From the IMG/VR virus record IMGVR_UViG_3300025101_002824, positions 50,085-114,084 of that record: DNA of 64,000 nt. One strand, given 5' to 3'. Made by a program: the position numbers and the translations under genes. This stretch comes from a virus. The notes under the pieces were generated by a model that saw only the letters and a list, made by a program, of their open reading frames with translations, was not told the DNA's origin and made no database searches. Shown here piece after piece: positions 1-64,000 of this stretch. Position 1 is the first letter of the stretch, and each line of letters begins with the position of its first letter.

Positions 1-2
1 AT

Positions 3-2720
3 GGAAGACATGCTTCAGTATCATTAACACAACCACTACAATTTTTACCTGCTAAAGAAAAAGATGATAAGTGGGCTGCGTGGAATCTAGATTGGTTAGA
101 AAAAAGAGGTCTTGATTATCTTAGAGATAATGCAAGAAAAATATTAAAAAATTATAAACTTGCAAAAGGTATAATTGATAAAACAGATTATATTATTGAA
201 GATGATAATGACTATACAGATCTTATTAATATATTAACTAAAGAAGATCAAACAGCATTAGAGTTAAAATTTTATCCTATAATACCTAATGTAATTAATG
301 TTCTTGTTGGTGAGTTTTCAAAAAGATATTCTAAAGTTCAGTTTAGAGCTGTTGATGATACGTCTTATAATGAGATGTTAGAACAAAAAAGAATACAAAT
401 AGAAGAATCACTATTAACTGATGCAAGAAATCAGTTAATTATGAAAATGGTTCAACAAGGAGCTAATCCTGAATCAGAAGAGTTTCAACAAAATATTGCA
501 CCAGAAAAATTAAAAACATTACCAGAAATACAAGATTTCTTTTCTAAAGATTATAGAAGTTTAATAGAAGAATGGGCACATCATCAATTAAATGTTGATG
601 AAGAAAGATTTAAAATGCAAGAACTTGAAGAAAGAGCATTTAAAGATATGCTTATTTGTGATAGAGAATTTTGGCATTTCCGTATGATGGAAGATGACTA
701 TGATGTAGAATTATGGAATCCAGCATTAACATTTTATCAAAAATCTCCTGACTCAAGATATATATCTGATTCTAATTTTGCAGGTAAATGTGATATGATG
801 AGTGTAGCTGATGTTATTGATGTATATGGATATTTAATGACTGAAGATCAACTTACATCATTAGAACGTATTTATCCAGCTGCTAATGCAATTTATTTAG
901 ATAATGGTATGCAAAATGATGGTTCTTATTATGATGCTACTAGATCTCATGAATGGAATACACAAAGACCAGGTTTAGCATATAGAAAATTAGTTAGTAA
1001 TAGTGACATGAATGCCAGTCAATATGGAGGTGATGTTGTACAAGCTATATTATCAGAAGGTGATGATATAATGACATGGGGTGATTATAACATGATGCGT
1101 GTTACAACATGTTATTGGAAGACACAAAGAAAAGTTGGTCATTTAACTAGAATTACAGAAGATGGTGCTTTAATGCAAGAAATAGTTGATGAAACATATA
1201 AAGTTACAGATAAACCTGTATATAATACTAAATTATTTAAACAAAAAACAAAAGAAAATTTAATTCAAGGTGAGCATATTGATTATTTTTGGATTAATGA
1301 AGTATGGGGTGGTATTAAAATTGGACCTAATGGACCTACATCATGGAGAAATGATACATCAGATGAATCTCCAATATATTTAGGTATTAATAAACAAAAG
1401 CCAGGAAGAATAGAATATCAATTCAAAGGTGATAATTCTTTATATGGATGTAAACTACCAATAGAAGGAAGAGTATTTTCTGATAGAAATACAAGATCTA
1501 CATCACTTGTTGATTTAATGAAACCATATCAAATAGGTTATAATATGGTTAATAATCAAATAGCAGATATACTAGTAGATGAATTAGGTACTGTTATTAT
1601 GTTTGATCAAAATGCTTTACCACGACACTCAATGGGTGAAGATTGGGGTAAGAATAATTTAGCAAAAGCTTATGTAGCAATGAAAGATTTTGGTATGATG
1701 CCATTAGATACTTCTATTACTAATACAGAAAATGCTACTAATTTTAATCATTATCAAACATTAAACTTAGAACAAACAAATAGATTGATGTCAAGAATTC
1801 AATTAGCTAATCATTTTAAAGGTCAAGCATTTGAATCAATAGGTATTAATCCTCAAAGAATGGGAACTCCAATTGCACAACAAACAGCAACAGGTGTTAC
1901 TCAAGCAATGAATCAATCATATTCTCAAACAGAAATGTATTTTACACAGCATTCTGATCACTTAATGCCACGTGTACATCAAATGAGAACTGATTTATCT
2001 CAATATTATCATAGTACTAATCCTTCTGTTAGATTAAGTTATATTACTTCTGAGGCAGAAAAAGTTAATTTTCAAATTAATGGTACTAAACTTTTACTTA
2101 GAGATTTTAATGTATTTTGTACTACAAAAACAAATCATAGACAAATACTTGATCAATTAAAACAAATGGCTTTAACTAATAATACTACTGGTGCATCTAT
2201 ATATGATCTTGGTAATGTTATTAAAGCAACAAGTATAGCAGAAGTTACAGATGTGCTTAAAGATGCTGAGACTAAACAACAAACTCAACAACAGCAGCAA
2301 ATGCAACAACAGCAACAAATGGCTGAACAACAGCAACAAGCTGCAGCACAAGAAGCTGAAGCACAAAGACAGTTCCAAGCACAACAAGATGATAAAGATA
2401 GACAAAAAGATATTACTGTTGCAGAAATTAGAGCTGCTGGTTATGGATCTATGCAAGATATAAATCAAAATCAACAGAGTGATTTCCAAGATGCAATGGA
2501 AGATATACGTAAAAGAGATGAGTATAGAGAACAAATGAACTTCAAACGTGAGCAAGCAACTACAAAAAATACTTTTGAAAAATCTAAATTACAAATTGAA
2601 AGAGAAAAACTTGCTACTCAAAGACAAATAGCTGAAAAGAATTTAGCAATTGCACGTGAAAATAAAAACAAATATGATGTAGAAAAAACTACCAAACCAT
2701 CTAAAAAAGATAAGAAATAG
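3..2720 (+). CDS. Portal protein, crAss-like (5'-truncated by window edge)
   Basis: The frame of the 375..2720 ORF is open back to position 3 (GRHASVSLTQPLQFLPAKEKDDKWAAWNLDWLE...LKFYPIIPNVINVLVGEF), so the true start is upstream of the window. Segments SLVDLMKPYQIGYN, GINPQRMG, TATGV and a Q-rich coiled-coil C-terminus are typical of crAss-like portals; located upstream of scaffold and MCP. Confidence 0.85.
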   Translation, partial: GRHASVSLTQPLQFLPAKEKDDKWAAWNLDWLEKRGLDYLRDNARKILKNYKLAKGIIDKTDYIIEDDNDYTDLINILTKEDQTALELKFYPIIPNVINVLVGEFSKRYSKVQFRAVDDTSYNEMLEQKRIQIEESLLTDARNQLIMKMVQQGANPESEEFQQNIAPEKLKTLPEIQDFFSKDYRSLIEEWAHHQLNVDEERFKMQELEERAFKDMLICDREFWHFRMMEDDYDVELWNPALTFYQKSPDSRYISDSNFAGKCDMMSVADVIDVYGYLMTEDQLTSLERIYPAANAIYLDNGMQNDGSYYDATRSHEWNTQRPGLAYRKLVSNSDMNASQYGGDVVQAILSEGDDIMTWGDYNMMRVTTCYWKTQRKVGHLTRITEDGALMQEIVDETYKVTDKPVYNTKLFKQKTKENLIQGEHIDYFWINEVWGGIKIGPNGPTSWRNDTSDESPIYLGINKQKPGRIEYQFKGDNSLYGCKLPIEGRVFSDRNTRSTSLVDLMKPYQIGYNMVNNQIADILVDELGTVIMFDQNALPRHSMGEDWGKNNLAKAYVAMKDFGMMPLDTSITNTENATNFNHYQTLNLEQTNRLMSRIQLANHFKGQAFESIGINPQRMGTPIAQQTATGVTQAMNQSYSQTEMYFTQHSDHLMPRVHQMRTDLSQYYHSTNPSVRLSYITSEAEKVNFQINGTKLLLRDFNVFCTTKTNHRQILDQLKQMALTNNTTGASIYDLGNVIKATSIAEVTDVLKDAETKQQTQQQQQMQQQQQMAEQQQQAAAQEAEAQRQFQAQQDDKDRQKDITVAEIRAAGYGSMQDINQNQQSDFQDAMEDIRKRDEYREQMNFKREQATTKNTFEKSKLQIEREKLATQRQIAEKNLAIARENKNKYDVEKTTKPSKKDKK
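2272..2390 (+). repeat. Low-complexity Gln-rich (CAA/CAG) tract in portal C-terminus
   Basis: Encodes KQQTQQQQQMQQQQQMAEQQQQAAAQEAEAQRQFQAQQ. Confidence 0.8.
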
Positions 2721-2788
2721 TATACTTAGCTATATACTACAAAAAATCTTTCTTTTTTTTTAAATTTAAATGGTTTATGGTATAAAAC

Positions 2789-2809
2789 TTTTGTATATTA
2801 TATATGTAA
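2789..2809 (+). promoter_or_regulatory. Putative phage late promoter motif, copy 1
   Basis: ttttGTATATTATATATGTAa, intergenic, about 30 nt before the scaffold-like gene; similar copies at 7726, 9104, 15231, 18289, 30402, 63548. Confidence 0.7.
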
Positions 2810-2841
2810 TAACCAGTAAATAATAATAAAACCATATAATT

Positions 2842-4140
2842 ATGTCAGAAAAAATGCAAGAAACGACAACAGTAAAAGAAGTAGATGTAAACTTGGATGA
2901 GATCTTTAACGGTGCTCCAGGAGCAGATTCTGTTGTTACTCCAGAAACAAAAAAACCTAATGTATTTTCAAAACCAGAAAAAGTTGATTTATCATTTTTA
3001 GATGGTAAAGAAGAACCTAAAGCTGAAGAAATAAAAGAAGATACAAAAGAAGAAATTAAAGTTGAAGCTAAACAAGAAGAAGTTAAGACTGAAGTAAAAG
3101 AAACTACTACAGAAGAAAAAGTTTCTAAAGATGAGGTAGATGAAATACTTAATGAAGGTTTAGATTTAGCTGAAAAAGAAGATGAAAAATCTACAACATC
3201 AGGTAGAAGGAGAATGAGTGATATGACTGATGTCTTCAAAAAAATGATTGAAGATGAACAAATTATTCCTTTTGATGATGATAAAAATTTAGATGATTAT
3301 ACTGCAAAAGATTGGAAAGAGCTTATCCAAGCTAATATGGATGATAGAGCTAATAAAGTTAGAAAAGAAACACCAAAACAATTTTTTAATAGTTTACCAC
3401 AAGAATTACAAGTTGCTGCAAAATATGTAGCTGACGGTGGCACAGATCTTAAAGGATTATTTGGTGCATTAGCTCAAGTAGAACAAGTGCGTGAACTTTC
3501 ATTAGATAATGAAGATGGTCAAGCTCATATTGTTAGAGAATATTTAACAGCTACAGGATATGGAAGTGCAGAAGATATTCAAGAAGAAATAGAAATTTGG
3601 AAAGATCTTGGTAAACTTGAAAAACAAGCAAGCAAGTTTAAACCAAAATTAGATAAAATGCAAGAGCAAGTTGTAGCAAGAAAATTACAACAACAAGAAC
3701 AAATGAAAGCTCAACAACAAAAAGCATCAGAAAATTATATGGCCAATGTGTATGATACACTTAAAGATGGTAAAGTAGGTGATATGAAAGTTAATAAAAA
3801 GACTCAAGCTCTTTTATATAACGGATTAGTTAATCCAGCTTACCCATCTATTAATGGCTCACAAACAAACTTATTAGGTCACTTATTAGAAAAGTATCAA
3901 TTTGTAGAACCAAACTATAATTTAGTTACAGAAGCATTATGGCTTTTAGCTGATCCAAAAGGATATAAAGATCAACTTATGTCTAAAGGAACAAATAAAG
4001 CAGTTGAACAAACAGTTAGAAAATTAAAAACTGCTCAGTCAACTAAAAAACATTCTAGCGGTGGAGTAACTTCAAATGAAAAGCCAAGTTCTAACAGACG
4101 TACTCTTCCAAGAAGTTCTAATATATTTAAAAGATTTTAA
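2842..4140 (+). CDS. Putative capsid scaffolding / conserved crAss-like structural protein
   Basis: 432 aa, acidic low-complexity N-terminus followed by a helical region; lies between portal and MCP as in crAss-like phages. Confidence 0.65.
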   Translation: MSEKMQETTTVKEVDVNLDEIFNGAPGADSVVTPETKKPNVFSKPEKVDLSFLDGKEEPKAEEIKEDTKEEIKVEAKQEEVKTEVKETTTEEKVSKDEVDEILNEGLDLAEKEDEKSTTSGRRRMSDMTDVFKKMIEDEQIIPFDDDKNLDDYTAKDWKELIQANMDDRANKVRKETPKQFFNSLPQELQVAAKYVADGGTDLKGLFGALAQVEQVRELSLDNEDGQAHIVREYLTATGYGSAEDIQEEIEIWKDLGKLEKQASKFKPKLDKMQEQVVARKLQQQEQMKAQQQKASENYMANVYDTLKDGKVGDMKVNKKTQALLYNGLVNPAYPSINGSQTNLLGHLLEKYQFVEPNYNLVTEALWLLADPKGYKDQLMSKGTNKAVEQTVRKLKTAQSTKKHSSGGVTSNEKPSSNRRTLPRSSNIFKRF

Positions 4141-4182
4141 CATAGACAACAACAATAATTATTAATTTTAAAAAGTGAAAAA

Positions 4183-5808
4183 ATGGCAACACCGGTTTTA
4201 AACAATGGTCTCTTTCTAAGAGACACGTCTTACCAGGCTAGTTCTCATATTGATTCATATCACTTAACACAAATGCTTGGTGATGCAGAGCCAATGGACA
4301 TGGGTCCAGTGGAACTGTGGGCTATGACGCAAAAGGTAGAAATGCCTTTGTATCAAATGGCATCGTTTGGTGGTAAGAACACAATTATGGTGGACAATGC
4401 TAGAGGTGAGTACAAATGGCAAACACCTGTTTCTCAGTCTCTTCCTATGTCAATGGGCATAAGTGGATTAACTGATGGAGACGGGAAAGATGGTGAACCT
4501 TTCAAAATCAGACTTTCTAAAAGAGAGTTTGGTCATGGGGACATCATTACTTATGATAAGTACAATGGTCTTGAACTTTACATTACTGCAGATGACATTG
4601 TCCCTGTAGGAGATGGATGGGTTTATACTTGTACTTTAGTTAATAACGCTACTGGCACAGGTATTGAAACAAAATACTTTGCTGCTGGTACTAAATTCTT
4701 CAGAAAAGGTTCTGCAAGGGGTGAATACGGAGAAAGATTCTCTGATATTCAAACAGGAGCAGGATTCAGAGAATTCTACAACTTTGTTGGAGGAGCTGAA
4801 GCACACGTACATTATTCAGTTTCATCACGTGCTGATCTTATGATCAAAGGTGGTATGAATGCTGATGGTACTGTACCTGTAACTGAAATTTGGAGAAACT
4901 TTGACAAAAACCTAGATCCTTCTTTAGATTCTATTGAGTCAATTGCAGGAGCAATGGGTAAAGATTACATTAAAAAAGCATTTGATAATGGTTCTCTTTC
5001 TAGAACGTTCTTAACGTCTCTTGAAGCAGCACACCTTACTAAAATTGCTAATGACATTGAATGTTATTTAATGTGGGGTCATGGTGGTAGAGTTAGACAA
5101 GACGGTCCAGATGACATCAGACTTTCTGTTGGTCTTTGGAAGCAGTTAGATAACTCTTTCAAACGTGTATACAACAAATCTGCATTTAGCTTAGATATGT
5201 TCAAAAATGAACTATATAACTTCTATGCTGGTAAAGTAGAATTTGATGGTCCAGATCCAAAGAGACAATTAGTTGTTCAAACTGGAATTGGAGGTATGCA
5301 ATTAGTAAATGAAGCTATTAGAGTTGAAGCTAATGGAACTTCAGCAGGTTTAGGTGCTGTTACAAACTTAGATAACATTGGTGCTATTACTGGATCTGGT
5401 ATGGATTTAGGGTATGGATATGCATACACTAGCTTTATCATTCCTTTCTTAGCTAATGTTAAATTTGTATTGAATCCAGCATTTGATAACTTAAATACTA
5501 ATGACATTGAAAATCCATTAGTAGATGGTCGTCCATTATCTTCTTACAGCTTCATCATCTTTGATGTAACTGATGAAGGAAATGACAACATCTTCTTATT
5601 AAAGCTTTCTTGGGATAATGCTCTTAAGTGGTTCTACCAAAATGGTACTATGGACTACATGGGAAGAACTCAAGGATTTGCTTCTTCAGGACACTTCAAT
5701 GGTTATCGTGTAATGATGACACAAACCATGCCTTCTGTTTGGGTAAAAGACCCAACTAAGGTATTAAAGATTGTTATGAGAAACCCAGTAACTGGAGGAT
5801 CATTCTAA
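4183..5808 (+). CDS. Major capsid protein (HK97 fold, crAss-like)
   Basis: 541 aa, synteny after portal and scaffold, visibly more C-ending codons (ttc/aac/gac/tac) suggesting high expression, followed by a terminator hairpin; C-terminal VWVKDPTK resembles crAss-like MCPs. Confidence 0.85.
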   Translation: MATPVLNNGLFLRDTSYQASSHIDSYHLTQMLGDAEPMDMGPVELWAMTQKVEMPLYQMASFGGKNTIMVDNARGEYKWQTPVSQSLPMSMGISGLTDGDGKDGEPFKIRLSKREFGHGDIITYDKYNGLELYITADDIVPVGDGWVYTCTLVNNATGTGIETKYFAAGTKFFRKGSARGEYGERFSDIQTGAGFREFYNFVGGAEAHVHYSVSSRADLMIKGGMNADGTVPVTEIWRNFDKNLDPSLDSIESIAGAMGKDYIKKAFDNGSLSRTFLTSLEAAHLTKIANDIECYLMWGHGGRVRQDGPDDIRLSVGLWKQLDNSFKRVYNKSAFSLDMFKNELYNFYAGKVEFDGPDPKRQLVVQTGIGGMQLVNEAIRVEANGTSAGLGAVTNLDNIGAITGSGMDLGYGYAYTSFIIPFLANVKFVLNPAFDNLNTNDIENPLVDGRPLSSYSFIIFDVTDEGNDNIFLLKLSWDNALKWFYQNGTMDYMGRTQGFASSGHFNGYRVMMTQTMPSVWVKDPTKVLKIVMRNPVTGGSF

Positions 5809-5828
5809 TCAATATATATTATGAAATG

Positions 5829-5861
5829 AGGGGGAGCCAAGTGCTCCTCCCTATTTCTTTT
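5829..5861 (+). terminator. Intrinsic terminator after MCP
   Basis: GC-rich stem agggggagc-caagt-gctcctccct followed by atttctttt. Confidence 0.7.
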
Positions 5862-5895
5862 AAACCAAAATTAAAAACTGATTAAAACTATTAAA

Positions 5896-6909
5896 ATGGA
5901 AAATGTAACTATTACAGAAAAAACTAACGCTGTTAAAGACAGCACAATTGCTATTAGACCATTTTTTAATCCTGATATAGAAAATATGGGATTAGAAAAA
6001 TATAATATGACATTGTATGAAGGAGCTTTTCATAGTGAAAGTATTATATGTCTAGAAAGAAATGGAATACTAAGATATGTAACTGGTCTTAATGAATTTG
6101 CACCAGAAATAAAAACACTACCAGCAGATGAAAAAGCTGCAAAAGTAAAACAAATAAGAAAGCACGTTGTAGAATTAGAAAAAGAATTAGCAGCTAATGT
6201 TATTAGTGAAAATGATCCAGAATTCTGGAGTAAAGTTCAAGTAGTTAGACCTGATAACAAAGCTTTTTGGAATAAAATAACAATTAAAGTAGGTAATGAT
6301 CCTGTATTTATTGATCCTAAAGTTGATCCATATGATAGAATAAAACTTTTAGCTATTGAAGCAGGTGGATTTTCTTTAGTTGCTCCAAATTTAGAAACTG
6401 CAAAAAGAATTGGTAAATATAAATTTTATTTAGATAAAGTAAAAGAAACTGCAGGAACAAGAACTAAAGATGCTAAAATTAGAAATAAAGCTCTTGGTAT
6501 TTTAAGTGATTTATATGATGAAGATAAAAATAAACTTATGCATATGATAAAATTGTTTACTTATAATAGTTCTCAGTTTACTGAATCAACTCCATTAGAT
6601 ATATTATATGAAGAAGCAGATTCTTATATTAATGGAGATGGAAGAGAATCAGATGTTAATTTAGCAGCTAAAAACTTTATTGATGCATCTAGAATGGATA
6701 TGGAAGATTTAAGAATTAACTCTATGGTTAAAGATGCTTTAGCTTTAAATATTTTAACTACAAGATCTGATGGTTATATACATCATAAAAAGACAAGTAG
6801 TAAAATAGCTACTACTAGACCTGGAGTTGTAGAATTTTTAAAGAATCCTGTTAATGATGAAATGTTAATGGATATTAAAAAACAAGTTGAATTAGTATTA
6901 GCTACATAA
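5896..6909 (+). CDS. Conserved crAss-like structural-module protein following MCP
   Basis: 337 aa ORF directly downstream of MCP; assignment by synteny only. Confidence 0.55.
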   Translation: MENVTITEKTNAVKDSTIAIRPFFNPDIENMGLEKYNMTLYEGAFHSESIICLERNGILRYVTGLNEFAPEIKTLPADEKAAKVKQIRKHVVELEKELAANVISENDPEFWSKVQVVRPDNKAFWNKITIKVGNDPVFIDPKVDPYDRIKLLAIEAGGFSLVAPNLETAKRIGKYKFYLDKVKETAGTRTKDAKIRNKALGILSDLYDEDKNKLMHMIKLFTYNSSQFTESTPLDILYEEADSYINGDGRESDVNLAAKNFIDASRMDMEDLRINSMVKDALALNILTTRSDGYIHHKKTSSKIATTRPGVVEFLKNPVNDEMLMDIKKQVELVLAT

Positions 6910-6912
6910 AAA

Positions 6913-7617
6913 ATGAATATTACTACACTACAAATAAAATTTAGACAAAGGCTTAACAAGCTTGCAAGTAATGACTATGATAATATAGAATGTTGGCAAA
7001 TTGTTGAATCTTTTAATAAAGCTCAAATTGAATGGTGTAGAAAACAACTTCATGGTACAAATGCATATAGAGAAGGAGATGAAGCATCTAAAAGACGTAT
7101 TGATGATCTTCAGATCCTTCTTACTACGCAACCTGTAACTGGTTCAATACAAGATGATTATCTTCTAGGAACTAATTTTCCAAATAATTATTTAGAATTT
7201 AAAAGGGTTGACACAGACGCAACAACAGAATGCTGTAAAAAAGATCCTAGATCAATGACAGTTTATTTAGCTGAAGAAGCTAATGTTGATGTAATAATGC
7301 GTGATCCTTTAAAAAGACCTGATTTTGAATGGGGTGAAACATTTTGCACATTAGCAAATAATACAATAAGGATATACAAAAGAGAATTTGATATTGTAAA
7401 TCCTAGAATAACTTTTTATAGAAAACCTAGAAATATACAAATAGCAGGTTGTTCTGATCCATATTTAAATGTAATCTCTGCAGCAGATGTAGAGCCTGAA
7501 TTTAAAGATGATATAGTTGAATTAATTATTGATGAAGCTTGTACAATTGTTGCAGGTGATATTAATGATGCAAACAATTATATAAGAGGATCACAATCAG
7601 CAGAAAAAAATAATTAA
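6913..7617 (+). CDS. Putative tail ring / head-tail adaptor protein
   Basis: 234 aa; FNKAQ...RRIDDL...YRKP...ELIIDEA pattern resembles adaptor/ring proteins of crAss-like phages; synteny. Confidence 0.6.
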   Translation: MNITTLQIKFRQRLNKLASNDYDNIECWQIVESFNKAQIEWCRKQLHGTNAYREGDEASKRRIDDLQILLTTQPVTGSIQDDYLLGTNFPNNYLEFKRVDTDATTECCKKDPRSMTVYLAEEANVDVIMRDPLKRPDFEWGETFCTLANNTIRIYKREFDIVNPRITFYRKPRNIQIAGCSDPYLNVISAADVEPEFKDDIVELIIDEACTIVAGDINDANNYIRGSQSAEKNN

Positions 7618-7619
7618 TT

Positions 7620-7727
7620 ATGAAAGCAAAGAAACCTAAAACAGCAAAAGTAATGGCTAAGTCAGTATATAAAAAAGGCGGTAGCACAAAAAAGAAGAAA
7701 AAAGTTAGTAAAAAGAAAAAATATTAA
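7620..7727 (+). CDS. 35-aa lysine-rich microprotein (not in ORF track)
   Basis: ATG 2 nt after the upstream stop; MKAKKPKTAKVMAKSVYKKGGSTKKKKKVSKKKKY*, 17 Lys and no acidic residues. Confidence 0.65.
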   Translation: MKAKKPKTAKVMAKSVYKKGGSTKKKKKVSKKKKY

Positions 7728-7743
7728 GTATATTAATATAGAA
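7726..7743 (+). promoter_or_regulatory. Putative late promoter motif, copy 2 (variant)
   Basis: aaGTATATTAATATAGAa upstream of the 393-aa gene. Confidence 0.5.
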
Positions 7744-7845
7744 GGGATAAGAGTTTAGGTTTGGGTACTTTTATCTTGGATTTAACAAACCCATTCTTTT
7801 TGTTATAAAAAAAGCCCTCTGAGTAAAGTAGGAGGCATTATAAAA

Positions 7846-9027
7846 ATGGCGTATTTTAATCATGCTTACGTTAAAGGTATGTTAGCTACAGGTATAGAAG
7901 ACCTGAAAGATCAAGCTACTACAGCCCTTGGCGCAGCAGAACTTGGTTTAGTTAATGCTGGGACCTACCAAACAGTAGTTTTCCCAACATCTGCATCAGC
8001 AGCAGCTATACCTGCTGAATTTATGTTAGTTCTTGGTAACTATAACCAAACAGACACACTTGGTAATAACCCTGCAAGAGGTGGTTATGCTGAGTCAATC
8101 AAAACAAAAGTTATTAAAAAAAATTATGTAAGAGCTCTTTGGAGTGCACCTTGTGTTACTACAGCTGCTGAATACATTGAAATTGAAATTCCTGATGGAT
8201 GTTTCAAATGTGATGGATCTACAGCTGATCAAAATCAATTAAGACTTGATATTAAAGGTGATGAAGCATTACGTTTCTTAAACAGATTTTCTTATGCTGT
8301 TTTAGATTACAGAGAGTGTTGTGCAAGTGGTACTGATGTTCCTGGTGCAACTGTTGTAACTGCATGGGTAGATAGAATTAATAAAGATCCTTTATTAAAT
8401 CCATTTATGACTGCTTCAGCTGTAGCTGGTGGTTCTGGTAATAACAAGTTAAAGTTAGTTATTGACTATACTGCAACTTTCTTTGACAACTGTTCTTATG
8501 ATACAAGAGATCATTATGGAGTTGCTCCATTAAGAGTTTCTGCATCTCCAGTAGATGATGATGGTAATGCATGTACAAACACATGTATGACTGCTGCTGT
8601 ATCTGGTGTAGCTGTTTCTAACTTTGGTGAAAAGGAAGCATTTGCAATTGCTGTTAAGAAAGAAACTACAGGAGAACAAGTTATTGAATATCTTATTCTT
8701 GATGGTAGATACAGACAAGATGGTGGTTGGAATCAAGGTAATAAAGATTCTGCTAGAATTAGAGAAATTCAACACGGAGATGAATTACTTAAATGTGGTG
8801 CTGCTTTAGTTGATAGAAGTGCATTCTACAAAGTTTATTACATACAACATACAGTGCCTAGATTTAACAATCCAACTGGAGTATTTGATAATGATCAATA
8901 TTTATATAAAATATTTGTTCCTTGTTTAAGTGGAGCAGATCCTCATCCAAATATTGCAAAAATGGAACACTTAATGGGTTCTATAGCTGCTGCAAGTGGT
9001 GTAACATACACTGAGTATGCTGTATAA
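7846..9027 (+). CDS. Abundant structural protein, probable auxiliary capsid/decoration protein
   Basis: 393 aa, own promoter-like motif and terminator, MCP-like codon bias; occupies the position of a conserved crAss-like structural gene. Confidence 0.55.
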   Translation: MAYFNHAYVKGMLATGIEDLKDQATTALGAAELGLVNAGTYQTVVFPTSASAAAIPAEFMLVLGNYNQTDTLGNNPARGGYAESIKTKVIKKNYVRALWSAPCVTTAAEYIEIEIPDGCFKCDGSTADQNQLRLDIKGDEALRFLNRFSYAVLDYRECCASGTDVPGATVVTAWVDRINKDPLLNPFMTASAVAGGSGNNKLKLVIDYTATFFDNCSYDTRDHYGVAPLRVSASPVDDDGNACTNTCMTAAVSGVAVSNFGEKEAFAIAVKKETTGEQVIEYLILDGRYRQDGGWNQGNKDSARIREIQHGDELLKCGAALVDRSAFYKVYYIQHTVPRFNNPTGVFDNDQYLYKIFVPCLSGADPHPNIAKMEHLMGSIAAASGVTYTEYAV

Positions 9028-9050
9028 TTAATATTTAGTTAGTATTTATT

Positions 9051-9090
9051 AAAAAGGGCAGGTGAAATATTCCTGCTCTTTTTTTTTTCT
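9051..9090 (+). terminator. Intrinsic terminator (possibly bidirectional)
   Basis: aaaaagggcagg-tgaaatatt-cctgctctttttttttt. Confidence 0.85.
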
Positions 9091-9103
9091 TTTTATTAAT
9101 TAA

Positions 9104-9124
9104 TTTTGTATATTATTAATAGAT
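9104..9124 (+). promoter_or_regulatory. Putative late promoter motif, copy 3
   Basis: ttttGTATATTATTAATAGAt immediately after the terminator and about 30 nt before ATG 9155. Confidence 0.65.
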
Positions 9125-9154
9125 ACTCTTTGTATTTAAGACTAAAATAAAATT

Positions 9155-9700
9155 ATGGCAGCTAAACACATATTAAGCTTAGAAGTTTTACCTGTATCAA
9201 ATCCTGAAGTACTCAGTATTAAAGATACTAGTACATATGCAAAAAATATAAAAATAGATTGTCCTGAATTATTAGTTACAGTTCCAGGATTTAATAGACC
9301 TGCACTTATTAAAGTAACAGAAGGATTTGATCTAACAATTAATGCTTGTGCATTAAATGTACAAACAAAAAACTGTAATAATACAAGAGTTATTATACCA
9401 GATGGATTATATATTATAAGGTATCAAGTTAGTCCTCATGACAAAGCTTATGTAGAGTATAATCATTTAAGAATCACAAACATAATGAATCAATACTATG
9501 ATAAAATGTGTTTACTTGATATAACTCCTTGTGAGCCATCATATGATAGAAAAAAATTACTTGATCAATTAAGTGATATAAAAGTATATATAGATGCTGC
9601 AAAAGCTAAAGTAGAATATGCAGCTAATCCCCAGGCAGGCTTAGAGTTATTTAATTTTGCAAAAAAGAAATTAGATAAAATAACTTGTCCAACATGTTAA
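9155..9700 (+). CDS. Putative structural protein (tail hub/fibre-associated)
   Basis: 181 aa, IPDGLYIIRY beta-rich N-part, helical C-part ending CPTC; synteny only. Confidence 0.5.
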   Translation: MAAKHILSLEVLPVSNPEVLSIKDTSTYAKNIKIDCPELLVTVPGFNRPALIKVTEGFDLTINACALNVQTKNCNNTRVIIPDGLYIIRYQVSPHDKAYVEYNHLRITNIMNQYYDKMCLLDITPCEPSYDRKKLLDQLSDIKVYIDAAKAKVEYAANPQAGLELFNFAKKKLDKITCPTC

Positions 9701-9718
9701 CCAATAAACCAAATAAAT

Positions 9719-9859
9719 ATGGCAGCAAATTGTACACATTGTAAACGAGCAATAGGATGCGGATGTCAACAAACAACTGCATCTGATGGAAAAATTGTTT
9801 GCAAAACCTGTGAAAAAGCTTATGAAGCAGCATTAGAAGCAGGATTAGTTAAAAAATAA
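9719..9859 (+). CDS. 46-aa Cys-rich zinc-finger-like microprotein (not in ORF track)
   Basis: MAANCTHCKRAIGCGCQQTTASDGKIVCKTCEKAYEAALEAGLVKK*; fills the gap exactly, stop 2 nt before the next ATG; CxxC...CGC...CxxC. Confidence 0.75.
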   Translation: MAANCTHCKRAIGCGCQQTTASDGKIVCKTCEKAYEAALEAGLVKK

Positions 9860-9861
9860 GG

Positions 9862-12800
9862 ATGGAATCAAATTGTAATAAAAAAGATACTACTATACAA
9901 AAAATCCAGACTGAACGTGGATTTGCTGATGAGATATTTAAAAAATATAGATATGAAAGATATGGTGTAGGTACTTGTTGTGGTTCCAATCTTCCTTCTT
10001 ATATAAAAGATAAATACCTTTGTGATTTTCAAGATTCTAAAGTTACACAATATGATTCTATAAAAACTGTAGTAACAAAATATGATCCTCCAGCAACTGG
10101 TGCTAAAGATGATGCTAATAGACCTGGATGGGTTGATGCAGCTTGTGGTATGGCACAAGGTGATATAGAAGTTTATTTTTATTATGATGCAACATCATTA
10201 GGTTTAACACAAGTACAAGCTGCTTATAATGCAGCTAAAGATTGGATTGAAGTAGTAAAAGCTGAAGCAAATCAACCAGGAGATCCTGATTCATGTAATG
10301 GCGGCATAAGTGCAAGTGTAAAAGATTATCATACAACAGTATTTGGAGAAAGATGGCTTGATTGGGCTACATCATCAATGACTGGTATGTTTCAAAATTC
10401 AGGAAGTTGTGGTGGTAATGCTACTATAGATGTAAATGGTGTTCCATGTGCATCAAACAGTGCTGTAACAGGAACACCTGTAAATGTTGATGCAAATCCT
10501 AACAGAAACTTTGGTACTAACGATTGTAATAGTGCTGCAGATTCAGTATTTCCATGGTCTGTAAATAATACTAATAAATTTTGGGCTATATTAAAATGGG
10601 CTCAAAGTAATGGTGTAATTATGCATAATGGTGGACCGGCAGGTGTTGATGTAACAGCATCAGTATTACCTGTAGCTCAAGGAGGTAACGGAGGAACTGA
10701 TACTAGTGGTGGAGTTTTTGCTGGTGTTACTTCAATAGGTATGCCTCCTATTGCAAGCAAACAAAACTTATTAGTTGTAACATTTTTAGATGAAGCTACT
10801 TCAACCACTCATCATCAACCATATCATGGTAAAGGTGATCCAGCAACTTGGAATAATGCTACAGATGGATCAGGAACTGTAACTCCTTGTTGGGCAGCAG
10901 ATCATACACAATTCATTCAAACAAGAAATATTTGGATGGCTGGAATGGCAGATAGAAAATCTGATTTTTATATGTATCCATCTGCACCATCTAATCCTGG
11001 ACCAGCACATCATCCTTTACCATTACATGTATTAGGAGCTATTACATCAGGTGATAAAACTCCAGCTGATGGTACATTAACTACAGCACCATTTAATACA
11101 TTAGGACCATTAACACCAATTCAAACATCTAATCCATATTTTGCTCAAGGATATGGTGCATTAGATCAACATGGATGGGGAACAAATGTATTTGAAGGAG
11201 TATTTCAAGCTGAAACTTTTCAAAATGATTTAGATGCATTTGTAGATTTAGAAAATTGTAATGACTCAGAATGTTTTCTATTTGTTGTAAAAGACCAAAA
11301 TGGTAATCCTATTAGTTGTCATCCAATAACAATAAATGGTGGCGTTGTTGGAGAAACAAATGAAAATGGATTTTTAAGATGGTGTGTAAATAATGCATCA
11401 GTTAACACAAGACACATATTAGATTTATGTACATGTTTAACTACTACAGGTGGATGTAAATCTCAAAAGGTTTCTATGACCATAACAGATAAATGTAAAT
11501 TTACTGCATGTGATGTAACACCTTTTCAAGCATGTGAAGAACCAGCTGAAACAACATCTTCTGGTAATTTATTAAAAGGTTGTACTGATCCTAATGCAGA
11601 TAATTATAATCCAAACGCAACTGTAGATGATGGATCATGTAAGTTTTGTGAATCTTTTACTATAACAACAGGAAGTATAGGTGATGCTACAGAAAATAAT
11701 GACACTCCTCCTGTATGTCAAAATGATGGTTTTATAAATATTATAGTAGCAGGAGGAACGCCACCATATACATTCCAATGGACTGGACCAAGTGGATATA
11801 CAGCAACTACACAAAATATAACAGGTATATGTGGAGGTGTATATAATGTTTTTGTTACAGATAGTGCTACTAATCCATGTACAGAAGCTGCATCTTTCTT
11901 TATTGATCAACCACAATCAAGAATTTATGGTTGTATGGATGCTACTGCTTGTAATTATAATTCTTCTGCTACACATAGTGATAATTCATGTTTATTCTCT
12001 GGTTGTACTGATTCTTCTGCAACTAATTATGATCCTACTGCAACAGCAGATTGTAATTGTAATCCACCATCATCTCCTTTGTATCAAAATGATGTAGGTT
12101 GGGATAGCTGTTGTACAGCATGTGTAGATGGATGTATGGATCCAAATGCAAACAATTTTAATTCTGCTGCTACTTGTGATGATGGTTCCTGTACATATAA
12201 TTATTCATGTATTCAAACAGGAAGTCCTGGATTTAATAGTTGTGATGGATATACAAATATAGGTACATTTTCAAATTCATCTCAAGCTTTAAACTTTTAT
12301 ACTGATCCAGCAAATGGATTTACACATTTACCAATAAATTCTATTGTGCATTCATTAACTGGTGTTGCACCTCAACCAGGACAATGTGTTGATGCAAATG
12401 GTAATATAATAAAATTTAATGGCGGAATATTCTTTACTATGAGTGATATAGCTGGTACATCATGTCCTCATGATGATTGGCCTCTTTCATGGACAGCTGC
12501 TGGTTTACTTCCAGATGCAAATAGTACTACACAAAGAACATTTATTACAGAAAGTTGGGATGATGTTTTAAATTATCTTCAAGATACACTTGCTCAAGGT
12601 CAACAGTATGTTGATTGGTCAAATAGTTTTATAACTTCATTTAATAGTTTAACATATCAAGATATAGCTACTATTCTTCAAGCATCACAAGGTACATTAT
12701 ACACTGGACCAGGTCAACCTGCATTACAGAATCTTCTTTATCCTGAATGTCAATATAGAAGAATTTTACCATCATCTGCTGCTGGTCCATGTACTTGTCT

Positions 12801-15210
12801 TGGAACAACTCAAACATGTACTTGTACTGAAATGACAGATGGTACAGGTATTTATCCAACTATACAAGATTGTCAAAATAGTCCAACAGAATGCTGTAAT
12901 ACAAGTATAGGACCTAAATTTGTTTGTGTACCAGGAAATATAACAAATAGTTGTAGTAATAAAACATTAGCATCACCTAATGTTATTAGCCTTACTCCTA
13001 ATTTAAATGATAATTTAGCTCAAGAATGGACATCTTCAAATATTTATTGGCCTGTAGTTCCTGTAGATGGATTCTATTTTAAAATAGATAATAATGCAGG
13101 AGGTAGTTGTTTTGCATTAATAAATGAAGCGCAAGCTTATATAACAAAACTTTCAGTTGATTTTGATGATCCACAACCTGTAATACAACCACAATCATAT
13201 ACTATACAAACTGGTGGTGACTCATGGGCAATAGTTCAAAATGCTCTATTTAATGCTGGTTATAATGGTACTACATATCCTGATTTATCAAACGCTGATT
13301 GGAATACTGCTAAAATAATAACTGCTCAAAGTCAACCAGGAGCTTGGTCATTTAGAGCTTTTATGTCTTTATGTAATTGTACTAATGATGGTAATTGTGA
13401 TTGTATTGAAGATCAAACAGGACAGTATAATGATTATGCAAGCTGTATTCAAGATTGTTGTGATAGTCAATTAACATATGGTTGTACTGATCCAAACGCA
13501 ATAAACTATGATCCTAATGTTCAAATTGATGATTCTACATGTTTATACTGTGATGATTTAAATGCTCAAGGTGTACCAACACCTATTCATGATGCTACTT
13601 TTACTGATTATGTAGATCCTACACCTTCTAATGCATCAAACGGTTCAGTATTAGTTAATTTTGCTGTATCAGTAAATACAGGTACTAATTTAAATGTTTT
13701 AGTATATGATTCTCAAGCTAATCTTGTTCAAACTAATTTAATTCCTGGTGGTGCTACAAGTTATCTTATTACAGGATTACCAACAGACAATTATACAATA
13801 GTTTTAGAATGGATAAAGACTGTTGGAGGAAGTACAATAATCATGTGTTCAGAAAATTATTCAATATTTATTGGAAATCCAGGTGGAGCATTATTATGGG
13901 AATGTGTACCAAATTATGGTAATCCTACAATAGATGTAATGAGTCCTCCTTTGGCTGGATATAATATTGCAGCACAACCAAATTCAACTTTATATAATGC
14001 ACAAGGTGCTTATACACAAGTAGGAGCTACACCTTATTTAACTGTTGCAGCAAGAGATTGGACAAAAAATCCTGATTCTTATGGTTTACCTTTAAGTTTA
14101 AGACAACCATGGGGTTATCAAATTGATGGTCCATTTGGCTCAGCTGATTGTGTAGATAATCTATCAGGAGGTATACAATTTGCAATTGTTAAATTTGATA
14201 TATCAGATAGTAGTTTTAATACTTTATTTGAAATGACTACTACAAATAACAATACATGGAATGATTTAACAAGTTTTGTATCAGGTTTAGTTAACAATCC
14301 AGGTTTAGTAAATGCAAATTATGAAGATATTGAAATTGCACTTGCTGCTGCTGGAAATGGTGATACTATTACAGTTTCAGCACAAAAACCAATAAATTGT
14401 GGAGATTGTGAGTGTATAGAAACACATAGTGGTATATATACAACAGAAGCTGCTTGTAACTCAGCATGTTGTATATCAGGTTGTACAGATCCAGCTGCTG
14501 ATAACTACAATCCAAATGCAAATTTAGAAAATGGATCATGTGTTTATTGTAGTGGATTTGATGCATTATTAAGTAATGCAGATCCTACAATTCCAACTGG
14601 AAATAGCGGAAGTTGGAATGCAGGAAATATTAATGTAAACAATGGGCAGATATTAGCATCAGGTATAGGTGGTTCTGGTCAATATGCTGTTAATGTTTAT
14701 TATGAAGGTTATAATGGAAATGCAGAAGTAAATCCAATATCATTATATCCAGGATTTTATAAAGTAGTACTATTTGATATAGTTACTCAATGTACTAGAA
14801 TAAAGTTTACGCAATTAGAACCATTAAGTGATAAGTGTCGTACAACTGGTACTCCATGGTATCCTACTGCAGCAAGTTCATTTAGTGCAAGTGGACAATG
14901 GAATGAGCTGACTAGTAAAATGGGTGCAGGTAATCTTTCAGTTAATCCTAATGCACATCCTAATACCAACGTTTGGCCAAGATCTTTATCTAGTATTTAT
15001 GTAACAAATTTAAATCATACAGGTGGAGCAACTTATACAGTAAGACTTTATAATAATGCTACTGGTGCAAATGTTGTAACTTTACCAAATGTATCTGGTT
15101 TAGTACAAATAAATGCTTTAGTACAAGGAACATCATATACACTTGAAGTTAGTAATGGCACAGGTGCCTGTGATTTAATTGGACATGTGTTTACATTTGA
15201 TGCTTTATAA
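9862..15210 (+). CDS. Large Cys-rich adhesin/fibre-like virion protein with GCxD repeats and SprB-like Ig repeats
   Basis: 1782 aa; six GC(T/M)DxxAxN(Y/F) repeats; SprB-like DGFINIIVAGGTPPYTFQWTG...GVYNVFVTD; vWA-like N-terminal strands (VYFYYDATS, LLVVTFLDE). Confidence 0.7.
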   Translation: MESNCNKKDTTIQKIQTERGFADEIFKKYRYERYGVGTCCGSNLPSYIKDKYLCDFQDSKVTQYDSIKTVVTKYDPPATGAKDDANRPGWVDAACGMAQGDIEVYFYYDATSLGLTQVQAAYNAAKDWIEVVKAEANQPGDPDSCNGGISASVKDYHTTVFGERWLDWATSSMTGMFQNSGSCGGNATIDVNGVPCASNSAVTGTPVNVDANPNRNFGTNDCNSAADSVFPWSVNNTNKFWAILKWAQSNGVIMHNGGPAGVDVTASVLPVAQGGNGGTDTSGGVFAGVTSIGMPPIASKQNLLVVTFLDEATSTTHHQPYHGKGDPATWNNATDGSGTVTPCWAADHTQFIQTRNIWMAGMADRKSDFYMYPSAPSNPGPAHHPLPLHVLGAITSGDKTPADGTLTTAPFNTLGPLTPIQTSNPYFAQGYGALDQHGWGTNVFEGVFQAETFQNDLDAFVDLENCNDSECFLFVVKDQNGNPISCHPITINGGVVGETNENGFLRWCVNNASVNTRHILDLCTCLTTTGGCKSQKVSMTITDKCKFTACDVTPFQACEEPAETTSSGNLLKGCTDPNADNYNPNATVDDGSCKFCESFTITTGSIGDATENNDTPPVCQNDGFINIIVAGGTPPYTFQWTGPSGYTATTQNITGICGGVYNVFVTDSATNPCTEAASFFIDQPQSRIYGCMDATACNYNSSATHSDNSCLFSGCTDSSATNYDPTATADCNCNPPSSPLYQNDVGWDSCCTACVDGCMDPNANNFNSAATCDDGSCTYNYSCIQTGSPGFNSCDGYTNIGTFSNSSQALNFYTDPANGFTHLPINSIVHSLTGVAPQPGQCVDANGNIIKFNGGIFFTMSDIAGTSCPHDDWPLSWTAAGLLPDANSTTQRTFITESWDDVLNYLQDTLAQGQQYVDWSNSFITSFNSLTYQDIATILQASQGTLYTGPGQPALQNLLYPECQYRRILPSSAAGPCTCLGTTQTCTCTEMTDGTGIYPTIQDCQNSPTECCNTSIGPKFVCVPGNITNSCSNKTLASPNVISLTPNLNDNLAQEWTSSNIYWPVVPVDGFYFKIDNNAGGSCFALINEAQAYITKLSVDFDDPQPVIQPQSYTIQTGGDSWAIVQNALFNAGYNGTTYPDLSNADWNTAKIITAQSQPGAWSFRAFMSLCNCTNDGNCDCIEDQTGQYNDYASCIQDCCDSQLTYGCTDPNAINYDPNVQIDDSTCLYCDDLNAQGVPTPIHDATFTDYVDPTPSNASNGSVLVNFAVSVNTGTNLNVLVYDSQANLVQTNLIPGGATSYLITGLPTDNYTIVLEWIKTVGGSTIIMCSENYSIFIGNPGGALLWECVPNYGNPTIDVMSPPLAGYNIAAQPNSTLYNAQGAYTQVGATPYLTVAARDWTKNPDSYGLPLSLRQPWGYQIDGPFGSADCVDNLSGGIQFAIVKFDISDSSFNTLFEMTTTNNNTWNDLTSFVSGLVNNPGLVNANYEDIEIALAAAGNGDTITVSAQKPINCGDCECIETHSGIYTTEAACNSACCISGCTDPAADNYNPNANLENGSCVYCSGFDALLSNADPTIPTGNSGSWNAGNINVNNGQILASGIGGSGQYAVNVYYEGYNGNAEVNPISLYPGFYKVVLFDIVTQCTRIKFTQLEPLSDKCRTTGTPWYPTAASSFSASGQWNELTSKMGAGNLSVNPNAHPNTNVWPRSLSSIYVTNLNHTGGATYTVRLYNNATGANVVTLPNVSGLVQINALVQGTSYTLEVSNGTGACDLIGHVFTFDAL
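11578..14550 (+). repeat. Six dispersed protein-level GC(T/M)DxxAxN(Y/F)xxxAxxxDGSC-type repeats
   Basis: GCTDPNADNYNPNATVDDGSC, GCMDATACNYNSSATHSDNSC, GCTDSSATNYDPTATADC, GCMDPNANNFNSAATCDDGSC, GCTDPNAINYDPNVQIDDSTC, GCTDPAADNYNPNANLENGSC. Confidence 0.9.
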
Positions 15211-15230
15211 ATAGGGAAAATAAAAAATAA

Positions 15231-15250
15231 TTTGTATATTATTAATGTAG
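15231..15250 (+). promoter_or_regulatory. Putative late promoter motif, copy 4
   Basis: tttGTATATTATTAATGTAg, 9 nt before ATG 15260. Confidence 0.7.
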
Positions 15251-15259
15251 AATAAAGAT

Positions 15260-16390
15260 ATGATACCAACGAATTCAAATAATCCAACTAATTGTGATCC
15301 TATATCATCTAACTGTGTAGTTTGGCAAGGACCAGATATTCCATGTGGAAATATATGTACAGGAGATACTATTAGTGATGTTGTTGCAGCATTATGTACT
15401 GAACTTCAACTACTTCAAACTTTAATAGAAAATGGTGGCGGATCATCATTTAATATTGCTAATATTAATCAATCAGAATTAATAGGAACACCTGCTACAA
15501 ATTTAGAAGAGTTGATTCAATTAATGATTGATAATATTATTATCAATTCAGGTAATAGTCCAGGTCCAGGAACAGGAGGAGATTTTGATTGTGCAGAGGT
15601 AATGAAATGTGCTGTTACAACTCCAGCATGTTTTAGAGAGTTAACTGGATTTTCTAGTGGTGGTAATTTAAATGATTGGATTACAACTGTATCTCAACAC
15701 CTATGTGATTTAGGAACTGTAACCTCAACACAACAATCATTAACAACTACATTAGCAGCTAGAGTATCAAATTTAGAACAACAACCTACTGGAGATCCAA
15801 ATCCAAGAGTATATTCTAGTGGTGTTACTACAAAAGGTGTACTTACTCCTATAGAAACAGTTGTTCAAGCATTGGATTCTCAATTTATTACTTTAAGAAA
15901 TACAACTGGTGATCCAGCAAATATTTCTACTGGTATTAATACACAACCAAAAGATTTAACAACTCCAAGAAGTACTGAAGGATATAGTGGTGTAATAAAA
16001 ACAAGTCCAGCAACAAGTGGAGATGCTCAATATAATACTTGGTTAGCAATAGATGATTTAAGAAAAGCAGTAAAAGATATACAAGATAATTGTTGTGCAA
16101 ACATTCAATTACAAAGAATGAATGGTATAAATAGTTTATATGCAAATGGTACTACATGTGCAACTGCATTATCAGCTGCAACAGCAAATACAGGTTGTTT
16201 AGATATTTGGAATACAACAGGGGTACAATGGGATACTACAGTTAAAGCTTATAGTAATCCATATAATCCAGGACCAAATACAGAACTTGCACATAATCAA
16301 TATTATGCATTATGTGGAGGTGCTGCAATAGCAAGATATAGTAGAACATCACCGCATTGGAATAATATAACAACTAATTGTGGAGGTTAA
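15260..16390 (+). CDS. Cys-rich putative tail fibre/structural protein
   Basis: 376 aa, N-terminal CDPISSNCVVWQGPDIPC...GDTISDVV module and short coiled-coil segments. Confidence 0.55.
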   Translation: MIPTNSNNPTNCDPISSNCVVWQGPDIPCGNICTGDTISDVVAALCTELQLLQTLIENGGGSSFNIANINQSELIGTPATNLEELIQLMIDNIIINSGNSPGPGTGGDFDCAEVMKCAVTTPACFRELTGFSSGGNLNDWITTVSQHLCDLGTVTSTQQSLTTTLAARVSNLEQQPTGDPNPRVYSSGVTTKGVLTPIETVVQALDSQFITLRNTTGDPANISTGINTQPKDLTTPRSTEGYSGVIKTSPATSGDAQYNTWLAIDDLRKAVKDIQDNCCANIQLQRMNGINSLYANGTTCATALSAATANTGCLDIWNTTGVQWDTTVKAYSNPYNPGPNTELAHNQYYALCGGAAIARYSRTSPHWNNITTNCGG

Positions 16391-16411
16391 TAATTAATAA
16401 ATAATAAAAAA

Positions 16412-16954
16412 ATGGCTTGTAATAATTGTAATGATACTTCTACTGATTGTAGTAATTTAGCATGCGGATGTGCTGATACATCACAAACTATGCCGTGTAC
16501 ATATACTGATTGTAGAAAAGACGGTGCTGAATCTTGTGATGAAGTAACATGTGCAGCATGTGTATCATATTGTGCAGATACCTTTGAAGCTTCATTAGGA
16601 AGTACAATTTTACAAGTTGCTAAAGGAGAAAGATTAGATAGAATTTTACAAAGAATGGTTTTATTTTTGACTAATGCAACATGTGTTGCAACTGCTCCTC
16701 AATTAGTTTCTTTAGGTACAATTACAAGTAATACAATAATGGTAGAGTGGTCAGGTGTACCAAATGGCGCAACAGTAGATGTACAATTTAAACTTCCTAC
16801 ATCTCAAGGATGGACTACAGCTGCAACTGGACTTGGAACTTCAGTAACAGCTCATACTGTAACAAATTTAGCAGCTCAAAATGTTTATCAATTTAGAGTT
16901 CTTAATGGTTCTTGTTCATCAGTAATAGTAACTGGTGTAACATTACCTATATAA
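16412..16954 (+). CDS. Cys-rich protein with C-terminal fibronectin type III domain
   Basis: 180 aa; PQLVSLGTITSNTIMVEWSG...HTVTNLAAQNVYQFRV has the FN3 W and L-x(5)-Y-x-F-R-V signatures. Confidence 0.7.
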   Translation: MACNNCNDTSTDCSNLACGCADTSQTMPCTYTDCRKDGAESCDEVTCAACVSYCADTFEASLGSTILQVAKGERLDRILQRMVLFLTNATCVATAPQLVSLGTITSNTIMVEWSGVPNGATVDVQFKLPTSQGWTTAATGLGTSVTAHTVTNLAAQNVYQFRVLNGSCSSVIVTGVTLPI

Positions 16955-17005
16955 TACAACAAGAAAGTGAGGGTTTTATATTGGTTTTCCTAAACTTAAT
17001 TGTCT

Positions 17006-17038
17006 GAGGCCTGGGGTTAACACCGGGCCTCTTTTTTT
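17006..17038 (+). terminator. Intrinsic terminator
   Basis: gaggcctgg-ggttaaca-ccgggcctc-ttttttt. Confidence 0.85.
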
Positions 17039-17059
17039 ATATACATACAGAAATTTTTA

Positions 17060-17067
17060 TATATTTG
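17060..17067 (+). promoter_or_regulatory. Host-type Bacteroidota -7 promoter element (TAnnTTTG)
   Basis: TATATTTG between the terminator and ATG 17088; no clear -33 TTTG seen. Confidence 0.55.
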
Positions 17068-17087
17068 CAAACAAAACTTAATAATTT

Positions 17088-18269
17088 ATGGAATCATTTA
17101 TAGACAAAATTAAAGGATCATTTAAATGGAAAAAAACATCAGACTATTGTGCTGATAAATTAGGAATAACTGTTGAAGATTATGAAGTATTAAAATCTTG
17201 GGTTAAATCTACAGAATTAATAGAAAACAGTAATTCATCATATGAGTATAATTTAGAAAAAGGTGAAGCAAAAATGGAGACAATAAGTTCTTCTGAACCA
17301 AAGTCACCTGAAGAAATAATTAAAATGTTAAACATTGATACTACTCAATGGAAACTTTCAAGTTATTGGAATAAACAAATGGGTGATCATTGGCGTGTAT
17401 CTGCAATGGTTACTAAAATAAAAGATAATGAAGTTGATAATATAGCTGAATTATTAAAAGAGTTTAAGCCTAAAAAATTTAAGCCAGTAAAAAGAATTAA
17501 AACTCCAGGTAAAGTAAAAACAGCTGGAGTTTTGTCTTTACAAGATATACATTTTGGTAAAGAAGGAAATGAAACAATTGATAAATGTTTTGAAGAAACA
17601 ATTATTGATTTAGTTGAAAGAGCTACAAGTGCTCATCATTTAGAAAAAATATACTACGTAGTAGGAGGGGATCTTATAAACATGGATACATGGAGTGGTA
17701 GTACTACTAGTGGTACACCATTAGATAACTGTATGACTGCTACAGAAGCTTACATGCAGGCTTTTAATGCTATACAATGGAGTATAAATTATATTAAACA
17801 ATTTTGTGATACTTTACAAGTAGTATATATACCAGGTAATCATGATAGACTTTCCTCTTTTCATTTAGCACATGGTCTATCTAAATGTTTTGATGATGCA
17901 AATATTGAATGGGATGTAGTTTATCTTGAGAGAAAAGTATTTACATATGGAGATAACTTTTTTGCATTTGAACATGGTGATGTAAATACTAAAAATTCTT
18001 TAATGTTATACTCTATGGAATATCCAAGAGAATGGGGTAAGACATTATTTAGAACCTTATACACAGGACATTATCATCATAAGAAAAAAATAGAATACAT
18101 AACAGCTCATGAAAATACAGGTTTTATGTTAAAAATATTACCAAGTTTATCAAGAACTGATTATTATCATTATCATAATAAATTTGTTGGATCTAGAAGA
18201 TCTGGGGTACTATCTATACATAGTCCTAACAAAGGAGAAATATGTGAGTTAACATATTCTCCTGAATAA
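17088..18269 (+). CDS. Calcineurin-like metallophosphoesterase with possible N-terminal HTH
   Basis: All five motifs present: DIHFG, GDLIN, GNHD, EHGD, GHYHH; N-terminal CADKLGITVEDY is HTH-like. Confidence 0.85.
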   Translation: MESFIDKIKGSFKWKKTSDYCADKLGITVEDYEVLKSWVKSTELIENSNSSYEYNLEKGEAKMETISSSEPKSPEEIIKMLNIDTTQWKLSSYWNKQMGDHWRVSAMVTKIKDNEVDNIAELLKEFKPKKFKPVKRIKTPGKVKTAGVLSLQDIHFGKEGNETIDKCFEETIIDLVERATSAHHLEKIYYVVGGDLINMDTWSGSTTSGTPLDNCMTATEAYMQAFNAIQWSINYIKQFCDTLQVVYIPGNHDRLSSFHLAHGLSKCFDDANIEWDVVYLERKVFTYGDNFFAFEHGDVNTKNSLMLYSMEYPREWGKTLFRTLYTGHYHHKKKIEYITAHENTGFMLKILPSLSRTDYYHYHNKFVGSRRSGVLSIHSPNKGEICELTYSPE

Positions 18270-18288
18270 CTTTTATTTATCCCTATTT

Positions 18289-18309
18289 TTTTGTAAATTA
18301 TATACGTAA
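18289..18309 (+). promoter_or_regulatory. Putative late promoter motif, copy 5 (variant)
   Basis: ttttGTAAATTATATACGTAa, 6 nt before ATG 18316. Confidence 0.55.
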
Positions 18310-18315
18310 GTAGAT

Positions 18316-18837
18316 ATGATTAGTAACTTTAAGAAACCTGATTTAAGTAAACCTAGATATAGAGAAAAGGTTTTAAGTTTATTAAACTCTGAGACATTTG
18401 AAAAATTTAAAGAAAAATATCCAATGTACTCTTCAGTTAGTAATGCTAAATTAAATAAAGTTATAAAATCATTCAACGGTAAAATTTGGGATGGTGTAAT
18501 TAATAATAGAAATGGTATAGAACTACCTGAGTCATTAGGTTATCTTTTTATTGGTTCTTGCCCTCCCACTAAAAAAGTTAATATAGATTATGCATTATCT
18601 AAACAATATGGTAAGGTAATACAAAATAAGAATTGGGAAACAAATGGAAACATTGGAAAAATATTTTACACTAACTACTCTCCTAAGTATAAATTTAAAA
18701 CTAGAGAGTTATGGCAATTTAATGCTGTAAGACAATTTAAAAGGTCTGTAGCATCTATATATCCAAAGCAGTGGCAAAAGTATATTTCTGTTCCTAATAA
18801 GTTTAGAGTTGCTGATATGTATAAAAAAGATAAATAA
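18316..18837 (+). CDS. IHF/HU-like (DNABII-fold) basic DNA-binding protein, crAss-like
   Basis: Basic 173 aa; helix followed by GIELPESLGYLFIG beta-arm pattern; crAss-like phages carry IHF-like genes just upstream of the tail ring genes. Confidence 0.6.
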   Translation: MISNFKKPDLSKPRYREKVLSLLNSETFEKFKEKYPMYSSVSNAKLNKVIKSFNGKIWDGVINNRNGIELPESLGYLFIGSCPPTKKVNIDYALSKQYGKVIQNKNWETNGNIGKIFYTNYSPKYKFKTRELWQFNAVRQFKRSVASIYPKQWQKYISVPNKFRVADMYKKDK

Positions 18838-18839
18838 TT

Positions 18840-19511
18840 ATGACAACAATAGGTGAAGCAATATCTAGAATACGTGGGCAAATAAAAGCAGGAAATCAAG
18901 ATGCTTTTACAACTGATAGATATATATACAGTTTAATAAAAAAGTACGCTCAACTATTTATGCGTAGACAAGATAATGCTAACAAACTTATGAAGTTTAA
19001 TAGTGTTTGGCAACAACTTAAATATGTAAAATTAATTGAAGTAGATAAAATAGAAGCTCAATGTGTTGGAATAGCAAGTGGATGTACTATAAAAAGAACT
19101 GAAAAAAAATTACCTACATTTATGCAAGGTTATTGGGGACCGTTAATTAGAACAGTAAGTTCAATAGATGGAGGTATAGAAGTACAAGCTACTCAGCCAG
19201 GAACTTATGCTTCAATGTCTAAAACAAAAACTTTTAAATATAATAATACAAAATACTTTTGGTTCTTAGATGGTTATTTGTATTTACCTAATGTTGCATG
19301 GGATGCTATAAAATTAGAAGGTGTTTTTGAAGAAGATATAGCAAAGTGGACATGTGAAACAGATGATGATTGTGTTCCTAGATATTTACAAAATCTTTAT
19401 ATACCTGAATTTTTGTTTTCTGAAATAGAAAATCAATTGTTGAATACTGCTTTTAATACAATGAAAGTTCCATCAGAAGATGGTAATAATAATAAAAATC
19501 CAAATAGATAA
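18840..19511 (+). CDS. Tail ring protein
   Basis: 223 aa, coupled to the next gene (taatg); TDRYIY, YFWFLDGYLYL; synteny before the muzzle gene. Confidence 0.6.
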   Translation: MTTIGEAISRIRGQIKAGNQDAFTTDRYIYSLIKKYAQLFMRRQDNANKLMKFNSVWQQLKYVKLIEVDKIEAQCVGIASGCTIKRTEKKLPTFMQGYWGPLIRTVSSIDGGIEVQATQPGTYASMSKTKTFKYNNTKYFWFLDGYLYLPNVAWDAIKLEGVFEEDIAKWTCETDDDCVPRYLQNLYIPEFLFSEIENQLLNTAFNTMKVPSEDGNNNKNPNR

Positions 19512-20413
19512 TGAGCGTATCACATAAATATAGAACATTTGATGAACTTTTAGAATCAGTTAAAGTAGACTTTGCAACGTATGATCTAGAAGGAATGATA
19601 GAACCACAACAATTAATTAAAGTTGCTATAAGAGTAAACTATGATTTAGGTTTAAGAATTAATAGAACTGATAACTGCATTGTTGATATAGAAAATAATA
19701 AAGGACAACTTCCATCAAATTTTAAAACATTAAATTTTGCTGCAATTTGCGGTAAGTATAGAGTAAATACAACTCAACCATCTGGAACAACTACTGAGAC
19801 ACAACCAGCAACATATACTCCAGAACCTGGATATACTGCACCATGTGAAGATGGACAAACATGTAAAGATGTATGTATTGTTAAACCATGTGAAAGAGAT
19901 AGCTCTAAAGATTATATGATAATTCAAAGAGTTGGACCATCTACATTTAGAGAATTTAGCACATTTATACCTTTAAGAATTACTGATACATCTAGTGCAT
20001 ATTGTACTACTGAGTGTCCTAACTTAGGTGTAACAGCTGTAGATTTTGCAGAACTTAAAGATGGTTTTATACTTACTAATTTTAAATCAGGTAAAGTATA
20101 TTTAAGTTACCAAGCAACATTAGAAGATGATGGAGGTAATCTTTTAACTCTTGATCATCCTTATTGTAATGAATATTATGAATATGCATTAAAATCAAGA
20201 ATATTAGAAAACATGATGTTTGCTGGAGAAAATGTTGCTAATCAATCTTCAATGATTGAACAAAGATTACGTGCTGCTAGAAATAATGCTTTAGGTTTTG
20301 TTAATACTCCAAACTTTGAAGAGTATAGAAAAATATGGGAAGTTAATAGAAAAGCACAGTACAATAAATATTATGATATGTTTTCAAGTTTTGCTACTAA
20401 TAGAAGAAACTAA
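19511..20413 (+). CDS. Tail tubular/ring protein (P22 gp4-like position)
   Basis: 300 aa; GFILTNFKSGKVYLSYQA...DDGGN pattern; immediately precedes the muzzle gene as in crAss-like phages. Confidence 0.6.
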   Translation: MSVSHKYRTFDELLESVKVDFATYDLEGMIEPQQLIKVAIRVNYDLGLRINRTDNCIVDIENNKGQLPSNFKTLNFAAICGKYRVNTTQPSGTTTETQPATYTPEPGYTAPCEDGQTCKDVCIVKPCERDSSKDYMIIQRVGPSTFREFSTFIPLRITDTSSAYCTTECPNLGVTAVDFAELKDGFILTNFKSGKVYLSYQATLEDDGGNLLTLDHPYCNEYYEYALKSRILENMMFAGENVANQSSMIEQRLRAARNNALGFVNTPNFEEYRKIWEVNRKAQYNKYYDMFSSFATNRRN

Positions 20414-20415
20414 AA

Positions 20416-23400
20416 ATGGCTAAAAAGCAGCAAAAAAATACAGGTGGGAAAAAAACTCCTAAACGTCAAAATACTGACATAGTAAATACTAATGCCTTTA
20501 TTAAAGGTATGAATAAAGATACTGATAGTGGATATTTTGATAAACAAAGTTGGTATCATGCACGTAATTTAATAAATAATTCTGTTGATGGTGATTTAGG
20601 TGTAGTTGGTAATGAACCAGCAAATTTAAGATGTGCAAAGATTCCTTATACTGTTATAGGAGGTATTCATTTATATGGAGACCAGTGGGTAATATACTCA
20701 ACTAATGATATATTAAGTGAAATAGGTTTATTTGACGACAGTGAATGTAAATACACTACATTAGTAAATGATGATTGTCTTAATTTTAATAAAGATAATT
20801 TAATTATAGGAGCTGCTAAAGAAAATTTTGATTGCACATGGCAAGTATATTGGGATGATGGTTTAAATCCATCCAGAACATTAAATATTGATAATATACC
20901 ATATGTGCAAATAGTTGATCCAAATACACCAGCTGGATCTACATGTATAAATTATATTAATGCTGAACCATTAATGTTAGATTGTGAAAGAATTAGATTA
21001 GCTCCATTAATTGATATACCATGTATTAAATTAGAAAAAGCAGATCAAGGAGGATTATTAGAAAATGGTAGTTATCAAGTATATGCAGCATATTGTATAA
21101 ATGAAAAACCTGTTACAGATTATTTAGGTATTTCAAATATACAACCAATTTGGTCAAGAGAAGATACACAAGGATCACTTACAATAGAACTTTCTAATTT
21201 AGATACTGAATTTGATCAATTACAAATTGTTGTTAGATCTAGAATAAAAGGTCAAGCTACTAATACAGTATTAGGTTTATATAGCACAGAAACAAAATCA
21301 ATAAATATTGATTATATAAATGCTGAATTACCAAAAGTATTATCAAGCACATTACAAAGAAGAATTCCTACATATGAAAAATCTGAAGGAATGTTTGTTG
21401 TTAATGATTATTTAATAAGATCACAACCTACAGAACAATTTGATTTTAACTATCAACCTTTAGCTAATAATATCCAAACATACTGGACTTCTACACAATA
21501 TCCTTCTAATTATTATAGAGAAGGTGGTAACAAACCTACACTATTAAGAGATGAGCAATATGCTTTTTTTATAAGATTTATATATAATACAGGAGAAAAA
21601 TCAGCATCATATCATATACCTGGACGTGCTCCAACAGCTGCTGATGAATTACCTATTGGAGGTGCTGGTAATAATTTTGATAACTCACCAACATGGAGAG
21701 CAGGTAATACTGCATCTTCTCAACCTGGAAATCCTTTTGTAGCTTCATTACTTGGAACTAATACAGATGATGGTGGAACTATTATTGATGGAGGTCTAAT
21801 GGGATTTTGGGAATCTACAGAAGTTTATTCACCTACTGACCCAACTAGATATGGTAATCTTTGTGGTCAACCTATAAGACATCATAAAATTCCTGATGAA
21901 ACTGTTCCTGGTATAGGGACTACATTAACAGGAGCTGGTGAAACCATTCATGTTATAGGTGCTGCTTTTGATAATATAGCACCTCCTGTTGATAATGATG
22001 GTAATGTAATACCTAACATTATTGGATATGAAATATTAGTAGGTAGCCGAGCAGGTAATAGATCTATACTTGCTAAAGGTATTATGAAACACATGTTTAG
22101 GTTTAGAAGAACTCAAAATGATGGTATACGTAATGCTCAAGGATCACCAGATAATTTTGCTTCAGGAACAGGTTTAATGCCTAATTATCCTTTTAATGAT
22201 TTAAGAGCAGATCCTTATTTAATTGGTAGAGATAGTAATAGTATTAGCCAATTGCCTTGGTATGCACAATTTGGAACAGCACCAGAAGAAAATTGGCACA
22301 GAGGAAATACAAATCAAGCTGATGGTTTAGAATTTAATACTGTTGATGCACGGACATTTACTTTTCATTCACCAGAATTAAATTTCTCTAGATTATATTT
22401 AAATCCAACTACAGTAAAAATTTATAAAACAGTAAGTGGAATTGTTTTAGGAAGATTTAAAAAATCAGAAGAACATCCTAGAATGAAGTTATTAAAAAAT
22501 AGAGCAGCAACTGTAGCAGCATTAGTTGGTGTAGGTTATGCTTTAGCAGAAATGCGTGGTAAAAGAAATTATAAGATTGATACCATGCAATCTACGTCTA
22601 TTGGTGAATTTGGTGCACATGCTTTAGGATCTGGTTCACATATGTCACCTTTTGTTGGTCCTGGTACAGGACTTGCTGCTGCAAATGTAGGTGCATCATC
22701 AGCAAGTATTTGGCTTGGAGCTGCAGCAGATGTAGGTTTTAATACTTTAGTTGATATAGGCGCTATATTTGGTGCTGGTAAAGTAGTTCGTCAAGTAGGT
22801 ACACCTATTTATCAACAAGTTGAAGTTGCGTCTACAGCTGCAGCAGCTGGACATATTGGTCCAAAAAGATCTATTCAATATATGGGTAGTGATTTTTCTT
22901 CTATTCCTTCATTAATGTCTATTGCAATAGGTATTATTTCATTTTTAAATTATGTTGCAGTTGGTGGTGATAAAATTATTGATTTAATATTGAATCTTAT
23001 AGGGTTTCAAAACTATGCAATGAAATATATATCTCATGGATATTATCAAAATGAAACTCCATTTTTAGGTACACAATTTAGACAATCTGTAGATAGAGCA
23101 AGATATATTAAAAGTGCTATACAATCATTTGATGGTCAAGATGTAATATACAATAACCTTAGACCTTCTACTGTTGTATTTAAAGTGGCTAATCCATGGG
23201 GAGATTCTTTACCAGGAATTAATGGAGGGCCTATTGATAACACTAAATTTACAATTGGTGCAGGAGCAAATGGATGTGCAGGTAATGGTAATAATAGTAT
23301 GAGTTGGTATAATCCAGGAGAGGAAGTAGAATCAACTGCAGTTGCACATTATATGTCATTTAAAACTTTAATGGATAATCAATATGGTCAGTTAGATAGT

Positions 23401-26400
23401 ATTATTCAACTTACTACACAAAATTGTTTTTATTTTAGAACACAACAAAATGTTGATCCTGATGGTAATATTCTTCCAATAATTTCACAAGATAGATTTA
23501 GTACTGATACAGTATATGCGGGTGATTCATATATATGTAGATATACAGAAAAATCAATTATGCCATTCTTCTTTGACTTTTTAAAAGAAGGAAGAGATGG
23601 TATACCATTTGATTATTCTAAATATGCAAATGTACCATTTCCTAGATTTTGGATGAATTCAGAAAAATTCCGTATGGATCAATTTGTAAGACCAATAACA
23701 AGTTTAAGGTTTAGATGGAATGGAACTGAAGCTTTACCTTCTGGGTATTATAATATGGATTGTCCAGAAAATGGTGGTTATTGTGCACCTCAAGGTGTTT
23801 TTCAACCAGGTACAATTGGTACAGGATTAGGTGCAAATTTTGGTGAAGGAGGAGCTGCTGGTTCAACACAACAAGATGGATCTTCTGCTGGTTCTGGTGC
23901 TATAAATCAAAATCAAACTGGTTTTACACAAAGTTCAGCTGTAGGTGGTGCAGCTTGGGATGATCCTAATGATGATTGGAATCTAGAAAACAGTATGGCA
24001 GCATATAATAATAGGTTTCAAGTTATAAATATTAGTGGTAATGGTAATGGAGGTTCAGATATACCATATAATATTAACATGGGTAGTAATAGTGAAAGAT
24101 GGTCAATAATTGGAGCAGGACAAGATGTTATAACAATAACACCTGCAGCTGGTGTACTAAATCCAGTCCCTACAAATCCAGCAAATCCGCCTGGACCAGC
24201 TTTAGCTGCAGCCGTAGAAACTACACCTAATTTTAATATAACCATAGAAGATCATAGTTACAGTGTACCTTTAGATTCTCCTGGTAATGGACCTTCTATT
24301 ACTAAACAATGTGGTTGTGATTTTGTTAGTTTTGTTAGAGAAGATACAGATGATAGTACATTTACTCCTAGTTTATTTAGTGATTTTGGAACAGCAACAG
24401 CAAGATTAATTTGGGATTGGTCATCTGGTACATTTATAGGTATGACAAATGTAGCAACTGGTTTTTATGCTTCTAATGACCCTACAATAACTGCAGGTGG
24501 TACAGGAAATCCAAGTGATGTTTTAACAAGTTCTGCAAATTTTACATTTCAAAGTGGACTTCTGACTAATCAAGTACAAGATGGTTTTCCATTTGTTTGT
24601 AACAATACAGCAATAATGGGTCAAGGTGCATTTCAATTTCCTAATGCTCAAGCTACTCCAGGAGGTGCTAATGATATAAGTGCTGCTAATCAAAGAAATG
24701 GTGTACAAGCTGGTGGACCAGGTGATCCTCAAGCTCTTGCTGATAATGCCGAACAAGCAGCACAAGATTCAGTATTTGTAACAGGTAATCAACCAGGAGC
24801 TGTAGGTGCTGGTGGTACTGCTACTGGGGGATTATTTGTAATTAAAACAGGATATATGTATACCCATAATTGCGGTATAAATGATTTCTGGGTTGAATCT
24901 TCAATGAATCTAGCTTATAGAGATTATGAAGATGTAGCAAGAAAACAACATTATGATGATGAAAATTTTACTGATCTTGTAGAATTATTTCATGCTAAAA
25001 TTGTAAATTTAGATAATTATTATTTTTATGATAGATCAACATCAGTTGATAAATTTTGGGGTTCATCATGGGGACGTATACAACCAAGTTATTATGATCC
25101 ATTAATTGCAGAAAACTGTTTTATTAAATATCCAAAAAGATTATTATACTCAGTTCCAGCTACAGGATTTAAAGATAAAGCAACGCTTTCAAATAAAAAT
25201 GATGCAAAACAAGATTTTTGGAGAGTGTATCTTACAGAAAACTTTAGAGATTTTAAAGCAAAAGTTACAACAATAAAACCTATTAATGAGACAGGAGCTT
25301 TAATATTCTTTCCAACAATGTCTCCTAAAATGTTCCAAGGACAAGATAGATTACAACTATCTAATACAAAACTTACAATTGGTGATGGAGGATTATTTAG
25401 TCAAGCTTTTCAAAATATAACAAACTCTGATGTATCACACGAGTATGGATCATGTGAAAGTGCAAGAAGTGTATTAAATACTCCTTTTGGTATTTTCTTT
25501 GTATCTCAAGCACAAGGTAAGATTTTTCAATATAGACCAGGTGGTGGTTTAACACCAATATCAGATCAAGGTATGAAATGGTGGATGAATAAATTTTTAC
25601 CATCTAAGCTATTAGAATACTTTCCTTTAATAGAAGATTGTCCTGAAGCAGTAGACAATCCTGTAAATGGTGCAGGTATACAAACTGTATATGATCCTAA
25701 TAATGACATAGTATATTTCTGTAAAAAAGATTTTATACCATTACCGCAATTTCAAGATAATGATTGTATAGAATATATACCTTGTGAAGGTTTTGTTTAT
25801 AATGCAACAAATTGTGAAGGTTTACCACAAGTACCTTCATGTCCTGAAGGATATACATTAATACAAGATCCTGTAACAGGGCAAGATGTTTGTCAATTAT
25901 TATATACTGAAGAACCAATTATATTAGCTACAGAACAATTTAATTATGGTGCAGGTATTGCTATTGGTACTGACTTAGGATTTGGTAATAATGGAACAGC
26001 AAGATATGGTGTAGATTGGCCTATTGTAATTGATGATGTATTTACTGATGGAATGCCTACTAACCAAGCTGATCCAAATACATGGCATTATATAACAGAT
26101 AATGGATCAAATGCATGGTGGAGAAATGCAAATCCAACTAATGGAACAAATGGTATTATTAACAGATTAATGAGAGGAGCTGCTGGTACACCAGGGGGAC
26201 AATTTGCACAAGCAGAATTTCAAATTAATATTCCTACTGCTAAAACTGTACATATTTTATTAGCAGCTGATAATGCGTTTGCATTAGATTTAGATACTGG
26301 AACAGGATATACAAATTTTGTAACACCTGTTGATGCAACTATATTTGGTGCTGTAACTCAGGGTGGTGGTATATGGAATCCTCAAGCAGTTCCAGGAGGA

Positions 26401-28836
26401 AATTTTGCATGGTTATCAGGTGATGCAGTTGATGCATCTCAATATTCAAAAGCTTGGATATATAAATTAGATTTACCATCAGGATGTACAAAATTTAGAA
26501 TGACAGGTACTAACAATGGTGCTGGTTTTGCAGGTCTTGCTGCTGCTGTTATTGATGTTAATGATTATCAAGATATACAAGATGCTACATCATGGGAATC
26601 TTTACCTAAATTATGGGATTCTGAAACTTATGATTTTATTGTTCCTGGAACTACTACTGATTTTAGATGTCCTCCAAACTTTACAATATTTACTGACGGT
26701 ACAGATGGTAGTACAGAAGAGTGTCCAGTATGTAGAGAAGATATAATAATATATAATTGTGATTGTATGACAGATCCAACATCTAATATACCAGGTGTAT
26801 TAATAGGAACATGTCCAGATGCATTTGGTAATGCTGGATCATCTTATTGTCAATACGAAGGATATGCTGATGTTGAAATGATTGATCAAACTTATCCTAT
26901 AGAAGTATTAGATACTAATTACTTTAAAGATATATCTTGGACTATTAGTTATGATCCAAAAACTAAAGCATGGTTATCTTTCCATGATTGGCATCCTAAG
27001 TTAGCATTTAATAGTATAAGACATTTCTTAACTACTAATACTGAAATGACAGAAGTTCCTCAATGTCCAGATGGATATACATGGAATGGTACAAGATGTT
27101 GTTTATCATTACATCATGAAGAGTTAGCAGAAGTTAATGTAACTGAATTTTTATCTACAGTTGAAAGTACACCAGCAACTGTACAAGCATTTTCTGAAAC
27201 AATGGATATTGTTATTGTAATAGATTTTTCAACATCTATGAGAAACAATGGTGGAATTGGAGCAGCAATGCAATTTGTATCAACATTTGTAAGCGGTATG
27301 GCTCCAGGTATGTTAGGAGGTCCATATGCAGGTCAAGTAAGAATAGGACATGGTAGATGGGGTAGTGGTTCTGCATCTGCGTCTCCTCCAGGAGATCCTG
27401 CACAAATAGTAGGTTTAACTGATGATCCAGCTATAGCTGGTGGAAGTCTTACTGCTACTAATACTCCAATAGGTCAAACACAATATTGGCCACAAAGTGG
27501 AACAACCTTTAATGATGGTATAGATCTTGCTAATACTATGCTTACAGGAAGTACAGCTCAACAAAAAATTGTTATATTTGTTACTGATGCAGGTAGTGCT
27601 CCAAATAATCCAACAAATTTAGCAAATGCTACACAATTAATAGCATTATTTGTTGATAATGCAACTAGTGCAAATAATTGTAGTACTACTACTGGTTATG
27701 GTGATGATCTTGGACCTTTAATTACAGATACAGGTTTACCATCAAATCCGGCATATGATGTTGTAAGATGCGCAAATGTTGGAACTCTTCCAAGAAACGT
27801 ATATCATATAGGGTCAGGTATTGATCCTGGTGAAGAAGGACATGCAGCTTCAGTTGCACAAGATTTAGTTCAATCTTTTACACAATGTACATGTACACAA
27901 GGAATAATTGATACAAGTCCTCTTAATCCTCCATGTTTACCTTTACCATCACCTCCACCACAATGTATAACTTGTTCTTGTCCTCCAGGATTTACTTTAA
28001 TTGGTACTTGTGATAATTCACAAAATCCACCAATATGTAGAAAAATGGATTGTGAATGTACAAGTCCTTTATTTAATCCAGATGAAGACTTAACAATAAG
28101 TGGAGAATGTGATGATATTGTACAATATTTTAATCCATTAACTGGAACAGGTAATCCAACTTATGTAAATACTAATCCTTTATTTTGTATATATGATTAT
28201 GAAGATTGTGTACCTGCTAATTATGAATTAGGATTCTTTTGGAAACATAATATTAGAACTGATTTATTTAATAATTATTATGATAAAAATTATCCTTGGG
28301 AAGTAGATATAATTGAAACTACTGGTCAGCAAGTTACTACATTAAGAAGTATAGAATATCAAATGGAAGCTTATTTATATCAAAATGAAGGTAAAGATAG
28401 ATTCCATGATTTAGATTATAATTTTGATGAAGCTGTTATTTATAATTCAGAACAAGTATCAGGATTATTAGAATTAGAATTAGAACCAAAAAATAATGTT
28501 CAATTGTCAATGTTATATCCTATTGTTGGACCTAACAGTATAAGAACATTGTTTAGTAAAGTTGAACAAAAATATAGATTTAATCAATTTTTTGATATTA
28601 CTGCTGACAGAGGAGAGTTTACAGCAGCAACTAATACAATTTGGGAAACAGATTGGGATGGATATGTTAGAACATTAAACCCAGCTAATTTAAATTATAA
28701 TAAAGCACAACATCAAAGAAAGAAATTTAGACATTACTTTAATCATGTGCTATTAAGAAAATCAGATGAAGCTGCTACAACTAGAAAGATGTTATTAAAA
28801 TTAGAGAATACTAAATTAAATGTATCATTTAGATAA
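20416..28836 (+). CDS. Muzzle / tail stabilisation protein (P22 gp10-like) with large insertions including a vWA domain
   Basis: 2806 aa; KGMNKD at the N-terminus, YWDDGLNPSRTLNID, RDEQYAFFI, PISDQGMKWW, WTISYDPKTKAWLSFHDWHP are characteristic of crAss-like stabilisation proteins; vWA MIDAS DFSTS near 27223. Confidence 0.75.
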   Translation: MAKKQQKNTGGKKTPKRQNTDIVNTNAFIKGMNKDTDSGYFDKQSWYHARNLINNSVDGDLGVVGNEPANLRCAKIPYTVIGGIHLYGDQWVIYSTNDILSEIGLFDDSECKYTTLVNDDCLNFNKDNLIIGAAKENFDCTWQVYWDDGLNPSRTLNIDNIPYVQIVDPNTPAGSTCINYINAEPLMLDCERIRLAPLIDIPCIKLEKADQGGLLENGSYQVYAAYCINEKPVTDYLGISNIQPIWSREDTQGSLTIELSNLDTEFDQLQIVVRSRIKGQATNTVLGLYSTETKSINIDYINAELPKVLSSTLQRRIPTYEKSEGMFVVNDYLIRSQPTEQFDFNYQPLANNIQTYWTSTQYPSNYYREGGNKPTLLRDEQYAFFIRFIYNTGEKSASYHIPGRAPTAADELPIGGAGNNFDNSPTWRAGNTASSQPGNPFVASLLGTNTDDGGTIIDGGLMGFWESTEVYSPTDPTRYGNLCGQPIRHHKIPDETVPGIGTTLTGAGETIHVIGAAFDNIAPPVDNDGNVIPNIIGYEILVGSRAGNRSILAKGIMKHMFRFRRTQNDGIRNAQGSPDNFASGTGLMPNYPFNDLRADPYLIGRDSNSISQLPWYAQFGTAPEENWHRGNTNQADGLEFNTVDARTFTFHSPELNFSRLYLNPTTVKIYKTVSGIVLGRFKKSEEHPRMKLLKNRAATVAALVGVGYALAEMRGKRNYKIDTMQSTSIGEFGAHALGSGSHMSPFVGPGTGLAAANVGASSASIWLGAAADVGFNTLVDIGAIFGAGKVVRQVGTPIYQQVEVASTAAAAGHIGPKRSIQYMGSDFSSIPSLMSIAIGIISFLNYVAVGGDKIIDLILNLIGFQNYAMKYISHGYYQNETPFLGTQFRQSVDRARYIKSAIQSFDGQDVIYNNLRPSTVVFKVANPWGDSLPGINGGPIDNTKFTIGAGANGCAGNGNNSMSWYNPGEEVESTAVAHYMSFKTLMDNQYGQLDSIIQLTTQNCFYFRTQQNVDPDGNILPIISQDRFSTDTVYAGDSYICRYTEKSIMPFFFDFLKEGRDGIPFDYSKYANVPFPRFWMNSEKFRMDQFVRPITSLRFRWNGTEALPSGYYNMDCPENGGYCAPQGVFQPGTIGTGLGANFGEGGAAGSTQQDGSSAGSGAINQNQTGFTQSSAVGGAAWDDPNDDWNLENSMAAYNNRFQVINISGNGNGGSDIPYNINMGSNSERWSIIGAGQDVITITPAAGVLNPVPTNPANPPGPALAAAVETTPNFNITIEDHSYSVPLDSPGNGPSITKQCGCDFVSFVREDTDDSTFTPSLFSDFGTATARLIWDWSSGTFIGMTNVATGFYASNDPTITAGGTGNPSDVLTSSANFTFQSGLLTNQVQDGFPFVCNNTAIMGQGAFQFPNAQATPGGANDISAANQRNGVQAGGPGDPQALADNAEQAAQDSVFVTGNQPGAVGAGGTATGGLFVIKTGYMYTHNCGINDFWVESSMNLAYRDYEDVARKQHYDDENFTDLVELFHAKIVNLDNYYFYDRSTSVDKFWGSSWGRIQPSYYDPLIAENCFIKYPKRLLYSVPATGFKDKATLSNKNDAKQDFWRVYLTENFRDFKAKVTTIKPINETGALIFFPTMSPKMFQGQDRLQLSNTKLTIGDGGLFSQAFQNITNSDVSHEYGSCESARSVLNTPFGIFFVSQAQGKIFQYRPGGGLTPISDQGMKWWMNKFLPSKLLEYFPLIEDCPEAVDNPVNGAGIQTVYDPNNDIVYFCKKDFIPLPQFQDNDCIEYIPCEGFVYNATNCEGLPQVPSCPEGYTLIQDPVTGQDVCQLLYTEEPIILATEQFNYGAGIAIGTDLGFGNNGTARYGVDWPIVIDDVFTDGMPTNQADPNTWHYITDNGSNAWWRNANPTNGTNGIINRLMRGAAGTPGGQFAQAEFQINIPTAKTVHILLAADNAFALDLDTGTGYTNFVTPVDATIFGAVTQGGGIWNPQAVPGGNFAWLSGDAVDASQYSKAWIYKLDLPSGCTKFRMTGTNNGAGFAGLAAAVIDVNDYQDIQDATSWESLPKLWDSETYDFIVPGTTTDFRCPPNFTIFTDGTDGSTEECPVCREDIIIYNCDCMTDPTSNIPGVLIGTCPDAFGNAGSSYCQYEGYADVEMIDQTYPIEVLDTNYFKDISWTISYDPKTKAWLSFHDWHPKLAFNSIRHFLTTNTEMTEVPQCPDGYTWNGTRCCLSLHHEELAEVNVTEFLSTVESTPATVQAFSETMDIVIVIDFSTSMRNNGGIGAAMQFVSTFVSGMAPGMLGGPYAGQVRIGHGRWGSGSASASPPGDPAQIVGLTDDPAIAGGSLTATNTPIGQTQYWPQSGTTFNDGIDLANTMLTGSTAQQKIVIFVTDAGSAPNNPTNLANATQLIALFVDNATSANNCSTTTGYGDDLGPLITDTGLPSNPAYDVVRCANVGTLPRNVYHIGSGIDPGEEGHAASVAQDLVQSFTQCTCTQGIIDTSPLNPPCLPLPSPPPQCITCSCPPGFTLIGTCDNSQNPPICRKMDCECTSPLFNPDEDLTISGECDDIVQYFNPLTGTGNPTYVNTNPLFCIYDYEDCVPANYELGFFWKHNIRTDLFNNYYDKNYPWEVDIIETTGQQVTTLRSIEYQMEAYLYQNEGKDRFHDLDYNFDEAVIYNSEQVSGLLELELEPKNNVQLSMLYPIVGPNSIRTLFSKVEQKYRFNQFFDITADRGEFTAATNTIWETDWDGYVRTLNPANLNYNKAQHQRKKFRHYFNHVLLRKSDEAATTRKMLLKLENTKLNVSFR

Positions 28837-30377
28837 TGAAATATAGCAAGGACGGATATAAAAGAAATAGCAAGGATAAGAATAATCCTTATAATATAAT
28901 ACCATCAGGTAATATAACTATGGAGGATGTAGATTTTCCTGTACTTGGTATGGATAACTTAGGTAATAGTAAAGTTATGATGCCAGGTGCTAATTATACA
29001 TTTCCTGGCAATTCTGTTTTTGAAATACCAATGTTTTCTAATGGTGGACCTAAAAAAAATAAATATGGTCTTACATATAATCTTTTAAAAAGTTATATTG
29101 ATAGAGGAAAATTAAATTATGGTCTTATAAAACAACATCCTAGATTACTTATTCCTAGTACTATAAGAAATCAATATGATTTATATAAGTATATGAATAC
29201 TGCAGATATGCGTGGTATTACTGGTAGAAATCTTATAGACAATGTTACAATACCTATTCAAAAAGGCAGTAGTTTAATTCAGCATAGAGGTTTAAAAAAT
29301 TCTTCTGAAATAGATGAATCTATGGAAAAGATATTAGCAGATTATACAATTAATTCTGCTCCTTTTAAATTTAGTTCATTTGATGGAAAATCAGGATATG
29401 TGCCTCAAGGTGGTTTTCCAATGGTAAATACAGGAGATACTAGACCTTTTTTTATACAAGATGATTCATATGCAAAACTATTAGATGACTATTTAAAAAA
29501 TAATAATATTAGTTGGAAAAGTTTAGATAGAGATAAACCTATAGAATTAAATAGAGCATTTGGAACATTTGATGTTACAAGTTCTTCTGGCGGAAGTTTA
29601 CAAGATTATATAGATAGATTAAAATCAGGAGAAGTTTTTAGTTTAGGAGATATAACATCTTGGTCAATTGGTAAACCTTTACCACAATTTGGTAGTCAGA
29701 GATTTTTAATTAAAAATTTTCCAACTAATAGAAATGCGTTTGTAAATAGACCTGATTTAAATAAATTTTTAACTAGAAATCAAAAACAATCATTTGTTGA
29801 AACAGAATTATTATTACCAAGTGATACAAAATTTAAAGTAACTAATTTAATTAAAAAGTCACCAAGACAGCCTCTTGAATATAAAAAAGATAGCAAAGGT
29901 TTAATTTATGATCCAGTACCACAATGGGGAACAGATATTGAATTAGAAGTACAAAAAAAAGGTGGTGAAAAAAAATCTAAATATGTTAAATCTCCTTTTA
30001 CAAAAGGAAAATTATCTTTAGCAAATACAGATGGTTTAATAAATAAAATGATTAATCAGGGTATTTTTAAATCTGAATTTGCAATGGGAGGACAGTTAAA
30101 ATTAAATAATGGATATACAGTAAAAAAACATTTTGATAAATTAAAAGACATACCTTATATATCATATACAAAACAACCTGATATAGAAGGAAGAGTATAC
30201 TATGATTCAGATAGCACAGATGTTTTAGATGATTTTAACATTATAGATGTTGAATCAAATTTAATTAAAAAACAAAGAAAACATAAAAGAACTAAAGATA
30301 TAATATTAAAATATAAAAACGGAAATAATCTTACACAAACAGAAAAAGCACATTTAAACTCATTAGGGTTATTGTAG
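28836..30377 (+). CDS. Putative virion cargo protein containing an R-S-E (VIP2/Alt-like) ADP-ribosyltransferase domain
   Basis: 513 aa; LADYT, IELNRAF (R), DITSWS (S-x-S), ETELLLPSDTKFKV (E-x-E plus LLPxxxxFxV) in the canonical order. Confidence 0.7.
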   Translation: MKYSKDGYKRNSKDKNNPYNIIPSGNITMEDVDFPVLGMDNLGNSKVMMPGANYTFPGNSVFEIPMFSNGGPKKNKYGLTYNLLKSYIDRGKLNYGLIKQHPRLLIPSTIRNQYDLYKYMNTADMRGITGRNLIDNVTIPIQKGSSLIQHRGLKNSSEIDESMEKILADYTINSAPFKFSSFDGKSGYVPQGGFPMVNTGDTRPFFIQDDSYAKLLDDYLKNNNISWKSLDRDKPIELNRAFGTFDVTSSSGGSLQDYIDRLKSGEVFSLGDITSWSIGKPLPQFGSQRFLIKNFPTNRNAFVNRPDLNKFLTRNQKQSFVETELLLPSDTKFKVTNLIKKSPRQPLEYKKDSKGLIYDPVPQWGTDIELEVQKKGGEKKSKYVKSPFTKGKLSLANTDGLINKMINQGIFKSEFAMGGQLKLNNGYTVKKHFDKLKDIPYISYTKQPDIEGRVYYDSDSTDVLDDFNIIDVESNLIKKQRKHKRTKDIILKYKNGNNLTQTEKAHLNSLGLL

Positions 30378-30401
30378 TAAAATTAGTTAAATTGCTTTAT
30401 T

Positions 30402-30422
30402 TTTAGTATATTATTAATGTAG
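30402..30422 (+). promoter_or_regulatory. Putative late promoter motif, copy 6
   Basis: tttaGTATATTATTAATGTAg; core identical to the copy at 15234. Confidence 0.7.
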
Positions 30423-30443
30423 AATGGTGTCCATATAACAATT

Positions 30444-33407
30444 ATGAAAAGAAATAAAAAAAATAATCAAAAACAAACTTTTGACGTTTATCCAATGTTA
30501 TCTGATTATCAATATGTTACAGGTATACCTATGATGCAAAATGGATCTGAATTTTTTAGCTATGATGACTACATGACTGATTTAGTATTGGCAAATACTG
30601 GTACAGAAACACCTACACCTTTTATTCCTAAATATAACATAGATAATAATTATACTCAAACAGGTGATATAGAATATGGTATACCAAAGTCAATAAGTAC
30701 AGCTAATCCATTATTAAATCTTGCTAGTAGTTTAACTAAATTTAAAAATCTTGGTACAGATTTTAAAAATGCACTTGGAAATATAAATCCTAGAACAGGT
30801 TTACCTTTTAAAAAATCTGACTTTGCAAGAACTACACTTACTAATACAACAGATGAAAATGTAATATTAGATGGAGAGGGTTTTAAAAATTTATATGATA
30901 AATCAGGAAATATAAATCAAGATGCAAATACTGCTGAAAATTTGTTTATGACTCAAGATGAAGCTAAACAAAAATACTTTAATACATTAGCAAAACAACA
31001 TTCAGAAACATATCTTGATAATGATGGAAATTCATTATTAAGTAAACAAGTAATGAATGATGATGGAACTATTTCTTATGCTGATATTACAAAACCTAAT
31101 CCTAACTATGATCCTTCAAAACCAGAAGGACCTGGTAATGAAAAAACTATAACAGTCCCTTTTACAGATGCTGATAAAACTGCAGGTGATATAGCACAAG
31201 AAAATGTAAAAGATATTAATGTACAAAGTTTGTTATATAACGATGACTTAACTGAAGTTACTAAATTATCAAGAGTAACAAATACAGGTGAAAAAGAAAT
31301 AGCAGATTATGATGCAGATAAAATAGCAACAGAAGGAACATATAATTTTAATGTGCAAGAAAATATTGGTCAAGATCCAATTGATGATAGATATTTAATG
31401 GCTGGAGGAAGTTTTCCAAGAAATAATCTTTCTGCTTTTGTATATGGAGGAGAAGAAATACCTGAAGCACAGTTTGGAAAAAGTAATTTTAGAAACTATA
31501 CATTAAGAGATCCTAATTTTACTATAGGAACTAAAACTATAGCTCCAATAAACAGAATAACAAGAAACTTACCATTTGGTGCTGTTGATAAAGGTGTTCA
31601 ACAAGGATACGGATTTAATGCTAATATACCTCTTGTTTCAAGTCAATTACTTAAAACACCAACTTCACAATTAGTTGGTAATATAAATATAGGCACAAAT
31701 GCATATAGAACACCAGGTAGTGAAAGATATGCTACAAAATATGTAGATTCAGATATGGACATTATGATGGAAAATGCACCTTTACATTTACAAAATGTAC
31801 AATCTGCATATGGTGCATATCAAGATTATTCTGCTCCTTATATGACTAATGTAGGTCAACGTATTGGTATTGGTGGTGATTATACTTATTCACCAAGAGG
31901 GCTTGGTAGAGATCTTGCTATTGATTTAGGTGCTGATCTTGGATTAAATTATAGTAGAGGTGAGCTTGGCTCTGACTTTGCATATGTAGATAAATTTGAA
32001 AATTTTCATGGTTTAGAAAATGATGCAGCTATAAATATTTTTGACTCAGTAACACCTGAAATTGAAGGTAATTTATTTGGAGTTGATGCAGGAGCATACG
32101 CAGGTTTAAGAAATCAAAATACAGGACTTTCAGGAGGTATATATGGTAATTATGGTACAATGAGAACAATAAATCCAGGTATGCGTTTAGGTTTTAAAGG
32201 TAATATACCATTAATTAGAGGAAAGGGTAATATGCGTGGATTTAATATTTCAGCTAGTCCAGATATAAGTTATGATTTTCAATCAAACACACCTAGATAT
32301 GGTTTTGGAATTAGTGCAGGATTTGAAGATGGAGGAGAAAATTTACAAAAATATCAAGGTGATGTAGGTCCAAGTGAAACAAATAAAGAGACATATATAT
32401 TTAATGGTCAACAAGTTACTGAAGAAGAGTTTAATAGATTATCTAAAGAAAGTCAAAATGATTTTAATGAATTTAGAAATAATACTAATTCTGAAAGACA
32501 AAATTTTATGAACCAAACACCATTTACCTCTTCACAAAATAATGAAGGGGTTGGTTCAGGCCCTACTAATCCAGGTGCTACAACTTCTGGACAATCAGTA
32601 AATCCTGTTGTAACTGCTCCTTCTATGAATGAAATTGCTGGTGGTACTCCATTAGATTTAGATTTACCAACTCCAGATTATATGAATCCTCTTGGAATGA
32701 ATCAAGAAATACCAACTAATCCTAATCAAGTTGATACATATGAAGTAAGTACTGAAGGTACACCTGTTGATAATACTGATATACCAGTTGTAGAACCAGA
32801 AGGACCAGCTGCTCCTGTAGAAATGAGTTTTAGTCAACCTGATCTTACTGATGAGCAAAAGGCTAATATGACTGAAGCAGAAATAAAAGCTTATGAAAGA
32901 AAACAAAAATTAGATTCAGCATATAATGAAGGTAATGCATTTATGAATACAGGTTTTGTAGGAACAGCTAAAAGAGTATTTGGAGAAGCTGCTAAAGCTG
33001 CTACAATGGGTGCAGATTCAATAAATTATTTTGCAGGCTATGGTGACATGTTAAAAAATGAATTAGAAACAGATAATGAACAAGATGAAATAGGTGATTT
33101 TGTTAATCCTATTGAAGCTAGTAGAGGTGATAAAGGTGATTATGGTGTAAACTCAGGAGCGTATAGAGTTAATAGTTTAGGTTATGGTGATGGACCTAGA
33201 GGTCAAATTGCACAAATGGGTACAGAAACAAATGGTATGCCTAAGCCAGATTATAGTTCGTTACAACAATTTTTAAATCAAACTATAGTTTCTTATGATC
33301 CTAAATTTTTAATGATGCAGGCAAAAAATGGTGAAGAGATTATAGATGCAGACATGGAACTAATTAAACAACTAATGGCAGCGGGGGCTGACTTTGAAAT
33401 AATGTAG
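30444..33407 (+). CDS. Putative virion cargo protein with central beta-barrel-like module
   Basis: 987 aa between muzzle and vRNAP; several xxGG-type motifs; amphipathic Gly/aromatic strands in the middle. Confidence 0.55.
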   Translation: MKRNKKNNQKQTFDVYPMLSDYQYVTGIPMMQNGSEFFSYDDYMTDLVLANTGTETPTPFIPKYNIDNNYTQTGDIEYGIPKSISTANPLLNLASSLTKFKNLGTDFKNALGNINPRTGLPFKKSDFARTTLTNTTDENVILDGEGFKNLYDKSGNINQDANTAENLFMTQDEAKQKYFNTLAKQHSETYLDNDGNSLLSKQVMNDDGTISYADITKPNPNYDPSKPEGPGNEKTITVPFTDADKTAGDIAQENVKDINVQSLLYNDDLTEVTKLSRVTNTGEKEIADYDADKIATEGTYNFNVQENIGQDPIDDRYLMAGGSFPRNNLSAFVYGGEEIPEAQFGKSNFRNYTLRDPNFTIGTKTIAPINRITRNLPFGAVDKGVQQGYGFNANIPLVSSQLLKTPTSQLVGNINIGTNAYRTPGSERYATKYVDSDMDIMMENAPLHLQNVQSAYGAYQDYSAPYMTNVGQRIGIGGDYTYSPRGLGRDLAIDLGADLGLNYSRGELGSDFAYVDKFENFHGLENDAAINIFDSVTPEIEGNLFGVDAGAYAGLRNQNTGLSGGIYGNYGTMRTINPGMRLGFKGNIPLIRGKGNMRGFNISASPDISYDFQSNTPRYGFGISAGFEDGGENLQKYQGDVGPSETNKETYIFNGQQVTEEEFNRLSKESQNDFNEFRNNTNSERQNFMNQTPFTSSQNNEGVGSGPTNPGATTSGQSVNPVVTAPSMNEIAGGTPLDLDLPTPDYMNPLGMNQEIPTNPNQVDTYEVSTEGTPVDNTDIPVVEPEGPAAPVEMSFSQPDLTDEQKANMTEAEIKAYERKQKLDSAYNEGNAFMNTGFVGTAKRVFGEAAKAATMGADSINYFAGYGDMLKNELETDNEQDEIGDFVNPIEASRGDKGDYGVNSGAYRVNSLGYGDGPRGQIAQMGTETNGMPKPDYSSLQQFLNQTIVSYDPKFLMMQAKNGEEIIDADMELIKQLMAAGADFEIM

Positions 33408-33409
33408 TT

Positions 33410-36400
33410 ATGAAAATTAAACTTAAAAATATCCCGGAAGGGTTTGAATTAAAAAATAACAGGCTTGTAAAAAAAATGGCGGCTGGTGGTACTGTAGGTA
33501 GCACTTTACAACCTGTACCACGTGATGAAGCTAATGTTGAAGCAGAAAAAAATGAAACTGTTTTAACTGATGCTGATCAAGATGGTTTTTATGAATTATA
33601 TAATATAGGAGGTAAAAGACATTCACAAGGTGGAACACCTTTAAATTTACCAGAACAATCTTTTATTTTTTCTGATACAAGAAAAATGAAATTTACAAAA
33701 GAAGAACTAAAAGAACTTGGTGTATCATCATCAAAGAGACTTACCCCTGCTGCAGTCTCTAAAAAATTTCCTATTAATAAATATATGGAAGTTCTTAAAG
33801 ATCCTAGCTCAGACGATATTGCAATTCAAAGTGCTGAGGCTATGATAAAAAAGAATAAAATAAAACTTTCTCAAATTGCTTTTATGCAAGAAAAGAAAAA
33901 AGATTTTGAAGAAGGTTTACCATTAGCTGCATACCCATATCTATTAGAGAATGGTATAGATCCAAAAGAGTTTGAAATGAAGATTGAACAAGCAAAACAA
34001 TCTGAACAACAAATGGCTCAAGGTATGCAAGAAGGAATGCCACCACAAGGACAACCATCACCTCAAGAAATGGAACAAATGGCTATGGCTATGCAGCAGC
34101 AAGGTCAAGGTATGCCTCCTCAAGGTATGATGCCACCTGCTCCACAAGGCATGATGCCACCACAAGAAATGATGCCACCAATGCCTCAAATGGGTATGGC
34201 TATGGGTGGTATGGAATTACGTAATTTTATATATGGTAAAGAAGGTAAAGAAATACCTACTAATAAAGGATTTCAAGCATTACCACCAGCAGCACAAAAA
34301 AATATTATTGACAATATGCAAAAGGGTGGTCAACCATCAATTATACCAGCAGAAATGATGGAGCAGTATAATGCATGGAGAACACAAAATAGATTAAAAG
34401 ACATACCTGAAATACAGATGATGTTTTTAAATACTATGGAAACTGGAGCGCCTATAATGCCTGGTCATTCTGATATGTTTAAGTCTACACCAAATACTAC
34501 AAATAAAATGGCTGTAGGAACATTACCTGGTTGGAAAGAAACATTAAAAGGTTTTATTCCTGATGATTATGATTATGTAGTAGATGATCCAATGCAAGGA
34601 ATGAAAGATTTTATAAATTATATAAGTCCATTTGAAGAAGGTGGATCATATAGTGGACCAAAAGGAGAAGCAGCTTATTTAGCTAGAAAAGATGCTGCTA
34701 TAAAAAAGGCTATGGATAAAGAACAAGATGGTGGAGATCCAAATGCAATGAGTCCTGCTGATCAACAAATGCAAGCATTAATTAATGCACAACAACAGTT
34801 AGCTCAACAAAGACAAATGATCATGATGGCTTATCAGGAAAATCCTGAGCAGTTCTCTAGTCCAGAAGCTCAATCAGGATTAGAAGAAAGACTTATGATT
34901 TTAGATCAAAATCTTGCACAAGTTCAAGCACAATTACAAAAATTATCAGAACAAGAGTTTCTTGCAGAAACAACTATTCCTCTGTCAGAATTTGTAGGAG
35001 AAACTAATATTGCTGCAAAACAAAATATGGGTTATGATTTTTATAATCCTCAATTAATGATGGCTAGAGAAGGAAAAGAGTTACCAGCTTATCAAGAAGG
35101 CAATGGTGAGAATTCTTTTCTTTATGAAGGCACCGATGATATGGGTTATCCAATATCATTAAATCCTTATTTTAGAACATCTCCAACTGGTCAATATATA
35201 AATGGTGAAGAAAATCCTAATTATGATGCAGAATTTGAAAATAAAGTAGATGCAGGTATAGGTGCTCATGAAGGTTATTATAATATTATGAATCAAGATA
35301 ACTTTAAAGGAGTTAGAGATGCATGGATAAAAGCATATAAAGATTTAGATGATCCTGCTAAAATAACAGGTAAGTCTGATAAAGAATTATATAAAGCATT
35401 TAATGATATGAATATATTGTTTAATGCAGCATTTTCATCTGGTGTAAGTTTTAAAGATGGTGATATTACAGCACAATTAAAAAGAAATGCTGAAAAATTA
35501 GGAATGCCTGTTCCTGATGAAGAATCAATTAAAATGTATCAAGGTATGTATAATGCTTTAGCTACTTTAAAAGAAACAGGTACTGATGAACAAAAAGAAT
35601 TACTTCAACAAGTTAATATAAATTATAGTACTAATACTGGAGGTGCTTATGAAATTGTACCAAATAGTGGTAGATTTGTTTCTAAAATTGATGGTAAAAT
35701 TGGTGATAACACAAGTCAACAGTTTGTTTCTGTAACTGATAAACAAGATAATATAGATATAGACTTTGAATGTGATGAAGAAACTAAAAGGCTTAAAATG
35801 CAAGAATGCATGGAGCAAGGTAAAGGTTTTAATGTAAAAGCTTGTGACTGTGAAGAAGAACCAGAAGATACACCTACAGGTGACATCCCACCATATTTAA
35901 CATTTCCAGGAGATGATTTAAAAGTAGGAGCTTTAGCAGCACTTACAATGCAAAGGGATAAAAAGTATGGAAGAAAGCGTAACTATGATCCAATTATGAG
36001 AGATCCTGGTTATGTAGATGATAGAGCTGCAGTAGCTGCACAAACAGCTTTGGCTAATCAAGCTATGGCTGTTTCAAGAGATCCTTCACAGGTTCAAGGT
36101 GCAGCACAAGATCAAATAGATAAAATTCAAGCTAATAGATATGCTACTAATACTAAAATATTTGATAATACTCAAGCTTATAATGTAGCAGAAATAAATA
36201 AATCTAGAGAGTTAAATGATAAATATATGTCTGATTATGTAGACATGGTGAATCTTGTAGATCAAAATTATGACAATGTTAAAGGTCAAGATATGATGAA
36301 TCTTGTTGATGCTGAAGTAACTAGAATGGATAACGCTGATAAATTATATGAACTTAATTTAAGAAATCCAAATTATTACTTTGATCCTCAGCAACATAGA

Positions 36401-36745
36401 ACTATATTTCAAAATCCTGAAGCATTAGAAGCATTTAGAGGTAATCCTAATACACAACCTATAACAGTAGAAGACGCAATTGCATCTTGTAAAAAATCAG
36501 GAGTACCAGAAAGTCAAATAATGCAATGTGTTAAAGTAAAAATGGAATCTGTAAATAATCCAGGAGGTGTTGATTACACAAGAAATGAAATAGCAAATAA
36601 TAATATAGATGCAAATAATCAAAATGATGATAATACAACAACTGGTAGATATGGAGGATCATTTAAATATGGAGGAGCAGTTAGAGAACAAGATTTAATA
36701 AACAGTAGAATTAAATTAAGAAATTGGATAATGGGTAATGAATAA
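33410..36745 (+). CDS. Putative virion cargo/ejection protein
   Basis: 1111 aa; N-terminal NVEAEKNE...GKRHSQGG...FIFSD domain, Met/Pro/Gln-rich linker, many xxGG motifs. Confidence 0.6.
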   Translation: MKIKLKNIPEGFELKNNRLVKKMAAGGTVGSTLQPVPRDEANVEAEKNETVLTDADQDGFYELYNIGGKRHSQGGTPLNLPEQSFIFSDTRKMKFTKEELKELGVSSSKRLTPAAVSKKFPINKYMEVLKDPSSDDIAIQSAEAMIKKNKIKLSQIAFMQEKKKDFEEGLPLAAYPYLLENGIDPKEFEMKIEQAKQSEQQMAQGMQEGMPPQGQPSPQEMEQMAMAMQQQGQGMPPQGMMPPAPQGMMPPQEMMPPMPQMGMAMGGMELRNFIYGKEGKEIPTNKGFQALPPAAQKNIIDNMQKGGQPSIIPAEMMEQYNAWRTQNRLKDIPEIQMMFLNTMETGAPIMPGHSDMFKSTPNTTNKMAVGTLPGWKETLKGFIPDDYDYVVDDPMQGMKDFINYISPFEEGGSYSGPKGEAAYLARKDAAIKKAMDKEQDGGDPNAMSPADQQMQALINAQQQLAQQRQMIMMAYQENPEQFSSPEAQSGLEERLMILDQNLAQVQAQLQKLSEQEFLAETTIPLSEFVGETNIAAKQNMGYDFYNPQLMMAREGKELPAYQEGNGENSFLYEGTDDMGYPISLNPYFRTSPTGQYINGEENPNYDAEFENKVDAGIGAHEGYYNIMNQDNFKGVRDAWIKAYKDLDDPAKITGKSDKELYKAFNDMNILFNAAFSSGVSFKDGDITAQLKRNAEKLGMPVPDEESIKMYQGMYNALATLKETGTDEQKELLQQVNINYSTNTGGAYEIVPNSGRFVSKIDGKIGDNTSQQFVSVTDKQDNIDIDFECDEETKRLKMQECMEQGKGFNVKACDCEEEPEDTPTGDIPPYLTFPGDDLKVGALAALTMQRDKKYGRKRNYDPIMRDPGYVDDRAAVAAQTALANQAMAVSRDPSQVQGAAQDQIDKIQANRYATNTKIFDNTQAYNVAEINKSRELNDKYMSDYVDMVNLVDQNYDNVKGQDMMNLVDAEVTRMDNADKLYELNLRNPNYYFDPQQHRTIFQNPEALEAFRGNPNTQPITVEDAIASCKKSGVPESQIMQCVKVKMESVNNPGGVDYTRNEIANNNIDANNQNDDNTTTGRYGGSFKYGGAVREQDLINSRIKLRNWIMGNE
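34010..34212 (+). repeat. Low-complexity (P)QG(M)MPP-type repeats
   Basis: MAQGMQEGMPPQGQPSPQEMEQMAMAMQQQGQGMPPQGMMPPAPQGMMPPQEMMPPMPQMGMAMGGM. Confidence 0.8.
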
Positions 36746-36792
36746 ACTTTAAGAGTTTAATTTAATACTTATTAAAACTTATAAAATTTTAG

Positions 36793-36800
36793 TATTTTTG
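36793..36800 (+). promoter_or_regulatory. TAnnTTTG-type element 4 nt before ATG
   Basis: ttttagTATTTTTGtaatATG. Confidence 0.4.
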
Positions 36801-36804
36801 TAAT

Positions 36805-39800
36805 ATGGCAACTTACTTACCAAATGTAAAAGATTATGTACCTGAATTGAAGGCATATACGCCTGATTTTAAATTTTTGTCTGATGCATTAGATCAAAGA
36901 CAAGACAGGTATAATAAAACAACCAAGCAATTAAACAATTTGTATGGTGATGTTGTATATGCTGATTTATCTAGAGAAGATAATCAAGCACTTAGAGATA
37001 GTTATGCAAAAAAACTTGCTCCTAAAATACAACAAATATCAGGGTTAGACTTTTCTTTGGCACAAAATGTACAAGCTGCAAAAGGTTTATTTAAACCATT
37101 CTATGAAGATGAAAAACTTGTAAGAGATATTGTTTATACAAAGACTTATAAAGATCAAATGGGTTTAGCTAACTCATATAAAAATGCTGCTAGTGATGAA
37201 CAACGTAAAAGATATTGGGATGATGGAGTCCAATATATGAATTATATGATGGATGATTTTCAAAATAAATCAAGATCAGAATCTATGAGTGTTCCATTAC
37301 CACAATATTTTGAAAACCCTAATCTGTATGAAAAAGCTATGGAAGTTTTAAATACAGGTGGACCAGATGGTAAAGGTTTTAAATCAACTCAAACATATGT
37401 TGATCAAACGGGTCAGTTTATTGTTACACAAGAAAATGGTATAGCATTATTAAGTAAACCTACAGGAAAACAAATAGCAAACCCTAATTTTGATCCTAAT
37501 AAAAAAGTATCTACATCTAATCCTAAGATGATTGAAGAGATGTATAACCCTGCTGCTAATCTTATAAATGAAACTATAACTGATGATCCTACTATAGTTC
37601 AAGGTTATCAAATAAAAGCATATAATAATGCAAGAAAATTTTATGAAGAAGAAGCTAAAAAATCTGGATTACCTGTAGATCAGTTTAAAAAACAATGGGT
37701 ACAAATGCAATTAGGTCAATTTGATGCTGAAAGTAAACAAACTTTAGAAAAAGAAAATGTTGAACTTAATAATACTAGATCTGAATTAGCAAGTTGGGAT
37801 TCTTATGTTAAAGAAGCTCCACTTATTGAAGGTTCAGAAGAATATCAAAAATGGTTTTATGCTATGACAAAAGGTGAAACTATTGAACAAGGTATTAATA
37901 AACTTGAACAAAAAAGAAATAATATATTAAATGGTGTTGATTCAGAAGATTTAGATGCACTTTTAAATAGAGGTTATGCAGCATATATTGCAAATACATT
38001 AGGTAAAGATATTTTTACAGCAGCTAGAGACTATGCTGATCTTACATCACAACATTCATTTGAAGAAAGTAAAATTTATTTAGAAAAACTTAGAGCAAGA
38101 AATAATAAAGATCTTGAACTATTTAAAAGAAGATTAGATTTAGAAGAACAAATTAAAAAAGATTTAGAAGAAATAGAAAGAAATAGCATTAGACCCAATG
38201 CTATACCAGGTGATTCAAGAGAAAATATTACATCTAGAGGAAATCAAATAGAAAGAAATGAAGCTGGTGAATTAAAAGTTCACAAAGAAATAAATACAAG
38301 AAAAATACAAACATTAGCTACTTTTTATAGAGTTATGGCTGATGATTTAAATACTCAAACTAATTTAGATAATATGGCTGGGTATTTACTTACAGATGCT
38401 AACAGAGGGACAGGTGAAGTTAAATCTTCCGGTATATTCTTGCCTAATCAAGCAGGTACAGCTTTACAATTTTATCAATGGGATGAAGCAGTTCAAGCTT
38501 TAAATAATAATCCACAAATTTTAGATTATCATTTTAATAAAATAAAACAAATACAAAATGATCCAGATTTAGCTGCATCATATAAAAAAGAAATAAATAA
38601 CAATGTTAGATCAACAGTAGGAGTTTTAATTGATGATATTGATTTAAGAAATGAAAAATTAACTGTTATAAAAGATCTAGAAAGTAAAGTATATAAAAAT
38701 GTTTTATCAACTATACCTGTTGACGATCTTAGAACAGGTTTAGGTCAAGAAAATTTATCTGATTGGAATATAATGTTATTTGATGAGAATGGTTATATGA
38801 TACCTACAGAAACATTATATAAAAATAAAGTTCAAGAAATAGTAACTAATATACAAAATTTAGCTCCTAAATCATTACCAAGTGATGCAGAAATTTATGA
38901 TCAAATTTTTGATCCAAAAACTAATAATATTATTACAATAGATCAAGGTATACCAGGAGCTTTATTAACTACTAAAGAAGCACAAGATGCAATGAAATCA
39001 TTACCAAATGATCCAAGTAGATTTAATCCACAAATGATAATGAAAGTTATGGGACAAGCTGTAAGAGCTAAAATGCTTAAAGATATAGCTAAAACAGTTA
39101 ATCAAGATCCTGGTACATTTCTTGTAAGATATTATCAACCAACTAGTGATGGTACATTTAAATTTGGTTATGGTGCTACTGAAGATTTTGCACCATCATA
39201 TGATACAGATGAGAGTAGATCTGCTTCTGATCCAAATACATATCCTATGCAAATTGCAAATGAAGTTTTAGAGTATGGTAGTTTTAAACAAATTATAGAT
39301 AAAGTTAAAAATCAAATGGCTGTTGAAATGGATAAAGAAACAGCTATTCCTTTTGAAACTACATTTGATTTTGATTCTTTTTATTATGGTAATCAAACAG
39401 ATGGTGATATGTCTATAGCACCTATTATACCTTTTAGATATGATGCTGGTACTAAAGATAAGTATGTAAATCAACAATTAGATTTATTTTTCTCTGCAAT
39501 AGATAATATGCCAGATAATCAAGTATTTATGACTGAAGGAGATGCTGGTGCAGCATTTAGCATGAAAATTAGTGAAAATGATAGAAGAACTGCTGAATTA
39601 GTTTTAAATGAAATTAGAGCTGATAGAAACTGGAAACCAGGTGGAGGTGCTGAAACCAAAGGTACTCCTGGATATAGAATAGAATATAGTGGTTATGGTG
39701 GTGGAGAATCAGCAGATGGCAAGTATGCAATGTATAAATTTATATTAGATGGTGATTATGCTAAAAGAATTGCTAGCAATATAGATGTTAATTTTGGTGA

Positions 39801-40230
39801 TGGTGATATAAAAATAAAAGATCAAACTATTACAGTATTTTTAAATAAAGAATTATTTAGTAATCCTTTAGATCCAGATAGACAAAATTTTTCTATGATT
39901 AAAAGTTTAATAAATGATCCAGTAAATCAAGGAACAGCTACATTAGATGTACCTAATGGAGGTCAAATTAAATTTGAAATGCAGAATGGTGTTGTATATC
40001 AAAAATATGCAACATATAGTTTTGACGGTAAAAATATGGTATTAGGAGATTTTAGTCCTATTCAACCATTAGTTACTACTGATGGTGCTCCAATAACAGA
40101 AAGTAATATAGATAGATTTTATATAGATCAAAAGAAAAAATTAGAACAATTAGCATCACAAAATTTATTATTACAAAAACAAACTAAACTTGAACAATCA
40201 CCGTCTGATGAAGATGATGAAGAAAACTAA
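36805..40230 (+). CDS. Putative cargo/ejection protein preceding the vRNAP
   Basis: 1141 aa; N-terminal YTPDFKFLSDALDQRQDRYN helical pattern; synteny. Confidence 0.6.
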   Translation: MATYLPNVKDYVPELKAYTPDFKFLSDALDQRQDRYNKTTKQLNNLYGDVVYADLSREDNQALRDSYAKKLAPKIQQISGLDFSLAQNVQAAKGLFKPFYEDEKLVRDIVYTKTYKDQMGLANSYKNAASDEQRKRYWDDGVQYMNYMMDDFQNKSRSESMSVPLPQYFENPNLYEKAMEVLNTGGPDGKGFKSTQTYVDQTGQFIVTQENGIALLSKPTGKQIANPNFDPNKKVSTSNPKMIEEMYNPAANLINETITDDPTIVQGYQIKAYNNARKFYEEEAKKSGLPVDQFKKQWVQMQLGQFDAESKQTLEKENVELNNTRSELASWDSYVKEAPLIEGSEEYQKWFYAMTKGETIEQGINKLEQKRNNILNGVDSEDLDALLNRGYAAYIANTLGKDIFTAARDYADLTSQHSFEESKIYLEKLRARNNKDLELFKRRLDLEEQIKKDLEEIERNSIRPNAIPGDSRENITSRGNQIERNEAGELKVHKEINTRKIQTLATFYRVMADDLNTQTNLDNMAGYLLTDANRGTGEVKSSGIFLPNQAGTALQFYQWDEAVQALNNNPQILDYHFNKIKQIQNDPDLAASYKKEINNNVRSTVGVLIDDIDLRNEKLTVIKDLESKVYKNVLSTIPVDDLRTGLGQENLSDWNIMLFDENGYMIPTETLYKNKVQEIVTNIQNLAPKSLPSDAEIYDQIFDPKTNNIITIDQGIPGALLTTKEAQDAMKSLPNDPSRFNPQMIMKVMGQAVRAKMLKDIAKTVNQDPGTFLVRYYQPTSDGTFKFGYGATEDFAPSYDTDESRSASDPNTYPMQIANEVLEYGSFKQIIDKVKNQMAVEMDKETAIPFETTFDFDSFYYGNQTDGDMSIAPIIPFRYDAGTKDKYVNQQLDLFFSAIDNMPDNQVFMTEGDAGAAFSMKISENDRRTAELVLNEIRADRNWKPGGGAETKGTPGYRIEYSGYGGGESADGKYAMYKFILDGDYAKRIASNIDVNFGDGDIKIKDQTITVFLNKELFSNPLDPDRQNFSMIKSLINDPVNQGTATLDVPNGGQIKFEMQNGVVYQKYATYSFDGKNMVLGDFSPIQPLVTTDGAPITESNIDRFYIDQKKKLEQLASQNLLLQKQTKLEQSPSDEDDEEN

Positions 40231-40238
40231 TATAAAAG

Positions 40239-43200
40239 ATGGCAGAAGAAACTATAAATTTAGATTTTCAACCTAATGTTCCTGACAATTCTAATATTAA
40301 TGAAGCAGTTGATCAAACAGCTTTAAATCAAGGAATTATTACAACGCCAGAGATTACACTTAATCCTCCAACAGGCGGTTATACTCCTACTAGCATACCA
40401 TCAGTTAATGTTGATTTTGAAAACATAAGAGATCAATTAATAATTCCTAATTCTGGTGAGCCAATACAAACAACTATTGATCCAACAGTTGTTAGAGGAG
40501 CTAATGGTTTAGCTAACATGATGAATTCTAATCCTGTTATTATGGATTATCCATATAATATGGATCCAAATTCTAGATTATTTAGATCAGAAAATGTTGT
40601 TGATGATCCATTAGGTCAAACTATTTTAGACTACAATGCTCCAGAATTAAATCAAACTGCTGTTTCTAATCCAATAGAATTACAACCATTAAATTTTGAT
40701 AAAAAAGCTACAAACTATGATAGGTATAATGCACCTGGTTTTAAACATTTATTTAATAAAATAGGATTTCATCCATATGTAGATAATGAAACTGTATATA
40801 ATGCAAATTCTACATGGTGGGATGAAAATGCTAGAATGAGAGGTCAATGGGGTAGAATATTTAGTACTGGATTTATGAGTACTTATGATGCAATAGCTGA
40901 TGCTTTTAATGGCAATTATTTATCTGGAGATACAGATGGTGCAGATGTATTTGAAGATGCTATGAGAATAGGTAATTCTTCTAAAAGTGGTATAGGTGCA
41001 TTTACCAATAATCTTATGCTTAACTCAGGATATACTTTTGGTATTCTTGCAAATATTGCTGTAGAAGAACTTGCACTTGCTGGTTTAGAAGCAATAACAG
41101 TTGGAGGTGCTACTCCTATTGTAGCTAGTAGAACAGCATATAATATAGTTAGATTAGGTAAAGCTGCTGATAAATCATTAGATGTACTTAAAGGTGCTAA
41201 ATCATCTGCAAACCTTGTAGATAAAGTAGAAGATGCTGCTACAGCTAGATCTTTTTGGCAAAATGCTGGTAGATGGACTATGAATGTTATGACTCCAAAT
41301 ACACTCAAAGCAATAAAAGAAATAAAGACTACACAAAATACAGCTAAAGCATTATCATTAATGGCTAAGACTGCTAAAACTGCAGGAGGTTTTTATAGAG
41401 ATGCTAGAATGTTTAATCTTGCAATAGCAGAAAGTAAGTTAGAAGCTGGTTTAGTACAGAATAAATTATATAATGATTTATTTCATGAGTATGTAGCAAA
41501 ATATGGATCTAGACCTATGGGTGATGATCTAAAAAAAATAAATAATACAGCGCAAGAAGCAGCATTTACTACATTAATGTGGAATTTTCCTGTTATTTTC
41601 TTTTCAAATCAATTTGTATTAGGTACTGCTCTAAGAGGATTTAGAGGATTATCTGGTGTATTTGGTAAAACTGCTGGATCATTAGGAAATAGAATAATGA
41701 GAAAGACAGCAACTAAAGGTGCAAAAGAAGCTGCTAAAACAGATGTTAAAATATTAAGTAAAAATAGACTTAAAAGAATATACGAAAGAGGATTATATGG
41801 TAATTTAAGAAATGCTGGTGCAAGCTTATTAAGATATTCTTCAGCTAATCTTGCAGAAGGTTTTCAAGAAATAACTCAAGAAGCTATTGCTGTAGGTGCA
41901 GAAGATTATTATAAAAATCTTTATAGAGATCCTGCAATGGGTGGTCTTGATGCACAAATGGCATCTATATATTCAGGTGCAAAATCACAAATGAGTGGTC
42001 AAGGGTTTGAAGTATTTATGTCAGGATTTTTAATGGGTGGTTTAGTTCAAGGTCCACAAAAACTAGTATTTAATGGATTACCAAATTTGTATAGCAGGTT
42101 TGCAACACCAGAAGAATTTGCAAAACAAAAAGAACAAGAAGAAGAATATCTAAAAGAAGCTAAACCAATACTAGAGGAAATGTATAATAATCCTCAAGAG
42201 TATTTTGATCCTAATAAGATCAATGCAATGTTTCAAAAAGAAGCTAGTCAGGATATGCTTAACTCTACATATGATGGAGATGTAAGATCATTTTATGACA
42301 AAAAAAATGCATTAATATTTAATCATTTATATACAGCAGCATCATTAGGTAAATTAGGAGACTTTGCTCAGTACCTTGAGGATATGTCTAAACTTGATGA
42401 TCAAATGTTAGCTGAAGCAATGCCAGATCAAAGTGCAGATGATATTAAATCAGGTAAGACTAGAGAAAGACTTACTGAAATGTCAGAAAAAGCTGATGAT
42501 ATGCGTAAAGCTTTTGACAAGCTTAATGAAGAAATTGTAAATCCTTTTGATCCAAATTTATACAAAGAAGGAACAAGAGAACAAAGAGAAGAAGCTATAA
42601 GATATGCTGCATTTGATCATGCTAGAAAAATGGCAATGTTTGCTAGAGATCAATTTAATAATACTGCAAAAAGAATATCATCTATTTATAATACATTAAG
42701 TACAGATCCTATTATTGCTAAAATGGCAGCTAATGATATTGATGTTCTTACAGATATACAATCATTAATTTCTGAAATAAATTTATTAAAAAATGAAATT
42801 GATATAGCAACAAGACCAACTGTTGTTACTGAAGAAGTTGAAGATGAAAAAACTGGAGAAAAATCAATAATAGAAAAAGAAGAAATACCAGAATTAAATA
42901 CAGAAGAGTCAGCAGCATTAAAAAGTAAACAAGCAAAATTAATTGCTTTACAAAATATATTTAATGTTATTACTGATCCTGCTAATGTTACTGAAAGAGA
43001 AATATTTTCAGATGCTGAATTAGAAAAAATTGAAGATCTTACTGAGCGTTCTAAAGAAAGAGCTGCACGTGATCAAAGAGTTAAAATTGTTGAAGATTTA
43101 AGAAAACAAATTTTAAGCACTGATGTTAATAGAGATGTAACATTAGAAGCTATTGTTAATATTATATCTGATAAAAATTTAATGAACTCATTTGGTGAGT

Positions 43201-46200
43201 TTGATGTTGCAAATAGAGATAAATTTAAAAAAGTATTTGTTGAATATTTAGATCTATTAGCAAAAGATTTAGGTGATAATATTCAATCAGATAAAATTGA
43301 TGATTATGTAGATTTAATTTTAGATTCTAAATCATTAACTCAAAGACAACAAATTTTAAGCAAAGCTGTAAGAACTATACTAGCTCCTCAAAATCTTGTA
43401 TCATTAGCAGAAAGAATTGAGCCTAGATTTAAAAGAGCATTTGAAGAAAACAAAAGAAATGTAACTCAAAGGCTAAGAGAATATTTAAAAGTTACTAAAA
43501 CAAATATTTGGTTAAATGAATTATCTGCTATAGGAGTATATCCTGATCATGCAGAATTAATTTCATATTTAGAAAAGAACGGACCAATACCAAAAACTTA
43601 TTATACTGAAAATGGTTTACTTAATGAAGCTGATTCTCAATGGGAAAAAGCAAACTATATTATTTCTGCTCAAGAAAATTTAACAAAAGAAGATAAACCA
43701 AAAGTACAAGAAACAGAAGATATAGAAGATGATATAGATTATGAAACTAATTTTGTAGATGAAGTAGATGAAACAGATGTAGAAGAAGAAAGACAAAATC
43801 AAGAAGGTGATTTATTTTTAAAACAAAAATATATTGACTATGTTAAACAAAGTTCTGCTTCTAATAAAAAGTATTTACAGTTTAGTGATTGGGTAAACAA
43901 CAAAGTATCTAAAAAAGCTAGAAGACAAGCAGTAGCTATAGAAGATATACATCAACAAGTATATAGCCCATTATTTTTAAAAAATAAAAATCTTCCTAAC
44001 TTTTATGATTGGTTACCTACTCAATCTAATAATGAAAAAGTATTAGATATATTATTGTTTAGAAATGTATCTTTTTATGATATTTTACCTAATACAGAAT
44101 CTAGCCAAACTTTTAATGAAAGTACTGTTAAATCTACAGATAAAGTTACAAAACATAAATCAGGATTAAATGTTACTGAAAGATCTACAGTTGATAAAGA
44201 AGATGGTAAAACTAAAAAAGTATATTTTATTACTGATAATAATAATAACCCTATTGATAGTAGTGCATATACATCTAAAAAAGATGCAACATTAGCTAGA
44301 AATAAAAAAATTAAACAAAAGAAAAAGGCACCTACATTTGATTTTGGTAATCTAAAAGGTTTATCTAAAGGTACTGTCCTTGTTAAAAATGGTGTTTTAT
44401 ATACTGTTGGATCAACAAAAGAAATGGTTGATAACTTTGGTAATTTTTATGTTGTTGAATCTTCTAAAGTAGGATCAAGAAAAGCTGAAGATAGAATTAT
44501 AATAGACAATATAGAAGATGCTAACACATATAAAGAAGCTAGTCCAGAAAATATTAACTATATAAAAGATGCATCCAAATTAAAAATAGAAGAAGCAGTT
44601 AAAGTTAATCCAACTTATGATAGAACAATTTCTGATAGGGTAGAGCAAATAGAAGATGGCATAACTAAACAACAAGCATTATTACGTAAGTTAGATCCTG
44701 AAAAAATAAAAACACTTAGATTACGTATTACTGTTGGTCCTAATCAATCTGAATTATCTAGACCAATAGAAGAAAAAGGTTCTTTTCAATTTGGAACTAA
44801 AAATGAAAATGTTAAAATTAAAAAGAATGCACAATTATTATCTATAGAAATATATGATGAAGAAGGTAGTTATGGATATTTTCAAGGTCCTGAAACAGTT
44901 CTTTTTACAGATGGACAAGCAAATCCTACACGTATTAGTCCATTTGAATTAACTGAATCTACTGTATTAGATTATTTTGATATACCAAATAAAATGTCTG
45001 CAGCTGATGCTTTAAGTATTGTTCAAAATAATTATGCTGAATCATATGAAATTTATAAAATTTTTAAAGAAGAACTTAAAGGAAGAGATATAATAGAAAC
45101 TGATTTAACTAATTATCCTCAGTTAATGCTTAAACTTTCTGAAGGTTCATTAACCAGAAGTAAATCTAATCCTTTAATTACTTTTGATTCACTTGAAACA
45201 ATGTTTGTTAGTGAAGATACTTCTAATACAATAGATGGAGAAAGACCTTACTTTATAATGGACTATAGTAGAAGGTATGAAAGACCTAAGAACAATAAAG
45301 AAAAAATGAAAGTTCAAGGTGCGCCTATAACTAATATAGATCAGTCAAGTGTTTTATTTGAAAATTTAATGTCAGAAGTTGATGAATTTGAAGCAAACTA
45401 TGATGTTTTAAATAGAATGGGTAAATACATTGCTTTTGTTAAATTATCTAATGGTAAATCTGCATTTGTAGGATTAACTGCTCCTGTCTATAGTCCTGAA
45501 AGTTTTAATGAACTTTTGCTTGAAATGCAAAATGAAGCAACAAGAGTTGCAGAAAAGAATGTTAATAAAGATGGTACTGTAAAAAATAAAACTGCAACAA
45601 AAGCATTTAATGAAAAAATAGCAGATACTATTTATTTAGCAGCTGAACCAGGAATATATATAGAATTAGGTATCTCTAATGTTGGTCAGTTATCTGTTAA
45701 ATATACTAACATGAATTTATCTAAAAGATCTAAAAATAGAGAAGCAAGAGGTTTTATTGGATATGATGAGTTAATGAAATTTAAAGATGTTCAAGAATTA
45801 ATAAATAGATTAAATGAATTTGTAAAACCTATATACCCAACTGGGTTTACATTAGAATCTATAAAAACATCTGTACAAAAAGGTGAAAATGATATTGCTA
45901 TATTAGGAACATTAGAAACAAGATTTACACCAGAAATAAAAAATAATTTTAGATTAGAGTTACGTGTAGATCCAAATGTTGTTAGTATTGATCAATTGTT
46001 AAGAAATGGTTTATCTACAAGTATGCCTGATTCAAGTGAAACAATAGATAAGTCAACACCTAAAGTAGATTTAACAACAGAAGAAAAACAAGATCTTGTA
46101 TTAAATGATTATGATAATGTAGATCCTAATTATGCTTTAGATATAGTTAAAAGAGATCAAGCCGGTGAAGAGTTAACTGAATTTGAAAAAGGCGTATTAG

Positions 46201-49200
46201 AAAATTTACCTGAAGATATGGTAGCTGGTCTTATTATTCAAGTTCAAAATGAAAGAACAGAAAATATATCAAATGCTGAAGTTGCTTTAAATCAAAATTA
46301 TCAAGGTATAAGTTTTAAAGCTGAAGAAGATTTAAAAACATTTGTTAAAAGATATTATGAAACAAGACTAGTTCAAATTAAAGGACAAAATCCTGAAATA
46401 TCTGAGTCAGATATACTTACTACTATCAATGCAGAAATGAAGGACATAGAAACAAATCCTGAAAATCCTTTATATGTTGGTTATCAAACTTTAAAAAAGA
46501 TACAAGAAGATTCTGATGGTAAAGCTTTTAAAATTACAGACAATTTTGATGGCAATGATATAGAAGATATAAATACTTTTACTAATTGGGTGCGTGATAA
46601 TTTAAATACAGATGTTATTAATATATCAGTAGATAATCTACAAACAAATATGATTAATGACAATATGTTAGTTGGTCAATTTATGTTATATGTAAATAAC
46701 TTACAACTAGCTGGAGAAATTAGTGTTGGTACAAATAATCCATTTAAATATCATGAAGCATTTCATGCTGTATTTAGAATGTTCTTAACTGAATCAGAAA
46801 TTAAAAGATATTTAAAAGCAGCTAAAAAAGATGTTTTAGCAAAACTTAGAAGTGAAGGAAAAACATTATCAAATGAATTAGCAGCATTTAGAAAACAACA
46901 TGGTTTATATGCTAAATTATCTAGAAAACAATTAGAAGAAAGATATTTAGAAGAATTTATGGCAGATGAGTTTGAGGCATTTAAAATGAAACAAAAAACA
47001 AATGTTAGCTCTGAAACTAAAAGTTTATTCCAAAAGATTATAGACTTTATAAAAGAAATATTAGGTTTTCCTGGATATAAATTAAATAGGTTATATAAAA
47101 ATATAGATGCAGGTAAATATAAACGTGCTGGAATACAAGAAAATAGATTTACTACAGCTGCATCAGCCACTCCTTCTATTGCTTATAAGTCTCTAACATT
47201 AGGAACTAAAAGAATTAAAACTATTACTGATACATCAGAGACTTTTAAAACAATTAATAATTATATGCCTAGTGATGATCAGCATATGATTATTTCTTCT
47301 GCTGCTAATCTATTTAACATGAGAAAAAATAATGCAGTTGATGCTGTTGATACAGCTGCTATGTTAGATGGTGCTATAAATGATATTATAGAAAACTATA
47401 ATCCTGATAGACAGTTTTATAAAGATAAAGGTGCTATTTGGTATATAGATAATATGAGTAAAATCAGAAACTACTATGATTCATTAATCCGTCAAAAAGA
47501 TGATGTTAAAGAATTAGTTAGACAAAGATTAGAAGAAATAAATAATGCAATATTAGTATCACAAGAAGAACTTGAACAAGAAGAAGCCGACTTAGGAGAT
47601 ATTACTGTAGATCAGTGGGATAAAACTACTGAAATGATTGGTGGTTTTGAAAGTGCTCCAAAACTTATTAGAGAATTAATAGGTAGTGTAAATATACCAA
47701 GTCAAGATATGTTTGGTAATAAATTTATTGGATCAGAAGAAAATAAAGAACGTGTTGTTGTAGGAGTTAATTACAGTAAAGTGTATGATTCTATTTTAAA
47801 AGCAACAGCTAATGAGCCTGACTCAAAGAAAATGTTTAAAAAACTTTGGGTTTGGTCACAAGGTAGTAATGTAGAAACAAGAGCAGTTGTTGTAGAAATG
47901 TTTAAACAACTAGGATTATTAGAAGCTGCTCAAGATGGAACACTATTTGATCCAGCTCAACCATTTCCAAGTATGAATAGTGAAACAGGTATAAAATCTA
48001 CATTATTTAATACAATTGTAAATGCATTTGAAAATTATACAACACCATATCTAATTCAACTAGTAGATAGTAAAACAGGAGTTGTTCAAATTTTTGAAGC
48101 AAATAAAGCTGATGATGCTCATAATACATTAGTACAATGGGCTGAATCATTTAATAGAAAATATGATGAAATTAGAATAGTTGGTAGTAAACAAAATAAA
48201 GCTGCTAGTAGAGCATTAGGTCAATTAGCACAATTTATAAATCTTACTTCTATTCCTGAAAATATAAATTTAATAGATAGATCTGTTGAATTATCAGATT
48301 TAGTTTTTGAAACTACAGGAATGAAGTTTGACTCTAACTATATTTTATTTAGTTTGTATAATAGACTTTCAGATTTAAATATAGAAATATCAGAAGATCA
48401 AAAACTTTTATTTGAAATAAATCAGTTTGCTGATCCAATGTCATATGAAGAAATTGATTTAATTATACAATCATTAAACTCTGGTGAAAATTTATTTTTA
48501 GATAATCAAGAGCTGGATATTGAAGAAGTTGATGAAGCTACAAGTGAAATACAACAATACTATGAAGGTGGTGTAAAAGGTAGACTTAGAAAAATTGCAG
48601 TAAATAATGGATATTTTGCTGAAACAGTAGGTGCTTCTACATTTATAAATGAAGAAGGTAATAGAATATATGGTCATCAAAGACCTACATATCATCTTGT
48701 TGAAATAGCAAGAATGACTACTGAAGATAACTATGTAGAAAATAAACAAGCAGAAGATTCATTTTTAGAAACAAACTTTTTATTAAATGATGATAAGTTT
48801 AAATCTATGCAAGAAAGTGGTCAGATTAAATTGTTCCGTATGTCAGGACAAAAAAATGGCGTTGCTAATTTAACTGCAGAAGGAATTATAAAAGAAAATA
48901 GAGGGTATAATAAAGGTGGTAGAATGGGTACTAAGTACGGTAATTTTACTCCACAACAATTTATTGTTTCTCTTATAAATAACTATACAGCTAACTATAA
49001 CAGAGTTAATCCAGAAAATTCTTTAATTGGTTCATATGTAAATACAAATGGTGAGTCTGTTGAGTTTGCAATAGCTCCATCTCTTATACGTGTTATTGAA
49101 GCAAGTAACACAGGAGATCTTGTTATGTTACCTGTAGAAAAAATGATAGAGTTTGATGCACAAGGAAGTATTAATCTTACTGATGAAGGATATAAAATAT

Positions 49201-52200
49201 TTGAAAATATAATTAAAAGAGATGCTGAGTTAATTAAAAATGAATTAGATCCAGAAACAGCTACAGAAGATAATATTATAGGCGGTAATTCAAACAGTAG
49301 TGGTCAAAGAACTAATAAAGGTAGATTATTTCAATTATCTCATAATGGTAAAAAATTATTATCAGTTTACAAACCAAGACAAAGAAATGTTCAATATGTA
49401 AAAGATCCAGCATTAGGAGAAGATACTAGAAATGCTATTAGACAAGGTAAACAATCTATAGTTTTAGCAACAGAAAAAAATGCAAACGAAACACAACTAA
49501 CTACAAATCAAGAAGGTCTTGTTGATTTCACTATTGTAGAAACACAACCTGTTGCATTATTAATGAAAAATGAAGGATCTATTATATCTAGTGAGTTAAG
49601 CACAGAAGAAACAGAAAATTTAATAGAACAGTTAGGACCTTATGTAAGAAAAGAAAGAGTAAAAGGTGTAAGAATGTATGGTTTTGTTTTATTTAGAGGT
49701 ACAGATGCAGAACAAATTTATTATACCTTTAGTCAAGATGTTGCTAAATTTTTTAAAGGTGAAACTCCATTAGTAAAATTTTCTTTTACTGATCCTATTA
49801 ATAATGAGTCAATAAAAACAACTATAACTACAAATGAAAGTGGTCAAGAAATTATAGATACAGAAGATATTGATACTACACCAGCTGAAACATTTGAACA
49901 ATTAATAAATGATGGAGCTACATTTGATGAAGCATTTAAAGCTATAGATGGAAAAAGAATTATTGAAGAAAGATTGCTTGCTGAAGTTAATGAATTTATA
50001 GAATTACTAAAAGAGTTTAAAGCAATAAATAAAATATCTGCAGATATTAGTCAAGGTTTAGGTGTTGTTATGGATGATACAAACACTGGAACTATTGTTA
50101 ATGATCTTGATATGGATAATCCTAATGTTTCTAAATTAATGGATTTATATAATTTAAAGCCAGGTGAATTAGAATTTAATTTAATGCAAATCTTTTTAAA
50201 TGATTATAAAAACACATTATCAATAAATGACATTCTATTAGGAGATCAAAGACTTTCTCTTAAAAATGCTATTGATGCTATTAAAAGAGCTAAAATGCAA
50301 AATGCTGCAGGTGTTAATGCTTATTCACCTGTTATAGCTCCAGAATTAGGTATAAATCATAGTAATGAAAATATAGATATGCTTCTTTATGAAGATAGTT
50401 TATATAGAAAAGAATTTGATAGAATACGTCAAGAAGACAAAGAATTAGATGAAGAGTTTGGTGAAAGAGGAGATGGTCAGTTACTTCAAACTACAAAAGC
50501 ACATAGATACATGCTTCATGGATTTGGAGAGTTAACACCACAAGTTGCAGCTGTATTAGATAAAATTGAAGCAGGTAAAGAAGTAGAAATAAATAATGAG
50601 TTTTTTGGATCATTAACTGCTGAATCATATAAACAAATGAATGCTATTATGAATTCACAAAAACTTGTTTATGGTGATGGTAAGGTATATTTAAAAATGT
50701 CTGCATTTACTTTAACTCCATTACTTACTTCTAGACAAGATGAAGAAGGAAACTTTACAATTCCTATTCCTGGAAGAGAAAAGCTACATAATTTACGAAT
50801 TAAAATGGAAGCTTGGGAAAAGGAAAATAATAGTATAATGATAGCTGTACCTGGTTCTGCATCTAAAATGATGAAAGCAAATATGGCTACTAACTTAAGT
50901 GCTTTTGATAATTCTACAATTAATGGTGGTAATGTAACAAACCTAAGCAGTAAGTTTATGCGTAAACAAATGGTTGTTCCTTCTAATAAAATAGAAATTG
51001 TTGATCCACGTCAAATAAAAAATCTAATTACATCTGAGCAAGATTTAAGTTCTAAAGTAATTTGGGATGGTGTACAATTTACAGTTGGTGATGTTGTTGA
51101 TTTATATCATCAAGCACAAGGAAATAAACTTGCTGTTAACTGGTTTGCAAAAAGAAATTTAACTTTTAATTTTGAAAAAATTCAAAATGATTTCTTAAAT
51201 CCACAGACAGCTGCTGGTATGACAATAGACCTAGCAACATTTTTAAAATTTGCTATAGCTGGTTTAACATCATCTCAAGCTAAAACAGATATGCTTGCAT
51301 ATTTTGAAATGAATCCAGATGGAACAGGTGAACCAACATTTAATTTAAATAATCAATTAACAAGAAAAAAATTCCAAACTCTGTTTATGAGTTATATAGC
51401 AAAAGGTACAATTTCTGCTAGACAACCTGGTATTAGTGCAGCTCTTGTTTCTGATGATGGTATACTATTTCCTAAAAGAGTAAAAAGAGTAGATGAAAAT
51501 GGTACACCAATAGAATGGGAAGTTATAAGAGAAAAGCAATGGGCTCAACTTGAATCTGAAGGTGCACGTGCTAAAATATCTAATCTTGGTCAACTTAGCG
51601 GATTACCAGAAGGGTTAGAAGTAGGTGATTATTTCTTTGATAGACTTAGATCAGATGTTATGATGTATAATGAAGATGGTACTGAGTCAGGTGTAGTATA
51701 TACTGAAGCTGTAATACCTCCACATTTTAAATCTATATTGCAAAATTTACCTGCTAATGCACCTATTCCTGATGTATTAGCAATGGCATATGGTATTAGA
51801 ATTCCATCTCAAGATAAACACTCTGCTGTAAATGTAAAATTTATAGATTTTTTACCTGTATATTATGGATCATCTGCAATGTTTGCCAGAGAGTTAGTTG
51901 AACTATCTGGAGCTGACTTTGATATTGATAAACTTTATATGCAAATAAAATCTTTCTTTGTTGATAAAGGAAAGTTTGTAGAATATGGTAAAGGTAAAAA
52001 TGAAAAAGAAAATTATAATCATTATTTAAATTGGGCTTTTGATCAAGCTAAAGAAAAAGGCACCCCAATTAGAGAAGCAATTGAAACTTATATGCTATCA
52101 AATCCAGAATTAAAATTTAATTTAACTGAGTGGAATAACATGACTCAAGATGAATTAGATGTATTAAATGATTCTGAAGTTATTACAAGAGTAGCAATGG

Positions 52201-55200
52201 AAAATGTTGGTTTACCAGTTACTGAAGAACAATATAAAGAATATAAGAAAAAATACAAAGGTAGAGAACCTTACAGTGCCGCTATAGATAATAAAATTCT
52301 TAATTATAAATTTATCTTACAAGGTAATCCTGGTATGATAAATCCAAGAAATGGTAGAGAATTAGGAGTAGCACAAGAGCCTGCAAATTTAAAACCATTA
52401 TCTGATGCAAATGCTGCAGAAATTTTAGGTGTAGAAAATGCTGGTGTTTGGGATTATATACAAGCTAAATTACCACAACTGGCTGAAATTGTATCTGAAG
52501 AAGATATTGATATAGATAATCTTAGAGGAAAGTTATTAGCATTTAAAGCTAATAAAGAGGGTGCTAAAAATATTGGTGCTGCTGTATCACCAAATTTAAC
52601 AATTAATTTAGCAAAAGAATTTGGTGTATCTGTAAGAACATTAAAAGATAAAAATGGAAATAATATTATTCCTGTTTTATCTATTGATGATATTGAATAT
52701 AGAGATTTTGTTGATTATACTATTGATCCTAAAACTGGCAAACCTGATGTTCAAGGTTATAGAACTCAATATGTTATATCTGCATTAATTACAGCAATGA
52801 CAGATAATGCTAAAGAAAGACTTGCAGATAAGTTAGGTTTAAATAAAACTGCTCTTGCAATGGTTACAACAATGACAGGATTAGGTGTTGACATTACAAC
52901 ATCAATACTTTTAGTTAATCAACCAGTTATAAGAGATTCATTTTTTAAAGCAATAAATAAAGATGCACCTACTGATCCAGGCATAAGAAAAATATTAGAA
53001 CTAAGAGCAGCTCAAATTTTTAAGTTTTTTGAAACAAAAAATAATAATAAGATACCTAAAACAAAAGTTACTAGAGCAATGTTAGAAGAAAAAGCTAATG
53101 CTCCTTATTCTTCAATTGATCCTCAACTAATAGCTGATGAAGATATAAATGAAGAATTATTATATAATCTATCAGAAGAACTTTCTACAATAACACAGTT
53201 TATTATTATGTTTGATCAAACTGAAGCTTTAAGAAATGTGACAACATTATTAAATCTACAAAAAACATTTGGTGAAGACTTATATGATGTTGAAAGAATA
53301 GCTGATGCAGCAAAAGAATTAGGATTTATGATGACTGATAAAGAGTGGGCTGGTAGTGCAAAAAAACCTAATTTAAAACCATTTGATTTTAGACCTGTAT
53401 TTTTAGAAAAATATAAAACAAAACCATCTTTACATATTAATGAATATAATGTATTTATTGAATCATATAATTATTTATTTCCAAAGTTATTTTTAGAAGC
53501 ATCTGAAAATTTTGTAGATCTTAAAAAGCTTATGATGGATAATATGATTAATATGTATAATAAAAAAGATGTTGATGCTCTTATAAATAATATCACAACT
53601 TATTTAAATACTTTAGCTTATCTACAATCTTATGTTAATGTTTCTGAAAATACTAAGGAAGGATCTTCTCAACAAACAACTCAGAATACTTTAAATAATG
53701 CTTTAATATATAATGGTGAAAATTTTGGTAATCCTACTAATTTAGATTTACACATATCACAAGTATTTAATAGATTGGTTAGAAATAAAAAAACATATAA
53801 TTATTTCTTAGATGATTTTTTATCTCTAAAATTAGCTACAAATGAAGATAACTGGACAGGTATAGATAAAGTTATAGCAAATAATTTTACTAAAATAAAT
53901 GATTCAGATACACAAAATATACAAAATTCATTTTTAGATTTATATACTGATCCTGATACTCATATTGATGCTATTGCATTAATGCACTATCTATTAGTTA
54001 AAGATGGATTTAATAAAAACAACCGTGGTACATTTATTGATTTTATACCAGCAGAAATAAAAAAGAACATATTAAATTCTATTGATTCTGTTCAAACATT
54101 ATTTAATGCTACAACTCAAACTGATGCTGCATTTAAAAGAGTATTTGGATTAACTAAAGCTGAATTGCGTACAGATTTAGTAACAAACTATTTAAAATCA
54201 ACCTCAGCTCAATTTCATGTTCAAGAACTTGATGCAAATACAAAGAAGAATACTCCAGTTTTAGAAAAGTTTGAAATAGTTACAGAAGAAATTGATATAA
54301 GACCTGGCGTTAAAACTATCTTACCTTTTGAACCAAAAGGAGAAACAATAATAGAAGATACTTCTGAGTCATCATATTTAAGCATGACAGCACCTAAACA
54401 ATTTAAATATTTAGGTAAAGTATATTTTAGTGTTGATCATGCATATCAAGTTAATAAATCAGGTAAATTTAATAAAGCTGCTGATAAAGACTATAGAGCT
54501 AAACAAAAAGCTGGTAAAATAGGAGGATATAGCAGAAATACAAAAGGTAAAGAAAATCCAACTTTATTAACTAGCTTGGTTAAAAGAGCATTTTTAGTAA
54601 ATTTAAATAAAACTCCAAAAGATTCTCCATCAACATATGGTACCATCTTAATAGAATCATCTGACTTTGCTATGTTAGGTATAAAACAAGATTTAGCAGC
54701 TGCATATGTAAAAGGATTAAAACAAGCACAACAAGAAATGATATACAGCAAAATAATGTTTGGAGAAAACGCTGGTGATTTTATATATATAACAAAAAGT
54801 GCATCAAAAGCAGATCAGCAAGAAAGACAAAAAGCACAAACTGATGTATTTGCAGTTGATGTAGATAAAGGTATTGTTACAATTAAAATGTATGCTGGTT
54901 TACCAACTGAATTTAATAATAAAGTTAAAACAGTAAGAGGTTCATTTAGTTTAAATCAAAAAGATAAATCTGTATCTGCTATTCTTAATGATAATTTACA
55001 AACATTAAATAGAAAAGGAATTAAAAATATTAAATCAACTATTTCTATTGGAAGAAATCAATTTATTCAAAAGAGACAATTAATTTTACCTATAATAGCT
55101 AGAAAAGTTATGAGTGATGGTAGAGTTGTTATGTTAGAATTAGTAAGATACCAGCAAGATGGTAAATATCAATCTGATGCTGAATTAGAAACATTATTAT

Positions 55201-55688
55201 CTGAAGGGCAAACACAAGTTTTAGGTAATTATGCTGAATATAAAATTATAGAAAATGGACCAAGCGGATCTAAAGATCAAAATCCAACAGGATTTGTTTA
55301 TGGTGACAGACCTTCTGAAGCTAAAATAAACAAATTTGAAAATGATAAACGTGATGCATTTGCTTTTGAAATCCCTGAAGCTGTTGAAGAATTAGAAGTT
55401 GAAGAAGCACCTACTGAAGAAACAGAAAACATTGAAGATATAGAAATTGATGTAGATGAAGAAACAAATACAGTAGAAAGATTAATGAATTTACAAAACC
55501 AATCAAATGATATTTTAGATGAATTAGAATTGACTAAAGATGCTATGATAGAATCTTGGTATAATAGTCTAACTAATGAAGAACAACAAAAAGTGGGGTC
55601 TAAGGATGAAATAATGGAAGCTTATTTATCATATCCAATAGATGCTAATGAGTTTATAGAAAATCTTAAAAAATGTTATCTTAAATAA
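40239..55688 (+). CDS. Giant virion RNA polymerase polyprotein (two-barrel, crAss-like)
   Basis: 5149 aa; catalytic SGADFDIDKLY (51915-51932) preceded by GIRIPSQDKHS; GDGQ motif near 50470; MTDNAKE; zincin HEAFH (46752); N-terminal hydrophobic helices. Confidence 0.92.
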   Translation: MAEETINLDFQPNVPDNSNINEAVDQTALNQGIITTPEITLNPPTGGYTPTSIPSVNVDFENIRDQLIIPNSGEPIQTTIDPTVVRGANGLANMMNSNPVIMDYPYNMDPNSRLFRSENVVDDPLGQTILDYNAPELNQTAVSNPIELQPLNFDKKATNYDRYNAPGFKHLFNKIGFHPYVDNETVYNANSTWWDENARMRGQWGRIFSTGFMSTYDAIADAFNGNYLSGDTDGADVFEDAMRIGNSSKSGIGAFTNNLMLNSGYTFGILANIAVEELALAGLEAITVGGATPIVASRTAYNIVRLGKAADKSLDVLKGAKSSANLVDKVEDAATARSFWQNAGRWTMNVMTPNTLKAIKEIKTTQNTAKALSLMAKTAKTAGGFYRDARMFNLAIAESKLEAGLVQNKLYNDLFHEYVAKYGSRPMGDDLKKINNTAQEAAFTTLMWNFPVIFFSNQFVLGTALRGFRGLSGVFGKTAGSLGNRIMRKTATKGAKEAAKTDVKILSKNRLKRIYERGLYGNLRNAGASLLRYSSANLAEGFQEITQEAIAVGAEDYYKNLYRDPAMGGLDAQMASIYSGAKSQMSGQGFEVFMSGFLMGGLVQGPQKLVFNGLPNLYSRFATPEEFAKQKEQEEEYLKEAKPILEEMYNNPQEYFDPNKINAMFQKEASQDMLNSTYDGDVRSFYDKKNALIFNHLYTAASLGKLGDFAQYLEDMSKLDDQMLAEAMPDQSADDIKSGKTRERLTEMSEKADDMRKAFDKLNEEIVNPFDPNLYKEGTREQREEAIRYAAFDHARKMAMFARDQFNNTAKRISSIYNTLSTDPIIAKMAANDIDVLTDIQSLISEINLLKNEIDIATRPTVVTEEVEDEKTGEKSIIEKEEIPELNTEESAALKSKQAKLIALQNIFNVITDPANVTEREIFSDAELEKIEDLTERSKERAARDQRVKIVEDLRKQILSTDVNRDVTLEAIVNIISDKNLMNSFGEFDVANRDKFKKVFVEYLDLLAKDLGDNIQSDKIDDYVDLILDSKSLTQRQQILSKAVRTILAPQNLVSLAERIEPRFKRAFEENKRNVTQRLREYLKVTKTNIWLNELSAIGVYPDHAELISYLEKNGPIPKTYYTENGLLNEADSQWEKANYIISAQENLTKEDKPKVQETEDIEDDIDYETNFVDEVDETDVEEERQNQEGDLFLKQKYIDYVKQSSASNKKYLQFSDWVNNKVSKKARRQAVAIEDIHQQVYSPLFLKNKNLPNFYDWLPTQSNNEKVLDILLFRNVSFYDILPNTESSQTFNESTVKSTDKVTKHKSGLNVTERSTVDKEDGKTKKVYFITDNNNNPIDSSAYTSKKDATLARNKKIKQKKKAPTFDFGNLKGLSKGTVLVKNGVLYTVGSTKEMVDNFGNFYVVESSKVGSRKAEDRIIIDNIEDANTYKEASPENINYIKDASKLKIEEAVKVNPTYDRTISDRVEQIEDGITKQQALLRKLDPEKIKTLRLRITVGPNQSELSRPIEEKGSFQFGTKNENVKIKKNAQLLSIEIYDEEGSYGYFQGPETVLFTDGQANPTRISPFELTESTVLDYFDIPNKMSAADALSIVQNNYAESYEIYKIFKEELKGRDIIETDLTNYPQLMLKLSEGSLTRSKSNPLITFDSLETMFVSEDTSNTIDGERPYFIMDYSRRYERPKNNKEKMKVQGAPITNIDQSSVLFENLMSEVDEFEANYDVLNRMGKYIAFVKLSNGKSAFVGLTAPVYSPESFNELLLEMQNEATRVAEKNVNKDGTVKNKTATKAFNEKIADTIYLAAEPGIYIELGISNVGQLSVKYTNMNLSKRSKNREARGFIGYDELMKFKDVQELINRLNEFVKPIYPTGFTLESIKTSVQKGENDIAILGTLETRFTPEIKNNFRLELRVDPNVVSIDQLLRNGLSTSMPDSSETIDKSTPKVDLTTEEKQDLVLNDYDNVDPNYALDIVKRDQAGEELTEFEKGVLENLPEDMVAGLIIQVQNERTENISNAEVALNQNYQGISFKAEEDLKTFVKRYYETRLVQIKGQNPEISESDILTTINAEMKDIETNPENPLYVGYQTLKKIQEDSDGKAFKITDNFDGNDIEDINTFTNWVRDNLNTDVINISVDNLQTNMINDNMLVGQFMLYVNNLQLAGEISVGTNNPFKYHEAFHAVFRMFLTESEIKRYLKAAKKDVLAKLRSEGKTLSNELAAFRKQHGLYAKLSRKQLEERYLEEFMADEFEAFKMKQKTNVSSETKSLFQKIIDFIKEILGFPGYKLNRLYKNIDAGKYKRAGIQENRFTTAASATPSIAYKSLTLGTKRIKTITDTSETFKTINNYMPSDDQHMIISSAANLFNMRKNNAVDAVDTAAMLDGAINDIIENYNPDRQFYKDKGAIWYIDNMSKIRNYYDSLIRQKDDVKELVRQRLEEINNAILVSQEELEQEEADLGDITVDQWDKTTEMIGGFESAPKLIRELIGSVNIPSQDMFGNKFIGSEENKERVVVGVNYSKVYDSILKATANEPDSKKMFKKLWVWSQGSNVETRAVVVEMFKQLGLLEAAQDGTLFDPAQPFPSMNSETGIKSTLFNTIVNAFENYTTPYLIQLVDSKTGVVQIFEANKADDAHNTLVQWAESFNRKYDEIRIVGSKQNKAASRALGQLAQFINLTSIPENINLIDRSVELSDLVFETTGMKFDSNYILFSLYNRLSDLNIEISEDQKLLFEINQFADPMSYEEIDLIIQSLNSGENLFLDNQELDIEEVDEATSEIQQYYEGGVKGRLRKIAVNNGYFAETVGASTFINEEGNRIYGHQRPTYHLVEIARMTTEDNYVENKQAEDSFLETNFLLNDDKFKSMQESGQIKLFRMSGQKNGVANLTAEGIIKENRGYNKGGRMGTKYGNFTPQQFIVSLINNYTANYNRVNPENSLIGSYVNTNGESVEFAIAPSLIRVIEASNTGDLVMLPVEKMIEFDAQGSINLTDEGYKIFENIIKRDAELIKNELDPETATEDNIIGGNSNSSGQRTNKGRLFQLSHNGKKLLSVYKPRQRNVQYVKDPALGEDTRNAIRQGKQSIVLATEKNANETQLTTNQEGLVDFTIVETQPVALLMKNEGSIISSELSTEETENLIEQLGPYVRKERVKGVRMYGFVLFRGTDAEQIYYTFSQDVAKFFKGETPLVKFSFTDPINNESIKTTITTNESGQEIIDTEDIDTTPAETFEQLINDGATFDEAFKAIDGKRIIEERLLAEVNEFIELLKEFKAINKISADISQGLGVVMDDTNTGTIVNDLDMDNPNVSKLMDLYNLKPGELEFNLMQIFLNDYKNTLSINDILLGDQRLSLKNAIDAIKRAKMQNAAGVNAYSPVIAPELGINHSNENIDMLLYEDSLYRKEFDRIRQEDKELDEEFGERGDGQLLQTTKAHRYMLHGFGELTPQVAAVLDKIEAGKEVEINNEFFGSLTAESYKQMNAIMNSQKLVYGDGKVYLKMSAFTLTPLLTSRQDEEGNFTIPIPGREKLHNLRIKMEAWEKENNSIMIAVPGSASKMMKANMATNLSAFDNSTINGGNVTNLSSKFMRKQMVVPSNKIEIVDPRQIKNLITSEQDLSSKVIWDGVQFTVGDVVDLYHQAQGNKLAVNWFAKRNLTFNFEKIQNDFLNPQTAAGMTIDLATFLKFAIAGLTSSQAKTDMLAYFEMNPDGTGEPTFNLNNQLTRKKFQTLFMSYIAKGTISARQPGISAALVSDDGILFPKRVKRVDENGTPIEWEVIREKQWAQLESEGARAKISNLGQLSGLPEGLEVGDYFFDRLRSDVMMYNEDGTESGVVYTEAVIPPHFKSILQNLPANAPIPDVLAMAYGIRIPSQDKHSAVNVKFIDFLPVYYGSSAMFARELVELSGADFDIDKLYMQIKSFFVDKGKFVEYGKGKNEKENYNHYLNWAFDQAKEKGTPIREAIETYMLSNPELKFNLTEWNNMTQDELDVLNDSEVITRVAMENVGLPVTEEQYKEYKKKYKGREPYSAAIDNKILNYKFILQGNPGMINPRNGRELGVAQEPANLKPLSDANAAEILGVENAGVWDYIQAKLPQLAEIVSEEDIDIDNLRGKLLAFKANKEGAKNIGAAVSPNLTINLAKEFGVSVRTLKDKNGNNIIPVLSIDDIEYRDFVDYTIDPKTGKPDVQGYRTQYVISALITAMTDNAKERLADKLGLNKTALAMVTTMTGLGVDITTSILLVNQPVIRDSFFKAINKDAPTDPGIRKILELRAAQIFKFFETKNNNKIPKTKVTRAMLEEKANAPYSSIDPQLIADEDINEELLYNLSEELSTITQFIIMFDQTEALRNVTTLLNLQKTFGEDLYDVERIADAAKELGFMMTDKEWAGSAKKPNLKPFDFRPVFLEKYKTKPSLHINEYNVFIESYNYLFPKLFLEASENFVDLKKLMMDNMINMYNKKDVDALINNITTYLNTLAYLQSYVNVSENTKEGSSQQTTQNTLNNALIYNGENFGNPTNLDLHISQVFNRLVRNKKTYNYFLDDFLSLKLATNEDNWTGIDKVIANNFTKINDSDTQNIQNSFLDLYTDPDTHIDAIALMHYLLVKDGFNKNNRGTFIDFIPAEIKKNILNSIDSVQTLFNATTQTDAAFKRVFGLTKAELRTDLVTNYLKSTSAQFHVQELDANTKKNTPVLEKFEIVTEEIDIRPGVKTILPFEPKGETIIEDTSESSYLSMTAPKQFKYLGKVYFSVDHAYQVNKSGKFNKAADKDYRAKQKAGKIGGYSRNTKGKENPTLLTSLVKRAFLVNLNKTPKDSPSTYGTILIESSDFAMLGIKQDLAAAYVKGLKQAQQEMIYSKIMFGENAGDFIYITKSASKADQQERQKAQTDVFAVDVDKGIVTIKMYAGLPTEFNNKVKTVRGSFSLNQKDKSVSAILNDNLQTLNRKGIKNIKSTISIGRNQFIQKRQLILPIIARKVMSDGRVVMLELVRYQQDGKYQSDAELETLLSEGQTQVLGNYAEYKIIENGPSGSKDQNPTGFVYGDRPSEAKINKFENDKRDAFAFEIPEAVEELEVEEAPTEETENIEDIEIDVDEETNTVERLMNLQNQSNDILDELELTKDAMIESWYNSLTNEEQQKVGSKDEIMEAYLSYPIDANEFIENLKKCYLK

Positions 55689-55694
55689 AAAACT

Positions 55695-58600
55695 ATGGCT
55701 ACGTGTTATAATAGAAATACAACTGAATATAAAGCATTACTTACAGAGTATAAAAGTTCATATACTGTGGACTCTATAATTACTGATTTTCAAAGAATGA
55801 ATAAATCTGAATCTATACCTTCTTTATCTGAAGCTAAAGATATGGTAGACACTCAAATTTTATTTAAAACAGCTAAGTCTAATAAGTTAGGTACTACTCT
55901 ATTAAGAAATTTAGCTAGTAAAGGGTTTATTCAAAGAATAGGTAACGATTATTTTATTGTTAAAAAAACAAAAAGTGAAGTAAGAGATACTCACAAGTTA
56001 ATTACTAATTACTTATCATTTAATGGATTTAAAAAAGATTCTATAATATTTAGAGGAACTAATAAGCCTGGAATGTTTAGAGCTGTTGTAAATGATAATG
56101 CATTAAAAAATGTTAATAATACATATATACAAAAAGATTCTATTAATTCTTTACCAGTATTACAACATTTAACTAAAATGTTTCCTCAGCTTAAATATGT
56201 TGTTCTTAATGCAAGTGATGCAAAAGAGTTATATGATAGAATACCATATTATAGAAAAAAAGATGTTGCTTGGAGTAATGTAAATTCTTTTATGTATGAT
56301 GGAAATGCTGTTTTAATTAAAGGTAGAGTAAATCAATCTACAGCAATTGAGGAAATGTTACATCCTTTTGTAGATGCCTTATACTTAGATAATAGAGCTT
56401 TATTTGATAACTTATTAGTAGAAGGATTAGAAGTTAATCCAGATTTAGCAAAAGAAATAAGTGAGGTATATGATCCTGAACAAGGTTTTGAATCTAAAGA
56501 CACAGCATTAGAATTTGTAACACAAATTGTAACACAACAATTTAATAAAGAATTAACAAATCCTAAAATAGGATTTCTACGTGCAATAAGAGAATTTTTA
56601 AATTGGTTTGCTGATATAGCTAAATCATTATATAGCTTCTTAACTGGTAAAAAATTAACTGTTAGTGCATTAAATTCAAATATGACACTTACAGATGTAG
56701 CTAAAATGTTAAATACACAAGATTTAAGTTTTGAATTAAATCCTACTGCATTGCAAGATGTAAGATATTCATTGGCACCAGAACAAAAAACTATATTAGA
56801 TACAATAAAAAATCAAGCTGCCACATCTGTTCAGTCTCAAATTGTTGATCAACTTTTTCATCAAGCTTATACTACAAAAACAGAATTAGATCAATTGGCT
56901 GCATCTAGAGTGCAAGAACAAGATGGTAAATTTATTAATGTTGATACAGGAGAAGTACTACCAAGTATACTTGATTCTCTTCTTGGTGTAAAAAATCATC
57001 CTTTGCAAAGTGTAATTTTTGATCAAGATACAACTTCTATTTTTAATGGTTTATCAGTAGGTGCTCCTTTTGATTCTGAAAAGATAGATCCACAATTTGA
57101 AGAAGTATACAAAATGATGTTAGCAAGAATGGAAGGCATGAGAGATGACCGTTCTATATTTCTTCCTAATGTTATTGTGTCAGATCCTGTAACAGGTTTA
57201 ACTCAAAAAATAGATTTATTAAGAGTAGATCCTTTTGGAAATATGCAGATTATAAATCTTAGTAACCGAGAACAATTTTCAGGAAAAGAATACAGTACTA
57301 CAAATCTTGATATAGGAGCTGATAGCATATTAGTTAAAAATAATATTCAGTCTACTATAACACCAAGAATGTTTGCTGGTTTGCAAATGGCTCTAACAAA
57401 AAGAATATTAGAAAATCTTGGGTTTATGGTTGATGAAGGAACTATGACTATAAATCTAGATAAAACAAAAGATGGATTTTTAGATGGTACAACATTACAC
57501 GCATCTTCTGAGAATAAATATATAGTTGATCAAATCATTCCTTTAGATATATCTGAAGAAAATAAAATGGTTGTTGATCAAATTATGGATCAAATGAGAA
57601 ACCCAGAAGAAATAGAAGATTGGGATTCTGATGAATATACAGAAGACATATTAGATTTTGCATCTGAAGAAAATAGACCTTTATATGATGCATTATTAAA
57701 AGCATTAAAAAATTATAGAGAAGGTTTAATAACAAAAGAACAAGCAATAAAAAATGCTAGAAGTGTGGTATCAATGGATAAAGGTAGACAAGGTATATTA
57801 CGTTCTATTAGTATGTCTAGATCTATGATTGAAAATAGTTTTTTAAATCCTGAAACTATTGATAAAGTATACATTGATTTAGTTAAAGAAAGTATTGATC
57901 AAATAGATGAATTTATTGATTATGTAGGTGATCCAGATAATTTTGGTAAAAAAGATTATATACAAAAAGTTTTAGCTTGGCAAAAATTTGTTGAGTCTTA
58001 TAGAGGATTAGCAACTATTGCTGAGACAAAAGGTTTATCAGCTACTCAAATAAGTTATATAAGTAAATTACAAAATAAATTAAATCAAATTGTAGGTATA
58101 GTTAGTCCAGACGGTACGGTTGTAGAAAGAGGTCAAATAGATATTGCTATTGAAAATTATGTAAGACAACTTGTTATTGATCAATCAAACCGTGATTTTA
58201 CAAATGATGAGTTAGATACTTTACTTAGTACAGCAAGAGACATAGGTTATGTAGAATATCAAACTGGTGATATGGCTACATCTAGAGATACTCTTCTTGC
58301 ATTAATGGATAAAATATTTAAAAGAAATAGACAAATAGTTTTAGATAAAATAGAATCTCATGCTCCAAGGATTAAGAGAGCTGCAATGAAACTTGCTAAA
58401 TTAACTGGATCAGAAAGAATAGATTATTCATTTATGATAGAGTTTGATGAGGATGGAAACCCAACAGGTAGATATGTAAAGAAAACTTCTAGTGCTTTTT
58501 ATGCTGAGTTAAATAGATTAAAACAACCTCTTATAAATGAGGATGGTAGTTGGAAAGAATTTATTGATGTTGAAAATCTTGAAGATGCTACAGATGAACA

Positions 58601-61241
58601 AATAGCATACAATAAAAAATTAATGGCAGATCGTGATGCTTATTTTGCATTTAGAAGAGCAGAAAGCAGAACAGATGATGGTTATGATGACGGAGCTAAT
58701 TTTAAATATACTGATGAGTTTAAAAGAGCTAGAAATAGATTTGAAATATTTGTAAGAAATCAAAATGGTGGTGGTTTTTGGACTAAAAGATCTACTGTAA
58801 GTACTAAAGCTTATTTAAGATATTTAGCTAAATACTATGATACATTTGGTGAAGAAGCAAGAATAGCAAAACCAGTAGAAGATATAAATGGAAACTTTAC
58901 TGGTCAAGTTTATTATGTAAAAAACGCATCTTATGTTAAATCAGAGTATAAAGAAATAAACTATGCTAATCCTAACTGGATTAATGATAAATGGTCAAAG
59001 TTACAAAATCCTACTACTGAGTTAGAAAGGGCTCAAAGTGAGTATTATAATATGTATATTGATGTTTATGAGAATGAGTTAAATGATTTATTACCTGAAA
59101 ATATTAGTATGATTGGTAGGGTCCCTGTTATAAATGGTAGACCAATTAAAAAATTAAAAGATAAACCACAATCTGTAGGTAATATATTTTCTAGAATGAA
59201 AACTAAAGTGCAAAACTATTTTGCTCCTACAACAGTATTCAAAAGAGCTGTAAGAGATGAGCATGGTAATATAATTACAGACTCATTACCTATTATGTAT
59301 ACTGGTAGTATTGTTCAAGAAAAGGACATTACAGCAGCATATCAAGAACTTGATGCTAAACTTGAAGAATATAATAAAGCTGCTACAGCTGAAGAGCAGA
59401 AAAAATTAAAAAAAGAACTAAGTGTTATTAGAGGTAAAATAAAAGCTCTTGAAGGAAAGCCATCTGCTGCTAATTTAAATCTTGATATGACAGAAGCATT
59501 GTTAAAGTTTGCTGCAATGGCTGAAAATTATCAAGTTATGAGTCAAGCTGAAGATACTTTTCATGCTATGATTAAAGTTATTGAAAATAGACAATATACA
59601 AACTCTAAAGGAGATGTAATTGTACAAGATGATGAAGGTAAAGAAGTAGGTAAAAGAGGTAAGGTTAGAGGTAATTTAGAATCTAATATGACCAAGCGTG
59701 CAAAAAAATGGATGAAGATGGTATTTTATGATAATGATAAAGATACTAAAACATTTTTTGAAAAAGCAGCTAAAGGTCTTATCTCAGCAACATCTCTTGC
59801 ATATGTAGGATTTAACGTTTTTGGTAACTTAAATAACTATGTATTTGGTAGAGTATCAAATGCAATTGAAACAGCTGGTGGTAGATTTTTCTCAACAAAA
59901 GCTATGATGAAAACTACAGGTAGATTTCAACGTGCTATGTTTGATAATTTAGCAGGTGCAACTAAAACTAGTGTAAGAAAATACAGAAGATATGAAGATG
60001 AACAACAAAAAGGTAAGTGGAATGCAACTGTAATGTATTTTAGAATGCTAGATAGTAAACAAGATATGCGTGAAAGTACATATCAAAGTGAAAATAGAAG
60101 TGTAAGATCAGCTGCTAAAGACATGTTTACTGAAGGCGGTGCAGATAATGTTATACGATTTGCAAGAACAGGTTGGGACAAGTTTCATGAGTTTGGTTAT
60201 ATCATACAGGATGCAGGTGAATATAATGTACAAACTAAAATAGGTAATGCAATCCTTGAGTCTACCACTATGAAGAACAGTAAGACTGGAGAAACAATGT
60301 CATTATGGGATGCTTTACTTTGGGATAACAAAGCTTTAACCATGAAAGTTAAGGATGGTTTTGATAAAGTTATCTTTTACAATCAAACTAAAGAAAGAGA
60401 TTGGAATAATGATGCCCGTTATGAACTAAGAAACTATATAAGAGAGGTAAATAAGCAAGTACATGGTAACTATGCTTATGAAGATAGAATGGTAATGCAA
60501 TCTACAGCAGTAGGACAATTAGCAGCACAGTTTCATAAGTGGGTTGCACCTGCAATTAAAGCTAGATTTAGATCAGAATACTTTGATGAAAACTTAGGAT
60601 GGATGGAAGGAAGATACTTAACGTTCTGGAACTTCTTATCATATGCTTTCCAAAACATACAAAACATATCTACATTAGCAAGTGACTATAAAGAGTTTAA
60701 TGGTGAAAAAGGACAAATGAAATTACAGAATGTCTACAGAACCATGGGAGAGATTGGTATTATAATGACTACAGTATTGTTAAAGATGTTCTTAGCTGGT
60801 ATGTTGAGTGATGACGATGATGAAGAAAGAGGTGGTAGTACAAGACGTGATGTTGATGATAGTGATTCAGTTATGAGAAAAAGGTTGCGTAATGTATTTT
60901 TATATCAGTTAGATAGAACACATAAAGATTTAGTAACGTTTATGCCTATACCTGGAACAGGAGGTTTAACTCAACTTTATCAGTTATTTAAGTCACCTAT
61001 AGCTTCTACAAGAACTTTAGGTGAGCTTGGAGAAGCATTAGAGTATACGGTAGGTACAGGTTTATCTTATGCGTTTATGGATGATGAAAAGTTTATGGAA
61101 TCAAAGTGGGTATACCAAAGACCTAAAGCTAGAAAAGGTGAGCTTAAGCTTGGTAAACAATGGGGTGATGCTTTACCTATTCTATATACTATTAATAGAT
61201 GGAAGTCTTATGATAATGTTACTGACTTCTTTATCAAATAG
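55695..61241 (+). CDS. Large cargo/ejection protein with degenerate zincin and nuclease-like domains and a C-terminal membrane segment
   Basis: 1848 aa after the vRNAP; EEMLH, KIDLLRVDPFGNMQIINL, VHGNY...AQFHKW...EGRY, hydrophobic GIIMTTVLLKMFLAGML. Confidence 0.65.
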   Translation: MATCYNRNTTEYKALLTEYKSSYTVDSIITDFQRMNKSESIPSLSEAKDMVDTQILFKTAKSNKLGTTLLRNLASKGFIQRIGNDYFIVKKTKSEVRDTHKLITNYLSFNGFKKDSIIFRGTNKPGMFRAVVNDNALKNVNNTYIQKDSINSLPVLQHLTKMFPQLKYVVLNASDAKELYDRIPYYRKKDVAWSNVNSFMYDGNAVLIKGRVNQSTAIEEMLHPFVDALYLDNRALFDNLLVEGLEVNPDLAKEISEVYDPEQGFESKDTALEFVTQIVTQQFNKELTNPKIGFLRAIREFLNWFADIAKSLYSFLTGKKLTVSALNSNMTLTDVAKMLNTQDLSFELNPTALQDVRYSLAPEQKTILDTIKNQAATSVQSQIVDQLFHQAYTTKTELDQLAASRVQEQDGKFINVDTGEVLPSILDSLLGVKNHPLQSVIFDQDTTSIFNGLSVGAPFDSEKIDPQFEEVYKMMLARMEGMRDDRSIFLPNVIVSDPVTGLTQKIDLLRVDPFGNMQIINLSNREQFSGKEYSTTNLDIGADSILVKNNIQSTITPRMFAGLQMALTKRILENLGFMVDEGTMTINLDKTKDGFLDGTTLHASSENKYIVDQIIPLDISEENKMVVDQIMDQMRNPEEIEDWDSDEYTEDILDFASEENRPLYDALLKALKNYREGLITKEQAIKNARSVVSMDKGRQGILRSISMSRSMIENSFLNPETIDKVYIDLVKESIDQIDEFIDYVGDPDNFGKKDYIQKVLAWQKFVESYRGLATIAETKGLSATQISYISKLQNKLNQIVGIVSPDGTVVERGQIDIAIENYVRQLVIDQSNRDFTNDELDTLLSTARDIGYVEYQTGDMATSRDTLLALMDKIFKRNRQIVLDKIESHAPRIKRAAMKLAKLTGSERIDYSFMIEFDEDGNPTGRYVKKTSSAFYAELNRLKQPLINEDGSWKEFIDVENLEDATDEQIAYNKKLMADRDAYFAFRRAESRTDDGYDDGANFKYTDEFKRARNRFEIFVRNQNGGGFWTKRSTVSTKAYLRYLAKYYDTFGEEARIAKPVEDINGNFTGQVYYVKNASYVKSEYKEINYANPNWINDKWSKLQNPTTELERAQSEYYNMYIDVYENELNDLLPENISMIGRVPVINGRPIKKLKDKPQSVGNIFSRMKTKVQNYFAPTTVFKRAVRDEHGNIITDSLPIMYTGSIVQEKDITAAYQELDAKLEEYNKAATAEEQKKLKKELSVIRGKIKALEGKPSAANLNLDMTEALLKFAAMAENYQVMSQAEDTFHAMIKVIENRQYTNSKGDVIVQDDEGKEVGKRGKVRGNLESNMTKRAKKWMKMVFYDNDKDTKTFFEKAAKGLISATSLAYVGFNVFGNLNNYVFGRVSNAIETAGGRFFSTKAMMKTTGRFQRAMFDNLAGATKTSVRKYRRYEDEQQKGKWNATVMYFRMLDSKQDMRESTYQSENRSVRSAAKDMFTEGGADNVIRFARTGWDKFHEFGYIIQDAGEYNVQTKIGNAILESTTMKNSKTGETMSLWDALLWDNKALTMKVKDGFDKVIFYNQTKERDWNNDARYELRNYIREVNKQVHGNYAYEDRMVMQSTAVGQLAAQFHKWVAPAIKARFRSEYFDENLGWMEGRYLTFWNFLSYAFQNIQNISTLASDYKEFNGEKGQMKLQNVYRTMGEIGIIMTTVLLKMFLAGMLSDDDDEERGGSTRRDVDDSDSVMRKRLRNVFLYQLDRTHKDLVTFMPIPGTGGLTQLYQLFKSPIASTRTLGELGEALEYTVGTGLSYAFMDDEKFMESKWVYQRPKARKGELKLGKQWGDALPILYTINRWKSYDNVTDFFIK

Positions 61242-61261
61242 GATACCCGTAATATAATTTT

Positions 61262-61432
61262 TCAATCCAACACATTTTTGTTTGTTTTTTCAGATTCAAC
61301 AAAGAATTCATTTATTTGTTCTCTAACTAATTCTTTTAGCTTTTCTTTTAACCATTCATGATCAGGATGACTTTTTGTTGCTAATAATTTGAAAGATATT
61401 TCTTCTGCTGTTTTATCTATTAATTTGTTCAT
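61262..61432 (-). CDS. 56-aa hypothetical protein (not in ORF track)
   Basis: MNKLIDKTAEEISFKLLATKSHPDHEWLKKKLKELVREQINEFFVESEKTNKNVLD*; A-rich leader; downstream of nrdJ on the same strand. Confidence 0.6.
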   Translation of the reverse strand: MNKLIDKTAEEISFKLLATKSHPDHEWLKEKLKELVREQINEFFVESEKTNKNVLD

Positions 61433-61487
61433 AGTTATTTAATGTTTAGTTAACATAAACTGAGGTTATAATCTATATATTATTTAT

Positions 61488-61562
61488 ATGAAACGTATAG
61501 ATATAACCCCAGTAATATATATTGTAATAATGGTAGTTGTCTTTGCTTTAGGTACTATGTAA
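61488..61562 (+). CDS. Possible 24-aa hydrophobic membrane peptide
   Basis: MKRIDITPVIYIVIMVVVFALGTM*; basic N-terminus plus one hydrophobic helix; overlaps the nrdJ 3' end by 8 nt. Confidence 0.35.
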   Translation: MKRIDITPVIYIVIMVVVFALGTM

Positions 61563-63414
61563 TCTCACATGCACCACCTGCACAAGCCAACTCACCTTTA
61601 AGATCAGTATTATCATCAAGCTCTACAACTTTTGTAAGATCAATAGAACTTAGAGATTTTACTAATTCATCATACTTAGCTTTAGTAATATCTTCAAATG
61701 GAGCTTGAGTATATGTACCACCATCATATGGTAATACAGATAAGCCATTATAATAATGTCTATTTTCCCACATCCAATCTCCAGCAACACCCCATTCTAA
61801 TTCTTTAAGTGATACTGTAGCAGATACATTATGTGTATTACTACCTTTTCTGTGTCCAGGTTTAACCCATTCAGTTGCAACTTTTTTTATTCTCTCTAAT
61901 AAATTAAATGGAGATTCAGTTCTAAGAGTTGCACCTTTTGGAGCTTCTTGAGGTATACTTATAATAGCAGTATCATGTGCACGGAATACACAATCTTCAA
62001 TAAGCTCAGGATGATTAACACTTAAGTAAGTATAGATAGCTTCATTTTTTCCTACACGTAATCTTCTTATGTAATAATCGTTGTGCCATGCATGTATACC
62101 AGAACTAGTTCCAAGAGTTAAAGATGTAGTTCCAGCAGGTTTAACTGTAGTACATCTTGCTGAAGGATTAATTCCTAACAATCCAGCAACAAACTTATTT
62201 TCTTTTTTTACTATTTTTGCTGCCTCAGTAAGATTTAGTGAAGAGACTTTACCACTTGCTATTCCTGTCATAGATACACCAATTAATGCATCTTTTTCTG
62301 TAGTTTCTTTCCATATCTGTCTAAGGTAGTGGAAGTTAGTATAACTAGCTTGAAGTGTTCCAATAAATGAAGCTGCTTTAACTCTTTCATTTAAATCTTC
62401 TTGAGACTCAACGTTTGACACATTTACTTCACACAAATTACAAAATTGGAATGGGCGTAATGCTATCTCACAACAAGGATTAGTTCCCCAATCTTTGTCA
62501 TTGTTAAAATAAATACCAGGCTCACCTGCACCAGATAACTCAACACGTCTCCAAAGATCCATGAAAAAGTCTTTAGTTATTTTATGTCTCATTAATACAG
62601 CAGAATTATTAGCTCTACCTCTTTGTGGATTTAATTCCCACCATGGGCCGGCTTTACAACCAATCATTTCATCATCATCAGCACTAAATAAACTAATAAG
62701 AGCAGCACGTCTAATACCACCAGCAAGTACAGCATCAGCAATATGACAAATCATATCATGTACTTCAATTGTAGATAATTTATTTCCATCTTCTTTTGCA
62801 CTTAAAAGACCTTCTAATTTTAATAAACATTCTTTAAGTGGTTGAGGTCCAGGAGCTTTACCACCTGATGTAACTAGTCTAGCACCTTTAGGTCTAATGT
62901 CTGAAAAATCAAATTCTATTTTAGATGTTTTAGCACCAAAATAAGATTTAACTAAAACTTTAACAGCATCAGCCCATCCTTCAATAGAATCACCAATTAA
63001 ATATCTTTTAGTTCTTTTTTCAAAAGGTTTATTTATAGAAGGAAGTTTATCTACATGATGTTTCTGTACTGAGTAGCCTACACCTGTACCACCTAAAAGT
63101 AAAAACATTGTTTCATTAAATGCATCTAAAGCATCTATTGGTAAATAAGCACAGTTATATACACGGTTAGGACTAACTTCAATTGGTTTACCACCAAACT
63201 GCATAGATCTCATAGAAGGTAAAATCTTCTTATCATATACAAGTTTATATACATCCTCTATCTCTTCAGTAAGACCAGGATATTTTTTAATATGCATGTT
63301 TTTGTTACGAGTGACTAGTTCTTCCCAAGTCTCTCTTCTGTTGTGTTCAGGTAAGTATTTTGCATACTTCATATGAACAGTAATTTCACTTAAAATTTTG
63401 TTACTTAAATTCAT
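61555..63414 (-). CDS. nrdJ: Class II (adenosylcobalamin-dependent) ribonucleotide reductase, monomeric type
   Basis: RETWEE, LPSMR, YNCAY, GTGVGYS, GGIRRAA, GTNPCCEI, FCNLCE, VKPAGT, C-terminal CAGGACEI; no adjacent small-subunit gene. Confidence 0.9.
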   Translation of the reverse strand: MNLSNKILSEITVHMKYAKYLPEHNRRETWEELVTRNKNMHIKKYPGLTEEIEDVYKLVYDKKILPSMRSMQFGGKPIEVSPNRVYNCAYLPIDALDAFNETMFLLLGGTGVGYSVQKHHVDKLPSINKPFEKRTKRYLIGDSIEGWADAVKVLVKSYFGAKTSKIEFDFSDIRPKGARLVTSGGKAPGPQPLKECLLKLEGLLSAKEDGNKLSTIEVHDMICHIADAVLAGGIRRAALISLFSADDDEMIGCKAGPWWELNPQRGRANNSAVLMRHKITKDFFMDLWRRVELSGAGEPGIYFNNDKDWGTNPCCEIALRPFQFCNLCEVNVSNVESQEDLNERVKAASFIGTLQASYTNFHYLRQIWKETTEKDALIGVSMTGIASGKVSSLNLTEAAKIVKKENKFVAGLLGINPSARCTTVKPAGTTSLTLGTSSGIHAWHNDYYIRRLRVGKNEAIYTYLSVNHPELIEDCVFRAHDTAIISIPQEAPKGATLRTESPFNLLERIKKVATEWVKPGHRKGSNTHNVSATVSLKELEWGVAGDWMWENRHYYNGLSVLPYDGGTYTQAPFEDITKAKYDELVKSLSSIDLTKVVELDDNTDLKGELACAGGACEIT

Positions 63415-63547
63415 TTTATTTTGTTTTTACTTAGGTTAATAATAGGTGGGATAATTAAGATAAGAAAATTACCCCAAGATTTAAAGGTGTTTGCAGAAAT
63501 TTTTCTAAAAAATTCAATCATCATTTAATTTTTATATTTTCTTTTTT

Positions 63548-63568
63548 TTCAGTATATTATATATGTAA
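63548..63568 (+). promoter_or_regulatory. Putative late promoter motif, copy 7
   Basis: ttcaGTATATTATATATGTAa; core identical to the copy at 2793. Confidence 0.7.
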
Positions 63569-63591
63569 CTGTAGAAATAGAGTGCAAAAAT

Positions 63592-63900
63592 ATGGAAACT
63601 AAACAAGATATAACAATAATGGGTCTAAGAATTGACAATATGGAAAAAAAATTAGATGAGATTGATAAAAAATTAGATACCTTAACTGTCAAATTATTAG
63701 ATCCAGATGATGGTTTTGTTACAAGAGTAAATAAAAATACTTCTTTTAGAGATAAGATGGGTGAGTTTTTACCATATTATGAAGAGACTATTACAGAAAT
63801 GGAGTCTTTAAAAAAATGGAAAGACAATGTTACTAAAGCATTGTGGGTTATTTTTACTGCAGTTATAGGATGTATAATTAAATTAATGTTCTTTTCATAA
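63592..63900 (+). CDS. Coiled-coil protein with C-terminal transmembrane helix (XhlA-like / possible lysis protein)
   Basis: 102 aa; heptad N-terminus and ALWVIFTAVIGCIIKLMFF. Confidence 0.55.
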   Translation: METKQDITIMGLRIDNMEKKLDEIDKKLDTLTVKLLDPDDGFVTRVNKNTSFRDKMGEFLPYYEETITEMESLKKWKDNVTKALWVIFTAVIGCIIKLMFFS

Positions 63901-64000
63901 TGGCAAGTACAGTAGGCAATAAAACTTTTTATCAAGAATTAACTTCTGTTACACCTAATGTTTGGACAGATTTATTACCACTTGATGCATCAGGAAATTT
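63900..64000 (+). CDS. Hypothetical protein, 3'-truncated
   Basis: taATG overlap with the previous stop; MASTVGNKTFYQELTSVTPNVWTDLLPLDASGN... open to the window end. Confidence 0.6.
   Translation, partial: MASTVGNKTFYQELTSVTPNVWTDLLPLDASGN

Follow-up and report, generated by a model that had tools for sequence, protein, structure and literature searches.

The window analysed here, a 64,000-nt stretch of DNA, belongs to the 114,084-bp genome, rated 99% complete, of a marine crAss-like phage. In this phage, the muzzle gene is followed by genes A, B and C, all 3′ of it, then by gene D and a 5149-aa RNA polymerase fusion, and the start of A overlaps the stop of the muzzle gene. The cargo genes of crAss001 are found in the same order, after the muzzle and ahead of the virion RNA polymerase genes. 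The genes under study are:

20416-28836: muzzle gene (PF25731), from an open reading frame and a Pfam profile match
28836..30377, + strand: gene A, 513 aa, with a conserved leader, an ADP-ribosyltransferase-like payload and a conserved C-terminal domain (open reading frame, PHROG, AlphaFold)
30444..33407, + strand: gene B, 987 aa, with a swappable cassette between a conserved N-terminal third and a conserved C-terminal tail (open reading frame, comparison with relatives)
33410..36745, + strand: gene C, 1111 aa, with a header, a conserved N-terminal domain, a seam-rich linker region and a conserved C-terminal part made of helices
7620..7727, + strand: very basic microprotein of 35 aa with one motif copy (Y-K-K-G-G), a candidate member of the system (open reading frame)

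A preliminary description of this DNA had pointed to a short 'xxGG' motif recurring in the three adjacent proteins, and every copy that it listed is present, by translation and coordinates. A few of these copies (ANTGTE, GKEGKE) are weak, degenerate forms. In A, B and C together, composition-matched shuffles give 2.4 expected copies of the strict pattern [MFY]-x-x-G-G against 10 observed (p=0.0004) and 13.8 expected copies of the loose pattern [MFYA]xxG[GKTSE] against 26 observed (p=0.0024). The motif is internal in these proteins, with 3-10 copies in each. The rest of the proteome of the whole 114,084-bp genome holds 29 copies, with 26.9 expected. Within the window, the Gly-Gly core is enriched in no further protein, and the proteins encoded at 4183-5808 and 6913-7617 reach p<0.05 with the loose pattern only.

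The enrichment extends to relatives. Among all gapped tripeptides in 12 syntenic position-B proteins, M..GG ranks first (21 vs 3.0, p=1e-11) and AQ.G second (24 vs 4.8). Over the 12 syntenic loci, Phi-x-x-G-G reaches 55 vs 17.0 in B, 32 vs 11.4 in C and 30 vs 15.9 in A, and [AMFYL]QxG is enriched about threefold in A and B, being at or close to background level in the muzzle, D and E. A consensus derived without prior assumptions gave a composite peptide some 14 residues long, Phi-x-x-G-G-x-(L/I)-P-(K/E)-(A/Y)-Q-x-G-(G)-E, of which 'xxGG' is the first half and which is called the seam below. The seam is present in the syntenic proteins of 11 other phages, in 120 homologues of C and in the listed members of more than 2,000 protein clusters that have the 70-aa leader of A. 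In the bodies of 150 listed leader-bearing proteins, [AMFYL]QxG was counted 298 vs 99 times and Phi-x-x-G-G 246 vs 151 times, whereas reversed and Ala/Ser control patterns remained at 1.0-1.2x. No published description of the seam peptide was found in the literature.

In A, seams lie at both ends of the variable part:

28836..29039, + strand: leader domain of A (residues 1-68), small and built of six beta strands (pLDDT 88-96)
29031..29048, + strand: seam 1 of A (residues 66-71), where the final strand of the leader stops (motif; low pLDDT from residue 69)
29169..29951, + strand: variable payload of A (residues ~112-372), ADP-ribosyltransferase-like (triad, VIA-align)
29949..29969, + strand: seam 2 of A (residues 372-378), joining the final payload strand to the C-terminal domain (pLDDT <50 only at 376-379)
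29973..30374, + strand: conserved C-terminal domain of A (residues 380-513; pLDDT 87-97)

The leader matches PHROG 36695, 'virion structural protein', over residues 4-72 of A. It matched 2,055 cluster representatives, and most of the 150 listed align to the leader alone; in these 150 the matches end mostly at residues 66-77 and the bodies beyond the leader span 0-2,696 aa. At the position of seam 1, homologues carry P-(M/L)-A-Q-x-G-(G/E). In the payload, an Arg, a Ser-x-Ser and a Glu-x-Glu occur in this order and are invariant in 6 homologues. The top VIA-align matches of residues 233-376, obtained with a low-confidence model, are ADP-ribosyltransferases (Z 7.2-4.2), the best being HopU1 (Z 7.2, rmsd 3.0, 87 aligned). 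Foldseek returned weak matches for the payload (E 0.03-0.7), and no Pfam or PDB sequence match was found. The ADP-ribosyltransferase-like fold extends to residue 376, the site of seam 2, and in the AlphaFold model the C-terminal domain begins directly after G376-G377. Blocks of C-terminal homology begin at residues 349-395, eight of them at 369-384, and this domain is also found at the C-terminus of many longer proteins.

In B, the seams surround a cassette that differs from phage to phage:

31395..31481, + strand: double seam of B (residues 318-346), a Phi-x-x-G-G copy followed by a full composite seam
31482..32321, + strand: Gly/aromatic-rich cassette of B (residues 347-626; comparison with relatives)
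32322..32339, + strand: seam of B (residues 627-632), terminating the Gly/aromatic-rich stretch (motif)
33312..33404, + strand: C-terminal tail of B (residues 957-987), with a degenerate seam ahead of an amphipathic helix (12 syntenic B proteins)

The homology of B to its relatives stops at residues 318-337. The cassette is missing in one homologue (P0133), in which residue 337 is joined directly to residue 714, and is replaced by different sequence in four others (P0131, P0132, P0134 and P0135). Its left edge lies at, or at most about 30 residues past, the composite seam (B residues 332-346). Apart from the tail, the bodies of the 12 syntenic B proteins are mostly unalignable; the tail, whose helix ends in A-G-A-D-(I/F)-E-I-(L/M), is recognisable in all 12, the copy of L018 being weak.

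The features of C are as follows:

33410..33490, + strand: header of C (residues 1-27), which forms a basic beta hairpin and closes with a seam (alignment, AlphaFold)
33491..34024, + strand: conserved N-terminal domain of C (residues 28-205), to which 108-113 of 119 homologues align (pLDDT ~80-90 at 85-200)
34025..34747, + strand: seam-rich linker region of C (residues 206-446), Q/M/P-rich, with five motif copies
35060..35110, + strand: composite seam of C (residues 551-567), which holds the invariant G555 and lies in a stretch of pLDDT <50 (522-575)
36647..36676, + strand: tandem seam of C (residues 1080-1089), ahead of the last helix (alignment, AlphaFold)

In alignments of 13 and 68 homologues of C, the seam glycines vary little or not at all, although the linkers around them are full of gaps. 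For example, G26 and G27, which follow the header strands (12-15 and 18-21) in a stretch of pLDDT <50 (23-32), show no variation among 13 sequences and at least 90% conservation among 68. G1082, in another such stretch (1049-1093) ahead of the helix at 1090-1107, is also at least 90% conserved. Lineage-specific insertions in homologues of C carry motif copies of their own. Furthermore, the linker region holds two portable mini-modules (residues 285-307 and 413-442), both ending in G-G, which are also found in B proteins of other phages; mini-modules with G-G at both borders occur in B and C proteins of different phages.

The preliminary description also placed the motif in the 35-aa microprotein, where a single YKKGG is indeed found. 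The motif and peptide are kept in four close relatives, and two others have in its place a different basic peptide that lacks the motif; the microprotein is a doubtful member of the seam system.

Exchange is not limited to the middle of B. A cassette of 1,753 nt with 95% DNA identity is shared between the fourth giant gene of this phage and gene A of a relative; it starts directly after one seam and stops 6-8 residues ahead of the next. A-type proteins and the 2737-aa protein thus have cassettes in common. That the modules between motifs are swapped in related phages, as had been anticipated, is borne out by the missing or replaced cassette of B and by the cassette found in different genes of this phage and of a relative.

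The position of the seams agrees with such exchange. The ends of homology blocks fall within 8 aa of a motif in 43 of 280 cases, against 18.1 +/- 4.1 at random, and BLAST blocks may stop at a shared motif for technical reasons. In AlphaFold models, motif copies appear where a helix or strand ends on its C-terminal side and confidence briefly drops, a match that is partly circular because Gly-Gly itself lowers pLDDT. In C, the model puts 5 of the 6 strict copies, and every degenerate one, in stretches of pLDDT <50, several of which are only 5-12 residues long, between helices. The claim that copies fall at domain borders is largely true: it holds for these strict copies, for the end of the A leader at residue 68 and for the start of its C-terminal domain. 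It fails for the FAMGG copy of A (residues 415-419), an internal turn of a confidently folded domain; because this is an ordinary turn, some copies are not joints. The idea of a portable junction between payload modules is upheld by these block ends, by the one leader carrying varied bodies and by the exchanged cassettes. The seam is real and marks sites of module swapping, and the data support a description of A, B and C as strings of exchangeable modules joined by a conserved glycine-containing peptide, that is, as swappable cargo.

Judging from the gene order shared with crAss001 and from matches of the A leader, A, B and C are most likely packed in the particle and ejected. Besides its PHROG, the leader matches an annotated virion structural protein of two cultured Cellulophaga phages, phi17:2 and phi4:1, and this protein has 6 motif copies of its own vs 1.1 expected. 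By analogy with crAss001, D and the RNA polymerase fusion are presumably packaged too, yet neither is enriched in the motif in this phage, the fusion having chance-level copies as in ordinary sequence; the tag is therefore not a general loading code, which counts against its proposed role in capsid binding. The observation of the preliminary description is confirmed and its interpretation partly supported: the analysis backs swappable cargo, but gave no support for capsid binding or cleavage.

The explanation that we tentatively prefer, which is plausible but short of probable, is that the seam is an uncut module terminator and hinge in mosaic virion cargo proteins; both the hinge role and the absence of cleavage are what we infer. 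The seam would close each module: Phi would be the final residue of a strand or helix to face the core, and Gly-Gly would then break the secondary structure to give a short unfolded joint. Because only a short unfolded stretch would be left, unrelated cassettes (ADP-ribosyltransferase-like, zincin-like, Gly/aromatic-rich or helical mini-modules of 25-45 residues) could be strung on carriers with conserved ends. Each cassette would fold independently, and the string, its chain staying uncut, would be fed through the portal and tail like beads on a string. Seams would also be the places where recombinants survive, so that cassettes could move between phages and carrier genes. Consistent with an uncut chain, motif-like copies of crAss001 gp45 (260, 443 and 559) lie at or next to the ends of its resolved pieces. 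However, a passive hinge leaves unexplained the conserved Q, L-P-K stretch and trailing E in otherwise dissimilar proteins, and residues kept to this extent usually belong to a peptide that is recognised by some partner.

The seam could instead be a docking handle, a linear motif bound by a repeated site of the particle (portal, tail rings, muzzle or inner capsid) or by an assembly factor, in which case any cassette string bearing seams would be recruited and kept in the cargo zones. This reading is possible but doubtful. It would account for the recurrence of Phi, Q, L-P-K and E in otherwise unrelated sequence and for the address-like copies that B, C and the fourth giant protein carry in their first 10-30 residues, and crAss001 gp45 is held by short segments on symmetric rings (PMC10172136). 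However, the bound segments of gp45 are helices adjoining the motif-like copies and not the copies themselves, the motif is predicted to be unstructured, its receptor is hypothetical, and the presumably packaged RNA polymerase fusion and D are unenriched.

A processing site, at which a phage or host protease would cut the seams before packaging or after ejection and free the cassettes, is unlikely. The short seam-ended N-terminal headers of B and C resemble propeptides, and several viral and bacterial proteases, such as adenain and the double-glycine leader peptidases, act on sites that end in Gly-Gly; in the seam, however, Phi is more distant from the glycines than in the adenain site, by one position. 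Two zincin-type H-E-x-x-H motifs, which may mark a zincin-like peptidase but gave no Pfam match, occur at residue 2172 of the RNA polymerase fusion and in the mobile cassette of the fourth giant protein. Peptidase domains have also been proposed to process polyvalent proteins (PMC5512222). On the other hand, the 5149-aa fusion, most in need of processing, has only chance-level copies, the copy at A residues 415-419 is buried in a folded domain, and the crAss001 data fit intact cargo proteins. The cleavage tag envisaged at the outset is further weakened by the 99%-complete genome, which gave no match to the S78 (PF04586), C39 (PF03412) or C48 (PF02902) peptidase profiles, although S78 matched 4 control genomes and both C39 and C48 also matched control genomes. 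The S77 profile (PF03420) had no match in the genome but matched no control genome either, so it is uninformative. A Gly-Gly-specific protease of the host, or one of an unrecognised fold, could still act.

It is very unlikely that the seam is a DNA recombination signal or scar, with the coding sequence kept for microhomology in cassette exchange and the peptide functionless. Cassette breakpoints do lie at or within a few codons of seams, but the glycine codons of the motif (GGT 61%, GGA 32%) resemble those elsewhere in the same genes (59% and 34%), at least 8 different G-G codon pairs are used, and it is the amino acids that are conserved, with M, F and Y replacing one another. Finally, chance or composition, by which the motif would be a by-product of Gly-rich low-complexity linkers (those of C are Q/M/P/G-rich, and the loose pattern is only about twofold enriched in A, B and C), is refuted by composition-preserving shuffles (p 0.0004 to 1e-11), by the unenriched control patterns and by glycines that form invariant alignment columns.

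Among known systems, the cargo protein C1 of crAss001, gp45, has a helix (214-245) bound in the tail barrel and a domain (425-552) bound to the portal (Bayfield et al. 2023, PMC10172136), and virion gel bands of ~85, 100, 150 and 270 kDa (PMC6235969) fit full-length cargo proteins. Like A, B and C, gp45 has its place behind the muzzle gene, which its own gene follows directly. It is a long, mostly unresolved chain with short structured pieces at the tail and portal, and a fourth motif-like copy (residue 17) joins the three mentioned above at or next to the ends of its resolved pieces. The strict motif is unenriched in gp45 (3 vs 2.2), for which, unlike here, neither a seam nor cassette exchange nor a conserved leader has been described. 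PF25725 (crAss_CARG1), the portal-bound domain, matches gp45 residues 424-555 with 222 bits but matched neither A, B and C at E up to 10 nor the whole genome in a six-frame search, and the N-terminal domain of C gave an hhalign probability of 2% with gp45.

Polyvalent proteins are large and delivered with DNA, and combine unrelated, shuffled domains including ADP-ribosyltransferases and zincin-like peptidases; their processing into units was proposed in the same work (Iyer, Burroughs, Anand, de Souza, Aravind 2017, PMC5512222). The proteins studied here likewise carry several unrelated effector or enzyme domains per polypeptide, shuffled between relatives. The words 'linker' and 'glycine' are absent from that paper (PMC5512222) and no junction motif is named for polyvalent proteins, whereas here the seam peptide and conserved carrier ends (leader and tail) define the architecture.

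The analogy with T4 raised in the preliminary description breaks down over the place and number of the motif copies. T4 likewise has a short peptide common to unrelated proteins, which are packed in the head and injected, as A, B and C probably are; one of its payloads is an ADP-ribosyltransferase, which the payload of A resembles. The T4 capsid-targeting peptide of the internal proteins and Alt is single, N-terminal and removed by the prohead protease gp21, whereas the seam is internal and repeated, and the RNA polymerase of this phage, a known type of head cargo, lacks it. Polymorphic toxins offer a similar design, with a junction motif ahead of the variable toxin, e.g., the VENN motif of CdiA. 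Both systems have a conserved N-terminal delivery part, a short border peptide and exchanged hypervariable cassettes beyond it, a likeness of design and not of ancestry. Polymorphic toxins are secreted bacterial proteins, whereas the seam occurs many times per protein in the probable cargo of a phage virion.

The window, bases 50085-114084 of a crAss-like phage genome of 114,084 bp that is rated 99% complete, holds the phage's late genes. In crAss001, the genes in the equivalent position to those following the muzzle gene here encode the cargo proteins C1 and C2 and polymerase subunits, all of which were detected in virions (PMC10172136). The relevant features, in window coordinates, are the following:

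3-2720: P22-like portal (Pfam; weak, E 0.002, under the curated cut-off)
4183-5808: crassvirus major capsid protein (Pfam)
7620-7727: very basic 35-aa microprotein in the head-gene block, carrying Y-K-K-G-G
18840-20413: tail ring proteins 2 and 1 (Pfam)
20416-28836: muzzle protein (Pfam)
28836-30377: gene A (513 aa), downstream of the muzzle gene
29169-29951: payload of A, resembling an R-S-E ADP-ribosyltransferase by its triad and by VIA-align
30444-33407: gene B (987 aa)
33312-33404: C-terminal tail of B, about 30 residues, a seam followed by a helix ending A-G-A-D-I-E-I-L
33410-36745: gene C (1111 aa)
34262-34330 and 34646-34735: mini-modules bounded by G-G, found also at L016:8640-9995 (a related locus) and in homologous proteins P0007-P0019
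after C: gene D (1141 aa), then a 5149-aa protein, presumably a virion RNA polymerase fusion (a reading taken over from the first-stage notes)
46752-46766: H-E-A-F-H zincin-type motif, residue 2172 of the 5149-aa protein, without Pfam support

Pfam searches assigned no family to A, B, C or D, nor to the 5149-aa fusion, an 1848-aa protein or a 2737-aa protein encoded upstream of the window. Four close relatives (L020, L021, L025 and L027) have kept the microprotein together with its Y-K-K-G-G, and a different lysine-rich peptide takes its place in L024 and L026; its role is possibly that of an internal peptide or of one that condenses DNA.

The preliminary description had listed many copies of a short glycine-containing tag in A, B, C and the microprotein, and a check of translations and coordinates recovered every one of them. 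Compared with composition-keeping shuffles, A, B and C together hold 26 copies of the loose pattern for 13.8 expected (p=0.0024) and 10 copies of the strict form [MFY]-x-x-G-G for 2.4 expected (p=0.0004), which bears out the recurrence noted there. The genome minus A, B and C contains 29 copies (26.9 expected), and the Gly-Gly core is enriched in no window protein other than these three. Adding relatives strengthens the signal, with 671 occurrences for 182 expected in 120 homologues of C and, over 12 syntenic loci taken from IMG/VR, 55 for 17.0 in B, 32 for 11.4 in C and 30 for 15.9 in A; counts in the muzzle protein and D are not significant over the same 12 loci. The N-terminal parts of the syntenic polymerases show a 1.8-fold enrichment, which is attributed to conserved columns counted over ten homologues, since the window's own copy has only 3 occurrences for 1.6 expected. 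When all gapped tripeptides were counted in the B proteins, which are largely unalignable, M..GG ranked first (21 vs 3.0, p=1e-11) and AQ.G second (24 vs 4.8).

From their contexts, these two patterns are the halves of a single composite junction peptide, hereafter the seam, Phi-x-x-G-G-x-(L/I)-P-(K/E)-(A/Y)-Q-x-G-(G)-E, in which Phi is a hydrophobic residue. The odd variants in the preliminary description, of the A-Q-x-G-x-E form, are its second half. No description of such a motif was found in the literature searched, recent crassvirus cargo papers included. Within the window, full composite seams occur at:

B residues 332-346
C residues 551-567

In the AlphaFold model of A, the N-terminal leader (residues 1-68) forms a beta domain of high confidence, its last strand leading into seam 1, the payload closes with a strand followed by seam 2 at G376-G377, and the C-terminal domain (residues 380-513) is again confident. 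A further motif copy, at residues 415-419, forms a turn within this folded C-terminal domain. VIA-align matches the payload fold, modelled at low confidence, to ADP-ribosyltransferases as far as residue 376, with many among the top rows, including HopU1 (Z 7.2), a Tre1-type toxin, SdeA, SpvB, C2-I and VIP2 (Z 7.2-4.5), and the Arg, Ser-x-Ser and Glu-x-Glu residues are invariant among payload homologues. Because the fold match runs to residue 376 and seam 2 lies at G376-G377, the seams bracket the ADP-ribosyltransferase-like domain, as had been proposed; injection of the payload presumably serves to modify some target in the host. No match was obtained for A, B or C by phmmer against PDB sequences or by tblastn against 50,697 phage records, and a single match of the payload profile in the PDB was dismissed as chance. 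For B residues 340-640, where a beta-barrel-like fold had been suggested, the ESM Atlas gave no usable match.

The 75-aa leader alone, searched by tblastn in the 50,697 phage records, matched Cellulophaga phages and one Leptolyngbya phage. A more sensitive search with A as query returned 2,055 cluster representatives. Among the 150 matches listed, most cover residues 1-72 only, their ends pile up at residues 66-77 and the bodies beyond measure 0 to 2,696 residues, the border after the leader reading P-(M/L)-A-Q-x-G-(G/E). In the bodies of these 150 listed proteins, the Q-x-G half is 3.0-fold and the G-G half 1.6-fold over expectation, compared with 1.0- to 1.2-fold for reversed and Ala/Ser control patterns. 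Gp40 of Cellulophaga phage phi4:1 and gp041 of Cellulophaga phage phi17:2 bear the same leader and motif, which makes the question testable in culture. The second of these proteins is the following:

L045:8968-11655: phi17:2 gp041, annotated virion structural protein with six seams, from a cultured, non-crass phage

By eye, gp041 appears to fuse an A-type leader to a stretch like the N-terminal domain of C (E-x-E-K-G-E ... H-E-x-G-G). If this fusion is real, gene borders of one phage are seams in another.

Protein C was modelled by AlphaFold from a 68-row alignment (mean pLDDT 67.5). Its model consists of a hairpin forming the header, an N-terminal domain, an extended linker and a C-terminal portion made of helices. 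The pLDDT drops below 50 at residues 23-32, 73-77, 206-269 (three adjacent), 305-309, 359-420, 435-446, 522-575 and 1049-1093. The proposal that motif copies fall at domain borders agrees with this model, whose low-confidence stretches hold five of the six strict copies and every degenerate one; several consist of the motif alone, flanked by two helices. A likeness of C to alpha-pore-forming toxins was set aside, the top Foldseek rows against the PDB (E 0.5) being not significant, and a visual resemblance of its N-terminal domain to the portal-bound domain of crAss001 gp45 was rejected, with an hhalign probability of 2% and profile PF25725 unmatched. A predicted complex of this domain with the conserved tail of B scored 0.07 against a mark of 0.32, which speaks neither way on binding. 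The tail is recognisable in 12 of 12 syntenic B proteins (weakly in L018), the bodies of which are mostly unalignable, and it is a better candidate than the seam itself for an address or anchoring signal.

Among the mini-modules, the kinds seen are an N-P-G-F-x-A-L-P-P helix, A-Y-L-A-R and a His-rich form of about 45 residues (P-H-M-M-Y/F-D-P ... D-H ... L-H), possibly metal-binding; they lie in B of some phages and in C of others. The peptide H-x-M-P-D-G-T-x-x-P-G-A-T-H, which may be a metal-binding insert, recurs in the Q/M/P-rich linker of several C homologues (P0010, P0017, P0020, P0032 and L007:10001-10660) and is absent from the window's C.

Across the syntenic loci, the tail of B and the header and N-terminal domain of C are conserved and the parts between vary. 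The leader is conserved in most A-type genes; those of L004 and L005 begin differently, and L018 is without an A-type gene. Homology blocks end within 8 residues of a motif in 43 of 280 cases, compared with 18.1 +/- 4.1 for random sites. The middle cassette of B is replaced in four homologues and deleted in another, in which the join (residue 337) lies within the composite seam, and mini-modules (25-45 residues) flanked by G-G at either end are present in C here and in B or C of other phages. Exchange also extends to a fourth seam-bearing giant, upstream of the window:

genome 34844-43057 (L046:4845-13058): 2737-aa ORF, plus strand, first gene of the plus-strand block
2737-aa protein, near residues 475, 919, 1339-1351, 1584-1597 and 2187: composite seams
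L046 about 9636-11388 and L001:3114-4865 (gene A of a relative): mobile 1.75-kb cassette

This protein, which has no Pfam or PHROG match, starts with a basic header that includes a seam (residues 7-14). Canonical seams follow at intervals of roughly 400 residues, and the protein has at least four cassettes in common with A-type proteins of other phages. Its residues 1598-2181 correspond to residues 81-664 of the relative's A, with 95.2% DNA identity over 1,753 nt, whereas outside the cassette the relative is far more diverged (protein identity of 45% for A, 67% for the muzzle protein, 69% for B and 80% for C). In both genes the cassette starts directly after a seam and ends 6-8 residues before the next. 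It carries an H-E-L-G-H zincin-type motif, suggesting that a putative metallopeptidase travels as payload. The clustering of block ends, the deletion and replacement in B and this relocation between genes together support the swapping of modules at the motif.

The seam is tentatively read, with somewhat less than even confidence, as a module terminator and hinge in a chain that is kept uncut. Its hydrophobic residue would terminate the preceding structural element, which G-G would halt, leaving a flexible joint. Such joints would be the sites where recombinants keep function, and a hinged design would suit compact storage followed by partly unfolded passage along a narrow channel. Passage of this kind was proposed for the cargo of crAss001, in which gp45 extends across tail and capsid (PMC10172136), and the gel bands of crAss001 virions are compatible with intact cargo (PMC6235969). 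The resolved pieces of gp45 terminate at or near motif-like copies.

A somewhat doubtful alternative is that the composite seam is a code read by some part of the particle or of its assembly line, for docking or cutting, so that seam-flanked cassettes on leader or tail carriers would be loaded and delivered. That the seam loads or processes cargo in general is made less likely by two results: the polymerase fusion and D of this phage show no enrichment of the motif, and neither a prohead protease of the S78 type nor a C39 or C48 protease could be detected in the 99%-complete genome. The modular payload part of the preliminary description is supported, while the conjectured capsid binding or cleavage is, as a general code, somewhat disfavoured. 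The hinge leaves the conserved Q, L-P-K and E unexplained, which keeps in play both a docking handle bound by something in the particle, which we hold to be doubtful, and a protease site at which the seam is cut, which is rather improbable, its register being one position off the adenain-type site. Codon use at the motif glycines is ordinary, which makes a role at the level of DNA alone unlikely.

Few known phages are as abundant as crassviruses, which pack and eject protein amounting to several megadaltons. A conserved seam delimiting exchangeable cassettes gives a rule for the construction and evolution of these cargo proteins, and seams let hundreds of unannotated injected proteins be split into candidate functional units. 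If the seam turned out to act as a loading code, chosen proteins might be put into phage particles by means of it, and payload loading would be general, evolvable and common to uncultured marine crAss-like phages in their thousands as well as to some Cellulophaga phages in culture.

The nearest described counterpart of A, B and C is the crAss001 cargo protein C1, gp45. None of the three matches its profile PF25725, so they would be alike in working to gp45, family membership not being implied. The descriptions of gp45 and of polyvalent proteins (PMC5512222) contain no seam peptide of this specific, recurring kind. The long-standing suggestion that polyvalent proteins undergo processing or sorting gains a definite peptide on which it can be tested. 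The shuffled multi-domain design of polyvalent proteins matches that of A, B and C. Polymorphic toxins with a junction motif share a similar design of conserved leader and junction.
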